Part shown: positions 1 through 64,000 of the stretch, one piece after another | Layout: each line of letters begins with the position of its first letter | Numbering within the stretch: the first letter of the stretch is position 1 | Source of the DNA: Blasia pusilla | Lineage: Eukaryota | Length of the DNA stretch: 64,000 nucleotides | Assembly: GCA_050084515.1 (NCBI GenBank) | Contig: CM114271.1 | Location: 26,908,001-26,972,000, forward strand | Direction: 5' to 3' | Made by a program: the position numbers and the translations under genes | The notes under the pieces: generated by a model | Database searches by the model: none | What the model was told of the DNA's origin: nothing | The model's input: the letters and a program-made list of their open reading frames with translations, nothing else

Positions 1-84
1 GTACTAGTTGAACTTAGTACGTGAATGGTGTAAATTAGTGGGATTCTGGTGTTCTGATATAAGCTTGTGCTTATTGTCTTTCAG

Positions 85-3065
85 GAAGATATGAAACCAC
101 CAACAAAAAAAATCACTCGTGTGTTTGTGGCCAGGATTCCTCCCAGTGTTTCTGATGATATGTTTCGCAGGTAGTATGCTACTTCATGTTAAGATCTTGT
201 TGTCTCCATCATTCTCGAAATGCTTATTGTTCAGAAACGAGCAAACCATTCCGAAAGGGATGCAATCACTCAAGCTGTCAAGTGTCACGTACAGTGTGGT
301 GAGCAGTGCTGTCTTGCATGGTGTGTGTGGATTCAATCCTACTTTGGATCGTGTAGGCATCTCAGGGCCCCTCATTGCTCAATATGTTCACATCTTCTCT
401 TGCTTTGTTCTCTAGCTATTTCGAGAAGTATGGAACACTCATTGATGCGTACATGCCTAAGGTAAGCTTCAAACTTGTCCCATACCTCAACGATACAGAA
501 AGTTGGCATTTGATGAAGTTAAATAGATGTGTAAGTTTTTAATCTTTCTTACCACTTCTTTACCATAATGGGAAGTTGGTGAAAAGAAATTGCCGATGAT
601 AGGGTCCTCTTGATGATATCAGGATCAGATCACAAAGGCTCACAGGGGCATTGGATTTGTCACCTACGAGCACCCAGGTATGAATTATCTTGTAGAGATC
701 GGGCTGTATGTAGTTATTAGAAGGTCCAAGCATTTATCAAACATCAATTGAAGTTGCATGTTGTGAAGTCATTCAGTTCATTAACCTGTGAAATGGTTAC
801 AGGGACATAGCCGGTCGCATAATTTAAAGCAAATCTTGTCATTCTCTCACATCTTATTCCTTCGGATTTATGGGGCACCACGCCCTAAATGAGAGTTACC
901 CTCTGAGTGTTGGAGGACCATAAAGTGGACACTACTTTTTCATACTTAATTAGCCCTGAACCTGTGAAATGGGAACAGGGACACAGCTGGTCACATAATT
1001 TTAAAGGGGATCTTGTCATTTTCTCAAATCTTATTCCTTGGGATTTATGGGACACCCTAAATGAGACCTACCCTCTTAGTGCTAGAGGACCATAAAGTGG
1101 ACTATTTTTTTGTACTTCATTAGTCCTGAAGCAACTGATCTCAAGACTTCTTGAAAAGTTCACAAGATCTCACCAATTCATCCTACAGAATCGGTGGACA
1201 AGCTTATGAGTGAATCTCATGAACTTGCGGGTTCTACAATTGCTGTGGATCGAGCGACACCAAAGGTGAAATATGTTTTGAAGGTTTCCTAAGGCTGATT
1301 GTAGCCTTTCTAATTCGTTTTCTTTTGCCATCCCCTGATTGATGATGGTTCCTTTCTAGTGTTTTGACTTTGGAATAATTCACTTGTGGGGTTGAATGGA
1401 GGACAAGTAATTATTTGCTGGGTGCCTTGCATCATTTTCTATTGAAATAATATATCTCTTTTGGACATTTGACTCAACATCATTGGCATCCACCAAAATT
1501 CTCATTGCATGGCATCTCAAGTAATGTGAGTTGCTTTATGGAGCAATAGCCGAGTGAAGGGTCGTATCTCCCTTTACCGGATGGGAAGACTTACTGAAGT
1601 CATTCCAACTAATTACTTGCAGGAGGAAACTGCCAAACCATGGGGGAAAGCATTTCAAAATCCTTATGGTGCATATGGTGTCTACACCAACGCTGCCGCT
1701 AGATTTGGAGCATTTGGTGGAGCATTCTTTCCTGGGTACGACTATTCGGGAGCAGGCCTTGGGACTGACTTAGGTGGAGCAGGTATGCAGAACCCATTTG
1801 GTGCAAATGCTTGGCCTCCACCACCGGCGCCTGGTATGATGGCACCAACCATGGGTGTACCAGGGGGCAGTCCCGGTCCTAACTACTCTACACCTGCTGC
1901 TCCTGCCCAGTCGGTAGCACCATCGAAAGGACTAGGTACCCGGATTTTTGTGGGACGACTTCCGCCAGAAGCCACAGCTGAGGACTTGCGACGCTACTTC
2001 AACAATTTTGGTCGCATATTAGATGTGTACGTACCCAAGGTGAAATACTCAAAACCATTTTCTCCTTGCTTGTAATTGTGACATATTTTAGTGAAGTTGT
2101 GCTTCAGACTCCTGGTATGCCAATGTGAAAGAAGAAATTCATTACTTTTTGCTTGTGCTCTCATGCAGGATGCAAAAAAACAGTCACACAGGGGTTTCGG
2201 CTTTGTAACCTTTTCTGATGAAGGTGCTGCTGAACGTGTTGCTCTCCGGACACACGAGCTTCTTGGTCATCAGGTCTGACTTCTAGGTCCCTTAGATGTG
2301 AGCTTTGTTTGTCCAGATAAGGAGTGGCTATCCAGGAGTGGCCCAAGTTGCGTTATGTCCCCAATGCCCGGGGGTTTAAATTCCATGTTTCACATAGGCA
2401 ATCGCTTAAAGAATTCATGTCGATCTTACTGTAGTCTGTCAAGTTTCTGTTCCAAGAACTTTAGGGTTCCTGATCGTATGGCCTCCCTCTGCAGATTGCG
2501 GTAGATAGAGCAGCTCCACAAGATGGTGGTGGTCATGGTGGAAATCCTGCAACTGGGGCAAATGCAGCAGGGTCCCAATCTGGAGGTGCTGGAGGACCTA
2601 TGAGAGGAAACTTGAATTCAGTACCATCATCAGGTTATGGGAGTTTACCTGGCAGTCTAGACTACCATAATGCGGTAAGAAAATAAGCTCAAACAATTCA
2701 TATCTTTTTGTTTGTTTTTATTGTGGGTTTTGCGATTGTTAGGAATTGAAGCAGGAGTGTGTTGACTTTCTGTGGTGTGAGCAAGCCTTGGATACATTTC
2801 TTAGTTGCCACTAGGGCGGTGAGGTAGTGATAGGGTTTCTTAAATTCATCTGCAGTCGGGTTCAAGAAGCACCTAAGTTTGCTCCTAGTCAATTTGTGCC
2901 TGGGTTCAAAGGAGAGTTTTCACGGGTTTGTTAAACTGACATTTTCCGATTTCTTTTGGTCAGTGGGGGGGCTATGGAAGTGCAGGTATGGTTTCAGCAG
3001 GGGATGGGACAGGAGCACCTGGGCATCGAGCATCCAGGATAGAGCCACGTTACAGGCCATACTAG
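85..3065 (+). CDS. Multi-RRM (hnRNP A/B/Musashi-like) RNA-binding protein, 3' part; 5' exons lie upstream of the window
   Basis: GT-AG exons 85-170, 416-461, 623-677, 1189-1265, 1623-2039, 2169-2273, 2495-2674, 2964-3065 splice in frame. Two complete RRMs are visible (RVFVARIP...RGIGFVTY; RIFVGRLP...RGFGFVTF), with a Gly/Pro-rich linker and a C-terminus ...RIEPRYRPY* (PY-NLS-like). Confidence 0.9.
785..1130. repeat. Diverged ~175-bp tandem duplication inside an intron of the RRM gene
   Basis: 785-960 and 961-1130 align from cctgtgaaatgg through to ccataaagtggac...ctgaa. Confidence 0.9.
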
Positions 3066-4254
3066 AATTTTCATGAACCTGCAGTGCGTAGGACGCTTAA
3101 ATTCACAGTTATTATGAATCGGAAGTGATTTTAGTGACAGGAACGCCTTGTCCAATATGATGCTCCTGTGAAAATTACTTGTGGAACTAGAATTTAAAGA
3201 GGTTATTCATGCCCTTGGTGTGAGGTTAACCTTCGAAGGAGAGGTAAGTAGGTACTCCGAGGGTAGTACTTCAAGTCTGAAGTAGGATGTTATCTCTTGG
3301 CAGTTATCAGACCGTGAATTCAAATGATGTATTCTGTCTATAGCAATGCAGTTATGTATTTAAATAAAATTGTCCCCTAAGGAGTCAGCACCTGCCCTTT
3401 CCATATTTCTCCCTTGAACTTTGGTCTGTGGCTCAATTGTATCTAATCGTGTGCATCCCACACCAGTATGCCGTATTATTGACATCAAAGGAGTGTTCAA
3501 GAGTGAAGACCCAGCTGTCTTCTTTCCTTTTTTCAGAACGGTGGTTTGTTGATATCTTAGCCATGTTTCACTGAGCATTGCAATGATATTCCTGTACAAT
3601 GCTCAGTGACATAGGCTAAAGTATCAATGAGCATCGCATGGAGACCGAGGTCTGGTGTGAGTGTAAGGGTGGCTGGATGTCCGAAGGAGGTCTGCATGTA
3701 CATGCTGCCGACATATGGATCTGACATAAGAACCTGTGTGCTTACATTGAAAATTGTCTTGATACACTGTTACATTAGATAATAGTCACAGTTTGTCTGG
3801 TAATACTTCAACCTCCCCATGATTTCGTTATTTAAAAAAGGTTTTCGACCCATTGCCAGGAATAAAACTAAAAATCGAAACTTATCGTTTTTTTGCTTAC
3901 ACGAGCAACACCTAAAACAGAGGGAGGCATCATGAATTGTCATGAAGAAATATGAAACGAAGAGTGAAATAAGAAACGATAGTGAACCCTGTAATAGACC
4001 TCACATAGAGAAGCTTTGATGTGAGACACAAATTGCCGGTGCGCAAGTAACAATGAGATTCTATTTATTGTCCACATGAAACCCAAGTTTTCGATAAGAA
4101 GGCGGGGACGATGCGCAAAGTCCTTTGGCATATCTCCAATTTCAATATTAAAGTGCCAGAAAGAATTTGATGGAAAGTTAAACCCACAACATACTCTTCC
4201 AATTCGATGACATTTTGGAACACTACGGAACACAATGGATGCTGGTTATACTTT

Positions 4255-4392
4255 GAGAATGCCAATGTTTATGCACGACAACTTGTAGTGTAGTATGCAA
4301 TGGTGGAAAGTTCAAAGGATTACTTGGAGAATGCCAATGTTTATGCATAACAACTCATAGTGTGATATGTAATGGTGAAAAGTTCAAAGGAT
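4255..4392. repeat. Two-copy ~73-bp tandem duplication
   Basis: gagaatgccaatgtttatgca...aaagttcaaaggat occurs twice. Confidence 0.8.
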
Positions 4393-4859
4393 GTTTAAAC
4401 TAGTGAGCAGCCTATGTCATGCATGGGAGTGAAGGGGCTAATCTTGTTGGCAGAATATTTTTTTTCTTGGAGCCCATAAAATGGAATTTTTTTTCTTGAT
4501 GTCCGTTTGAGGAGAAATATTTTCTTGCTGCCCGGTTGCCACATGTCAAGCAGAGAGATGTTTGCAAATCAAGAGAGCACTCTCCCACAATAAAGCAGAT
4601 TTTGTGGCAAAATAAGTGCGCGTACAAGTTTCTCCAAGAGACTACATCCAAAGAGAGGAAGACTCTTACAATTTTAAGCCAAGATGAATGTATTATCCCA
4701 TCTTTACATCATAGAGGGAGTGTTACGGTGAAGTGTGCAAGAGGTAGGTTTGCAGTTTTTTTAATTTCCTCCGTTACCTTCTCCTCAAGAATCAATTTCA
4801 GGAATGCTTGATCTTGTTACAACCTAGCAAGATATTCCTTTTCGTATTAGCTTGATTTT

Positions 4860-5620
4860 ACAATAGTTTTTCCTTCTCCGTTGATGCCTACATAAGTTGT
4901 CTCTTAGATTCTTACTCTCAATTGGGTTCTTTTGATATTAAATCAATCATTTTTTCTTAAGTTCAATTTTTTCTTATCACTCTTAAAGTGATTTATGATC
5001 ATGAACTTACTTTTTTCTAACAATAATTTTCGCTATATGAATATGTTCTCGATGCATCCCACGCACTCCTATTATGGATGTCATCGTTATGTTCCTTTTA
5101 TTTATTTATTTTGGTTTACTATGTTCCATGTTGTCTTGGCAAACATCTTTATGCGTGATTCTCTTGCCATGGAGTTGGAAAATCCACCTCCTTGCTTATC
5201 TAGTTTTATACGCAATCCTTCAATCATGATCTCTTTCTCCCGTCCCCTCCTCAACATTTTCTTCATTACACTCTCTATATCTGTTCCCTATCCTCCTTTA
5301 TTTTTTTTCCATACCATCTTCCCATTTATCATAATCTCAATCTATTACTACCAAATGGTACTACTTTGCCATCCTTATACATCTCCTACAAACCCTTGCT
5401 CCGACTCTCCTGTTTTCTACCATAAACCACCCTCATCCTTCCTCAACTTACTTACTTGGGAAGTTATCCCCACATCATCTTCCATTATCATCTCATTTAT
5501 CTCCCTCTTCTCCCTCTTATAACCCCTCTCCTTCTACATCTATGCCAAAGGTTCATTTCATACATAAGAGTTTGCTCCTACTAAGATTAAAAAACCTAAG
5601 CAATATTTTTGATCCATCCA
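4860..5620 (-). mobile_element. Old degenerate TE remnant, homologous in inverted orientation to ~28950-30300
   Basis: 4940-5045 aligns by eye with the reverse complement of ~30105-30230. Both regions show strong purine/pyrimidine strand skew and no intact ORF. Confidence 0.45.
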
Positions 5621-5750
5621 TACCTTCAATCGGTAACCCCAATCGGTAACTCCTCCTTTGATTCATATACCATCTACTTAGATATAGTTGAGCCAAATTG
5701 ATCTATTTTGGTCTTTTCATCCTAACGAGGATCCTAGTCTCCCTCATCTT

Positions 5751-5835
5751 ATGTGAGTCATTACAATATGACTCACATAATACAAGTCTAAGAAAAAATC
5801 ATGTATTATGTGAGTCATATTGTAATGACTCACAT
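5751..5835. repeat. Perfect 34-bp inverted repeat built from TGAGTCA/TGACTCA motifs (probable CACTA subterminal remnant)
   Basis: 5751-5784 is the exact reverse complement of 5802-5835, with a 17-bp spacer. Confidence 0.85.
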
Positions 5836-8800
5836 TGATTCGTTACTACAAGAGTGTATTAATGTAATGGCATCTACTCATGCTTCAATAAGATAATTTG
5901 TTGAGGCATGACTCTCACTTTATTCCAAAACCTATGTGAGATATCACACTTCTACTCACACGATCCTCATGCAACAACCAATGCATGTGTGCCATAGCAA
6001 ATTGGACATCAATATTTTAAATCGGTTCTCTTGTTAGGTCCACCCTCATGGCATGCTCAAAAGAAAATATGACACCCAAGTATATGATGGTCTTGAGCTA
6101 TCTGTAGTAGACTGTCTCCACCCTAGGTTCACAAGCTAGACATGCTAACTTTGTTGAAATGTGTGAACTAGATGTGTATCCATACCTTGTGAAATCAAAA
6201 CTCACAGTTAGCTCATGATATGTTAAGTACCACTTAACAACTTGCATAATGCCTTGGGAGAGGAAGGGGGAGGTAACACCCAAACCTTGAATGATCAACC
6301 CTTGAATCACAAAACCTCTCTTCATAGCAAGCCAAGGTGGAGTGTTATATTTAACCAACTTAACTAGCCACACTCAATAAGATCATTATGTAAGACGGTA
6401 TGAAGACTACCCATCCTTGGCCTGGCTAAGCCCCAATTTTATGTTGCGAGGCTCTCCTTGACATTTGGGTATGTGATCTCCATATGTGAGTGGGATGAAG
6501 AGTCCACCACCAAGCACATAATACTATCTATTGACCAGTGACATCCATGTCTCACCATCAACTCTTCCAACATGTGCAACAATCGTGGAACCTTTCGAGG
6601 CACATCCCCTTGCATATCAACTTGATGTGGGAAAAAGTTAAGGATTTATGACCCATGCCCCGGATATAGTATTTGGTCGTGAGGGCGTGCATGCATAGTC
6701 TCATAGTCTAGTCCCATATGGCTCAACAGTTGTGAGGTGGCGGAATTGGAGTTGGAGGAAGTTTTTCTCTCTCGTATGAGTCTATTAAGCAATTGGAAAA
6801 ATCACTCTTGTAAGTTCAGAAGAAGCAAGAAGCTTGAGGGAGATGTCCGGGCACCGTGATACATGGAGATCCTTGATCCAAAGATCTCCACGTGGATCAA
6901 CCTTGACATTAGAGAACTGGCCGTAGAAGAAATCCTCCATGTAAACATCAAGGAACTAATCATTTGCCTCATGGGCATGCTTTTCATCACTCTCCTTCTT
7001 GTGATCCAATCTGCTATCAATGTTGATGAATCCTACCTCATCTTGGTATCCTCCTATGTTGCACCTTATTGGAGAGCTTGGATAATCCTTAAGAATCCTC
7101 TCAACCTTCAACTCCCCTTTTGAGGAAGACGAAACCAAATCTGCCACCATGAAAAGGCGCTCCAACTTGCAGTGCCTTCAAGATGGGGTAAGCCTCTATG
7201 CGTAGGTTGTAGACATATTGGAAAATGTTTCATATTTAGAGTTTAGGGAACCCCAAAGAGGAAAGAAGTAGAAATATTCGCAAACAAAAATGAAGGGGAA
7301 CATGTGCTTTATAACATATTTATGTGTAATAGATAAAATGATTTGCATGAGTCTTCACCATTTGTAACTAAAAAATATCTTCTCATTTATCTTTCTGGTT
7401 TTGGTAGTGATAGTAGAAATGTTATATCCATCCCGTTGCAAACTAAACTGCTCGTGTGGTCCCTCCTCGTACTTCCACATGGAATTTCCCTCAAAACTGT
7501 GACTCGATGAGTGAATGAACTTAACTATGTTAGCACATCGTACAAGATCATTGTCACATGGTGGATGAGGAACAAGGATCCATGATGTGATCATAGAGGC
7601 AAGAGCATCAATGACTCATACTTCAGGATATATCGCTGGACAAGACTCAAACATTATTGCATACCCTATATTCTTCTATACAAGCAACCTCTCGTCAATG
7701 AGTTGACATAGTTGTGTCGTGACTGATGAGGTGGTTTTGGTTTATGTGGTGATGTGATAGTTTTCAATCCTTCATGTTCTAACTTGGTGTGTCGAGCAAC
7801 ATGTACTAAGGGTTGATCAATGTGACAACAAGAATCAAGGAGCTAAATTGGGTAGTGAGATATGCAACCGATGGTTTTATCCCTTTTATAGTGGAAGTTT
7901 GGGGCCCTTACATGTGTCTTTCAATACTTCCTTGAAAACTTGTGCTCATCAATGTTTCGAGAATCATCCATTCATGTAATTCCTGCCTTCTTGTAGTCCT
8001 TCTCTTTTCGTCGTTACTAATTATTATCAACAATACATAAGGGTAGTAGTACAATACTACAATGTGCACAAGCATTTGTGGCAATTTTGTGCTTAACGTA
8101 TAAATGAATAGAAATGGTGGGTGATTGGACATCCCGTCGTCCGTTCATATTTGACCAACCAATCGTGTTTGTGTCAGATTTATTTCCAAATAATTAATTG
8201 AGTAGCTAGCTGATGGCCTCTGAGTTCTCAGTCGATTCACAATGCAAAGGCTACGAATGCAAGTTATTCCAATTATTCCCTCAACCGTAGGATGTGAATG
8301 GAGATGTGAACCAATTTAATAAAGACGTTTGGATTCACTCCGCTTTGGTTACCGCTTATGGATGTGATGTGTTAATATTTTTTTATTCCCGTACTAATAT
8401 TTTCTTTTCTCTATTCTCATTATGGTGTTAGTGTTTTTTATCACTTTATTCATTCCACTCCATTTTCTTTTTTCTTACTTTCTCCCATCCGTTGGTATCT
8501 TCCGTCCTATTTAATTTTCCTGACCATGGAACAAGTTAAAATCCAAAAACAAGGCCACTAATTGTTTTTGTTTAAAAATGAAAATATATGACAATACTTT
8601 AGAGAATTTTAGTTGTGGACCTGTCAAGAGGAAGGTATGTACTAGCACGAGGAATAAAAAAATTTAAAAATATATATTACCGGTCAACTTTACGAGGCAT
8701 ATGTGATAAGGAAGTAAATGAAACCGTACAACCACTGAAATGCCACCCTATGGAAACACGAAGAAAAAACTCGTGTTTGTTTATGAGAACATAAGTCAAA

Positions 8801-10677
8801 CAAGAAAGTCCCGTAACCGCAGCACGTGGCGGGCTTGGGACAAATTGCCTGTAAACTTCGGATCCCCCCATCAAACACACTGTTCCCGACAACTTTTAAA
8901 CTTTCAGGGAGTTTTAATTTTTTTTCAATATTATTAAAAGTTAATTGATTCTCTTGGGAGAGCTTTCGATGAATAAATTAAAAGAAAATTCAATCTCTAC
9001 TGGCTGATTTCATTTCACACCAAATGCCAAAAGAGCGAGCAGTGCCCGTACCCATCGCATCCATAAGCGACAACCCTTTTCCCTCCCTCCAGAGAGAATT
9101 TTCGTTATGGATTCGGAATCTCCCGTAAAATCCGCCGTTGTTGCTGTTTGCCACGGGCCTTACGCGATTCATGGAAATCTTTCCAGGTCAGCGCGGAACG
9201 GCATCCACTGGAGGGGCGGGGCGGGGGTATGACGAGTAGGCGTTCTTTCGTGGACAGGTGGAGAAGAAGCCAAGAATGCGCGTGAGTTTACGCTTCTCAA
9301 GAAAAGGATTTTTGTTTGATTTTAACTGCCCTGAAGTTGAGATACTGTGTTGTTATATCCTACAGCATCCATCGGGAGTCGTCGTGAGTGCTGAGACACC
9401 GTCGAGTCCTCGCTGACTTTCGTGTCCATCCCGGACTGACCGGTGTGGCCCGTCAGGGTATATCCAGGGATCGGGGCTCGTCAGTTTTCGACGGCATTAA
9501 GGACCGGGTCCCATGCAGAGAGGTCGACAGGATGTTTGTTGGAGACATTGTTAGGTCTTCGGTAAAATTCCCGCCCGAAATATAGAGGGCGCGAAATGGC
9601 GACCCTTTTACAACTATTTCCAACCGGCTCCCTGCAAGGTCGCGTAGACTTTCATTGCGACTTTGTAAGGAGCCGGTTTGCAATCTAGAATGCCGGTTCT
9701 ATACGCCCGTAGCCGGGGATTGAGGAACGTCTTTCGTCGAGCTTGTAGGTGGACACCATGTATATAACTACGTGGTGGTGCAATTCTATCGTTTATCAAA
9801 ATGGCACATCTAGCTCAGTTTTATATCAATGTGCGGCCTTTGCTCCGGGTGGAGAAGAGAGTAATTAACACATACGTGCATAGGACATGTGGATAGTCTA
9901 GATGGCCAGAAAAAAGCAACCAGCACTTATAGAGGCCCTAATGAGAAGTTTCCTCGTCGCATTTATGATAGTGTTGGTAGGGAGGAGGGGGTGTGTCTAG
10001 GTTAAGTATATGTTTGGTTTTTGTGGCTATATGATTGAAGCTAAGGTTAACATAAGCTGCATCTAAAACTCAAAATTTGTTTTTAATTCATTAATAATTT
10101 TGTTTTTGAGGAACATAACTTTAAAAAGTTCTCTTATGAAAAGAAATAGAGAATTCTATGATTGAAAAAAAAGTCTCAACGTGTACAACCAGTTCAAATT
10201 TTGAAAACCAAATTAAAAAATACAAAGTAATCTAAATAGATATAAGTAGATCAAGGTCCCCACCAAGTCCACACCTAAGTAAAGAATGAAATTTACTCTA
10301 TCTTTTGGCGTAGAGCATTATGATGTCTTGCAAGTGTTGGGAAGGCAACTAAGATACATACTACCATATTATGTTATAATTTATTAATTTGCAAACACCT
10401 CTTTACTTGTAAACGAGATAATAGGAAAATATTATCATAACACTAGAAAAATTTGATTACATATAACTTATCATGAATATTAAAATTTATTGACTTGTAA
10501 ACATCTATTCCCCACTTGGAAGCGGGAAAAAACTAAAAATATTAACAATTTTTGGGCATATGATTTTAGTATTTACTAAGAGGGAACCATCATTTATAGA
10601 CCATTTTGATATGCCATATTTAAACGGGTCTTTTATAGCGTATGTTTGGATGGAGCGACTATGCGCTCCAATCTCTC

Positions 10678-11085
10678 GCGCAGGTTACCAAGGGAAGGGC
10701 TATTTTTAGGGGAAGAGCCTTTCGGCTCTTCCCAACCCTATATAAGAGAGGAAGATGGCTTTCCTAAGCCATCTTTCTCATGTTGGACCGTTGGAGCACC
10801 TCCTTTGTATGTGTGTGAGCTAGGACTAGGTGCTAGCGTCCGAATTCCTTGATAGCACAGGGTGGACGAGGCTCGATATGCGGATGTAGATTGAGGAGTG
10901 GAGTTTTAGGCCGGGTGTACCATTTTTACTATTCTTTATTTTTGTTGTGTGATCTCCATGTATATGTATAAATTGATATTTGTATATGTGTGAATCGATC
11001 GACCCGTGTATGGGAAAGATCGATGTTGAGTGGTGTAGATATGACGAGCGATATATGATGTGTAACGATATGTTTGCGCACGACA
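10678..11085 (+). mobile_element. Isolated terminal-repeat fragment (A2-B2 unit, 5'-truncated) of retroelement family 2
   Basis: Aligns with ~25270-25679 and ~59080-59250; ends in ...gcgcacGACA; contains the same two hairpins. Confidence 0.8.
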
Positions 11086-12716
11086 TACTAGACAACAATA
11101 ACTTTTTCGCTTTCTCCTTATGATACTTATACTTTTGGTGCAAATTTGGTAGAGTGGATTCATAGGCAAGAGAATGAAAATTAAGCCGGGATGGTTTCTC
11201 CTTGTTCCCCTTTGATCATGGATGTGAATTGAACCTGGGATACGAATATAATTAAAACAAACTCACTCATCCGTACTCCCTTTGTGAATGGCTCGTTCTC
11301 GTTCTCCTCCGTGCTTTCCTTGCTCTCTTTACTCCTTATATCTCCGCATACTGTTGGTAAGGTAGGTACGGACGAAGTTTCCCCAACACCCAATTTTGGG
11401 CGTGAGTCACCTAGGTTGGTGACGGGGCTCGGCCTCACCTTCAAGTCCTGGAGCCGGAGATGGGCCGTTGAATTACTGCGACCCTTTGAGAGCCACTACG
11501 GCACACGTAGGAGGAGAGATGTGAATGGAGAGTTATGAGTAGAGTCCACGTGGATAAGTTAGAAGAGCCGAGCGGGAAACATCGGAGACTCGGACCATCC
11601 TATACACGGCGGGAGGCCCAAAAACGTACTCGAACATCGTCGGTGAGTCCGAAATCCTTGATATTAGCAAAAAACCGTCCGGAATATCCATTTGGTCGTA
11701 CAGCTAACTTCTAGGGGTCGTCGAAGTCGCGCTCCCTGGACCCTGCCCAGTCGCAACCCGCAGGTCGCCGCTGTTTTCGAGTTGTTATTCCCTCCTTGTT
11801 TGGCGGTTCCTTCTGGAAATGGGCGGTAGCAAAGGTTTCTAGCGGCGTGAATCCGGTTCAGGTCCCATTAACGTATGTGTGTCCCATCCGTCAGATCCGG
11901 GACCCATGAGGGTCCTGGCGACCTCACGGGTCCTTATTTATTTGGAGCGCGTAGGATCCTCGAGTTCGGGGTCGAGAGGACGCTACGCTTTCGGATTCTC
12001 GCAGATCGCTGTCCCCCCCCCCCCGTTGAGGGTAGATCGAGCGGCGCGTACATGTAGCGCACCGGACACCTGTCGCGGTGGGCGGTCTCGCATCGGTGCA
12101 GAGAACGCCACTGCGACTGGTGGCGAGTCTTACGTGGCAAAACTACGTCCAGAATCTAGACGGCAGCATTCATATCCATCGAGGCTCTGTCTTACGTGGC
12201 GCTGTGACACTCGGCGGCCCTGCGCCACCCGCGTCCTAAACGAAGACCGTTCCGGACTGGTCGCTTCGCCCGCTGGCCCGCTAGCGGCTTCCTGACACCT
12301 CACTCCTCCTTCCTTCCTTCCCGGTCGGTCCCTTCCCCTTGCCGCGGTCGATGTGAACACAACAACAGCACGAGCCTGCGAAAGTTCTCACGCTCGCTCG
12401 CTCCCTCGCTCTTCGGGGCGGACCGAATTTCTGGATTTGCTTGCGAAATCAATCGTTTTCTGAGCGGGGACGGCGAGAGGGGGTGCGAGGTCTGCTTCGC
12501 GGTCGAGAATTGGCTCACGCTGCCGCGGGACGTCGCATAAAATCGATTGTGGAGGCTTTTCTCGCCAAGTTGTGCGTCTCGTTGCTGTTGAAACGGACGA
12601 TTGGAGACGCCGTCAAGAGTGAGATTGGAGGCATCTTGGGACGGGAGTGGAGTCGTAGTTGGCGGGGGAGTTTCCAGGGCCACGGAAACGAGCGAGGAAG
12701 GAGCAATTGGAAGAAG

Positions 12717-19968
<7,252 letters not shown>

Positions 19969-21141
19969 GGCAGTTGGTGGGGAGATTTAGTTGCCTCTCC
20001 CTCCCCTACCCTACTTGGATGGACCCATCACCATGGAACCAAAGAAGTTTGCCTTGATGTGGAAAAATCTCAGGAGTATGCAGAAACTCCTCATCTCTCT
20101 TTGAGGTTGCATCTAATGGCATAAATCTCAGTAAGGGAGTGAGATGACAACCGAAGCAACTCAATCACAGGGTTCCTTTCTAGGTACATTCTACCCAGTT
20201 TTGTCCCGAATAGGACTCCGAAGGGTAGAACGATTCCAAAAGGTTTGTGAGAATTTTCAGTAGAAATGTTGGTCGAAGGTGTAAAATACTATTGCGCTTC
20301 AGTTACGAACTAGATTTTCATGTGCAATGCTAAAAATGGTGCCGTAGAATTAGAGGTTTTAAGTAGGCCGTAGTAAATGGTTCAAATTTTTATGTCCCAT
20401 TTGCTACATACACATCTTTGTATGTAAGCATGACAACTGCTCTGCAAACTAGCAACGTTAGTGATTACATTCTCTAGTTTTTGACAAATTTTTTTGGTTG
20501 AGGATAACTCATTTCACTCCACATTTGAAATTCATATTTGGAAAGAGTCTTAGTGCTTCGCCACACTGATTGACCAGTGCAAAATCATGTCATGCTCTTT
20601 TGTATTGTCATGAAATATATCAATGTGGATGGCTATGATGGTTCACAAGTGCTAGTCTTATATCCTTTCCTTGTTTATTGCTTAGTTGGAGAGGTGGGTT
20701 CATTATCACTCTCTTCTATGACCATAGCCACTTTATGTTGAAACCAATCCCCAAAAGCGTCTAAGGAAATGCACTACTATCTCATGTAGAAATTGAGGCA
20801 AGAAACGTTTTTGAAGTAAATTGCAGATAATTAACCAACAATGGAACAAATTATGGGACAAATAATCTGGAACTATGCGATCTAATATATGAGAAATTGG
20901 ATAAATTTGATTGTCCAACATCATGATTGATAATTGACCACTTCTATCTCATGTACTTAATCCAATGATGGTACACAAAGGTAAACTATTGAGATATGTT
21001 GTCCACTATAAATGACTAGTAAAATATCCAAGCTATGTGCGGAGTTCAAAATGAGAACTTCATACTAAAATGAAAGACAATGTATTTCACATTCGTCCCT
21101 CCACTTTCTTGTCACATTACCTATCCTAAGATATAAAAATA

Positions 21142-21170
21142 ACTAGTTGGTGCTCGTGCGACGCATAGAT
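21142..21170 (-). mobile_element. Helitron-like 3' terminus
   Basis: Minus strand reads ctatgcgtcgcacgag-caccaa-CTAG|t: an imperfect GC hairpin just before CTAG followed by T. Confidence 0.5.
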
Positions 21171-24100
21171 GAAATTTGGATTACTACTCATATCGATTCG
21201 GTCAACTAACTCTCATCGTTGGTTTTTGGCCATCGAATACATTATGGGAAGGGTTATTTACCGAGTTTGAGGCCTAACAAAAAAGACTTGCAAGCATTTT
21301 TACGAAGAATATGAAAATCGAATGGGAAGACCAAGAAGATCAAGAAAGGAGAGGAAAGGATCAAGCAGATCGTCAAAGAAAGCAAACATGTCCTGACGAG
21401 GCAAGTGGTTCGCAAGGTTTACAAACACCGTGGGTGTATTGAGTGTATGTGTCATTGAAGGAAGTACTACCTTGTGGAGCCCAATCATCCAATAGATCTA
21501 ATATGGATAGCTCGTCTCAACAAAAAAGCAGGCACCTTGTTTCTACCATTCCTCTTTCTCACAAGGAATAGAATGGGATCTCTCTCAGTGCAACTTCCTT
21601 CATAGTTGCAGAGCCCCAACGGCTTGCCTTTGCAAAAGGTTTCTCATTCTATGCCTTACTTATCCCTAGTATGTGCTAGTGATAGAAATGCAAGAGCGGT
21701 GACAATAGGACCACAAAGAACCAATTAATAGCCCGCTCCTCTCTCTCTGGGGAAGCCGGTGAAAGGCTTCACTATAAACACTCTCAATTTCTCTGCCGGA
21801 TTGAAGACAAACACTAATTGCTAATATACATGTTAGAGTTATAATATAAGCATTGTCTCCCTCTAGAGATTCCTCATTGGCTTTGGTTTGCCAAGTACCA
21901 ATGATCTTCACGATCTAATCCCTTTCAAGTATTTAGATAGAGGACGAAGTTCCTCTGGTGTGATCTAAGATTGCCAAAAAATTATTAATAATCACGAATT
22001 CAGAATTAATCAAACACAATTCACATACAATCTGATTTGTGAGCCACACCACCAAATACGAACAAGATCCAAATTATGGCGGGCATACGGAGGCCACTCT
22101 CGTAAAATGGAGATAGTTCTCTCTCCATTTGAGTTCGAATCACTGCGATATCATCTGGGGTGAAGACAATGCATCCTAATGAGGCGCGCCCACATAAAGA
22201 CCAGAGAAGGTACATGGGCTCATGGACACAAAACTCCACGTAGGAATTGCAAGAGGAATCAGACTTAACATATACAACACGAATGATTTAAGAGAGACAA
22301 TTCGATAGAGTTATTTACCTGTACCGCCAACCTCATAACCACTTCACCCTTGGTTTGACACAAAATCCACCTCCTCTTTGTTTGGTAGCAAGATCACAAG
22401 AATTCATCCGGACTCTTCCTAGCTTTGCATGCAGAGCTTTGGTAACTCAACAAGATTTTTGTTCCTGCTCGTCCCGTGCTCCGCCACATACAACGTCCCT
22501 AAATGTGGCTCCTCTTTCCCCATTTTATCAAAGACTGGACGGTTACTATTTCCAAAGTTAGACAAATGTGTGTGGATGGCAGTTCAAGTGCAATGTTGCT
22601 TTCACAAGTGTCTCAACATTCAAAAAAAATCCACTGTCGTTGAAGCAAGTGTTCCTGCTATTTTTGAAGGAACCTTCCTTTTAAAGGAGGGATTCAGTTC
22701 GGGAGGGGAGCTACTAAACAAAGTAACACCCCTCTCCTCACATTACAGTATAGATGTACGGTAATGAAAAACACATTGTATGTTGATTGATGTTGCAGAA
22801 TATATTCGAGCTCCATCCAAACACACGAGTTGTTTGAGCAAAGGTACAACTTAGCCTGCTCCGATTCCATTTTCTCTCTCCTTTGGAATGCTTTTTTTCG
22901 TATATTAGACGGTAAGGTGCATCTTGACAAAGCTACATTCGAAAAGGAAGCGGCACGCCCCTTTGGAAATTTTAAGAAATTGGAACTGATGGTAACATCT
23001 TAAAGCCCTTGAAAAATACACGGAAAGAGGAGGAGGTTTTTCTCCTCTGTTAATAATATAGATGATGCGGGAGGGATATGGAAATGAAAAGTTTATGACT
23101 CATGAGGGAAAAGTAGACACAAATAGCAAAAGACACAATGTCAGTCAAGGGCTAAAATGATTTTGTTGCAGAAAGGAGAAAGCTATTGGTTATTTACAAA
23201 TAAGCAATAGACATTACCAATGGCTTATTCTTATTGTTCCATTGTCCTTGGACCTTTTAGTATGTGGAATCTGAGACACCAAGTCTATACCCACAACATC
23301 ACCTAATAGAGAAATGTCATCTTTGGAAATAAAAAGATCAACTTATCAACAAGAGCTTGACAAGTCAAATTGCATGATGAGATGGGTGACTACCTACCAT
23401 TTTAACTTGACATATCAACTGCTTGTGCTCATTGAAAATCATTGAGATGCATTGTCAAAAATAAATATTATCAATGGCATAGAAGGAGTATTGGAAGGGG
23501 GGAGTTGATAATTCTCAATGGTTTATATGTTTCCAAAGACATAGGTAAATGTCCAAAGATTTTCATTGCATAAGGCATAATACAATTGCTTGCATGTCTA
23601 GCACATAACTTAGCTCCTTGATTCTTACTGCCCCATTACTCTCATAGATTTTAGCATGTGCAACCTAACACATCAAGTCAACACCCACCATATAACCTAA
23701 TAGAGAGAAATCACCTTGGGAAGTCATAACTAGGTTAACTTATCGACGAGAGTTTGCTTATGTAGTAGAAGGTATGGCATGTAGTTGCTCTTGCCCGATA
23801 ATAATGTATTTTGCAGTAAGAGCCACTAATGCACTTTCTTCTCTGTTAGAAATTTTGCAAACTTATACTTTTTAGAAGATGAAAGGAAAGAATTAAGAGG
23901 ATTTGAAGTATGTGTGAGAAGAGCTTGAATAGATCTTGGTTGGTCATGGAACAATAGATTCCTTTTCTCAATGGGTCACATGATCCATCAAGATATGTCC
24001 ATCTCTAAAGACATGTACATATTGGTCATAATAGGGTTGATCAAAGCCCAACTCCCAAAAAAAGTTGCTAGTGCCAATGTGACTTTCGAGAAAATCCGTG

Positions 24101-24282
24101 TACCTCCAAAGAAATAGATAAGATAGCTTTTCGTCAAGCCAAGACACCATCATCTCCATCAAAAGTATTAGCACCAAGAAGTTGAGCAAATGTTATCATG
24201 ATGGAAGTGTTCAAAGAGGCTACTAGTGTAATAATTTTGAGGTGCATGGGAGAACCAGATCGAAGAAGATAGGAAGGATATT

Positions 24283-25679
24283 TGTCACATCTTATTTTGA
24301 CGTAGATAGAGTTCTATCGCGTCGACAACATAGAGAGTCAACATACTGTTTAGGTATAACTTCGTACCGAGATGTCGGGATGGATTTTTGGGAGGAGACA
24401 TTTTCTTATCGGCCAGGGTGGCGATTAGGTGGAGGATGGGTGAGCCATATACCGGTGTTGTTTGCATGGAGTAGTGGTGGTCGACCACGTGAGGATATGG
24501 TGACCACCTTGGCAACATTCACACGTGGTGTTAGCTGATTAGGAGGGTTCGGAGAGAGGGGCCCACATGCGGAGGACATTCCCGACGTTGATAGTCGCAC
24601 GGAGAGACATGCTAGGGTGGGTGTCTCTTCCCATGGTGAGGAGCTTCTTTATTGTTGTGGGGGACGAGCGTTAAGATGCGTGGAGTGGAGACGAGCTCGT
24701 GAGGCATGTGTGGAGCCGTGTCTATGTTTGGAGTAGGGTATGAGGGTGTTTGATCTCTTCGGAGGGATCAACACGGCGGATTGCTGCAGTGTAGCAGTGT
24801 TGCCAGGATGACGGCATCGACGGTGTTAGATGTGTATAGGATAGGAGATCATGTCGGGGACATATGTGTGTGCTATTTGGAGTTAGGGGGACTCAACTTC
24901 CAGCTAAGGGGGCGGTTGTGGGGTCCCTTTGTATATGTGTGAGTATGTTTCATTTATGTATGGATCCCGTATATTAGGGAAGATCGGTGTTGTGTGATAT
25001 GTAGATGTGACCAGCGATATGGGTTGTGTAGCAATGTGTATGCGCACGACAGTTGTCACATCTTATTTCGATGTAGGTAGAGTTCTATCGCGTTGACGAC
25101 ATAGAGAGTCAGTGGGCTGTTCAGGTGTAACTTTTTACCAAGATTTTGGATGAGGTTGGCGACAGGTATGTTGTGTGGGGAACGTGGTTCATGGCTATTT
25201 CCCTATTTTGGTTTTAGTCCGTCAGGTAACTCGTTGACCAAGTCAACGGTCACCCAATAACCTATGTATGCAGGTTACCATTGGTAGGCTATTTTTGGGG
25301 AAAGAGCCTTTTGGCTCTTCCCAAGGATATAAGAGTGAGGAAGATGGCTTTCCCAAGCCATCTTTCTCATGTTGAGCCTTAGGAGCGCCTCTCTTGCGTA
25401 GATGTGTGTGGGTGTGTAGGAGTTAGGGTGCTAGCATCCGGATTCCCTCATAGTCGAGGGTGGATGTGGTTCGATATGTCGATGTAGATTCATGAGTGGA
25501 GTTTTAGGCCGAGTGAGCTTTTTTACTACTCTTGATTTTGTTGTGGGGTCCCTTTGTATATGCATGAGTATGTTTAATTTTTGTGTGGATCTACCCGTAT
25601 GTTGGGGAAGATCAGTGTTGTGTGGTATGTAGATGTGACCAGCGATGTGGGTTGTGTAGCAATATGTATGCACACGACA
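24283..25679 (+). mobile_element. Internally deleted retroelement (family 2) with split direct repeats A1'-internal-B1-A2-B2
   Basis: Starts TGTC (24283) and ends GACA (25679). A1' 24283-~24380 matches A2, which starts at 25054. B1 24915-25051 matches B2 25540-25679. The internal remnant encodes MDFWEETFSYRPGW (post-protease region) and GMRVFDLFGGINT (methyltransferase motif I). No TSD is recognisable. Confidence 0.85.
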
Positions 25680-26299
25680 TGTAGGAGAAAAAAATGGGAG
25701 AGAATTCCATAATCAACTTGGAAATCCTCTAGGTGAGGAATAGATCGAGCTATTCTATATATCTTTTGCCTCTTCCAAGAACTTGGATAGATAGTCTATA
25801 AAGCTAATTGGGAAAATAGGAACTCGAACTCCTTTCATGGAGATGATAAAATCAAGAGTAGATGAGATGAATGTTGAGGACAGGCATAAAGGAGACCATA
25901 GATAATATTTATTAAGATGGAATTGAAGGTTTAAGATAGATAATTGCTCCAAAAAATATGTAAAAGCAAGAACCACTTTAGAGGGAGTGCCTATAGTGTG
26001 GACATTATCAACGTCCAATGGATGGAAATACTCGTGTTGATGCCACAAGGGAACTTGGAAAAAAGTGGGCAACCTGTGGAATCACCTTGATGCGTGCCAT
26101 ATGGTGATTGGAAAATATAGTATACACACATAGATATATATATGTGTGCATACCTTACATTGAGAGATAAAGCAACTTATTAAGTCTGCTAGATAACGCA
26201 ATCATGGACATGCTAGAAAACCATGCTGACTACTAATAAGCAAAGAGTGTAAAGAAACCTCTTCTAAAAAGTTGAAAACCTCCAAGTCAAGTTTTAAGT

Positions 26300-28100
26300 A
26301 AAGATCCATTGTAAAGTCTTACATAAGATGATGTATAACCACTTACAAGCAGGGTAAAAAGCTTCTAAGAGTGCTGATGTACCTACACTTTGAACTTCAC
26401 AGGAGAGAGGTCCCATGCTGGAGTCACATGTGAAAACTTACAAATTTTCCCCCAAAGTAGGCTCTGTCAAAGATGTTGTAGTATTGAATAATTGAAAGCC
26501 TATCATGATTGCCACGTAGAGTGGGATGAGCTGTTGCTAAGGCCTTTGCTTGAGGTAAATACTCATTTTGAAGATTCTTTCCATCGCCAAACATAAAGCA
26601 TTGAATGTGTGCAAGGAGGTTTTACAATGACCTATGACAACTCCCCTTAGAGAGAAAACTTAAACTCATTGGGGAACGAACTAGGGGAGTTCAATCGTCT
26701 ATTTGCTTATAATATATGTTGAGAGGATAAAAAGGTATTTTTACTTGAAAATTTCAAAAATTTATTGAAAGCAGGATGCTAAGGTATGGAGTTTCCAGAA
26801 ATTTACACACTGATAGGTTAGGAAGGTCATTTTATAAAAAGAATTTTTTGAGGTGTAAGATAGGGTTTTGGGGGAGTCGATCACATAAATATATGGATAT
26901 AATTCTATTAATTTTTTATTCCCCCAAAAATTGAACACACATAAAGAAAAAATATCTTTACAAGCTAGTCCCAAAGCGTCTTCTTCATCTTGGGACATCA
27001 ATTTTTTCCACCACTGGATTGAAGTAAAACTTTGTGGGCTTGGGTCTACTAATAGAATCTTGAACTAGAGTACCAGGGATTAGATTAAACATCAAAGACC
27101 CTATTTGAAAATTTCCATTTTCAATTTGACCTCTCTAGGGGGAATTTTAGCATTGCACACAGACAATGTTTGTGTCCGTAGACTGGTGCTCATGTAGGTG
27201 CAAACGCACGTAATGGTGCATTGGGGCCCATGCTGCCTGCATCTGATCTGAGGAAGTTTGAGAAAAAAGTCAATCTTTTATTTACATCCATACGCAACTC
27301 GGTAATTACATTCGATTTCCTTAACTAAAAACCTAGTCTATGATCTCTTCTGCTTCATTATCTACAAAAATATTCCTAACTCTTTCAGACGGCTCCTCTT
27401 GACAATTGATGGGGATTGAGAAAGAAGGGGATCTTGAGAGTCTTATTTCCCTGGATGCATCATATCCGTTCCATATGATCCTAATTAGATATGTCCCAAT
27501 ACATGCCTTGACAAGTAGTCTTGTATGCTCCGCAAAGTGACACCCATCCAGAATAAACATTGCTTCCCCCGCTTGAAACCACTAGTGCCCAACTCCAAAA
27601 CGCTTCTAAAACCAAGTCACTTACTCGTCATCAAAGTGCTCTTCCTAAAACATTGTCGACTTTGTTATCCCGATTTTTGGAATGATAGGGAGTAGCAATG
27701 GTGTCACCACCGATGGCTCTGTTCGAACTGTCTTTTGCAATGGAGGTGACTTGTAAACTCCAAGTTGTCTCTCGTAGTTTGCCTCAACCTCCTAGCACGT
27801 ACCAAATAGCTTCCTCCTTGACTCTAGGCAAAGGATGTTTCTTCCGCTTTTCCAGATGACTCTAACACTCGTCCCTCATAGCCGCTTGAATGTTGGCGGC
27901 GGGAACCTGGGCCTGCATGGACATATCCAGAAAAATGAACTTTGTTTGTGTGCAACCTTAGTTTTAGAAACCCCTTGAAAATATGTAAGAAGGGGTATTG
28001 GAATAGGGTCCTGCACTCACATACCCTTGGGTCCCTCTTGAATAGTGACCTCAAACCTCCCCTTCGGAAGAAGTAATAACAAATATCAAGCATTGACACA
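26300..28100. mobile_element. Highly degenerate retroelement-like remnants
   Basis: Only short peptide fragments reminiscent of pol (e.g. GFLKLRLHTNKVHF on the minus strand); many stops. Confidence 0.3.
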
Positions 28101-31100
28101 AAGCAATAGGAATAGGTATGTACAGTTTAGGATGAGGGAGACTATCCCAACCCGCATAACCAAAGTGTGTTAATGTAGAACATTAGACCTCTACACGGCT
28201 CACACTAGGATAAGATTTAGTAGAATATTTGGTTTTTTGGTTTCCACATAGGTAAGAAAAATAGGTATCATGTTAATAATGGGATATCCAAGAAGCAAAT
28301 TGGAATTAAATCACGGACATAGGATGGACTAAGAGGTTGGCATTGGAATTTTCACATCAATCCAAGTTCACATAGTCCAATCTTGGATGCTATAACCTTG
28401 GATATTGATATGCCTAAGGCTTAATATTGTCATTTTGAGTTCTGGTTAGAAACTCATTTGAGGTCCGTTGGGCAATTGGAACCACTAGGCACACTTGTGT
28501 TGTTTCTAGTCCTTAGATTATTAAGATAATGTGTCTCAAGTCTTGAATGACTTGCATGTATATGGGGGGGAAGGGTAGGTTAGTATTTGATCCTATCTAG
28601 CTAGATCTATTGAACTTAAAAAGAGACACGAGACCTAGACTCGAGTGATGAAAGGCTTATTGATCCAAACATGGCTTATGTGAGTTTGTTTGGTAGAGAT
28701 CAGTAATAAGAGTACTCTACCACACGCAAGCTTTTGAAATCTACAAGATCGGCATTCAAGATAGTAGATGCATGACAAAGATCAAGTTGGAAAGAATGAA
28801 CGACATAAATTTTACTTAACCATGTCTAAGCGGATGTTGTAGTGATGGTTATATGGAGGGGTATTGGGCGAGGAATTTAAGGCCCATGCTTGAATCAAAA
28901 ATACTGGTGATATCTTTTAATTATCTTGTAGGACCAAAAGCTTCACTATAAGGTATTCTATGAATCTTAGACATATTTAGAAGAAGGAGAGTTTTAAAGG
29001 GAAGAGGTGTTGATGGAAGAAAATGTGGGCATTGTGGGGATAAGTAGGTTGGGAAAGGAGGAGGAAGACGAAGGATTAGAGTAGAAAAGATGGGAATTGT
29101 AATTGAAAGTAGAAAATATGGAGTTTTAAGCAAGGGTTTAAATGAAATTTGGAGGAGGATGACAAAATAATAAGATTCCCTAGTAATTAATGGATCGAGA
29201 TTATGATGAGTTGGAAGAACTGGAGAGGGGATAAGAGAAGAATAGGGAAGAAATATAAAGAGTATAATGGATGTATGAGTAATTGAAGGAAATTGGAGAC
29301 ATCTACAATGAGTCAATGAGGAATGGGACATAGGGGAGAGGTTACAATTGAAGGAGAGTATGTCAAATGAGATAAGGGAGGAGATGGATTGTCCAAATCT
29401 ATGCCTATAGAACCAAATATAGGCTTGTTATGTAAGATAAGTGAGAATAAAACAAATTTTTGGTGGATTTTTTTTTTAACAAAATATGTAGGCTAGGGTG
29501 GTAATTAAAAGGAAATGAATGGGGAGGGAAAAAATAATTAAAAAATTTATTGAGAAGAAATCAAAATATTCATACGTGAAGAAAATGTTGGATTGGAGTG
29601 AAGCTAGGAATGGAGAGTAAGTCCAAACTATGCAATAGATAAAAAAAACTACTAATACATCTCATCAGGGAGTGTAATGTAAGGTTAAAAATACTACGAC
29701 AAAAGAAAAGAGCATTGGATCGGAGTAGAGAGGAGTATAAGTGCAGAGGATAAAAATATTAGCATTACACGAGGTTAACAAATTATAGTGTGAAGGTTGG
29801 AGGGGATAGTAATTTTGTAAGTGAAGGAGTGGAAGCCAATGGAATCCATGAAGTACAGGAGGTCAAGAGCATCAAATGCACACGATCTGAGGAACATATC
29901 CCCATTTAATCTGATGGATCTCCAATTCCAATCCAATTTTGCAAGCTTTACAGTTTGAATTGAGATACGTCCCTTGAAAATAAATGCGCACGTCATCATG
30001 AGTAGAGAAACTGAATATTCTAGGCTATTGGTAGGGGCCATACTGAACCATAATGATATGAAGGTATTACAATAAGAGCCATAATAATGGGAGAGGGATC
30101 TATCCATAGCATATTTAGATGGGGAGAATTATAGTTAGACAAAGGAAAATTTATGATTGAAGATCATTTCAAGTAGAATCAAAAGTAATTGAACTTGAGA
30201 AATGGAGAAGAGATATATGGTATCAAAACAAGTGGCTCAAGAATATGAATCTAGAATACCCTTAAGGAGATAGCAAAGGTAGGCTAGGGCCTAGTAGTGA
30301 GATAAAGTGTTGAGAAAGTCGTATGAGAGGAATTACCAAAAAAACTCTGGTAAGAAAAAGGCTCCAACATAGAAGGAATAATAAATAGAAAAGCCACTAA
30401 GTTTGAAAAAAAATCAACTAGCCAAAATAATCATAACCATACCAAATAAACCAAAAACCAAAAATCAAGGAGAAAGCTAGGGAGAAGGTAACGTAGGAAA
30501 TTGGAATATGGAATCATCGAAAAGGAGGACGTAAGAAGAAAGTGAAGCCATCCACTGATAATTAACATGAAGGGATAATGTCGTAATATTAGGCCTAGCA
30601 TGTATCAAAAGATTGAGAAAAGCAAGAGGAGAAAAGGATAAATAGAAAAGAGAACGAGCCAAAGTTCAAGCTTGAAGAGATGAACAAATTAAGTATAAGA
30701 TTGAAAAGATTAGATTAAGAATGGAGCAAAACACGTAATCATCGTCCATGTTCTCCTCATACCCCTTCTCCCTTTAAAAGTAATAGGCATATGCATGCAC
30801 ACTAAACAGACTCTCTTAAAGTTCACTTACAAGTTTGAAGACAATTTTTTTTCCAAAAATACCTCATCCATTCCTAAAAAATTGACTTGCTGGAAAGAAA
30901 AATATATGGTCGTAACGTAGATACTTCAATAATTGTGCTTGATGAGGAAAGAAAAGGGACACTTACTCATGAAGTGTCTCTTTTAGTTCCTCTCTAATAG
31001 TTGAGTTGGTACAAATCCATCATTGTATCACCTCAATATATGGATTTCCTACGTATTAGGAAAATATATCATCCCTTTCGGGATTTGGGACACTTTCCTT

Positions 31101-33156
31101 GAGATGTTGCGTTGGAACAACTGCATAAGCAAATTCTTCTATGGTTTGGACCTACTCACATTTCATTTCTTCCAAAACCCAGACATCGGTTGCTAACCTA
31201 AGGAGACTCTCTCATTGCCTTTGGTCAAGCGTCTCTTACATCTATAATCACATATAATCCAACGACTAGTTTTATCTCTTTTTCATAGTAGCTAATATCT
31301 CTTTGAACTTCCCAAAAGAGTGTTACGTCTTTATCCACAACCCTATGGTAAAAATGGATTTGGAGATCTCTATCTACGGAAGTGATCTGAAAATTGCATC
31401 ATATGTAATGAATCCCCTTCACCATGAGGTTTCTTGTCATGCAACTCCGCTATCTCACTTTAACCTTATTTCGGGGGCAAACTAGTGTAGAAGAGAATAT
31501 CCTCATTCAATTTCCCTTCTTCAACTAATAGCTCAAATGGTCATTTGGAAGAAAAATCCTAGCTCTAACATTTTGAAAGTACCCAAACAAAGAAGATTTG
31601 GTTACAATGTAGTATTCCGACGAATATAAAGGAAACGTGTAGTAAAGGGTGAAGGAATCTAGAATTTTATGTTTACAACAAACTAGAATTGGCTGATTGA
31701 AAATTTGTCACCTTAATATAAAACAGATTTGAAAGAGAATGTAGAATCAACAACATCCATGGATGATAAAATCAAATCTTTACATTCTCCATGCTCTTCC
31801 TTGGTGGATCGTGTAGGTCTACCACAATTCAAATGTGTAAATTGACTCCACTCCAACTATTACACACCTCAACATTATTTTAGGGTTGAATAAGGAAAAA
31901 TATACAAAAGAGAAGCATAGAGGCATATACTTTGGAATGCATATGCCTCCATACATTGGAATCTATAGAAAGCATGTTGGGGATGAAACAAGTTGAAAAG
32001 ATGAACATGTCAATAGCATAAGCTATAAACCGTTGATTTGAGAGGAGGGAGATATGGTTGTGGTGAACTTCTAGCAAACACATAAGTAGAACAACTAATA
32101 AACTGACGTGTGATTCTGGCGAACTTCTTAGGACCGGGTCCTATGGGGCCGAGGTCGCCAGGACCCGACCCCAATGTTCCGAATCTTTCTTGATCGGACG
32201 GATAGCATCCATGGGACCCCAACGTAATTCGCACCGTCAAAACACAAGGCACAAAGTTTGCAACCATATTACCACCTATTTCCAACTGACAAGGAGATAA
32301 CACGGTTGTTGTACGACGATCGCAACGACCCCGACTATGACTTGGCCGCATGGGACCGAGTCGTAAGTGCAATGTCAATCATACCATAATCAAACTCTAC
32401 ATTATATGAGAATGTGTGCATCACTACTAGAGCACTACTTGTTTTGTAAGTTTGTCACTCCACCTCAACTAAAGTCTGTCAAACCGATGTGAGGCAAGCA
32501 TTTTGTATTTTTGGTAATTGATAATGGTACGAAGAGAAGTGGATCTGCCTCTCTTATGGCCTCTTTCATTTCCAGACCTCGAAACGCCAAACGAGAAGGG
32601 TGCATTCTTCCAAGCCATGAAAGTTCGAGGCACGGATGAACCAGTTAACGACTTCCAACTGAATTGATATGTAGCATGCACACGCTTGACGAGTAAGAAC
32701 GAGATTCGGTAGTCTCATGATTGGAGTGTAATAATCAACCCAAGAAAGGTATAGACACTATGGACTTCAGCTCCATGTCTCTGTACATTACTGGAACTGT
32801 ACCGCAATGAAGATTAACAAAAATGTACATTATTTGTCGTGGGGAAAAGCCACCACCCTGATAGCAGTTCATAGACAAAGCAAGCCAAAGTTGCGTTTTT
32901 CGCAGAGGAACGAATTTGAAGCACTGCAGCAGATCTTCCAAGTCTGAAATGTGGGACGGTCGATATCGAGCTGCAGGTACAAGCTTAAGCATTGACTAAG
33001 ATGGATGGACGGATGGATGGATGGGGGAGGAATAGACGCTGGGACAGAAGGAGACGAAGTTCTGCTCTGCCAGGAGATGTCGACAATTGAAAGAGTGCAA
33101 GAGATGGATTTCTGTAGCGAGTGCAACATGTGGATGCATCTGGAGAAGAATTGAGC

Positions 33157-35951
33157 TCAAACATTCTTCTTCACTGCAGGCACGGCGTTCTGTCCCTTCT
33201 TGGTGTTGGAAACCTTGTAAAAGACGGACATAAATGCTCCTTCTGCTCCGTACCTGCAGACAAGCAAATCAAGCACGCTTCACCTCAATCGTTTCAAGAT
33301 CCAGGCGCATTCATGTACTGATCACTCTCGACAAACATCACATGTCGGGGATCACACACCGGAGGCACAATCCCTAAATCTTTCTCCTCGAGGTCTATGT
33401 AGTGCTCACGCGCGGATTCCCCACCCCACCCCAAACCAAAAACGACACCAATTGTTCAGCTCTCCTCTCCAGTAGTCTAGAGATCCGCATTGAAGAAGAG
33501 ATTCTGAAGACCTCGAGCTGATGCACATTGATGACGATACAAAGCGAGCCTCGACATGTAAGCAGCTGTTCATTTGACATAAGAGCCAGACTTGGTTCGA
33601 AAAGCGTCTGTGATGAACGGCTCATTGGACTGACTACCTTTGAGTAGAACGAAAAACTACCGCGAGAGATATGGAAAATGGTGGAGAGACTGGTAAATAA
33701 AGCTGAAGTCATGACAAGCATGCGAAATCGAATCTGAGGATAGTGCTGGGGGGGGGTGGAGATGGAAGAGAAGAGGAGAGGAGATTCGTGGGGATGAGAA
33801 CTTACTTCTTTCGCATTTGCGTGTACAACTTTGGGTCGAACATTCTCCAGAACTCCTCCTCCGTCTGCTCGCAGACTGCATACAAGCACTGGTACGAATT
33901 ATTGTCCCTCAGCCACTTCTCGATGTCTTTGGTCGCCTGAACTCCATCCCACACTTCATTTCGTAGAACTGGCCGGGGCACACCCCAAACCCCCACATCT
34001 GTCCACATTTGCGCATAATCTGTATCACCTGGTTTCTTCTCCTTGTCGTATCCAGCCTCGCAATCTAGCATTGTGCCGCATCCCGTCTTGAAAAGTCGGT
34101 GAGGACACAGCCAAACCGGGTAGGTCTGCAAAACAGACTGCGTAAGTGGAAATGTCTACACATGTGCGTCTTGTTGGCCTTGGAGCCTGAGCCTATCCGA
34201 AGGACAGCGATCAGTGGTAGCTCCAATTGGAATCCCTAGACGTATATTCGGTTGCCACTTTACTTCATCATATTTCATAGCCGCCCACGAGTATGCGGTC
34301 AGGCCAGTCTTCGCAGCTCGAGCAATGGTACCCTCTCTACTTCTCCTCTCGCTCATTTCCCCATTTCCTTTCGTTCATGTCCTGTAGTTTCGTATCTCTC
34401 TGTGCATATGTTTTCGTATGTGTTCCTTTTCGTCGGTGGGCTCCGTTTCTCACGAGCTAGACGCGTCTGGATATGTAGATGAACTCGCTTCGTGATCTGA
34501 ACAATTCTGAATTCCATTCGACGGAGGGGCTAAGATCTACGCACGGCGACTGGGATCCGTTCTGCGTTCGACTGCTCTCCGCCATTTCGGAGAGCGGGTT
34601 TGGAAAGCTGTCCGGGAAAGGAGGATCTGGAAGGTTGACTAGACAATCAGAGAGCCCATCTCCCGTCGATGAAAAGGGTTTAGGGGAGAACTCTGAGGAG
34701 GCTCTTGACATGCGATCCACAACCTTTGTAGAGCGAACGGAAGTGGAAAAAGAAGCAAAACAAAACGCTTTCCGATCGCATGTGGCCCAATGCCGAGATC
34801 AAACCGGGATGCATCACGCACCGCCAACCTATCGATTGACATGCGGACGTGTGGAGCGGTGGTAGAAGGATTCAGAGAAGCGGAATGGCTCGCATTTATG
34901 AGTTCGATCATGACTGCAGGTATAACGCTCATCGAGAACAATGTCAGTCACTCTCAAGTCAACCTCGTCACTGAAAGTTCTGATGAGAAAGCTCACCTCA
35001 AAGACCTCGTGGCAAACCTCCAGACTTTCTGCAACTTTGTGCTGCGGAACTAGCAAATCCTGGCAGGCATGTCTCTGTTCGTAGTATTTTCGGATCGCAT
35101 CGTTTTGCGTGAATTTCAGTATGCTCACCTGGCGACCAAACACAAACTCCACGCAATCAACAGATGCGTATTCGCGGCTTTAATGCAATCCCGCGATTCC
35201 CAAACAGAGTACAAGGAGCTTCCGACATTGACCGACACACAGAAAGCGCACGCACGTTCAGGAAGCGTTGGGGCGAAGGAGGAGGCGGAGGAGGAGGAGA
35301 GTCGTTCGGGCACACCTTCGGCGGCATCAACCATCCGAGAAACAATCGGAAGAGAGGATGGTTGCCGAAAGGAACGATGAGACCGCCTTCCCAATACAGC
35401 GATCGGGTGTGCCGATGGTAGTACTGTCGGATGGGGACATACTCCACAAACTCCCCGACTTTCAGGGCTTCCTCCGCATGAATGTGGAACCACGGCTTGT
35501 ACCACCAACCGAACCCATTGATCGTGTTCCCTTTAGCATGGGCCTCCTTCGAGCTCGCATACCGACCGGTGGTTACCACGGCCGCCGTCTCAGAGTACAC
35601 GATCCCCTCCACGAAATCTGGCACCTGCGATGCACGCCCTCACAAATCAAGACGCATGCTTGCTACCACCCACACCGGGTTGAAATGGAGAAATAGCTTC
35701 ACGATGACAGGGTCCTGATCTTGCCTAAGTTTAAGAACTTGGATATGGCGTTTCTTTTATCTCATGATCCCTCGAGCCTACGAACAGTTCAAAATTCCCT
35801 TCTGTTTCTGTCTCTGTCTCGGCGGGAATGAACTCGCAATCCTTGGACTTTTCCAGCTGCCCCGAATTCATCCTCGACCATTTTACGCTCACTCGCTGAC
35901 ATGGGAAGAGAATGAATAAAGAAATGAATTGATTTGCTTTCCACGGGGCGC

Positions 35952-35992
<41 letters not shown>

Positions 35993-36044
35993 TGAATAAA
36001 TGAAAAGATTTATCGTCCACGGGGACCCCACAGGACCATGGGAC

Positions 36045-36077
<33 letters not shown>

Positions 36078-36958
36078 TCCAAGGTCGTGCAAGAACCCCG
36101 AGGTATTGCGCTCGCAGAGGGGGAAATCGAGGCTACCTTGTCCGGATTATCTTGATCGAGATCTCGAGGACAGAAGGCGTCCGTGTAAACCTGAGCGATG
36201 TCCTTCAAGCTGCCAACAACGGGTTTGTAAGTGACGCGCATGTATTCCTTGACGGGGATGAGACGGAACTCGACACCCACGAGGAGCCCGAGAGAACCAT
36301 GAGACCAAGGAATGGCTTTGAAAAGATCCGCGTATTCGTTCTTGGCTGTCGCTCGGACCATGCGACCGTCGGCCAGCACAATTTCGAACGCAGTGCACGT
36401 TTCGGCGAAGAGCCCGTAGATGTGGCTGCTGCCTTCGATGCCGTATCCGTTGATGACACCCCCCAGCGTGAGATCATCGAGCTCGGGAAGGACTGCGGGT
36501 GCCAGGCCCAGTTTGAGAGTGGCGTGGCTCACTTGAGACATGCACACCATGGGCTCACATTTCATGAGCAATTTCTCTTCGTCGATCCACACTATGGACG
36601 AGAGATGGCCCAACTCCACCTCGAACCTCGTCGACCTCTTGTGTTCGCTGTTTCGCAATGCCACCCCTAGCCATGGAGGCCTCGCAGTGCATATGAGTCC
36701 ATCTACGCCGGGCTTCCTCGCGAGAATTCGCTCCTGTACTCGCTCGATCGCAGCTTTGTGGGTCTCCTCGGATGCGGGCCCGCTCCACAGCCGCTGTAAA
36801 ATCGGCTGCCAATGCTTCCACTGGTAGAACAGAAACGAGATCGGCAGGACGATGGGCACCACATAAAGCCACCTGAATTGCACGATAAAGTCTGCGAACG
36901 ACGACGGCCTCTTCTCTCGCTTCCGTTGAGACTGCCTCATAATTCCCGCAGTCGCCAT
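33157..36958 (-). CDS. DWF1: Delta(24)-sterol reductase / sterol side-chain reductase (DWF1/DIMINUTO family)
   Basis: Minus-strand exons 36958-36137, 35624-35316, 35128-34997, 34125-33806, 33253-33157 splice in frame. N-terminal TM segment WLYVVPIVLPISFLFY; FAD-binding ELDDLTLGGVINGYGIEGSSHIYGLF; PWSHGSLGLLV; YYHRHTRSLYWEG; YPVWLCPHRL; YGAEGAFMSVFYK. Confidence 0.95.
35955..36075. repeat. Two (GA)n microsatellites in DWF1 intron 1
   Basis: Runs at ~35955-35987 and ~36049-36075. Confidence 0.95.
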
Positions 36959-38945
36959 CAATTCGAAACGAGAAGCGTCCTACTATAACAGCTTCCGTCA
37001 CTACTATTCCTCCACAAGTCACACAATTCACAACCAGCGGAGGGCTCTCTCGTCCGTTTTTATATTCCCCTCATCACGAAGTACACACAGGCTCCGCATC
37101 GACGAAGTACACCTGAGAAATTTGAAAAAAGTGCCGGGCAACCACCGCTTTTGCCGTGGAACCTGCACCGGCTCCCTTTAACTCGAATGATGGCTGAGAA
37201 ATATTAGACGGACGTTCGGCCCCAGAAAGTGAATCACAGACTTGCACCTGTCTCGTGAACCGCAACCCGATAGGAGAGATGAAGAGGTCTACTACCCCTA
37301 CCCCACAACAAATAGTAATCCAACCGGGGCTTGTCTGTCTGTTCACCCGCCTGCCCGCCTCGCTGCGTGCCCCTCTCCCTGCCTACGGGTTCTCTTCTCT
37401 ATACTAGCCAGCGGCATTCGCATGGAAATGTGCTACAATCGATCGATCGATCGATCCCCACCCGCGACAGAGAAGGCTCTCCGGTGTGACGGACGCTACA
37501 GACGAGACCCAGAGTCCGACAGCCAGAAATGGAGAGGGACGGACGGAGGAGTATGAGGCGCGCCGAGAAAGACGAGAGTCGCGGGATTCTTCCGGATGGA
37601 GAATCTTCGAGCGAGCGAGGGCTACTTCCTTGGGTTACGTGTTTTCATGAGATGCAGCGACAATTGCTCAAGGGATTCCCCGCCTGGCCACAGCGCTGCA
37701 TCAGAGGCTGCTTTGTCTGGGTGCTGCCAAACACACACACACACAAGCAAGCTGGCTGGCTAGCCCGGCTGAGCTCGCGGAGGGAAGCGGGGGGAGTAAA
37801 GGAGGAGGAGGAGGAGGATTGCTGTGACAACTGTCCGCTGCTGGCCGTTACTAGGCATATGCACTATCTTGCAAGCATCGCGGCATTCCTTTTTTTCCAC
37901 CTTCCGTCATCAATTCGTCACCCACCTCTCCCCGTTTGATCTCCGTCCTCTCTGCCGCTGCCTCTCACGCATTTCCACCGGTACAGTACCGACACCCTCT
38001 CTCCCTCCCTCCCGGCTCTCTTGTGAAAACCACAAACTACTCTTCCTTTCGTATCTCTGATGGGGTTTTCCATCGAGCGTTTTTATTGAAGTTTATCTTC
38101 CCTCTTCCTCCTCCCCCGAATTCAAGTCGGCGACGCGTGCGCCATGTACGATTCTACCAAGTTGGCTCCCTTTGCGCAAACTCGCACTTATGTCGTCTAC
38201 GGTATTTTCATTTCATTTCATTCCTGAAAGTGCTTCAGGTACGACGTAATCGCGCAAGTTCCCTCTCGGATAGAGCGCTCACCTCCCGGCTCTCCGTCCC
38301 CGCGGCCATCGAAGGATTTCGCGTTACCGGATGTCGATCGGGGACGAGTGTGGACAGGGATGAAAACGTTCGTTGTTTGTCACCTCGCGACGCGACGACC
38401 AACATTCCTGCCGCGCGTGCTTCGGTGGGGAGAAGAGAGGGGAGTTCAGGGGCCCGAACCTTGCACGTGCTGACGAGCTCAAGCCTCGACGCCACCAAGA
38501 AAGCCTGGGGCAGTTGCTGCCCGGACGATCGTGCTGGAAGCCCAGGAGTGCTCGCTGTGCTGAGCTGGACCGTCCTCAACGGTATTTTCTTGCCGAGGAC
38601 AGTGGTATAGCACTACTCCCCCCACCTGCCTCTGTCTCTCCCTCCTCTAGGCCCGCTCCAGACTCCAGGGACCCTCCCTCCCTCCAGAGTCCAGAGCAGT
38701 GGGGGGATGTCTTAACTCCATCGCTAAAGTAGGGCTCTCAACGACTCTGGAGGAATACCCATGGACAAAGGCTGCGCTCGCTGAAATGAGTGAATGGAAT
38801 GAAGTGATGTGAAGTGAAATGAAATCATAGGAAGAACAGGATGAGGTGAGGTGGGCCCCAGCCGTGATTGCTATGTTTGTCACGGATAGAATGTGCGCGT
38901 CATCGCTCAGGACTCGAGAAACTCGTCGGAGAGTCGCCGTTGAAT

Positions 38946-38981
38946 ATTTCTTTTCTTTTCTTTTCTTTTCTTTTCTTTTTC
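38946..38981. repeat. (TTTTC)n simple repeat
   Basis: Direct reading. Confidence 0.85.
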
Positions 38982-41900
38982 TCCCTTCCTTCCTCCGACG
39001 CCGTAGGGACTCCGTCCTTCTTTGCTGGAGGACAGGAACCCCGTTCATTGAGGGGAAGCATGTGGGAGGTTCGAACTTAGATTGCGACCGCCAAAAGAGG
39101 GTTGCGTCAGTGTGACCTCCTAAGTTCAGTCACTTATCTGGCGTAGTACATCCACCGCAACGGCCGTAGGGATCCCTGCTGGCCTTCTTCCAAATTTGGA
39201 AACAAGTACGTTACGAGTGTTATGCAAGCTGAGTAAAATAGCTCGGATTAAAAAAAACTAATTCAAATAAATTTTTTTAATTAGTTTTTTATTTCTATTT
39301 ATATTATTATTTTAGAGTGTTTTTTCGATTTGCAAACACCTCCTTTGTTGACATGTGGCAACCGGGGCAATAAGAAAATGTTTTCCCTTCTATAATAAAT
39401 TTGATTTTCTTTCACTCCCATGCATGGCCCAAGCTACCCGCTATCATTAACATAAGATGAGGTTAGAGAAATCCCTTCTAAGATGTTGACACTTGTCTTT
39501 TTAAGGCCATTCTATTGTTTATGTTTTGATTGTTTACATCAATGTGGAATTTGAAGGTAATTAAATTAAGGGGGAAATTTTTTTGATTGTTTACGTCTAC
39601 GTCGAATTTGAAGGTAATTAAATTAAGAAGAAAAAAAACTCTAGTATGTTGTAAGTTGAAGTGGCAACATACTAGTGTATTGTGAATTTCTAATGTTATG
39701 GTTAAGCTGGCATGTGTAATGAGATGGAGGGGTTAGGGTAAAACTAATAGATATCCATGGGAAGAGAGGGGTAATCAAGGATAATTTGGATTAATTTTTT
39801 ATTCTTTGATCAATTTTAAATTTTATTTTAAATTAGTCAAAATACCTTTCGAGGACATTTTCGGTTTTAAATGTCAAATTTCAACAAGAGAGGGGTTTGA
39901 AAGTTGAAGGGGCGCTATCAGCCGCTATGCAATAATACTGTGGATAATAAATCAATAGATGAAAATAAGAACATATTTATTATTTTGATTTTGAAATTTT
40001 TACTACGAGGCATATAAAATTTAAGGAGGGAAAGCTTTCGTGTTCGAATCTTAGAGGAGAGGGGGAGTGGTCATAAAGAATTACTTGTGAGGGATGTATC
40101 AATGACTCATCATATCATGCGCCAAAAAAAATACATGCGTGCAGAAACTAATAGATATCCTACATATATACAATACGTTTGAATTTGAATTTTAAAACAA
40201 GTGTCTAAACTTAATACGGATTTAATTTAAAATCAAATCTGTATTTTTCCTAAATACACTCGTAAAAAAATGGAAGTATCAAAGGTGATCTACAATAATA
40301 ATATATAGATTTGATACTCCCCAAGAATTGAAAGAGTGGGGATTTTTTTAGTGAGGACTTGGGTGTTTCTTAAAGGGATTATCACTCCTTATTTAAGAGT
40401 TGGAAGTGCATTATTATTTGCAAGATCAAGGAAAGAGATTGTATGACTTTTCTGACATGCCCCAGGAAAAATTTTCTAAGCCTTCACTCGCATTCAAATT
40501 GAGAGGAATAAGAGCTATTATATGGTACCGAGAAATTGTATGAATAAGTACAATTGGGAGAAGCGTGTTTGAATAAAGATAAACGTGTTATTTGGAATGC
40601 TATTCATGATGAACTCAATCAAATATGCTTGAATATTGTACCATCTCCAAAAATCATCTTTCATCGATAGTCGAGATGGAAATTGAAAGACATTCTTGTA
40701 CAATCTTCTTCTTGCAAGTGTAAGGAGTGCAAGAGGTATAGCCTTGGTCGTAGCATCTTCCAGAATAGTTGCTCTATTGTTAGACACATGATGTATTGCA
40801 TATTCATGATTCAAGATTCACACACTCATTGTCCAATTTTATGAATATTTTTTACCATCCTCCAACAAATTTTCAATTGTTTCTTGAAAAATCCAGCCGT
40901 TCCCAAATATGCCACATTTTTTCCTCAGCATTGTTGAATTTCTTGGGGAGTTTCATTTCCAATCTTCTATTTGTCAAAATCTCCACTAGCACAAAATTGG
41001 CATTGTCCATTTGTAAACCCTAACCTTCCTTGCTCTCTTTTCGCCATATCAAATCTATGATTCTATCTGTTGAGTGGAAACTAAATTATCCTTGGTAATA
41101 GTTAAGTTTGGCAAGCCTCCCACCAATTGGGAGCCCAAGATCCAAAGCTTCAAGAATACTAGCTTGGAAACGTGGAGCTCCAAGTATTCTAAAAAGGCTC
41201 TAGGCTCTACTTCCAACAAACAATTTTACAATTTTGAACAATTTGCATATGTTTAAGTTTTTTCTATTTCTACTTCTACTCGTGAGGAAAAATATCTATC
41301 TCGATTAGTGACAAAATATCTAAATTGAATAGAATTTTTTCACAAAATAAAAGACTCAAACATCATGTCCTCACAATCAAGTAAAGGTTCGTTTCAAGAA
41401 ATCCTCAAAACAACATCTAAGTATTTTGAGCTCAATCTACTACGAGATTTACTCTAAATCATATTCAGAATGGAGAATACTCTCTCTAACACATAGTATT
41501 ACTAACAAATTGAACCCTTACAACATTAGCTAAAATAAACAAGTTTACAAACTTACATTGCAAAGAGGGGCTATAACTTACCATAGCCCACAAGTCTCTA
41601 AAGTTGCAATTCTTCCACTTCGTAATAACCATCAATTTGAAAGATTGAAACTCTTACTTAATAGCATGAGGATTTATGACAAGAAGTTGCAATTGAGCTC
41701 GAATTGGCAATTAAGCTTCAAACATTCCGTACAAGTCATCTAAATCTTTACATTATCTTTACATCTCCAACTATTTCATCCCATCGGTTGTGAAGGCATA
41801 CACAAGGGATTAAGCATTCTCATTACACCAATAAGTTTGTTATATCTAAATCACTCCTGTAAAGATGTATAGAAATTTTGAAACTAATAAAACAACCTTC

Positions 41901-42409
41901 AAATCCCTCCCTAAATAATCTTGGGACATCTCTATGCTATGAAACCGTTTGATCCTTATCTCTATCTATAAACATTTAAGATAACCAGCATGTGGCCCAA
42001 AATCATGTAGAGTGTGGTAACCTGTATTTTTAGAGAATGTCGATGGATTCAAATAATGAGTTTTCATCACAAAATTCATAGTAATAGAAGTAATCTGATA
42101 ATTTATAATCCTCCCTATAGTGCTAACATCCAAAAATGTATGTTGAAATATCTTGCCCAAGTTTTCAAGCATGGAAAGACTCTCATTGAGAAAATACAAA
42201 TTTTGGCATTCCTTATCTAGAAATGCACTCATTATCTTCTATCTCTTGGCCATATCTAAAATTAAGCAAATTATGAGGACAAATCTCAATCCTCAAGGGA
42301 GCTTGTTCATGAATTAGAGGAGGATGTAACTTAGTTTTGTAACACTTGTAACCAAACGCTAAACTCAACACAATGGATACTAGACCCCAATATGAATGAT
42401 AATGAACCA

Positions 42410-42589
42410 AAATCAATGATCTTAACCCGAAGGGTACTGAACCTTATCTCAACCCAAGAGATACTGAACCCCAATATGAATGATTACGAAAAAAAAAATT
42501 CATTGATCTCAACCAGGGAGATACTTAACCCTAATCTTAACCGCAGAGAATACTAAACGCTGATATGAACCCGTAAGATACTAAACCAT
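42410..42589. repeat. Degenerate short-period tandem repeat (atct.aaccc...gatact.aacc), interrupted by the CACTA element and resuming at 47025-47110
   Basis: The same unit appears on both sides of the CACTA insertion. Confidence 0.7.
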
Positions 42590-45500
42590 CACTAGAAGAA
42601 AAGTATGGTTTTCATAACTTGATTAAGAATGACTTATGCATAAAATGACGAAAAGTATAACTCTATTGGTTTAGTCATATTGTATGACTTGGAAAATCAA
42701 ATGAGTCATAATGTTATGACTCTTATAGTATTATAAAGGACTCTGTCATATACAAGTCATATCTCATGACTAGCTCGGTAATCTAAGTCATTTTTTCACA
42801 CATATGTATTAGAAGACATAATTTGGAGAATATTATAAATACGATTATATATATAAATTATATAACCAAAACAACATAAAATCAACCCTAGGAATTACAA
42901 TGAAAAAAGGGCATTGAAAATTGAAGAAAAAAAACAAAAAGAAAATATAGATTTCTTGGATAATGAAGGAATCCATACTATGTTATAAAGTTTCTATCAT
43001 TTAATAGGAATATGGAACAATTTCAATACATATTAACAATATAGCACTATTTAATATAATCATAATAAATATTAACCCAGAGTTTGAATAAACAATCAAA
43101 TTAGAGCAAACACTAAATGTTTTGGAGTAGAGATTTTGAATTCAATCCAACAATATTCATACTAAAAAGTGAATAAGAAAATATGTTAAAAAATGCAGTA
43201 AAAAAGAAATCCCAAATATCAAACTGAATGAAAATGAACATCATGTTTAAATATTAAAAGATGATGAAAAAAAACCAATCTTAGTTAATTTACACATTTA
43301 ATTCATTGTAATATCTCCAAAGTCAGAAAAAATAGATTTTAGGTTATATTTATTATTCTTTCAGATTTAAAACTATTAAACATCATGATGATATTATAAA
43401 AAAAAATTTCAACCATAATTTGTTTTAGTCTACTCATATTTTGTTTAAGGTTATTATTTTTCAAATATGAAAATTATATTTTTTCTTCTCTAATCTCTAA
43501 ATCTTAGAGGAGGGTTGAATTGTGGAGAGCATGAGCTAAGAGCACTACACGCCAAGATTTGAAAAGGGCCTAATGCCTAGGGCACGTGACAAAGGGCGCG
43601 AGAGTGCTCGTAGAAGGGAGAGCGGCAACCAAGAAGAAAGGGGTCACGCAGGGAGTTGCGCTTTAGGATGTGCGTGGCAGCTTGTTGTTGATCTGAGGCA
43701 AGATGCAGCTCTCACCAACGGAGACGTCGAATTCCAACTCCGACATGACATAGCATGTAGTACGATCTTGTTGATCATTGCATTCTGCACTGTGTGTTTT
43801 TTTCGCCAAGTGTACTTGGCGTTCTTTGCCGAACCCTACATCGATGCAAAGGAACTTGTCCTTACCAAGTTTACACACATCGGCTATTACTCCCAACTTG
43901 AGATAAAGAGCTTGAACGATGAGGGCTTTGTTGTCAAACTTTATCCCTTCCGAGCGCGTGCTGCAATGCGTAGATAAGGACGGATTTTTCATGGCACTCA
44001 TTTCTTCATCGTTGATTTCTAGCTTTGTGGTCGTCGATTTCTAGCTTGGTTTGCCTTCGTTTTGTCCACTTATTGTTATCATTCTTGAAATTGATGTATT
44101 CACTCACTATTGGCCTTTCCCGTTTTACGTTTTTATCTCTTCTACCTTCCGCAACTTCGTACTCGTTCGTGACGGTCTTTTTTCCTTCGACGGCCTTTTG
44201 TTTCGTTCGTGCAGAGCTTGCAAATCCCACAAGTCAACTTTTGAGATTCCGCTTGCTCCCTTGCAGTAGTCAAGAGCTGGATCATCCTTCTCCACAGTGT
44301 ATCATCGCGAGTTTCCATGACCTGTGAATCTTGGACGCGCTCGAAAAGGTTGAATGAACCTTACAATAATAAGCATCAGGATCGTCCCCTTAGTTCCCTA
44401 AACGCATCTCATCGTCATTCATTCTCACACGCTTCGATCCCTGTTGATAATTTTTTGCCTCTTCAATTTTTACTTGACCAATTTTACTAACAGACGGACA
44501 AATCAATCGAACTCTCGATTCACTCCGAATCTTGCTGTAGCAGCAATTCAGCTTTTCGTTTCTCTGTTCACTCATTGCAATGAGTAGACGCTGACGAGTG
44601 CGTGGGTCTATTGCTACTGGACAAAAATGTGTAGGTGAATTTCAGATTTCGGACTCTCGGATAGCGGGAGTGTTCGCGAGAGGATTGTCATGTTCTTCGT
44701 GATATTCTCCTTCGAGGTGGGGGAGCCCAAATTTTTTTGGGTCTAAATCGCGGCCGGTCAATGCCTATTTGTGGTCTCTCTCTCTCTCTCTCCTCCTGTT
44801 CAAACCCTCGGCAACATTTGAGGGTAAGATAGAGCTTCATCTCGTGGAGCCGTTCTTGCCTCTATGATATGTGGCAGCATTACCATCACAACTATCCATT
44901 GTGCACGACACACAAAAATTTTGCGCTTCTTCATGTCAACTATCAACAATCAACTGCATCCTCCTCCGCTCTTCATGTAGAGCTGCAAATTCTCTTCAAT
45001 CTCCTCCTCTGTATCTCGATTCTCAATGTATCAAGATCTCGACCTCTTTCCTTGTTATGAGTTTTGATACATTGCTTCAATTCGGATGGTGTGTTAGGAA
45101 AACTCTCCACACTCTGGGCGTCAATTTAGGGTTTACACAAGTGGATATCACAAGAGTAGTCGGCTCGAGAAAAAAAAAAGCGAATCACCGATTAATTGAT
45201 TAAATGTTAGGCATAGAGGATAGAGAGAAAAAATTGAGTTAGTGATTGATTGATTGAATGTTATACACAGAGAGTAAAGAGAAGCAATTGTAGATAGTAG
45301 AGTTATGGCGAGAAATGATTTGTCTGTTGCGTGTCTCAAGAGACTGCTTGATTTTGATCTTGGTTTTTTGTCCACTGGGAGAGCCTTACGAGGGCCCATG
45401 GGACATTCCACTCATCTCAAAATGGCAGGATAGAGTGAGTGATCTTGAGGTAGAGATAGAAGAATGGGAGACTTGAGATTTGCAACGAGGAGTGATGATT

Positions 45501-47024
45501 TAAGAATTTGCAGCTTCGGCTTACCAGAGGGTTGAGCATTGATCGAATGTTGGAGGTACACCGTGAGCAAATATTGCAGATGTGAGGTGATTAGTGGAAT
45601 CCTTTGGACTAAGAAATAAACTCTTCATCATACGAACTTCATTGCTTGTCTAAATACTAGAAATGGATTAGATCATGGAGGCCGTTGCTACACCGGGATT
45701 TTTTCTTTTAGTGTCATCGTAGTTGGCATACCAAAGCCGAAGAGAAACCAAACGAGGATCATTATGAGAATCCCAACTCGGCTTAATCCTAGATTCCAAA
45801 TCTGAAGCACATAAATATTTGTGTAGGAAGATCTATGGGGTCCCTATGGCATGATGGCCAAATTCACTCACTAATGTACGTCATTACATCATACATATAC
45901 GCTTCAAGTGCATGTAATTGCACGACCGTCATTATGTGCATGTGTACGGGTATGTTTCTATGTACAATTTGCAGGTTCACTTGATGATTCTGATCTAAGA
46001 GTCTAAGCACTGAATCACTGGAATTAGACCTGTTAGCCAATCTTGGCATGTACAATTTTGACATGCCCAAGAGTGCTATTTTCCCCGTGAGGAGATTGTG
46101 ACTCTTATCTATAAGGACTCCTCAAGTTGGGATTATATTGTACAGAGGGAAGTTATGCATCTACATATCTTTCCTCTGCACTATTGTGATTGTGATTATT
46201 GCACCCTGAACATCTCATTCACTCGCTGTTGTTGAGAGATTTTAGAGTTAACAAAGGCTAATATAATGAGAGTGCAATATGTAGCAATAATAAAACGTCA
46301 ATGTTATGATGAAAACAAAATAACTCACAATAATTGAAGTGTGAGTTTTTTTTAAATATAACTAACTCAGTCGTTTATATGACTAAGATAATCTAGACAA
46401 TAACCAAATCACTAATTGTATATTATTCATCCAATCGTTAATATAACTACTGCAACGACCATAATACCAATAGAGTCATTGCTCTAGTCATTTGTAATAA
46501 CTGAGGTAGTCACACCTACTTATTTATGACAATGATTAATGACATGATCAAGCCCCTGCTCGACTCATATAGTCATTTTGAACAACTCAATAAGTTGGAG
46601 TCATAGAATTCCATGACCCCATGAGTCATAGAATAGGACTCATGCAATTAATGATTATGACATAGTCATTTCTACCACATACGTCAAGGACTAGAGACAT
46701 TATATTAACACCTGTCGTTGTATGAGTCCTTCATGACACTGTCCTTTCTCGTAAGGTGTCACGTGGCCGCATGTGATTTGTTATTCAAATCCTACTCAAC
46801 ATGCCATGCCATACAACTACATGGAAAGTATAGTTATGACTGAGTCATTTAAGACACGTGTCATTCATTGGTGACTGTAATATCATCTTCATGCCATATC
46901 ACAAGCGGATGTGGCATGGTTTATATGACTCTAACGGTCATGAGTCATTCTTAGTCATTTACCACCAAAAATGACTCAACCAAGTCATTTACTAGAGTCA
47001 TAAAAACCAAGATTTCCTCTAGTG
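42590..47024. mobile_element. Non-autonomous CACTA (EnSpm) DNA transposon, 4435 bp
   Basis: Left end CACTAGAAGAAAAGTATGGTTTT; right end, as reverse complement, CACTAGAGGAAATCTTGGTTTTT. 3-bp TSD CAT at 42587-42589 and 47025-47027. Dense TGACTC/GAGTCA subterminal repeats at both ends. No recognisable transposase. Confidence 0.92.
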
Positions 47025-48866
47025 CATGATCTTAACCTAGGAGATACTAAACCTTGAAGTGAACCTATGAGATATTAAATGTTTATCTCAACCGAGAAGA
47101 TACTAAACCTTTGAGCAATGAGTCCAACCTACATAAACAACAAGAAAGAAAATTGAAATGAGGTTCCAAGGAATAAGCCCAACTTGCAAAAATGTCAACG
47201 AAAAGAGCGAGCAAAAGTAAGAAAAAAACTCAAAGCTACACAACATAAGGAATAGATCAACGAGGAGAAAACTGAATGAGTTGGTTGCAACAACAGGGGA
47301 AAAAAAACACGTGGCTAGCCACTACCATAATGCCACAACTTGCAAGATGGGATATGAGAATAAAGTTGTGGACTGGCGATAGGCTATCTTCACTCCACTC
47401 TACTCTTTTCCTACAAGCCCTGAGCAACTTGTAGGAAAAAAGTAGCAAAGCAGAGACAATATATGGCTCCATGCACCCTAAAGGACGGAGATAAATGATC
47501 AAGGATTTGGGAACAAGCAAATTGACCCCAACAAGATCCTCAATAATGACCAAGACTAAGTGAATCTTTTGAATTTCTAGGAATCTCCATACGTCATCCT
47601 TGAACCAAATAGAAAAAAAAAATCAATGAAAAGACTTAGTGCGAAACGGAAAAGATTCACTATAGAAGCGAAAAGACTCGAGTTCTTAACTACTATATGA
47701 CTTTGCACTTTAGATGGCTAGTATGGAAAAAAAAAATCCTATGGCAAATAGACTCCGATCGATGTAGAAGATTGGAATGAAGCAACAAGAATAGAAATGC
47801 CAAGAACACCAAATGAGGGTGTCACATCTTATTTTGACGTAGGTAGAGTTCTTCATTTGATGATTTAAAGTTAGTCAACATGAAGCTCAATTAAGTGTTA
47901 GAAGAGGGGAGGAGATCTTAGATCCAAATATTTTTGGGAAACTTATGATATCTGCATGAGCATGAACCTCATTCAGTAACATTCATTCTAGAGAATGCGT
48001 TGTTTTTGGGCGACTCTCATCACAAGTGGTGACGAGTGTGCGTTAGGTTTATGCATGGACTAGACTGATAGAGTTATTGGATACGGCTAGCTAGTATACG
48101 TTTGCGTACGCATCGTCCACACCTCTGATGGATGAACTTGATGTTGCATGAAGTTTTGAGGAGGGTCTATGTGAGAGTACAAATACAACAAGTTTCAGGC
48201 CTTATGTGACTAGGCATTGATCGACCACCATATAGTGTGGCAAGATCATCTGGAGGTACGTGGATGGTCTAGCCAATCATGGTTTCTAGACTATGAAGAG
48301 GGGTTTATGCAAGTATGACATGCCACTTGGGAGATTGGATACTACAACTCTAATCGTCGGCAATGGGGTATAGATTTAGCTACAAGTATGCATCTTTGGC
48401 ATGCTAATCACCTTACTTTTTGCTCTACACTTGAGAGTTGGATTTACCTATGGCCATTTTTCGTGATGTTATTGAGGTGCTAAACCTCGGTAGGCTTGAT
48501 GTGTGGGTACAAGCATATTCCTAGAGATTGAAAACATTTTGGCAAGTTATGCCCACCACGTTAAAGAACCTAGTAATTGCACAACATCAAGACATGTTGA
48601 GTTATGCATCTATTTGGGGAGGATGGTATCAATTGACCATCTAGAGGTTCTATCCGAGGGAACAATGTCTACATAAAGTAGACAAGGCCAACAACTTTGG
48701 ACATGATGATAGGGCACATTATTTTGAGAGTAGGAGACATTTATCTAGTGTTCTTTTGTTAGAGGAGCATACTAGTATGGTTTGGAGGGACCAAATTTGG
48801 AATTGTACGCCATGTCACCTTGCCCAAATCAATGGTACTGTTGATCCAAGCTTGGCACTAGTACTT

Positions 48867-49234
48867 TGTCATGACCATACGGATTATGTCGTAGAGTATG
48901 GTGTGCTAGTAGAGGCCATTCCTTATGTAGGACCGTAGTGGATTGGTAGAGATGCGGTTCCATACATAGGGTTGGGGGTTACTCAGTTGGGGGTGACTTT
49001 CCCAGTAGGGCCCGCTCTTAGGTTGGAGGATATAAGGTGGAGTGCACTCAAAGAACAGTCAGTTCTTTGAGTTGAGGCTGTTGCGTTGGGAGTTAGCCTT
49101 GGTAGTGAGTAGAGCTCTTGGCTATGGTGTTTCCCTCAAGCTTCGACCTAGATTCTCCCATCGTGGAGTGGGTTTGGCTCAATTGTATGTGATTGTAAAT
49201 GTGTTTTATGACAGTAGGTCTTTCACGCATTTCA
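48867..49234 (+). repeat. Terminal repeat A1 (368 bp)
   Basis: Matches 58104-58471 with about 7 substitutions by manual count. Confidence 0.95.
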
Positions 49235-50959
49235 CTCAAAGAACTGGAGTAGATCGATGGTAGCTTCGATTGTAGATTAGGAGGATCTGGTTAGGGCTGA
49301 TTGTGTACTCAGCCGTGGATGTTCGGGGCTTGTTGCCTATGTTGGAGGTGTGAATCAGGTGCATGGTTGGTTGGGAAAGAAGCGCCTTTCTGAGATCTTT
49401 CCAACGCGCTGTAGATCGCCGGATTTCGTCAAGGGAGTTGGAAGTTATCAAGCATTGAAGATTCTGGTTTGTGTTCGACAGTTTTCTGATGTGGAGAGCT
49501 TGGAGTGCGGAAGCTCTGTTGAAGTTCATCCAGATCGGGTGAGAGGTTCCTATTGCTACTTGTATTGTGATCTCATGTGAAGCTATCTGCTCGAGTGCGT
49601 GGAGCGTTGCGGATTTCTGCGTGCATGAAACTTGGCGGAAGCGCTGTCGGATTTGCGGTTCTAGAGGTGTATGAACAGCAAGTTTGTCTAATTTTTAGCT
49701 CGGAGTACGGAGCTTGGTTGTAGCTGAGTTTTTGTGGGGAGATAGCTATGGTGGTCAATTGAATTCTGATTGAAACAGATTTGATTTCGGTCACGTATTT
49801 GTGAAGTAATTTCTGATCAAAATTTTGCGGACTAGCTCAAGGTCAGCGGTTTGGTGGACAGCGGATCGGAGGGGCTGGTTGGTTGGTGACTTGTTCATTG
49901 TTGGAGACGCCTGTCCCGTTGGGGGCGCCCTGGTTGGACCTCTCTCCATAGCGAAGCATGGCGAAGCATGGCGAAGCGTGGCGAACGGGGCATGTCTCGG
50001 CGTTTTGAGGCTTCGAGGCTTCGAGGCAACTCGTGGTAGCTCGGGGCGAGTGGGCGTGAGAGGCGGAGTAAGGAGTAAGCAAGCTTGGGCGTGAGGCAAT
50101 TTTTGCAGGATTTGGGATTTGAGTTTTGCATAACTGGTCATCCATCTTTGGGCTATTCTGCCTGGAGGACGCTTAACTGCTGAGTTCTTAACTATGCCAT
50201 TGTACAGACTGTTGTAGCTCATTTGGTGCTCTTCAGAGATGTGTTAGGCGCTTTATGCATCTCAGGTTTTTGGTTGATGTACCTCTAGCGCATAGTACGG
50301 TGTAGCCTCTCCATGCAGGTGATATTTTCAGGTGCTGCGAGTTCGACTAGTACGTCATCATCGACCGGCGGAGTAGCTATTGCGTTAGAATTGTGTGGTG
50401 GGTTTTGTGGATTGGGGCACCACGTTTGGTGGATTGTGTTACCTTGATTTCCATTTGCGGTTGGAGGGTTGTCGTTGGACTTCGTATGCGGATCCCCTCC
50501 ATCGTGCTTTTGCTTGCGCGCCCATTGTTAGGGTTGACGCTGATTTCGAGTAGTGTTACTCCTGTGTGCTCCGATAGTGAGGTGGAGTGATGACCGAGAG
50601 ACCATGGGAGGCTTCTTGTAGTGATGAGAGGTTAGATTGCCTACACTCATAGCTAGTAGAGCTACAATAGTAGAGCGACATCGACGTCACTTGGGTAATT
50701 TGGTGGTGGTGCGGCATCGGCGTTGGTCATCACGGAGCTGTCGGGTGGTCTGGTTGGGGACCGTGGTGCGGACAGTGGTGGTTTCACACGGAGTGGATTT
50801 AGGTATCGGCTACCTTTTCCACTTCCGACGGTTGATGAAGAGGAGGACCAGGGTGTTCCAAACACCGAGTCTTCTACGTTGTTATCGAGTGTTGCAGCTC
50901 CATTGATTTGGGACATGGACGGTGGATATGGGGCCATGAAGGGCCCACGACGATACTCG

Positions 50960-52110
50960 GTGCAAAGTGGGCACTATTGAGTTGGAGGACTTCATGCAGG
51001 AGTTTGATACGTGGTGTGATATGCAGATGTTGAACGCCACGCGTTGTTTACACCCTTCTTGGCTTGGAAGGGTTGTTTCAAAGACTTGGAAGGACCACCC
51101 ATGGATGATTACCATGAGTTTAGGAAAGACCATGTTGCTGAGATTGAGGCGTGGAGACAATATTGGTCTCCAGGCTATGTGTCTATCACCCATGGTGGTA
51201 TTGGTAGTAGTGCTCCTACTATGCCAGCCAGCCCGACGTTGAGTGGTACGAGTACGAGCCGGAGTGGGGGTACCAGTGGAGGTACTAGTGGGGGTACTAG
51301 TGGAGGTATTAATGCCCCACCATCGTTCAGCCCGGTTGCAGAGTTCTTCAAGAAGTTGAAGAAGAACTATCAAGGATTGAAGACGGAGAAGTTGAGGAAT
51401 CTTCAGGACTTTGAGCGAAAGACTGGTGAGAGTCTTCGTGAGGTATACACGCGTATCGATGCTTGATTTCATTACCAGGGTGTGACTGAGGATCAGCGAT
51501 CCGTTTTGGTATGGGATCTTGAACAGAGATTTGCGCCGTAGGGCGTGATGCTACTCTTATGAGTGATGATTCACCCACATTGACCCATGTGTTTGCTCTA
51601 TCTCGAGAAGATTGAGCTTAACATGGTGAAGGAGAGAGTGGTGACATCCGCATTCAGTAGGGATACAACTACTACTTCTCGGGTTCAGCCGCCCACCTCA
51701 CAGTCTCGTAGTAGTGGTGGTGGTAGTAGTAGTGGGAGTCGTGGGGGGTACACGCGACCTCACTCAAGTCCTAGAGGGACATTTGTACAGAGACCATTGC
51801 CTTCATTTGCTGCCCCGCAACAAGGACAGTCATGTTGGACATGTGGAGGTGATCATGTTAGGAAGTTTTGTCCCCAAGAGGATGGGAGACGGACTTTGGA
51901 GGATGGGCCTCAGTCGGCCCCAACTCAATGTGATCATTGCGGGAGACTAGGTCATCCTCGAGAGCGTTGCTTTGATCTCCATCCCGAGTTGAGATCAGGC
52001 CGTGGCCGTGGTGGAGTAGCTCCGAGAGGCCGAGGTGGTAGAGGTGGTAGGGGTGGTAGAGGTGGACCAGTGGTTGGAGAGCCTACAGTGGCTACCCCTA
52101 CCACTACGAC
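50960..52110 (+). pseudogene. gag: gag (frameshifted in this sequence) with two CCHC zinc knuckles and an RGG-rich tail
   Basis: CWTCGGDHVRKFC, CDHCGRLGHPRERC, RGRGGRGGRGGRGG; capsid-like segment FFKKLKKNYQG...QDFERKTGESLREVYTRI. Confidence 0.85.
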
Positions 52111-52799
52111 AAGTCGACTATGGTGCCAGGATTGGCTTGATTGGAGCGGTTGGCTACTATGGCATAGATGAGGTTCGGGAGCAGGGCTTCCACCTCTTAT
52201 GGAGGGGATGATCTCTCTTATATGGCGAGTGCAAAGAAGTTGAGGCATCAGTGCAGATTTAGAGGAGCCACTCGGCGTCGAGCCACGTGGTGCTCTTGTG
52301 GAGTTGGACCCACTGAGGGGTGAGGTGGGAGGCGAGCTAGGCTTCCCAGTCATTCTTGTTGTCGAGGTGCTTAGGACTCCATCCATGGTTCCTACGCAGC
52401 CTATTGAGCCGAGTGGGGACAGAGGCATCTACATCGGCGTGTAGTAGACACGGATGCAACATCCAATGCAAAGATTGCGGATGGCAACCGGTGTTGGGAT
52501 CCCCATTTTTTTCGCCACGGAGCCGATGGCTTTAGGAGTTGACTTAGCTCCTGTATTTCGATTAGCGACCACGTTTGTGTGAACGTGGGGTGTTTCTTGC
52601 TACACGTGTTGAGGTGGATGAGGGTGTTGCGGTGGAGCGACCCTCTATGTCGAGTAGCATTGAGTACAGTGCTACTTGGCGGGCAAAAGAACGGCGAAGA
52701 TGGATGCATTACTAGCCCGGCGACCATTGATCGTGAGAGGCTCACACTGGTGTATGTATGTTGGACAACCAGAGTGGGATCTTCCGATTGGTGAATCCT

Positions 52800-53200
52800 A
52801 TAGACAGTGTATAGACCAGATAGAGTCTTGTTAGACTCGGTGCCCAACCTTGATGTTGGGAAAGGCGGCATGTATTGGTTTGGGTATTCGGAGGTCGAGC
52901 TTGAGCCTTGCCCATTCCAGATTCAAACATCACTTGAGGAGCCAATGATAGGTCTCAATTCATGACACGGGAAAAGTTTTCTATCTGATTGAGACCAGAT
53001 CATGCGACCGATAGCTCCCGGTTGGGAGTATCTGCGGTAGTCACATCACCGAGTCGTATGATGTACTAGTTGGAGGAGCGATTGTACCCGATGGGTTTTC
53101 AGATGGATTATCGGATCGAGACGGCGTCTTCTGAGACCTGGTTGGCAGTCCGGGATGGACGTATGAGCCAAGTTCTGTGAGATTTATTTCGGGGCTCGAC
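52800..53200 (+). pseudogene. Retropepsin aspartic protease domain (frameshifted)
   Basis: VLLDS(G)AQP at ~52824; YDVLVGG at ~53058. Confidence 0.7.
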
Positions 53201-53544
53201 CAGAGGGTCTTCCCCAACAAGGTGTTAGCATCTCGGGCTGGTTTTAGTGGAGTAGTCACTTGGCCAGAGACTTTTGGAGGGTAATGTTTCGCTATGGATT
53301 CTTCATGCATGAGGAGGTAGAGGAGGTCCCTATTTTTGAAGCAAAGTGGCATCCTCATCATTGGATGTGCCACTTTGGAGTTCAGCGGTGCACTACGGCA
53401 GAGGCGTCGCCTAGTGCAGAGGCTTGGTGTGAGGTGTTATACCTCACGAGGAAGAGGAGGCCCCACGGCGGACTCCTACTTCTGGTCGATTAGGTTATCC
53501 CCTTTGGATACTACACCCATTGTATGGCAAAGTATCCGCCGGAG

Positions 53545-54500
53545 GGCATTTGTGTGTTAGATCTCTTTGGTGGGATTTAGCACCTGGTTTGGCGGCAAGA
53601 TGTTGCAGGCGGTATTCTGTGCGGAGATACGTGTATGTGGAGCGAGATGAGACGGCCCGAGAGAGTCTCATCCCGACATATTGGTCGATTGATGCGGAGA
53701 TATCCGAGTTGTTGCCGCCATCGCCTATTGGGTGGGTACCGGCGTGTTTTTACCATCATTCATTGCATTGTTGGGGCGCAAGACCTTGAGAGGGTTGGTC
53801 CTGTGGATTTGGTGATTCTTTGGATAGCCATGTCGTGGTCATACACGTCCGGTCGTGGTGAGGGATTACATGACCCTAGGTCTCGATTGTTTTGGGAGAT
53901 GTTACGGTGTTACGACATCTTCAGTTCATCAGCACGTGCTCTAGCTTACATTCTCGAGAATGTTCCATTGTTGGGTGACACTCGGACCCGGATGATGGCG
54001 AGTGTTCATGAGGTGCGGTCTTGGATTGGACCAGCGGTGTTGTTGGATGCAAGGTCATGAGTTGGCTCGCGTGCACATCGTCCACGCTTGTGGTGGACAA
54101 ACTTGTTGCCTAGGAGGTTCTCGTCGAGCATATGATGCAGTGTAGCGGGATCCTCGCCTTACAGTGGATAGTATCTTGGATACAAGGCGACTTTCTCAAG
54201 TGGTGAGGGTTATTGATCGGTCACCCATGGCAGTGGTGAACCGTGTGGGCCAGCCTAGGATGGCACTACCCACATTTTTGAGTTTTCCCGCGTCACATGC
54301 CTACATGGAAGGTGGTCCTGGGCTTGTATGGGATTCTCATGTGCGACAGTTGGTGGAGCCTAACGTTGATGAGAGAGAGCGTGCGATGGGATTTGCTACT
54401 AGTGTGATAGCGGTTGCTTCTATTTCTGAGGCTTCACGACGTCATGTGTTGGGTCAGGCCATGGACCTGAATTGTTTGACTTGGATTTTGAGTCTTGGTA
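53545..54500 (+). pseudogene. C5 DNA cytosine methyltransferase domain (DNMT3-like) within pol, frameshifted
   Basis: Motif I VLDLFGGI (~53554); motif II YVYVERD; motif IV VDLVI..G(W>stop)PC with PC at 53828-53833; SRLFWE; motif VI YILENVP (ENV at 53956); motif VIII SRAHRPRLWWTNLLP (54067-54111); motif IX ERERAMGF; motif X RRHVLGQAM. All in canonical order. Confidence 0.88.
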
Positions 54501-54849
54501 TGGCGAGCAGCGTCGACTTCGGACTATGTCGTGGGTCTTCCACCCCGTGTAATGAGCTCGATGGCTACCGGGGCCGGTAGAGGCATCGGTGGAAGCGAGA
54601 GAGTAGTATTTTGCATCCTTGGAGTAAATGGGATGTAATGGTGGGCATGTGGAGTTGGTTGCTCATCTTTGGTGGAGGAGTTATTTGCTCGAGATGATGG
54701 TGTAGCTAAGGGTGTACCATCTTGTGAGGGGGTTATGTGCGACCAATGGCATCGTCCTCTCCCTCTAGTGTGCGGTGGAGGAGACTTGGGAGCCATTACT
54801 TGGGCCCAAGCTACGGGAGGTGAGAAACGACGCTGACACAGCGGTTCCT

Positions 54850-55600
54850 ACGTGCTTATAGGAGTTGTTTTGCCTTTAGCATGAAGGAGTTGGGTTCTCT
54901 GGTTGGACCCGGTATCACGGATTGATTTGGCTAGTGATACGCCAATCTTCCGTCGTCCCTACCGATATAGTGATATGGAGAGGGACTTGATTGAGTAGGA
55001 CGTTGGACCTTTTGGAGGCTGGATTAGTGGAGTTGTCGCATGGAGAGTATGCATCGCCCATGTCATGCTCGCTAAAAAGGATATGCATGGCAACTACACG
55101 GATAGGCGGATGTGTGGAGATTACCGTCTATCAATCGGCAAACCAAGGCCGATAGGTATGCCATGCCTACACCTGAGGAGATCTTTGATGTGGTGGGACA
55201 GCAAAGATTTTCAGATTTTTGGATCTTCGGGGATACCATCAATTGCCGATTCGGGAGAGTGACAAGGCCAAGACAACATTTTGGGGTGTCAACTCTCATG
55301 GCAAGGATTGTTTGTACCGGTGGAAACTCTTACCCTTTGGGTTGAAGAATGCACTGCCGAAGTTTCAAAGAGTGACGGACAGGATCCTAGCAGGGTTGGA
55401 TTTTGTTCGGTGTTACATTGATGATATCTTGGTGTTGAGAACACGGTGGAGGAGCATCGATACATTTGCAGATGGTGTTTGAGCGGTTGAAAGCTCATGG
55501 TCTACGTTTGCATCCGGAAAGTGTAAGTTCTTCCATGAGGATGTTGAGTACTTGGGTCATGTGATCTATCCGGTGGTTTGGGAGTTCAAGTAAGCAAAGG
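54850..55600 (+). pseudogene. pol: Ty3/gypsy-type reverse transcriptase (frameshifted)
   Basis: RRMCGDYR, YAMPTPEEIFD, DLRGYHQ, LPFGLKNA, catalytic YIDD at 55414. Confidence 0.92.
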
Positions 55601-55609
55601 TGGAGGCTA

Positions 55610-56200
55610 TTGCACTTATTCGCGTCCGTAGATGTGAGTAGAGTTCGAGCATTCATGGGATTGGCGAACTACTATCGGAGGTATGTGAAGGGATTTAGTG
55701 CTATGGAAAAGCCTTTGAACCAATTGCTGAAATCAGATCAAGAGTGGCATCGGGAGATGATCGGGGAGAGAGCTTTTGTGGAGCTTAAGGCCAGTTGGTG
55801 GCGGTGCCTATCTTGAAGAGACCTATCGAGGGTGCCCATTCCGATTACACACGATTGGAGTAGGTTGGGACTTGAGCGGTGTTGACACAACATGATGATG
55901 AGCACATGGAGTTTGTGGTGGCCTATGCAAGTCGTTCGAATAATGCAACGGAGTTGCGCTATAGTTCATATGAGGGAGAGTGCTTGGCAGTAGTGTGGGC
56001 TGTGGCACACTTTAGGTGTTACTTGTTTGGCACCCAGTTTACCCTTATTTTCGATCACCAACCGCTCAAGTGGTTGATGGAGTCGGACAAGCTTACGGGG
56101 GAAGCTTGCACGGTGGGCTCTTATCTTACAGAGTATGACTTCCAGGTGGTTCATAGACCTGGAGTTGCCAACCTTGATGCTGATGGGTTGAGTAGGAACC
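55610..56200 (+). pseudogene. RT connection and RNase H domain
   Basis: RAFMGLANYYRRYVKGFS, HTDWS, VAYASRS, YEGECLAVVWAVAHFRCYL, DHQPL, NLDADGLSR. Confidence 0.9.
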
Positions 56201-56589
56201 CATGTACTAGCCAAGAGGATACAACAGGGGCTAGATGGCATGGCGAGGTTGATGAGGAGATGGTGCCAGGTTGGCATGCATCCGCCTTTTTATGTTGGTT
56301 AGGGGTGGACTCTAGTATGGAGGACCACGTGATATCTTACTCTAGTCGAGGGTAGATGGCCACCTTGAGATCCTAAGGTTGGAGATGGTGGTACGGATCA
56401 GCGTGATATTCATGATGATGCGTTGGTGTTGGAGTTCCTATGGACCAGAGGATGCCAGGCATAGTGAGTGCCAAGGAGCGAGACCGTGTTCTTCAACGTG
56501 CTAAGAGGTATCGATTGAGGGAACACATATTCTCAGCGTGTGGGAGGATGGTAGAGTACGAGTAGTGCCACATTTGGCTCGAGAGAGCG

Positions 56590-57650
56590 CAGCGACATGC
56601 CCATGAGGAGTTGGGACATTTTGGGGTAAAGCGACGTATAGCTTACTCCTTGGCAAGATTGGTGGCGTGGCATGCATACTCAAGTGCAGCAGATTGGTGT
56701 CACGTTGTATGGTTTGTGACCGGTGAGGGCATCATTTAATGCCCCTACACCACAATTACACCCCTTTCCTATTATGGGGTTGGGTTACCGTTGGAGTGTG
56801 GACTTTGCGGGACCGTTACGTTGGTATGACGTCATCATCGATATGTGTTGGTGATGGTGGAGCACTTCTCCAAGTGGATTGAGTTGGTGGCATTACCGGA
56901 CAAGGCGAGTGAGGAACGGCGTATGCGTTCTGGATAGAGTGCTTAGTCATTTTGGTGCACCAGCTGAAGTCTTGACCGACCAGGGTCTGAGTTTCGGGTG
57001 AGTTTCAGGTCTTGTGTGACAAGGCGTTGATTGATCATCGGACCACGTCTCGAGATCATCCGAGGCGGATGGTTTGGCCGCGTGTGGTTCAGGCGGTGAA
57101 GAGGGCATTGCGCAAGTATGGCCTCTGAAGGGCATCTTGAGACAGGATATTCGGTTGTCATGGTTAGCCATGGGGTATAGGTTCATCGCCAAGCATCCTT
57201 GGCTTCCTTCTCACCTTATTTTCGTTATACGGCCGAGAGATGCAGACTTGCCAAAGAAAGAATTGTCGGGAGTCTAGTGAGGTGGTGAACCTTGATGACC
57301 CAGAGATGTGGATGAGGGTGTGTTCTCTCGAGCGGAGCTCTTCCAGGAGAGTTATGCCAACGAGCCTTTGAGAATCTTGCCATTGCTCAACACAGGGGAT
57401 ACGTTGCCGTATGCAACCATTCGAGGTGGAGGTTATCGACCATCGATTCAGAGGTTCCATGTGGGGACTATGTCTATTTGCAACAGATTGCCCGACAACG
57501 TTGGATGTGACGGCATGCCGCACTATTTTACGAGTCGCGAGGTGTTAGCTTCGGAGTTCTCATGTTAGAGGGTCGTGATGGAGTTTTTGGAAGGACCATG
57601 TGCGTAATTGTGCGCCATGTCATCTTCCAAATGTGGATGGTCTTGTTGAC
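56590..57650 (+). pseudogene. DDE integrase with HHCC zinc-binding domain (frameshifted)
   Basis: HEELGHFG...CMVC, WSVDFAGPL, EHFSKWIELVAL, HFGAPAEVLTDQG, DGLA...VKRALRK. Confidence 0.88.
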
Positions 57651-57683
57651 CCAAGCTTAGCCATGATACGTGCTAGCTTGAGG

Positions 57684-57825
57684 TGCATGTTGTGTGGGTC
57701 TCATTGGTAACGGCTCGTATGTTGGTGTGTGATCGGTGTTCTAGGGGTTGGCACATGATGTGTTTGACTCCACGTTTGGATGTTGTTCCTACTTTGGAAG
57801 GTGGGTTTGTCCTCGATGTACTTAG
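57684..57825 (+). other. PHD finger at the integrase C-terminus (two frameshifts)
   Basis: CMLC...MLVCDRCSRGWHMMCLTPRLDVVPT/GRWVCPRCT* gives the C4-H-C3 pattern with W before the last CxxC. Confidence 0.85.
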
Positions 57826-57995
57826 GAGAGGTAGATGACTTGATCTTTGCATGATATGGATTACGGATGTGCGACTAACGATGGGGCAACCTAGCACCCG
57901 GCCTTCGATTCGGGCACCCAAGAAGGTGTATAGCATGTAGTAGATGTATAGGGCTACCGGGAGTTAGAGGACCTAACCCTTGATTAGGGGGGCGA

Positions 57996-58577
57996 GTTGT
58001 GGTACACTTGTGTTTGTGGATACTCGTCTATGTTATGTATGTATGTGAGTATGGTATGTCGGCGATGTATGTTGTATGACGATGTGGGATTCGCACGACA
58101 ATTTGTCATGACCATACGGATTATGTTGTAGAGTATGGTGTGCTAGTAGAGGCCATTCCTTATGTAGGACCGTAGTGGATTGGTAGAGATGCGGTTCCAT
58201 ACATAGGGTTGGGGGTTACTTAGTTGGGGGTGACTTTCCCAGTAGGGCCCGCTCTTAGGTTGGAGGATATAAGGTGGAGTGCATTCAAAGAACAGTCAGT
58301 TCTTTGAGTTGAGCCTGTTGCGTTGGGAGTTAGCCTTGGTAGTGAGTAGAGCTCTTGGCTATGGTGTTTCCCGCAAGCTTCGACCTAGATTCTCCCATCG
58401 TGGAGTGGGTTTGGCTCGATTGTATGTGATTGTAAACGTGTTTTATGACAGTAGGTCTTTCACGCATTTCAGTTGTGGTACACTTGTGTTTGTGGATACT
58501 CTCGTCTATGTTATGTATGTATGTGAGTATGGTATGTCAGCGATGTATGTTGTATGACGATGTGGATTCGCACGACA
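57996..58577 (+). repeat. Right-end composite B1 (57996-58100), spacer att, A2 (58104-58471), B2 (58472-58577)
   Basis: B1 and B2 are near-identical 105/106-bp repeats. A G-rich tract agggggg(c)gag immediately precedes B1. Confidence 0.95.
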
Positions 58578-60709
58578 ACTTGTAGGCTTGCAGTACATGT
58601 TGTGTGGATTAGCTAGAGGCATAGCCAATCTACTAGTCTACGATGGTTGTTAGAGAGGATGGCACATGATATGTTCCATGCCAAATTTTTCTAGAAGTCC
58701 TCATGGATGATGGTTGTGCCCAGATGTATAAAAGATAGGTGGTTAGACATTTAGGCTAGTTTGAGTGGGATGGATGACAAGGCAATTAACGATGGGACCA
58801 CAAGAGCATCTGACCTTCTTGTTCTTAGCATCTTAGAGATGTATATCACACGTACAAAGAGACAAATGACTATATGGAGTTAGAGAGACGTAAACACCAT
58901 CGCGTCAATGGCATAGAGAGTCAGCGGGTTGTTCGGATGTAACTTCGTCTTGAGATGTCAGATGAGGTTGACAACATGTTTGTTGTGTTCGGAACGTCGT
59001 TTATGACGATTTTCCTATTTTGGTTTTAGTCTGTCAGGTGCCCCGTTGACCGAGTCAATGGTCACCCGGTAACTTGTGCGCGCAGGTTACCCTTGGTAGG
59101 GCTATTTTTTGGGGAAGAGCCTTTTGGCTCTTCCCAATGGTATAAGAGTGAGGAAGATGGCTTTTCCAAGCCATCTTGCTCATGTTCAGCCTTAGGAGCG
59201 TCTCTCTTGCATAGACGTGTGTGGATGTGTAGGAGTTAGGGTGCTAGCGTATGTTAATACCTATAAGTATTACAACTTCTAATCTACTTCTATGTGTCAT
59301 TTATAGTTCATCGGTCAATATTGATGCTTAATCCATTATGCTTGCCACTTCTTCATGACCACTATCTACATCACTTAAGGCCCAAGATACACTTTCACAA
59401 TGCATATATGAATAGCCCAAACCAAGAGGGAATTCATTAGGAACTAAACTCTCATAGGTAGAGTTTCAATCTCTCTCATGCTCTACCTCTTGATCAATTA
59501 CGTCTTGATCTCTCTCTCTCTCTCGATAGTGGGTCAAGGGGACCTCCCTAATCCCAACCTATAATAGTGGATCAAGGGAACTTTCCTAAATTATAAATTC
59601 AACTACTCAAAGTAGGTAACTTACATGAAATGGTAAGTTCCTCAATTTAACTCTAAATAAGCCCAAAACAAAGGTAATCTACACACTCAAGTTACTCTAG
59701 TCTCTCATGGATCATCTTATGACCCCACCCCCCACTCAATTACGATTGATTTCCCAACATAAGGCTTCTTAAATTTTTTTCTATCGAGTTGACATTATAA
59801 TCAAAGAGGAATCACTTAGAATACTTACAAATTGCTTGGAAAGACCAAATATTGAAAATTGAAATTGGGGAAGAGGGATGATTCACATAAAAAATTGGCA
59901 AAAATGGCTTTGATTAGTGTTGTAATGATCCGATGTGTATCGAATCCAATTTCAAGCAAGCTAGGAGGACCTGTTTATCTTTGTAGCACTAGCTACCATG
60001 ATTAAAGGGACACGACATATGTTGGAGGAACAAGATGAAGCACTCCAGTAGGAAGAGGGGTTTTAGCTCCGTTAGGGGAAGACATGACAACATAGTGGCA
60101 ATAATAACATGGAAAAAGATTTTTTTTAAAAAGAGGATGGATGGAATGAGGGTTGAATAGATGAATCTACTCAATGCAAGCTAAGAGGATGAAGTGGCTA
60201 TGTACAAAAATATATGACCCATGATCAATCACAGTCGCTCACCCCATTGTTTGCAACCAGAGTTTATTGACGCAACTTAGAAAAATACTTTGCTCATTAG
60301 TGATTGAAAAATTAAAGAGATTAAGAGAGAGACATGGACTTATTTTTTGAAAAAGAACAATGGAGGAGAACATAAACTGATATCGGGAAAATGGCTTGGT
60401 ATAATGATTTCACAAGTTTTTTAAAAAAAAACTAGTAATTCAAGAGTGTAAATTGGTTTTTTTTTTCTCTTCTAACTAATAAGTTATCCATAAGGGCGTA
60501 CGCACATACCCTTACTGGCAACTTATTAGTTAGAAAGACCTTCTCTTGATAATTTTCTATTTACTACGTGAGAGACATCTAAAAAAAAGAGGACAACAAT
60601 GCACGTGTGAGGCCATAAGGGAATGCATCCTCTAAACTAATTTAGATGATTAGAACAATCTCTTGGACTCTTGCAGAGATAGCATTTTATGGAACCGGAT
60701 ACTAAAAAT

Positions 60710-60740
60710 ACTAGTATGATGCCCACGCTATGCATGGATG
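60710..60740 (-). mobile_element. Helitron-like 3' terminus
   Basis: Minus strand reads ccatgcatagcgtgggc-atcata-CTAG|t, the same pattern as at 21142. Confidence 0.45.
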
Positions 60741-62316
60741 AGGGGAAAAACTTTTTCATCCTTTAAATCTTTGGTCCTCTTAATTTAACTACTTAAGTCT
60801 AACACATATCCACAATAGAAGAAGTTTGAAAAAATCGATTTTGAAGAATTTTCTGATCTCATCCTCTCTTAATAATATACTTGTATATACTCCTCCATAC
60901 CACCATACTATTAGGGGTTTAACATGGCACACAAGTCTATGGGAGTTTCATATCCACCATATGAAGGCAGAAACTATCATAAAGCAAGAGGTTTGGCAAA
61001 GGAAAACCCCGGTAAATAAGCAATATGGCGTAAGTCAATAGATGGTTTCGGATCCTCGTTGCAAAACGAGGACTACATGATCTTTAAGTCTAAGAGGTGA
61101 TATATTTTGCAAAACGAGGACGTCAAAGTCTTTCAATTTAAGAGGTGTTGTATTTCACGCAAAGTGCGAAGTAAATAGTCAAGGAATATGATTGGACGTC
61201 CGAAAGTGAGGAGGTGAACATCTTCCAAAAAGTCATAAACATCCGACTGCAAGCATTTATTGCCTGTAAGGGCAACTTCAACACGAGCAGCCTCGCCCGT
61301 CAAATGGACCTAAAGAATGAGCAAGAGAATTCAAACTCAAATTTCCGTGCCCGCACCCTACAACCGACCCTTCTACCCTACCATCGACATTTGATAACAT
61401 GCAAGAGGCTTTGATATTTATCGATCAAATATAAATTTTTCACCTGCCCAAACCTTGTTACCCGACTTATAGGCAATAATTGGGAATATCAAAGATCACC
61501 CTCAAAGGAATAGCCTAAGTGAAGGTATAAGACCCGAGATTAGCCTTTATTTTCTTATGGAAGAAAGGGGTCAACAATTTCATAGAGAGACTATAAAATT
61601 TAGAATTATGAAATACATTTATTACTAGAAACTAATCCAAAAAAAATGAAAGGAGAACTTGAAGCCCCTCCGAAATATCAAACGGGAAGTTAAAGAGCTA
61701 CCCATTTTGGACCCAAGAAAACTCCGCTAGGCAAGTCGAGGTGACCATGAACTCCCAGTTAGGGGATCTAGTAGTAAGATGTTTATATGTTTCGCATCTC
61801 CCTCCTCCGTCACCCCGCATGTCACCACCCTCTCCTCCACCATGTTAAGCTCAATCTTTTCAAATAGAACAAACACATGGGCCAATGTGGATGAATCATC
61901 ACTCACAAGAGTAGTTCAAAAATCCACAAATATAAGATGGGCAAGACCTCCCTGACCATGAATTAAATTCGAGATGCCATGGGGATGGCAATATGGAAGT
62001 GGACCAAAAGCCATCCAAGGAAGATTGTTTGGGGTTCCCGAAGGTCCGCAAGTTGTTCCTCGTCGCACAGGAAAGGACCGCAAGCACTCATAGTAATCCT
62101 CAAGGGCGGTTGCCATGGATTTCAACTTGCTAGAGGGAAGAATAGATCACCGATGGATAGAAAACAGCGCCAATGGACACAAAACCTCGGGTGAGATGTC
62201 TCACTTTACCGAAATCCAGAAGTCGCCGTTGTTATAAAGAGATGGGGATCCCCACAAAGAAGTCGCAATGGCGTAGTTGTCCCAACAACAACTACGCATT
62301 CAGAACATGCCTCCAT

Positions 62317-63801
62317 TTACATCGGAAAGAAGAACATGTGAATTCTTATTTGTGTCCTATTATAGCCATACAACTCGGGTAAATACTTCAATGGCAACAT
62401 AGACTGCGTGACGTCGACCACCTCCAGGCCTGCTTGAAATGCAAAGCTGAAGTAAGTGTCCAGAGTAGTCAGGTTCCTAATCTCTGTAGCTATGTATGCT
62501 ACAGGACCAGAATCTCCATTCTCTTCGTCATTAAGATCGTCGGGAACAACGTCAGCGGCTAGTTCTCGTTGGTCCATAAGCTTGCTCTTTCTGTCCGAAT
62601 CCTTCGGATGCTTGGAGGGCGGTGCTTCCATGAAAAGCGATGAATCAGATCCTCGAAGGTGCTTTGAGCCACCGTGCTTGAAAATTGACTTCCGTCGTAG
62701 AAGGCCAGCCAAGACACGAATGAGGTTGGGTACATCCATTGGGTTGTATATGAGGTCCGCTCCGAAGCTGAGACCAGACGCAAAGATTTTCCCTCAGTCC
62801 CATCAAAGCATCTTAAATTTGGAAGTAGACCAATACCAGGATTCACGTAGAGGAGACTCTTGTTATACTTCGTAACATGCACACATTCAAAACGAACTCT
62901 CTTACATGACTTGGGCGTTGAAGGCGTTGATCTCTTCCTCAGAGACCGTCTCCCACAGCAACTGTTGACAGTGGACCTGCCCATAGAATGGCGTCAAATA
63001 TGAGGGACGCTGTGTTCCTAATTTCTTGGGAAAACAAAGACTGATAAGAAACCTATAAGAACCAGTAAGGATATGAAAACGATGAAATTGGCAACAGCAA
63101 GTGGCAGTTGAATCAGAACTAGATCTTCCAGTATTTGGATTCATTAGAAACTATCAAACTTACTAGGTTATTTCCCGTTCCTTGAGTAAGAGTCGGTTTA
63201 TCCTCGATGAAGCCCTGAACACCATTGATGGCCAAGTTGTGCCGCAGATTTGCAAGAGCTGCTAGAGAACCATCCGTTAGTACCACCTGCACAAGATAAC
63301 ATGCTATGAGCATGTATTTTTCCTCATGCCAAGGAGGTACCAATGTCATAATTCTTCTCTTGCGGCAAAGAAGTAAAATGCAACACGAGGGCGTCAACCT
63401 GAGCTGCTACACTCGCATGGTCAATGGATCTTGTTAAAAAGCATTGCACGGAAAATTTTCTCCAACCTTTGAAGGATGCAACCGGCTGAGCCAAATTCCA
63501 CACATTCCTGTTCCCGAACCCAGCTGCAGACACGTGATTAAGATGGTCAGTCGCCATCAACCCCTCTCAACACTACTTCCCAATCATACAAGGAATCGAG
63601 GAAATAAGTTTCACAGCGCACCGCCAGTCGGAGAAACTCAACGAATTCATACGATCCCGCTTATTTCTCTAAACCTTCAATTGGTCGCAAATTGAAAAGA
63701 GGATGACGAAAGGCACCTCCAGGCATGACTTTCCAAGTACTACTTCAGGATGGGTGAGCAGAAACTCCGAGAGAAAGAGCCCAGCGGGCCACAAGGCACA
63801 T
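62317..63801 (-). CDS. Protein-lysine N-methyltransferase of the Methyltransf_16 family (EEF2KMT/FAM86-like), 3' part; 5' exons not identified in the window
   Basis: Minus-strand exons 63801-63717, 63523-63467, 63286-63164, 62976-62906, 62767-62317 splice in frame. They give CALWPAGLFLSEF, motif I CLELGSGTG, VVLTDG, and FGADLIYNP (DxxY motif). Confidence 0.85.
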
Positions 63802-64000
63802 CTGCAAATCCATGACTGTAGGAAGATTACTCAACTGAAAATATTCTTCAAAATTCTGAGCTCACACAGATGATAATCGGAAGACTAAAAGGAGAACGAT
63901 CTGTAGGAAGATATGCCAGGAGAGTAGTCTGCATCAAGTCTTAAAGAACGAAACATTGATGCTAAACTGGGTAGACAACGACAGGAAGAGGTCCGCACCC

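Follow-up and report, generated by a model that had tools for sequence, protein, structure and literature searches.

An arrangement of DIRS-like repeats, A-coding-B-A-B, is given in the legend to Fig. 4c of de Mendoza et al. 2018 (PMC5890265) for KnitGypsy-Dnmt3 of Klebsormidium nitens, and the main-text passages of that paper on this element note the layout with no mention of a target-site duplication, primer-binding site (PBS), polypurine tract (PPT), palindrome or mechanism. The layout itself is therefore already in print, where the legend and these passages leave it unexplained, and an earlier sequence-only reading of the DNA described here had overstated its novelty. As those parts of the paper describe it, KnitGypsy-Dnmt3 resembles our family in its Gypsy domain composition and in a Dnmt3-type DNA methyltransferase (DNMT) inside the polyprotein, while its host is a charophyte and that of our family a liverwort-like plant. 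The comparison with KnitGypsy-Dnmt3 is by description, a word-based search with the DNMT region having returned 42 matches, of which the named ones were all from Marchantia and none was a named Klebsormidium sequence.

Tf1/sushi and the plant Tcn1 elements are self-priming Ty3/gypsy elements that, in the sections of Neumann et al. 2019 (PMC6317226) devoted to them, resemble our family in having no tRNA-type PBS and in carrying by the 5' repeat a site of 11-12 nt that complements the 5' end predicted for the transcript. They have conventional LTRs and a chromodomain, whereas in our family the repeats are permuted and the coding region includes a PHD finger and a DNMT, and the Pfam match at the C-terminus of the relatives' integrase was to a PHD finger rather than to a chromodomain. 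For foamy virus (PFV) and HIV-1, cleavage of palindromic LTR-LTR junctions by integrase has been published, and passages of these papers (PMC1180852, PMC1905944 and PMC4372172) describe a DDE integrase that cuts the CA...TG palindrome of two att ends internally, as in the mechanism proposed below, and thereby yields integration-competent ends. In those passages the retroviral palindrome is the U5/U3 circle joint, and cutting it restores a normal provirus, whereas the palindrome of our family lies inside U3 and the U5/U3 joint stays in the integrated copy.

Ngaro/PAT/DIRS elements share with our family both the split repeats A1-coding-B1-A2-B2 and a B1-A2 joint in which the two ends of the element are fused. 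They encode a tyrosine recombinase and are not known to make a target-site duplication, whereas our family combines 4-bp duplications with a DDE integrase, carries both a PBS and a PPT, and has a reverse transcriptase (RT) closest to that of Ty3.

The element and its insertion site

The window, i.e., the whole 64,000-nucleotide stretch of DNA that was analysed, contains at 48867-58577 an element that consists of A1 (368 bp), an internal region, B1 (~106 bp), the trinucleotide ATT, A2 and B2, with A alone at the left end (all features given here lie on the forward strand). A1 (48867-49234), which starts with TGTCATG, ends with CATTTCA and corresponds to the 3' part of U3 followed by R and U5, differs from A2 (58104-58471) by 7 substitutions over 368 bp (98.1% identity). 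B1 (57996-58100, or 57995/6-58100 by its repeat match), the start of U3, ends with GCACGACA and differs over ~106 bp by 1 substitution and 2 small indels from B2 (58472-58577, or 58471/2-58577), which is joined to A2 exactly as a U5 end to a U3 start. Directly 5' of B1 lies the PPT AGGGGGGCGA (57986-57995), and at the joint of B1 and A2 the right end of the element is fused to its left end in the near-palindrome GACA-ATT-TGTC (58097-58107), the proposed integrase recognition site. The split repeats, the composition of this joint and the G-rich tract before B1 had all been noticed in the sequence-only reading, and were confirmed.

The element terminates in TGTC...GACA and is bordered by a 4-bp target-site duplication, ACTT, with matching left (48863-48866) and right (58578-58581) copies. 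It is inserted in an older related element, whose left part (integrase C-terminal region, 48333-48863) and right part (PHD region, 58585-58722) correspond by tblastn to residues 809-984 and 987-1032 of ORF2 of the relative L051, that is, to consecutive parts of a relative's RT-IN-PHD ORF, and the two flanks share one reading frame once the element and one ACTT, 9715 nt in total, are taken out. In run X1, one contig has exactly 6 letters between 48859 and 58581, which is the joint length expected of an unoccupied paralogous site with one copy of the 4-mer. The edges of the element are real. Summed X1 contig depth was 15,000-126,000 within it, while the bins flanking it had 27 and 120; the element belongs, as a degenerate copy, to a very abundant, high-copy Ty3/gypsy-type family that carries a DNMT, and the named proteins nearest to this family are from liverworts.

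The window copy holds two CCHC zinc knuckles of GAG (51833-51970, the frame being broken elsewhere; zf-CCHC is found in the relative L046), a degenerate C5 cytosine DNMT domain (53536-54505; tblastn, residues 935-1257 of L051 ORF1) with an ENV-type motif at 53950-53973, RT and RNase H (54994-56355, with YIDD at 55414 and an open RNase H frame at 55876-56355), a DDE integrase with H2C2 zinc region and core (56602-57400) and a PHD finger at the integrase C-terminus (57728-57763). RVT_1 and RT_RNaseH are still detected in this copy by Pfam, the integrase is broken by stops and frame shifts, and the PHD match is weak (E 0.003) where that of L051 is clear (E 2.6e-10). Intact relatives read GAG-PR-DNMT, an in-frame stop, and then RT-RNaseH-DDE integrase-PHD, with the DNMT domain (PF00145) between protease and RT. 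Pfam matches to Asp protease, RVT_1, RT_RNaseH, Integrase_H2C2 and rve are present in L051, L052 and L046, and in L051 the DNMT and protease fall in ORF1 and Integrase_H2C2, rve and PHD in ORF2. Among solved proteins, Ty3 Gag-Pol (E 4e-98) and PFV integrase (E 2e-21) match an intact relative best. The order PR-RT-RNaseH-IN, the rve integrase, the short duplication, the TG...CA termini and the presence of a PBS and a PPT are all those of Ty3/gypsy elements; two complete identical LTRs are not found, the left end consisting of A only. The DDE-type signature that had been read from the duplication and the TGTC...GACA ends thus holds, as does the Ty3/gypsy coding content.

These domains also bear on whether a tyrosine recombinase might act in trans, i.e., whether a true DIRS-like mechanism operates on a Gypsy body, as the split direct repeats, a hallmark of the Ngaro/PAT type according to passages of PMC5890265, would suggest. 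No recombinase was matched by Pfam in the scanned ORFs of L051, L052 and L046 or in the window element translated in its three forward frames with stops written as X, and the 4-bp duplications and CA/TG ends, a DDE signature, are accompanied by a conserved rve integrase, all of which makes this mechanism extremely improbable. The likeness to tyrosine-recombinase elements had been overstated, as no such enzyme is needed.

Conservation of the split layout

Relatives were sampled as 80 metagenome loci, in which misjoins at repeats are possible (L040 and L051 look affected), and B-like segments were found in 41 of them. An A/B junction followed by a terminal B was present in 14 of these 41, representing 10 distinct sites beyond the window, while 19 (16 sites) end at B1 and so have a single B, 3 stop before B2 and 5 are unclear. 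Of the main family's 27 distinct 3' ends, window included, 11 have the full B-NN-A-B and 16 a single B, and at none of the 14 distinct 5' ends (13 loci sites and the window) was B-NN found upstream of A. The conventional two-LTR form was hence not seen at any of these 5' ends, and the split layout is the rule of the family and not the oddity of a single copy. Of the 9 two-ended elements, 7 (the window element, L010, L031, L041, L047, L065 and L079) show a perfect 4-bp duplication, and the other two, L028 and L008, match at 3/4 positions.

Of 12 distinct A/B joints, window counted, 10 fuse the U5 end exactly to the U3 start, the inexact ones having an extra nucleotide in one case and a 20-nt filler in the other. 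The B/A joint of relatives reads GACA-NN-TGTC, where NN is mostly GC and completes the perfect palindrome GACAGCTGTC, and CACGACA-NN-TGTCA is preserved in L051 and L071, both of them distant relatives, as well as in a second family found in the same window. The right end of this second family (24905-25679) has the same layout, a PPT being followed by B' (24916-25052), GT, A' (25055-25539) and B' (25540-25679), and its A/B joint is exact in both copies. Some contigs of run X1 have B-A joints without CA/TG.

A one-off rearrangement or misassembly of a conventional element, whether its LTR was A-B or B-A, could be entertained as long as a single copy in one window was considered, since repeats are error-prone in assembly. 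The recurrence of the layout at 10 sites besides that of the window element and again in the second family, the seven perfect target duplications, the frame-continuous flanks, the empty-site joint and the count of conventional LTRs at 5' ends (0/14) refute this explanation, leaving it a negligible probability.

In four of the five full copies (L031, L065, L066 and L079) the identity between B1 and B2 is at least that between A1 and A2, which argues that both B copies come from one template at insertion. L041 and L069 are the only pair that links the single-B and full forms at one flank; they have ~95 nt of flank in common at ~93%, but are only 87.6% identical internally and are therefore not clean alleles.

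Priming and reverse transcription

A TGG-type tRNA primer site is absent after A1 in the window element, as had been read. The site found there, ACTCAAAGAAC (49234-49244), complements the downstream arm (49062-49072) of the hairpin ACTCAAAGAAC-AGTCA-GTTCTTTGAGT (49046-49072), an inverted repeat kept in relatives. This arm is predicted to form nucleotides 1-11 of the RNA, given a TATAAG box (49031-49036) that lies 31 nt before the predicted transcript start and recurs as TATA(A/G) at the same position in relatives. Of 15 A1 ends, 13 carry the primer site with at most 1 mismatch to ACTCAAAGAAC, and in L051 both pairing partners have changed (ACTTGACAAGAA with TTCTTGTCAAGT) while their pairing is kept, as is their placement with respect to the TATA box and the end of A. 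In both MFE and centroid folds the 5' end pairs with the primer site (z -2.7 for the window element and -3.6 for L051). Conservation, folding and covariation thus point to 49234-49244 as a putative self-priming PBS, used by the first ~11 nt of a transcript whose start is predicted from the TATA box; the primer of Tf1 is 11 nt long. The tRNA-independent priming that the sequence-only reading had raised gains support from the conserved site and its covariation in L051.

In 32 of the 33 rows with B after the internal region, B comes directly after a CTAGGGGGGCGA-type G-run tract, the exception being L045; the tract is found also in L051 and L071, and in some copies it differs by one or two changes. 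Because the PPT precedes B1 and the self-complementary site follows A1, the LTR as defined by reverse transcription is B-NN-A. Reverse transcription would then be conventional: the RNA would start ~31 nt past the TATA box in A1, its nucleotides 1-11 would fold back onto the site after A1 and prime the minus strand in a Tf1-like manner, the plus strand would be primed from the PPT before B1, and the expected cDNA would be BA-genes-BA, with GTTGTGG... and ...CATTTTCA as its termini.

The right end might also be inherited from the template, if genomic RNA read through A2 into B2 and the A2-B2 block were copied from RNA, in which case no joining of cDNA ends would be required and the linear cDNA on which integrase acts would already terminate in ...GACA on the right. 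Such reasoning is commonly put forward for tyrosine-recombinase elements with split repeats; a parental A2/B2 joint that could be transcribed does exist, and the extra B would be expected at the right end only, in line with 0/14 left ends. What follows B2 is, however, unrelated flank at each of the main family's 27 distinct 3' ends, so no conserved primer site lies there, and the conserved, covarying primer site lies after A1. Moreover, in four of five full copies B1/B2 identity equals or exceeds A1/A2 identity, which fits a single template per cycle better than separate inheritance, and the left end would still require a 116-nt trimming, making such inheritance quite improbable.

A proposed route of integration

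Building on the observed anatomy and its conservation, on the target-site duplications and on the coding content, we infer a transcript start, self-priming, a joined intermediate and an integrase cut, and favour, with slightly better than even confidence, conventional self-primed reverse transcription followed by integration via the palindrome inside the LTR, which would give a permuted provirus. Integrase would bypass the cDNA termini and act on GACA-NN-TGTC between B and A of the upstream LTR, cutting after CA on both strands and inserting the resulting ends at positions staggered by 4 bp. The U5 end and the U3 start, which are the true termini of the cDNA, would be joined to one another, either earlier, as a 2-LTR-circle-type joint, or later, by end joining, a circular cDNA being one of two routes to the exact A/B joint. 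The integrated copy, A-genes-B-NN-A-B, would be permuted by one B relative to the provirus, and the family would show A-genes-B-A-B instead of LTR-genes-LTR because integration uses a palindrome within the LTR. As for the hybrid mode of replication suggested earlier, the layout and the DDE signature stand and tRNA-independent priming is supported, while a tyrosine-recombinase-like component is not needed.

Copies with a single B would be dead derivatives, produced by deletion between B1 and B2 or by use of both palindromes at once. A sub-variant of the favoured explanation, rather than a full alternative to it, takes A-genes-B as the primary product, with both palindromes of the linear BA-genes-BA cDNA being cut and A-genes-B-A-B arising as a rare by-product on which the family depends. 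The 16 single-B as opposed to 11 full sites speak for it, as do the target duplications that single-B copies carry (perfect in L010, L041 and L047, 3/4 in L028 and L008), but without a 3' R reverse transcription by the inferred route would be impossible, and B1/B2 deletion explains these copies equally well, L041 and L069 showing the two forms at a common flank. We consider it unlikely, though less so than template inheritance.

Several observations count against integration through the palindrome as proposed, among them the X1 contigs whose B-A joints lack CA/TG, the imperfect correspondence of L041 and L069, and the chance of misjoins in metagenome contigs. A closed 2-LTR circle has two identical palindromes, and their random use predicts equal numbers of A-B-NN-A-genes-B and A-genes-B-NN-A-B, against the 0/14 and 11/27 observed, so either a bias towards the upstream LTR or a quicker loss of the former via its 340-bp repeats must be assumed. 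Also, the excess of single-B sites over full ones would mean that most insertions are dead on arrival or decay fast.

Taken further, and with somewhat less than even confidence, the family may be a DDE-integrase LTR lineage that never integrates through its cDNA termini, whose att site is the palindrome in U3 and for which a U5-U3-joined molecule is obligatory; with the att palindrome inside U3, each productive insertion would have to pass through a 2-LTR circle or an end-joined break.

Since LTR finders work on the assumption that both terminal repeats are equal, they will mis-delimit or miss this family, which fills a large share of these genomes, and its LTR-identity dating, solo-LTR counts and insertion calls will come out wrong as well. 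By the mechanism proposed, the family would uncouple the LTR of reverse transcription from the ends used by integrase, and the 2-LTR junction, usually a dead-end by-product, would become a fixed part of the integrated element, offering a natural system for studying how a retroviral-type integrase picks an internal palindromic site. Its own cytosine methyltransferase and PHD reader bear on the interplay of transposons and host silencing in early land plants. If the lineage indeed never uses its cDNA termini, a provirus permuted by one LTR segment would be the DDE counterpart of DIRS-type circle integration, and if the Klebsormidium elements are in addition homologous, this lineage would have been kept from charophytes to liverworts.

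Edges of the element and the site it occupies

The element at 48867-58577 bears the split repeats that the sequence-only reading had described, with A alone at its left end (A1, 48867-49234) and B1-ATT-A2-B2 at its right end (B1, 57995/6-58100; A2, 58104-58471; B2, 58471/2-58577). The two 368-bp A copies differ by 7 substitutions, and between B1 and B2 there are 1 substitution and 2 small indels; the start of B is ambiguous by 1 base, as a single A is common to both sides of the A/B boundary. The termini TGTC...GACA and the 4-bp ACTT duplication flanking both ends (48863-66 and 58578-81) were likewise as first read, and the G-rich tract reported before B1 proved to be AGGGGGGCGA at 57986-57995, which abuts B1.

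The edges were fixed by two independent lines, the continuity of the flanking reading frame and a contig of the length of an empty site. The flanks (48333-48863 and 58585-58722) match consecutive residues 809-984 and 987-1032 of a relative's RT-IN-PHD ORF, and removing 9715 nt (the element and one ACTT) brings both into one frame, so the element is a clean nested insertion in an older related element. In X1, a sequencing run of organism A, one contig passes from 48859 to 58581 with precisely six letters in between, which is the length of an unoccupied paralogous site. The insertion struck the integrase/PHD region of this older element, a diverged relative in the same orientation; similarity of this relative to the A' repeat of a second, older family in the window (family 2) goes on at 58899-59248, and its own B1 and start of A2 seem absent. 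Host-type exons also occur in the window, encoding a FAD_binding_4 domain (35789-36979, minus strand) and an RRM domain (1530-2075, plus strand), the host being a eukaryote with introns.

Predicted priming sites and the LTR they would define

A G-run tract of the CTAGGGGGGCGA type, the polypurine tract (PPT), directly precedes B in 32 of the 33 aligned cases in which B follows the internal region (the exception being the metagenome locus L045), with one or two changes in some copies, and it holds this position in the distant relatives L051 and L071 as well. Directly after A1 lies the predicted primer-binding site (PBS), ACTCAAAGAAC (49234-49244). Its reverse complement, GTTCTTTGAGT, occurs within A at 49062-49072, 31 nt downstream of TATAAG. 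The site was found with at most one mismatch at 13 of 15 A1 ends (8 exact); at the other two, one site is degenerate and one A1 is adjoined by other DNA. The partners in L051 are ACTTGACAAGAA and TTCTTGTCAAGT, 30 nt downstream of TATAAT; both have changed, with the pairing preserved. When the predicted RNA was folded from its start to just past the site, the primer helix closed the fold in both the MFE and the centroid structure (z-score -2.7 for the window copy and -3.6 for L051). The primer of Tf1 is 11 nt long. Priming is predicted to be of the Tf1/sushi self-priming type, with the transcript start itself predicted from sequence, and the earlier suggestion of tRNA-independent priming is supported by the pairing of the site after A1 with the predicted RNA 5' end and by its covariation in L051. 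Self-priming is also predicted for the plant Tcn1 and TAR elements in a passage of PMC6317226.

Given a PPT before B and a PBS after A1, reverse transcription defines the LTR as B-NN-A, NN being the spacer, in which U3 would run from B through NN and ~195 nt into A, and R-U5 would be the remainder of A. In 10 of 12 distinct joints, the window included, A2 passes into B2 exactly as U5 end|U3 start, while L003 has one extra base and L027/L031 a 20-nt filler; both A'|B' joints of family 2 are exact. The B1|A2 joint reads GACA-NN-TGTC, where NN is GC in 6 loci, AT in 4, AC in 1 and TC in 1; the window element has ATT, L051 and family 2 share GT, and L071 has GC. With GC, the joint forms a perfect palindrome, GACAGCTGTC. 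We rejected as unnecessary the idea that the spacer is remade every cycle, since AT, AC and TC would arise from GC by transitions at the CHG sites of CAGCTG. B1/B2 identity is at least as high as A1/A2 identity in L031, L065, L066 and L079, and stands at 95.6-96.3% versus 98.1% in the window; from these identities, both B copies therefore seem to have been made from one template at insertion.

Occurrence and coding content of the family

Our census of layouts covers metagenome loci and sequencing-run contigs. A metagenome scan with an RNase H alignment gave 80 loci of 50-86% amino-acid identity, and the 46 loci of at least 6 kb were compared with themselves for repeat pairs. Both pairs were found in L031, L065, L066 (the same site as L065) and L079, a B1/B2 pair spaced 453-496 bp in L003, L019, L023, L027, L053, L067 and L069, and a shorter 50-bp pair spaced 414 bp in L025. 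The pair in L053 lies ~2 kb downstream of its B1, which unrelated flank adjoins directly; it probably belongs to another element, and L053 was therefore counted as a single-B copy (A-genes-B). From 12261 onward, L053 contains a single-B copy that has inserted into another element of this kind, within its RNase H coding sequence.

Of the 80 loci, 41 contain B-like segments. With sites told apart by flank, an A|B junction and a terminal B were present in 14 loci representing 10 distinct sites (L018 and L080 carrying internal deletions), and B1 was followed by unrelated flank in 19 loci at 16 sites; three loci end before B2 (L033/L035 and L040), and 5 further B-bearing loci could not be classified. 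Neither B nor GACA-NN stood upstream of A at any of 14 distinct 5' ends (13 locus sites and the window). The same layout at 10 further sites agrees with the proposal that A..BAB with a 4-bp duplication is the rule, and among nine elements with both ends the duplication is perfect in 7 (ACTT, ATTA, TCTC, TGTG, TGTT, CATA and AATC) and matches at 3/4 positions in 2. The counter-possibility, that most copies carry conventional LTRs, found no example: no BA-genes-BA copy, the layout expected from reverse transcription, and no AB-genes-AB copy was seen among the loci examined. Individual loci showed further rearrangements. In L033/L035 the palindrome was lost by deletion between two ATGAC motifs, one in the end of B and the other in the start of A; L040 (3361-3878) holds A2 and, after it, an inverted copy of the same repeat, with the turn at the TATA-proximal hairpin, probably an assembly fold-back; and L051 (8520-9317 and 1-975) has the contig order genes-PPT-B-GT-A-PBS-leader, like a one-LTR circle or tandem array, which may be due to the assembler collapsing repeats or may be a genuine circular or tandem form.

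The family is extremely repeated in organism A, where 240,986 contigs of run X1 map to the element, with a summed depth of 15,000-126,000 inside it versus 27 and 120 in the flanking bins. It is present too in runs labelled organism B (X3) and organism C (X7), and a 315-nt contig of X3 consists of the end of B, GC and then A from 48867. None of the runs listed as carrying the family is recorded as RNA, and run X15, guessed to be RNA, yielded short internal contigs and odd joints; a 25-nt pattern of the A end had no match in viral contigs. Within the window, the older family 2 has the same right end as the main element (24905-25679: PPT, B' 24916-25052, GT, A' 25055-25539, B' 25540-25679), together with a 5'-truncated A'-B' unit at 10680-11086. 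Its TATA-proximal hairpin has arms that differ from those of the main family (GAAGATGGCTT / AAGCCATCTT) and occurs at 10751, 25340 and 59153 (7 matches versus 1.4 expected); no PBS-bearing 5' end of family 2 was found.

The window copy is broken, its longest frame being at most 222 aa, and dozens of stops interrupt it when it is aligned to an intact relative. Recognizable in it are two CCHC knuckles (51833-51970), a C5-DNMT remnant (53536-54505), RT (YIDD at 55414), RNase H (55876-56355), H2C2 and DDE integrase (from 56602) and a PHD finger (57728-57763). Three 12-nt tandem units at 51263-51310 code for a Gly/Thr/Ser-rich stretch of GAG, and a 100-bp fragment at 61816-61914 (minus strand) is 90% identical to the GAG region at 51551-51650 on the opposite strand. 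In the fairly intact L051, L052 and L046, Pfam assigned GAG with zf-CCHC, aspartic protease and DNA_methylase (PF00145) to the first frame and, after an in-frame stop, RVT_1, RT_RNaseH, Integrase_H2C2, rve and PHD; no recombinase match was obtained in the ORFs scanned. The stop between the two frames (L051 5083-5085, L052 4661-4663, L046 4509-4511) is single and in frame in all three, which suggests stop-codon readthrough, and elsewhere in the databases relatives occur as fused polyproteins of ~2350 aa. Among proteins of solved structure, L051 ORF2 is closest to Ty3 Gag-Pol (E 4e-98), Ty3 RT and PFV integrase (E 2e-21), and the nearest named proteins are from the liverworts Calypogeia, Riccia and Marchantia, the Marchantia set including DNMT+RT fusions.

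The coding strand is G-rich and C-poor, with a GC skew of +0.22 to +0.26 in 8 of 8 full copies measured (the window element, L010, L028, L031, L041, L047, L065 and L079), which also have T over A. Strand-specific hypermutation, considered on account of this skew and the many stops, was rejected because all eight share the skew, which is a family trait rather than damage to the window copy. A1 and A2 are 98% alike, whereas stops and frame shifts abound in the interior; most of these defects probably arose before the insertion, and defective copies therefore seem to be mobilised in trans.

A proposed route of integration and its precedent

By its anatomy, the integrated form is a conventional BA-genes-BA provirus shifted by one B: the left LTR is without B-NN, and the right LTR is extended by a further B across the U5|U3 joint. 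Paper models in which reverse transcription alone gives A-genes-B-A-B were rejected, as none fits the observed PBS and PPT positions. The simplest and most likely route, drawn as a whole from this anatomy, would begin with ordinary self-primed reverse transcription to a BA-genes-BA cDNA, whose two termini would be joined to each other; integrase would cut after CA on both strands in the palindrome of the upstream LTR and insert the ends with a 4-bp stagger. Were joining to come first, the intermediate would be a 2-LTR circle; were it to come last, the palindrome cut would free a terminal B fragment that the intasome would insert with the main fragment, and end joining would then seal U5 to U3. 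That retroviral integrases can cut within palindromic LTR-LTR junctions is in print (PMC1180852, PMC1905944 and PMC4372172).

In a closed 2-LTR circle the palindrome is present twice in identical form, which predicts that A-B-NN-A-genes-B and the observed layout are equally frequent; the former appears at 0 of 14 5' ends. The upstream palindrome might be preferred, as it would become double-stranded well ahead of completion of the downstream LTR and would lie 116 bp from an end. Alternatively, A-B-NN-A-genes-B might collapse fast through its 340-bp A repeats and feed the single-B class, which the counts (16 single-B versus 11 full sites) allow. Single-B copies would come from B1/B2 deletion or from use of both palindromes. 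The single-B L041 and the full L069 share ~95 nt of right flank at ~93%, yet are 87.6% alike inside, a pair that hints at B1/B2 deletion, without proof. Lacking a 3' R, single-B copies should be dead.

The interpretation offered by the sequence-only reading stands in part, and its novelty is lower than was held, the layout being already in print. The legend to Fig. 4c of de Mendoza et al. 2018 (PMC5890265) gives KnitGypsy-Dnmt3 of Klebsormidium nitens DIRS-like repeats and Gypsy domains; by that description our element resembles it in having a DIRS-type repeat order on a Gypsy body. A search with the DNMT region gave 42 hits, of which the named ones are all Marchantia and none bears a Klebsormidium name. 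Literature searches combining split direct repeats with integrase/Gypsy, or Marchantia with DNMT3 and Gypsy, returned only the 2018 legend, and no further paper on KnitGypsy-Dnmt3 by name was found in the literature searched. Nor did it yield any account of the PPT/PBS logic, of the palindromic site, of the duplications, of the exact U5|U3 joint or of the single-B derivatives. With the layout known from that legend, what is added here is the liverwort-type family, which is new.

Follow-up and report, generated by a model that had tools for sequence, protein, structure and literature searches.

A degenerate liverwort retrotransposon with a DNMT3-like methyltransferase domain between protease and reverse transcriptase

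Transposons that carry the enzyme used by hosts to silence them present a paradox; so far, the only documented cases come from dinoflagellates and a single charophyte alga. The closest described system is KnitGypsy-Dnmt3 of Klebsormidium nitens. According to the parts of de Mendoza et al. (2018, Nat Commun 9:1341, PMC5890265) that deal with this element, an unpermuted DNMT3-like domain lies in a Gypsy-type polyprotein, Gypsy domains are combined with DIRS-like A-B-A-B repeats (A-coding-B-A-B), the key catalytic residues are conserved and the domain is under purifying selection. DIRS-, Ngaro- and PAT-like elements, including SymbioDIRS-Dnmt3, have the same split direct repeats, A-coding-B-A-B. 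Our literature search found no description of a Gypsy-DNMT3 element in land plants, in agreement with the original prediction for the present locus, which knew of no characterised land-plant case.

The window, by which we mean the whole stretch of 64,000 nucleotides analysed, holds a Ty3/gypsy-type element of 9,711 bp at 48867-58577 with a 4-bp duplication, ACTT. We conclude with high confidence that its segment 53489-54505 is best explained as the dead methyltransferase of a degenerate copy that belongs to a bryophyte lineage within the 'Gypsy-DNMT3' retrotransposons of streptophytes. The features, with the evidence for each in brackets, are:

48263..48862, plus strand: older, more decayed related element that hosts the insertion, here its part lying between integrase and PHD (P0032, P0101, P0111, P0150; E 1e-7 to 5e-14)
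48863..48866, no strand: left target-site duplication ACTT (same bases at 58578-58581)
48867..49234, plus strand: repeat A1, the left terminal repeat, starting TGTCATGACC (98.1% identical over 370 bp to 58102-58471)
49235..50914, plus strand: long leader from A1 to gag, beginning with conserved CTCAAAGAACT (conserved start)
50915..51997, plus strand: Gag with CCHC zinc knuckles, decayed (tblastn, Marchantia P0008 residues 1-354, 50%, E 2e-87)
52800..53100, plus strand: aspartic protease region (ORF 52804-52965 against P0008)
53489..54505, plus strand: DNMT3-like C5 cytosine methyltransferase domain, dead (frameshift-aware alignment, homologues, profile and fold matches)
53560-53582: motif I (alignment to P0002, as for the next five)
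53822-53839: motif IV
53956-53964: motif VI (ENV)
54067-54102: motif VIII (SRAHRPRLWWTN)
54371-54394: motif IX
54449-54466: motif X
54719..54745, plus strand: site of the family's stop between DNMT and reverse transcriptase (stop absent in the window, which reads through a shorter, altered stretch)
54909..55566, plus strand: reverse transcriptase, decayed (PF00078 E 1.7e-9 at 55195-55566; tblastn from 54909)
55861..56136, plus strand: RNase H, Ty3/gypsy type (PF17917 E 4e-23, PF17919 E 4e-15)
56660..57137, plus strand: integrase, zinc-binding domain and DDE core, decayed (tblastn with P0029 and P0032)
57716..57793, plus strand: C-terminal PHD finger of the integrase frame (PF00628 E 0.003, below cut-off)
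57986..57995, plus strand: polypurine-tract-like run AGGGGGGCGA (directly 5' of B1; kept in L041, L059, L063, L071)
57996..58100, plus strand: repeat B1, ending CGCACGACA (95.6% identical to 58471-58583)
58101..58103, plus strand: 3-nt spacer ATT in the palindromic B1/A2 junction GACA-NNN-TGTC (copy comparison)
58104..58471, plus strand: repeat A2 (match to A1)
58472..58577, plus strand: repeat B2, the right element end, ending ...CGACA (match to B1, excision test)
58578..58581, no strand: right target-site duplication ACTT (perfect copy of 48863-48866)
58582..58730, plus strand: older element continued, PHD finger (PF00628 E 0.018, below cut-off)

The original prediction had placed the methyltransferase at 53545-54500. 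A frameshift-aware alignment to a relative, P0002, locates a C5 cytosine methyltransferase there on the plus strand, with a slightly wider true extent (53489-54505). Every motif named in the original prediction is present, in unpermuted order and near the coordinates claimed, and the alignment fixes the positions of six of them (I, IV, VI, VIII, IX and X), in the order I to X. Once frames are followed, 259 of 326 codon-matched columns (79%) are identical to P0002, and decay has left 16 frameshifts and three in-frame stops. Motif IV retains an intact PC; the preceding Trp codon has become a stop, the Gln an Arg, and frameshifts flank the motif. In relatives of the window DNMT the motifs are undamaged. 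The copy in the window is dead and hence unable to methylate anything.

Decay extends to the rest of the coding part. The Gag region includes an ORF (51584-52171) with two CX2CX4HX4C knuckles, and the protease, which corresponds to residues 629-720 of P0008, has its active-site DSG changed to DSV. Residues 1098-1241 of Sphagnum P0029, an rve domain, match 56713-57137 at 63-73% identity, and P0032 matches 56660-57832 by tblastn. L059, a better-preserved copy of the family, has both PF17921 and PF00665 in its integrase; there the PHD finger PF00628 scores 35.5 bits (cut-off 24), and P0032 contains it at E 1.3e-9. The start of A1 is kept in L041, L059, L063 and L071. The leader (49235-50914) is mostly without a match in related loci, and no primer-binding site was identified in it 3' of A1.

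Such a damaged domain might be a fragment of a host DNMT3 that this copy alone captured, a host pseudogene inside a transposon, or a chance resemblance of motifs. The raw copy leaves some room for this. PF00145, the check put forward with the original prediction, gave E values of 0.25 and 0.37 (10.6-11.2 bits against a Pfam cut-off of 22), a result that formally speaks against the claim, and the raw DNMT fragments had no significant Pfam match and no PDB sequence match. However, a read-through of the domain found 33 homologous proteins with E values down to 3e-56 (15 from Marchantia, 2 from Calypogeia, 2 from Sphagnum and 14 others), 26 of which do contain PF00145, and it matched 171 cluster representatives at E<=1e-3. 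Because these relatives are significant, the sub-threshold score reflects decay and not chance. A search of the ESM Atlas added only 'PF00145, Streptophyta'.

The position of the domain and its recurrence argue in the same direction. A DNMT between protease and reverse transcriptase is also found in Marchantia, Sphagnum, Closterium, Mesostigma and Klebsormidium and in further proteins. A metagenome scan with an alignment of the closer relatives yielded 275 candidate stretches, of which 99 code for a relative; 80 loci carrying the segment were kept. Contigs from three organisms cover the DNMT part, and one contig of 2,746 nt starts in gag, spans the protease and reaches into the DNMT. Between the window element and L059, L041 and L063, nucleotide identity is 76% in alignments of about 7.4 kb. 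Together with the 79% identity to P0002, the 33 and 171 relatives, their common protease-RT position and the 80 loci rule out capture, pseudogene and chance, to which we attach practically no probability; the DNMT is a family trait. Most related loci are dead too, only 4 of 38 frameshift-free DNMT regions being free of stops, and long open frames were found among them solely in L031 and L058. One sequencing run, which we take for RNA only as a guess, has contigs over part of the DNMT; this says nothing about expression.

The relatives allow the type of methyltransferase to be assessed. PF00145 was found in 37 of 40 aligned relatives, with 35-43 bits in close relatives (35 bits in P0008, P0010 and P0011; cut-off 22). 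Against the PDB, a profile of the family DNMT ranked DNMT3A (1.8e-17) above DRM (8.8e-12) and M.HaeIII (2e-6), and no DNMT1 or CMT chain appeared at E<=1. A structure model of P0002, not of the window copy, made with a 40-sequence alignment reached a pLDDT of 92.1 (an earlier model with a 6-sequence alignment, pLDDT 48.7, was left out of the analysis). In a Foldseek search with this model the top matches listed were all DNMT3A/B/C (E 1.6e-18, about 325 columns), with TM scores of 0.80-0.84 per target length, so the methyltransferase fold is predicted to span the whole domain. The modelled fold agrees with DNA-bound DNMT3A/B throughout, including the motif VIII-IX region. The catalytic Cys is kept in 75 of the 80 loci and ENV in 73, while the 40 relatives show little or no variation at W138, C140 and Q141 (motif IV) and at E183 (ENV). 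By sequence profile and predicted fold, the domain thus appears closer to DNMT3 than to DNMT1, CMT, DNMT2, DRM or bacterial enzymes; the label 'DNMT3-like' denotes this ranking against solved structures, not a position in a rooted tree. The original description as DNMT3-like, unpermuted and retrotransposon-borne stands with these matches.

Likeness to animal DNMT3A/3B/3C catalytic domains, the closest in sequence and fold, includes the motif order and a short VIII-IX region. The transposon DNMT differs from them in an identity of only 20-24%, in being embedded in a transposon polyprotein and in having a methylase activity that is only predicted; Pfam found neither PWWP nor ADD domains in its relatives. 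Plant DRM enzymes, likewise members of the wider DNMT3/DRM group, gave the second-best PDB sequence matches. They are circularly permuted, whereas the transposon DNMT is not, and only its stretch from motif I to roughly motif VI aligns, with residues in the C-terminal part of DRM (227-349 of 357). In a midpoint-rooted tree of transposon copies only, the bryophyte copies form a well-supported clade of their own, apart from those of Klebsormidium, Closterium and Mesostigma (the grouping is to be read as unrooted). The placement of L063 in this tree should be ignored, because a frameshift led to a wrong translation of its row (end branch 2.76-2.89).

Median pairwise dN/dS was 0.57 for DNMT, 0.43 for reverse transcriptase, 0.36 for RNase H, 0.42 for Gag, 0.61 for protease and 0.43 for integrase, against 0.84-0.86 for two linkers; the pairs are non-independent and some loci are one insertion sampled twice. 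For DNMT the fit was dN = 0.155*dS + 0.091. These codon comparisons, a check suggested with the original prediction, show purifying selection on the DNMT (0.57, below the linkers), with a ratio exceeding those of reverse transcriptase, RNase H, integrase and Gag. The methylase is inherited with the element and has been retained by selection.

The position of the DNMT within the pol region requires qualification. It does lie between protease and reverse transcriptase, but all 38 related loci with both anchors have an in-frame stop between DNMT and reverse transcriptase (27 TAG, 11 TAA), and the Marchantia models P0005, P0008, P0009 and P0010 terminate just past the DNMT. Because this stop separates the two, the DNMT is to be counted with the Gag-protease frame rather than with the RT-bearing part of pol. 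The family gene order is Gag, protease, DNMT3-like domain, in-frame stop, reverse transcriptase, RNase H, DDE integrase and PHD finger. CAR-YYA after a stop is a read-through context. The main family has TAG/TAA-CAA-CCC, and the full TAG-CAR-YYA occurs in only 2 of 39 sources (L058 and L062, among 38 loci and the window). As an ATG lies three codons past the stop in the main family, the stop could act by termination-reinitiation rather than by read-through.

The ends of the element are also unusual. Four insertions have the complete A-coding-B-A-B arrangement: those in the window, L041 and L063, and one that was sampled as both L059 and L071. The left end has A only and the right end B-A-B, and the element is therefore not of the classical LTR type, with two identical repeats, one per end, but has split repeats. 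Termini are TG...CA, and perfect 4-bp duplications flank four of four independent insertions (ACTT, TCTC, CATA, AAGG); such duplications are the signature of a DDE integrase. In the window, in-silico excision leaves the older host element in a single frame only when exactly one ACTT is retained, so that ACTT at 48863-48866 and 58578-58581 is a true target-site duplication. The C-terminal part of L059 then matches across the empty site in one HSP (45.5% identity, E 5e-61). Domain order and the excision-checked duplication thus bear out the prediction of a DNMT between protease and reverse transcriptase of an element bounded by a target-site duplication. A palindromic junction, GACA-NN-TGTC, with a spacer of 2-3 nt that varies among copies (AT, GC, GC, TC, ATT), lies inside every copy and could reflect an intermediate, circular or concatemeric, that is cut by the integrase.

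The family shares with canonical Ty3/gypsy elements the order protease-RT-RNase H-integrase, the RNase H domains PF17917 and PF17919 and a polypurine run before the right repeats. The Gypsy-type RNase H and DDE integrase, with this order, place it in Ty3/gypsy on the predicted domains. It differs from canonical elements in its non-identical ends, in the extra enzyme domain and in a stop located after protease-DNMT instead of between gag and pol. At the C-terminus of the integrase it carries a chromatin-reader module, as chromovirus-like elements do, but this is a PHD finger in the family and a chromodomain in chromoviruses. A DIRS-like identity with a tyrosine recombinase was considered and rejected: the family has a DDE integrase with a zinc-binding domain, TG...CA termini and 4-bp duplications flanking its insertions, unlike DIRS-, Ngaro- and PAT-like elements, and Pfam scans of relatives gave no match to the tyrosine recombinase PF00589.

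Comparison with the alga shows the same kind of element. Marchantia P0008 and Klebsormidium GAQ93235.1 (P0093) are collinear across protease, linker and DNMT (29% over 569 aa, E 2e-54); the latter is a K. nitens protein and possibly one of the published KnitGypsy-Dnmt3 copies. As far as the published account of KnitGypsy-Dnmt3 extends, the A-coding-B-A-B repeats, the retention of catalytic residues and purifying selection are common to both. The present element differs in its land-plant host, a liverwort, with relatives in other liverworts and in Sphagnum, and in the separate DNMT clade of the bryophyte copies (unrooted tree). The analysis establishes for the bryophyte family a stop after the DNMT, 4-bp duplications and a PHD finger that ends the integrase. 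The Gypsy-DNMT3 kind was known, and split ends with target-site duplications, a conserved stop, an integrase PHD finger and selection on the DNMT are documented here.

What the methylase does for the element can be approached only by inference. The original suggestion that the element could methylate its own cDNA or its host fails for the window copy (16 frameshifts, three stops); members of the family may have either activity. A relation of the element to the origin of bryophyte DNMT3s, also raised in the original prediction, is a hypothesis. Our proposed life cycle would begin with the methylase being made as the tail of an abundant Gag-protease polyprotein, and with reverse transcriptase, RNase H and integrase being made solely by stop read-through. 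The methylase would be packaged with the RNA and would place 5mC on the freshly made cDNA of the element itself, or on the newly inserted copy, so that a new copy would arrive resembling host-methylated DNA. The PHD finger might read histone tails and steer integration. The window copy was probably mobilised in trans by functional relatives, since its repeats are about 98% alike and yet its coding part is full of frameshifts. The full account would be that of an ancient, selection-constrained lineage spread through the streptophytes (Mesostigma, Klebsormidium and Closterium as well as liverworts and mosses). It would produce its DNMT3-like methylase in the Gag-protease frame, ahead of a programmed leaky stop, integrate a permuted A-coding-B-A-B genome and methylate its own cDNA before insertion. 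We propose this combination only tentatively; if it is true, the three features together would be a life cycle undescribed for LTR elements with a DDE integrase.

It is also conceivable that the main target of the methylase is not the element's own cDNA but the host genome or competing transposons, reached in trans, and that it reshapes host methylation or silences rivals. The upstream Gag-protease frame fits this reading, because the DNMT would be made in excess over reverse transcriptase and integrase, as does the abundance of the family in at least one organism, where 212,640 contigs match the internal region. Accidental activity on the host genome was itself raised as a possibility by de Mendoza et al. 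(PMC5890265). That paper, however, reports a K. nitens methylome that is not unusual despite the DNMT elements, and Pfam scans of relatives detected no nuclear targeting domain beside the DNMT. We consider action mainly in trans unlikely.

Alternatively, the domain may be kept for a role other than DNA methylation, in binding or methylating element RNA or as a structural part of the particle. In the same paper (PMC5890265), which has the sole published assay of this lineage, the KnitGypsy-Dnmt3 domain produced no DNA methylation in yeast, a result its authors called inconclusive, and RNA methylation was raised for the DNMT of LINE elements. The dN/dS of 0.57 indicates weaker constraint than on the core enzymes. 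Yet human DNMT3B, an active enzyme, was equally negative in the yeast assay (PMC5890265). The conserved parts are, moreover, the catalytic and SAM motifs (Cys 75/80, ENV 73/80), with W138, C140, Q141 and E183 as constant as noted above, and the modelled fold matches that of DNA-bound DNMT3A/B over the whole domain, VIII-IX included. A non-DNA role therefore seems quite improbable, and methylation of the element's own cDNA remains our preferred, tentative reading.

Liverworts and mosses contain the family in abundance, among them Marchantia polymorpha, a genetically tractable model whose methylomes are well studied. The benefit that a transposon draws from a DNMT3 of its own can thus be approached experimentally. 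The methylase in the Gag-protease frame before a stop, the integrase PHD finger, and the split repeats with integrase-type duplications provide testable handles on expression, targeting and integration, respectively. Many bryophyte gene models annotated as 'DNA (cytosine-5)-methyltransferase' are transposon genes, and these can inflate counts of host DNMT3 paralogues.

Two observations concern the surroundings of the element. The older element shows a weak DNMT-like match at 47949-48179 (E 4.5e-5), which overlaps a weak integrase-like match in another frame (48007-48264); searches with type-2 proteins gave no confirmation of a DNMT there, and when the flanks (45001-48866 and 58584-61003) were translated in three frames and scanned with Pfam, the sole match was a PHD finger below the cut-off. 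Elsewhere in the window, a delta24-sterol reductase exon is 82% identical to that of Riccia fluitans and 80% to that of Calypogeia fissa, identities which identify the land-plant host as a liverwort.

The original prediction, a retrotransposon with a DNMT3-like methyltransferase between protease and RT, was right in kind: a Gypsy-type element of a land plant bears a DNMT3-like methylase and is kin to the Klebsormidium element. A frameshift-aware DNA alignment to P0002, the closest related protein, places the DNMT domain at 53489-54505 of the window, with 79% identity (259 of 326 codon-matched columns). Motifs I, IV, VI, VIII, IX and X align in order, bearing out the unpermuted C5-methyltransferase proposed for 53545-54500.

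Methyltransferase motifs in the window copy, from the alignment to P0002
53560-53582, motif I
53822-53839, motif IV, PC retained, the Trp codon ahead of PC being a stop
53956-53964, motif VI (ENV)
54067-54102, motif VIII (SRAHRPRLWWTN)
54371-54394, motif IX
54449-54466, motif X

The fragments joined for that prediction are visible in a three-frame translation of 53400-54700. The domain is present, but the methyltransferase of this copy is dead, broken by 3 in-frame stops and 16 frameshift events. This decay explains why the raw window pieces score weakly against PF00145 (E 0.25-0.37, 10.6-11.2 bits, cut-off 22) and why a PDB sequence search with them gave no match.

Read-through translation, with X at stops, matched 33 proteins at E-values of 3e-56 to 8e-3, among them 15 from Marchantia polymorpha and two each from Calypogeia fissa and Sphagnum; PF00145 is present in 26 of the 33. 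An exhaustive phmmer search gave 171 cluster representatives (E<=1e-3), with Klebsormidium nitens (GAQ93235.1), three Closterium strains and Mesostigma viride among the cluster members. PF00145 was above threshold in 4 of 7 scanned relatives (P0008, P0010, P0011 and P0030) and in 37 of 40 aligned ones. A metagenome contig scan reduced 275 candidate stretches to 99 confirmed relatives, of which 80 loci were kept. Public-run contigs from three organisms span the whole internal region, DNMT part included, a single contig of 2,746 nt extends from gag across the protease and into the DNMT, and three loci (L059, L041 and L063) can be aligned to the window element over ~7.4 kb at ~76% nucleotide identity. 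The segment might have been a one-off insertion had other copies lacked it; as 80 loci and 33 proteins carry it, it is a family trait. The C-terminal piece of the window copy is 65-75% identical to Sphagnum proteins and 77-80% to those of Marchantia and Calypogeia. In a midpoint-rooted DNMT tree, moss and liverwort domains, including those of P0015 and P0029 from Sphagnum, form one tight clade with short branches, a pattern that might be explained by slow evolution or by horizontal transfer among bryophytes.

The likeness to DNMT3 was upheld by sequence and by structure, as a ranking against solved structures rather than a rooted tree. Solved DNMT3A was the best PDB match of both P0002 (6e-12) and a six-sequence profile (1.8e-17), followed by DNMT3B and 3C and then by tobacco and Arabidopsis DRM; M.HaeIII, DNMT2 and M.HhaI matched weakly, and no DNMT1 or chromomethylase chain appeared at E<=1 with either query. 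An AlphaFold model of P0002 from a 40-sequence alignment (pLDDT 92.1, pTM 0.89) was used for Foldseek, in which all top matches listed were DNMT3A/B/C catalytic domains (best E 1.6e-18; TM 0.80-0.84 per target length, for isolated domains; ~325 aligned columns). Plant DRMs have a permuted motif order, whereas the transposon domain is unpermuted.

Pfam searches of three frames of 49235-58104 found RT, RNase H of the Gypsy type and a weakly scoring PHD finger, and tblastn with relatives added gag, protease and integrase. The better-kept L059 reads gag, CCHC, protease, DNMT, stop, RT (PF00078), RNase H (PF17917), integrase zinc domain (PF17921), integrase core (PF00665) and PHD (PF00628, 35.5 bits, cut-off 24). 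The order protease-DNMT-RT is common to proteins of Marchantia, Sphagnum, Closterium, Mesostigma, Klebsormidium and others. In an alternative architecture, RT-RH-DNMT-INT-PHD, the DNMT lies between RNase H and integrase (P0032, P0101/P0192, P0111, P0143, P0150, P0168, P0181 and P0182); these proteins and seven others form one clade of 15 rows in the midpoint-rooted DNMT tree (SH-aLRT 99). Either the DNMT was relocated within pol or it was acquired twice.

The predicted position between protease and RT stands, but its assignment to pol does not. Both anchors, motif X and YRSCF at the RT start, were found in 39 of 81 sources (80 loci and the window). All 38 anchored loci, fewer when counted independently because some are duplicates of a single insertion, have an in-frame stop at one homologous position 42 codons upstream of the RT anchor (27 TAG, 11 TAA); the window copy is the only anchored source without it. 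The divergent loci L058/L062 and L031 likewise carry a TAG between DNMT and RT, which in L058 is the sole interruption of a 2,416-codon frame, and several Marchantia gene models terminate just past the DNMT. Since the conserved stop follows the DNMT, the domain is part of the Gag-protease frame upstream; translation of RT, RNase H and integrase might then depend on read-through or on reinitiation at a nearby ATG.

Selection differs among the domains as follows.

Median pairwise Nei-Gojobori dN/dS over loci (stop codons skipped; pairs non-independent)
DNMT, 0.57 (75 copies, 2,542 pairs)
RT, 0.43 (50 copies, 1,081 pairs)
RNase H, 0.36 (41 copies, 672 pairs)
Gag, 0.42 (32 copies, 437 pairs)
Protease, 0.61 (53 copies, 1,319 pairs)
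Integrase, 0.43 (30 copies, 411 pairs)
Gag-protease linker, 0.86 (43 copies, 889 pairs)
Protease-DNMT linker, 0.84 (66 copies, 1,968 pairs)

For the DNMT, dN/dS is 0.87 among the closest pairs and declines to 0.49 among the most distant (fit dN = 0.155*dS + 0.091), a trend expected of neutral decay after insertion superimposed on purifying selection in active lineages. Of the 80 loci, 75 retain the catalytic Cys and 73 retain ENV. Stops are absent from 4 of 38 frameshift-free DNMT regions, and most copies are dead. The family may have methylase function.

The predicted retrotransposon bounded by a target-site duplication proved to be a Gypsy-type element flanked by ACTT, with split repeats rather than two LTRs. 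Because A1 matches A2 and B1 matches B2, its layout is A-coding-B-A-B.

Split direct repeats of the window element
48867-49234, A1, 98.1% match to A2
57996-58100, B1, 95.6% match to B2
58104-58471, A2, 98.1% match to A1
58472-58577, B2, 95.6% match to B1

This layout is complete in L041, L059 and L063 (L071 being the same insertion as L059) and partial in L006, L056 and L073. End sequences are conserved across loci (T[G/A]TCATGACC... and ...CGCACGACA), a polypurine run lies immediately 5' of B1, and the CTCAAAGAACT after A1 is conserved. The leader between A1 and the gag start (49235-50914, ~1.7 kb) mostly lacks a match in related loci. Perfect 4-bp target duplications flank 4 of 4 independent insertions (ACTT in the window; TCTC, CATA and AAGG). 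The element interrupts coding sequence of an older related element that is richer in AT, at a point between the integrase and PHD finger of that older element. Removing the insertion in silico with one ACTT kept lets the older element align in a single frame to the L059 C-terminal protein (E 5e-61), whereas two or zero copies break the match into two frames, which confirms the duplication. Where B1 meets A2 inside the element, GACA-(2-3 nt)-TGTC forms a palindrome and looks like both element ends joined head to tail. TG...CA ends, 4-bp duplications and a DDE integrase argue for insertion of the permuted form by integrase; its source may have been a circular or concatemeric intermediate.

In the window copy the A repeats have diverged by ~2%, with 7 substitutions and no indels separating A1 from A2 over 370 bp, and the B repeats by ~4%; frameshifts in the DNMT number 16 per kb. 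The damage is probably older than the insertion, in a defective lineage mobilised in trans; near-identical repeats beside a broken DNMT could also arise if the repeats had been homogenised instead. Compared with related contigs, the window side shows many G-to-A and C-to-T changes, and 60,053 of 212,640 matching contigs of one organism reach 99% or more similarity to the window copy. On the coding strand of the window copy, L041, L059 and L063, G strongly outnumbers C and T outnumbers A (GC skew +0.25 to +0.26, AT skew -0.10 to -0.15; CpG observed/expected 0.55-0.76). Since the window copy and all three full-length loci have it, the skew belongs to the family rather than to decay of this one copy.

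De Mendoza et al. (2018, PMC5890265) treated the DNMT-bearing elements of Klebsormidium and Symbiodinium; the SymbioDIRS-Dnmt3 repeats are described there as 'A-coding region-B-A-B', and the Klebsormidium element as having a DIRS-type repeat structure with Gypsy domains, much as the window element joins A-coding-B-A-B to Gypsy-type domains. Kinship with the Klebsormidium retrotransposon is borne out by the Marchantia protein P0008, which is collinear with the Klebsormidium protein across 569 residues from protease through linker to DNMT (29% identity, E 2e-54). In yeast, the Klebsormidium domain gave no methylation, a result that its authors judged inconclusive (de Mendoza et al. 2018, PMC5890265). 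Marchantia, liverworts and mosses go unmentioned in the main text of that paper, and a 2026 preprint names 'streptophytes (Gypsy-DNMT3)'. The full-text literature searched holds no land-plant description of the family, in agreement with the original prediction; supplementary trees of these papers may already contain such sequences. The anatomical details of the family merit follow-up in Marchantia.

Other features of the window are as follows; the sterol reductase exon, a host gene sequence, is 82% identical to Riccia fluitans, 80% to Calypogeia fissa and at most 71% to lycophyte and other plant proteins, which places the window in a liverwort.

Surroundings of the element
1530-2075, plus strand, putative RRM RNA-binding protein exon (ORF translation, by eye)
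12357-12959, plus strand, putative glutathione-reductase-like flavoprotein N-terminus (ORF translation, by eye)
24380-24733, plus strand, protease-like fragment of a related element (tblastn with relatives)
35789-36979, minus strand, delta24-sterol reductase paralogue exon (protein identity)
48263-48866 and 58582-58730, older element flanking the insertion
61816-61914, minus strand, gag fragment of a related element, 90% identical to 51551-51650 in reversed orientation
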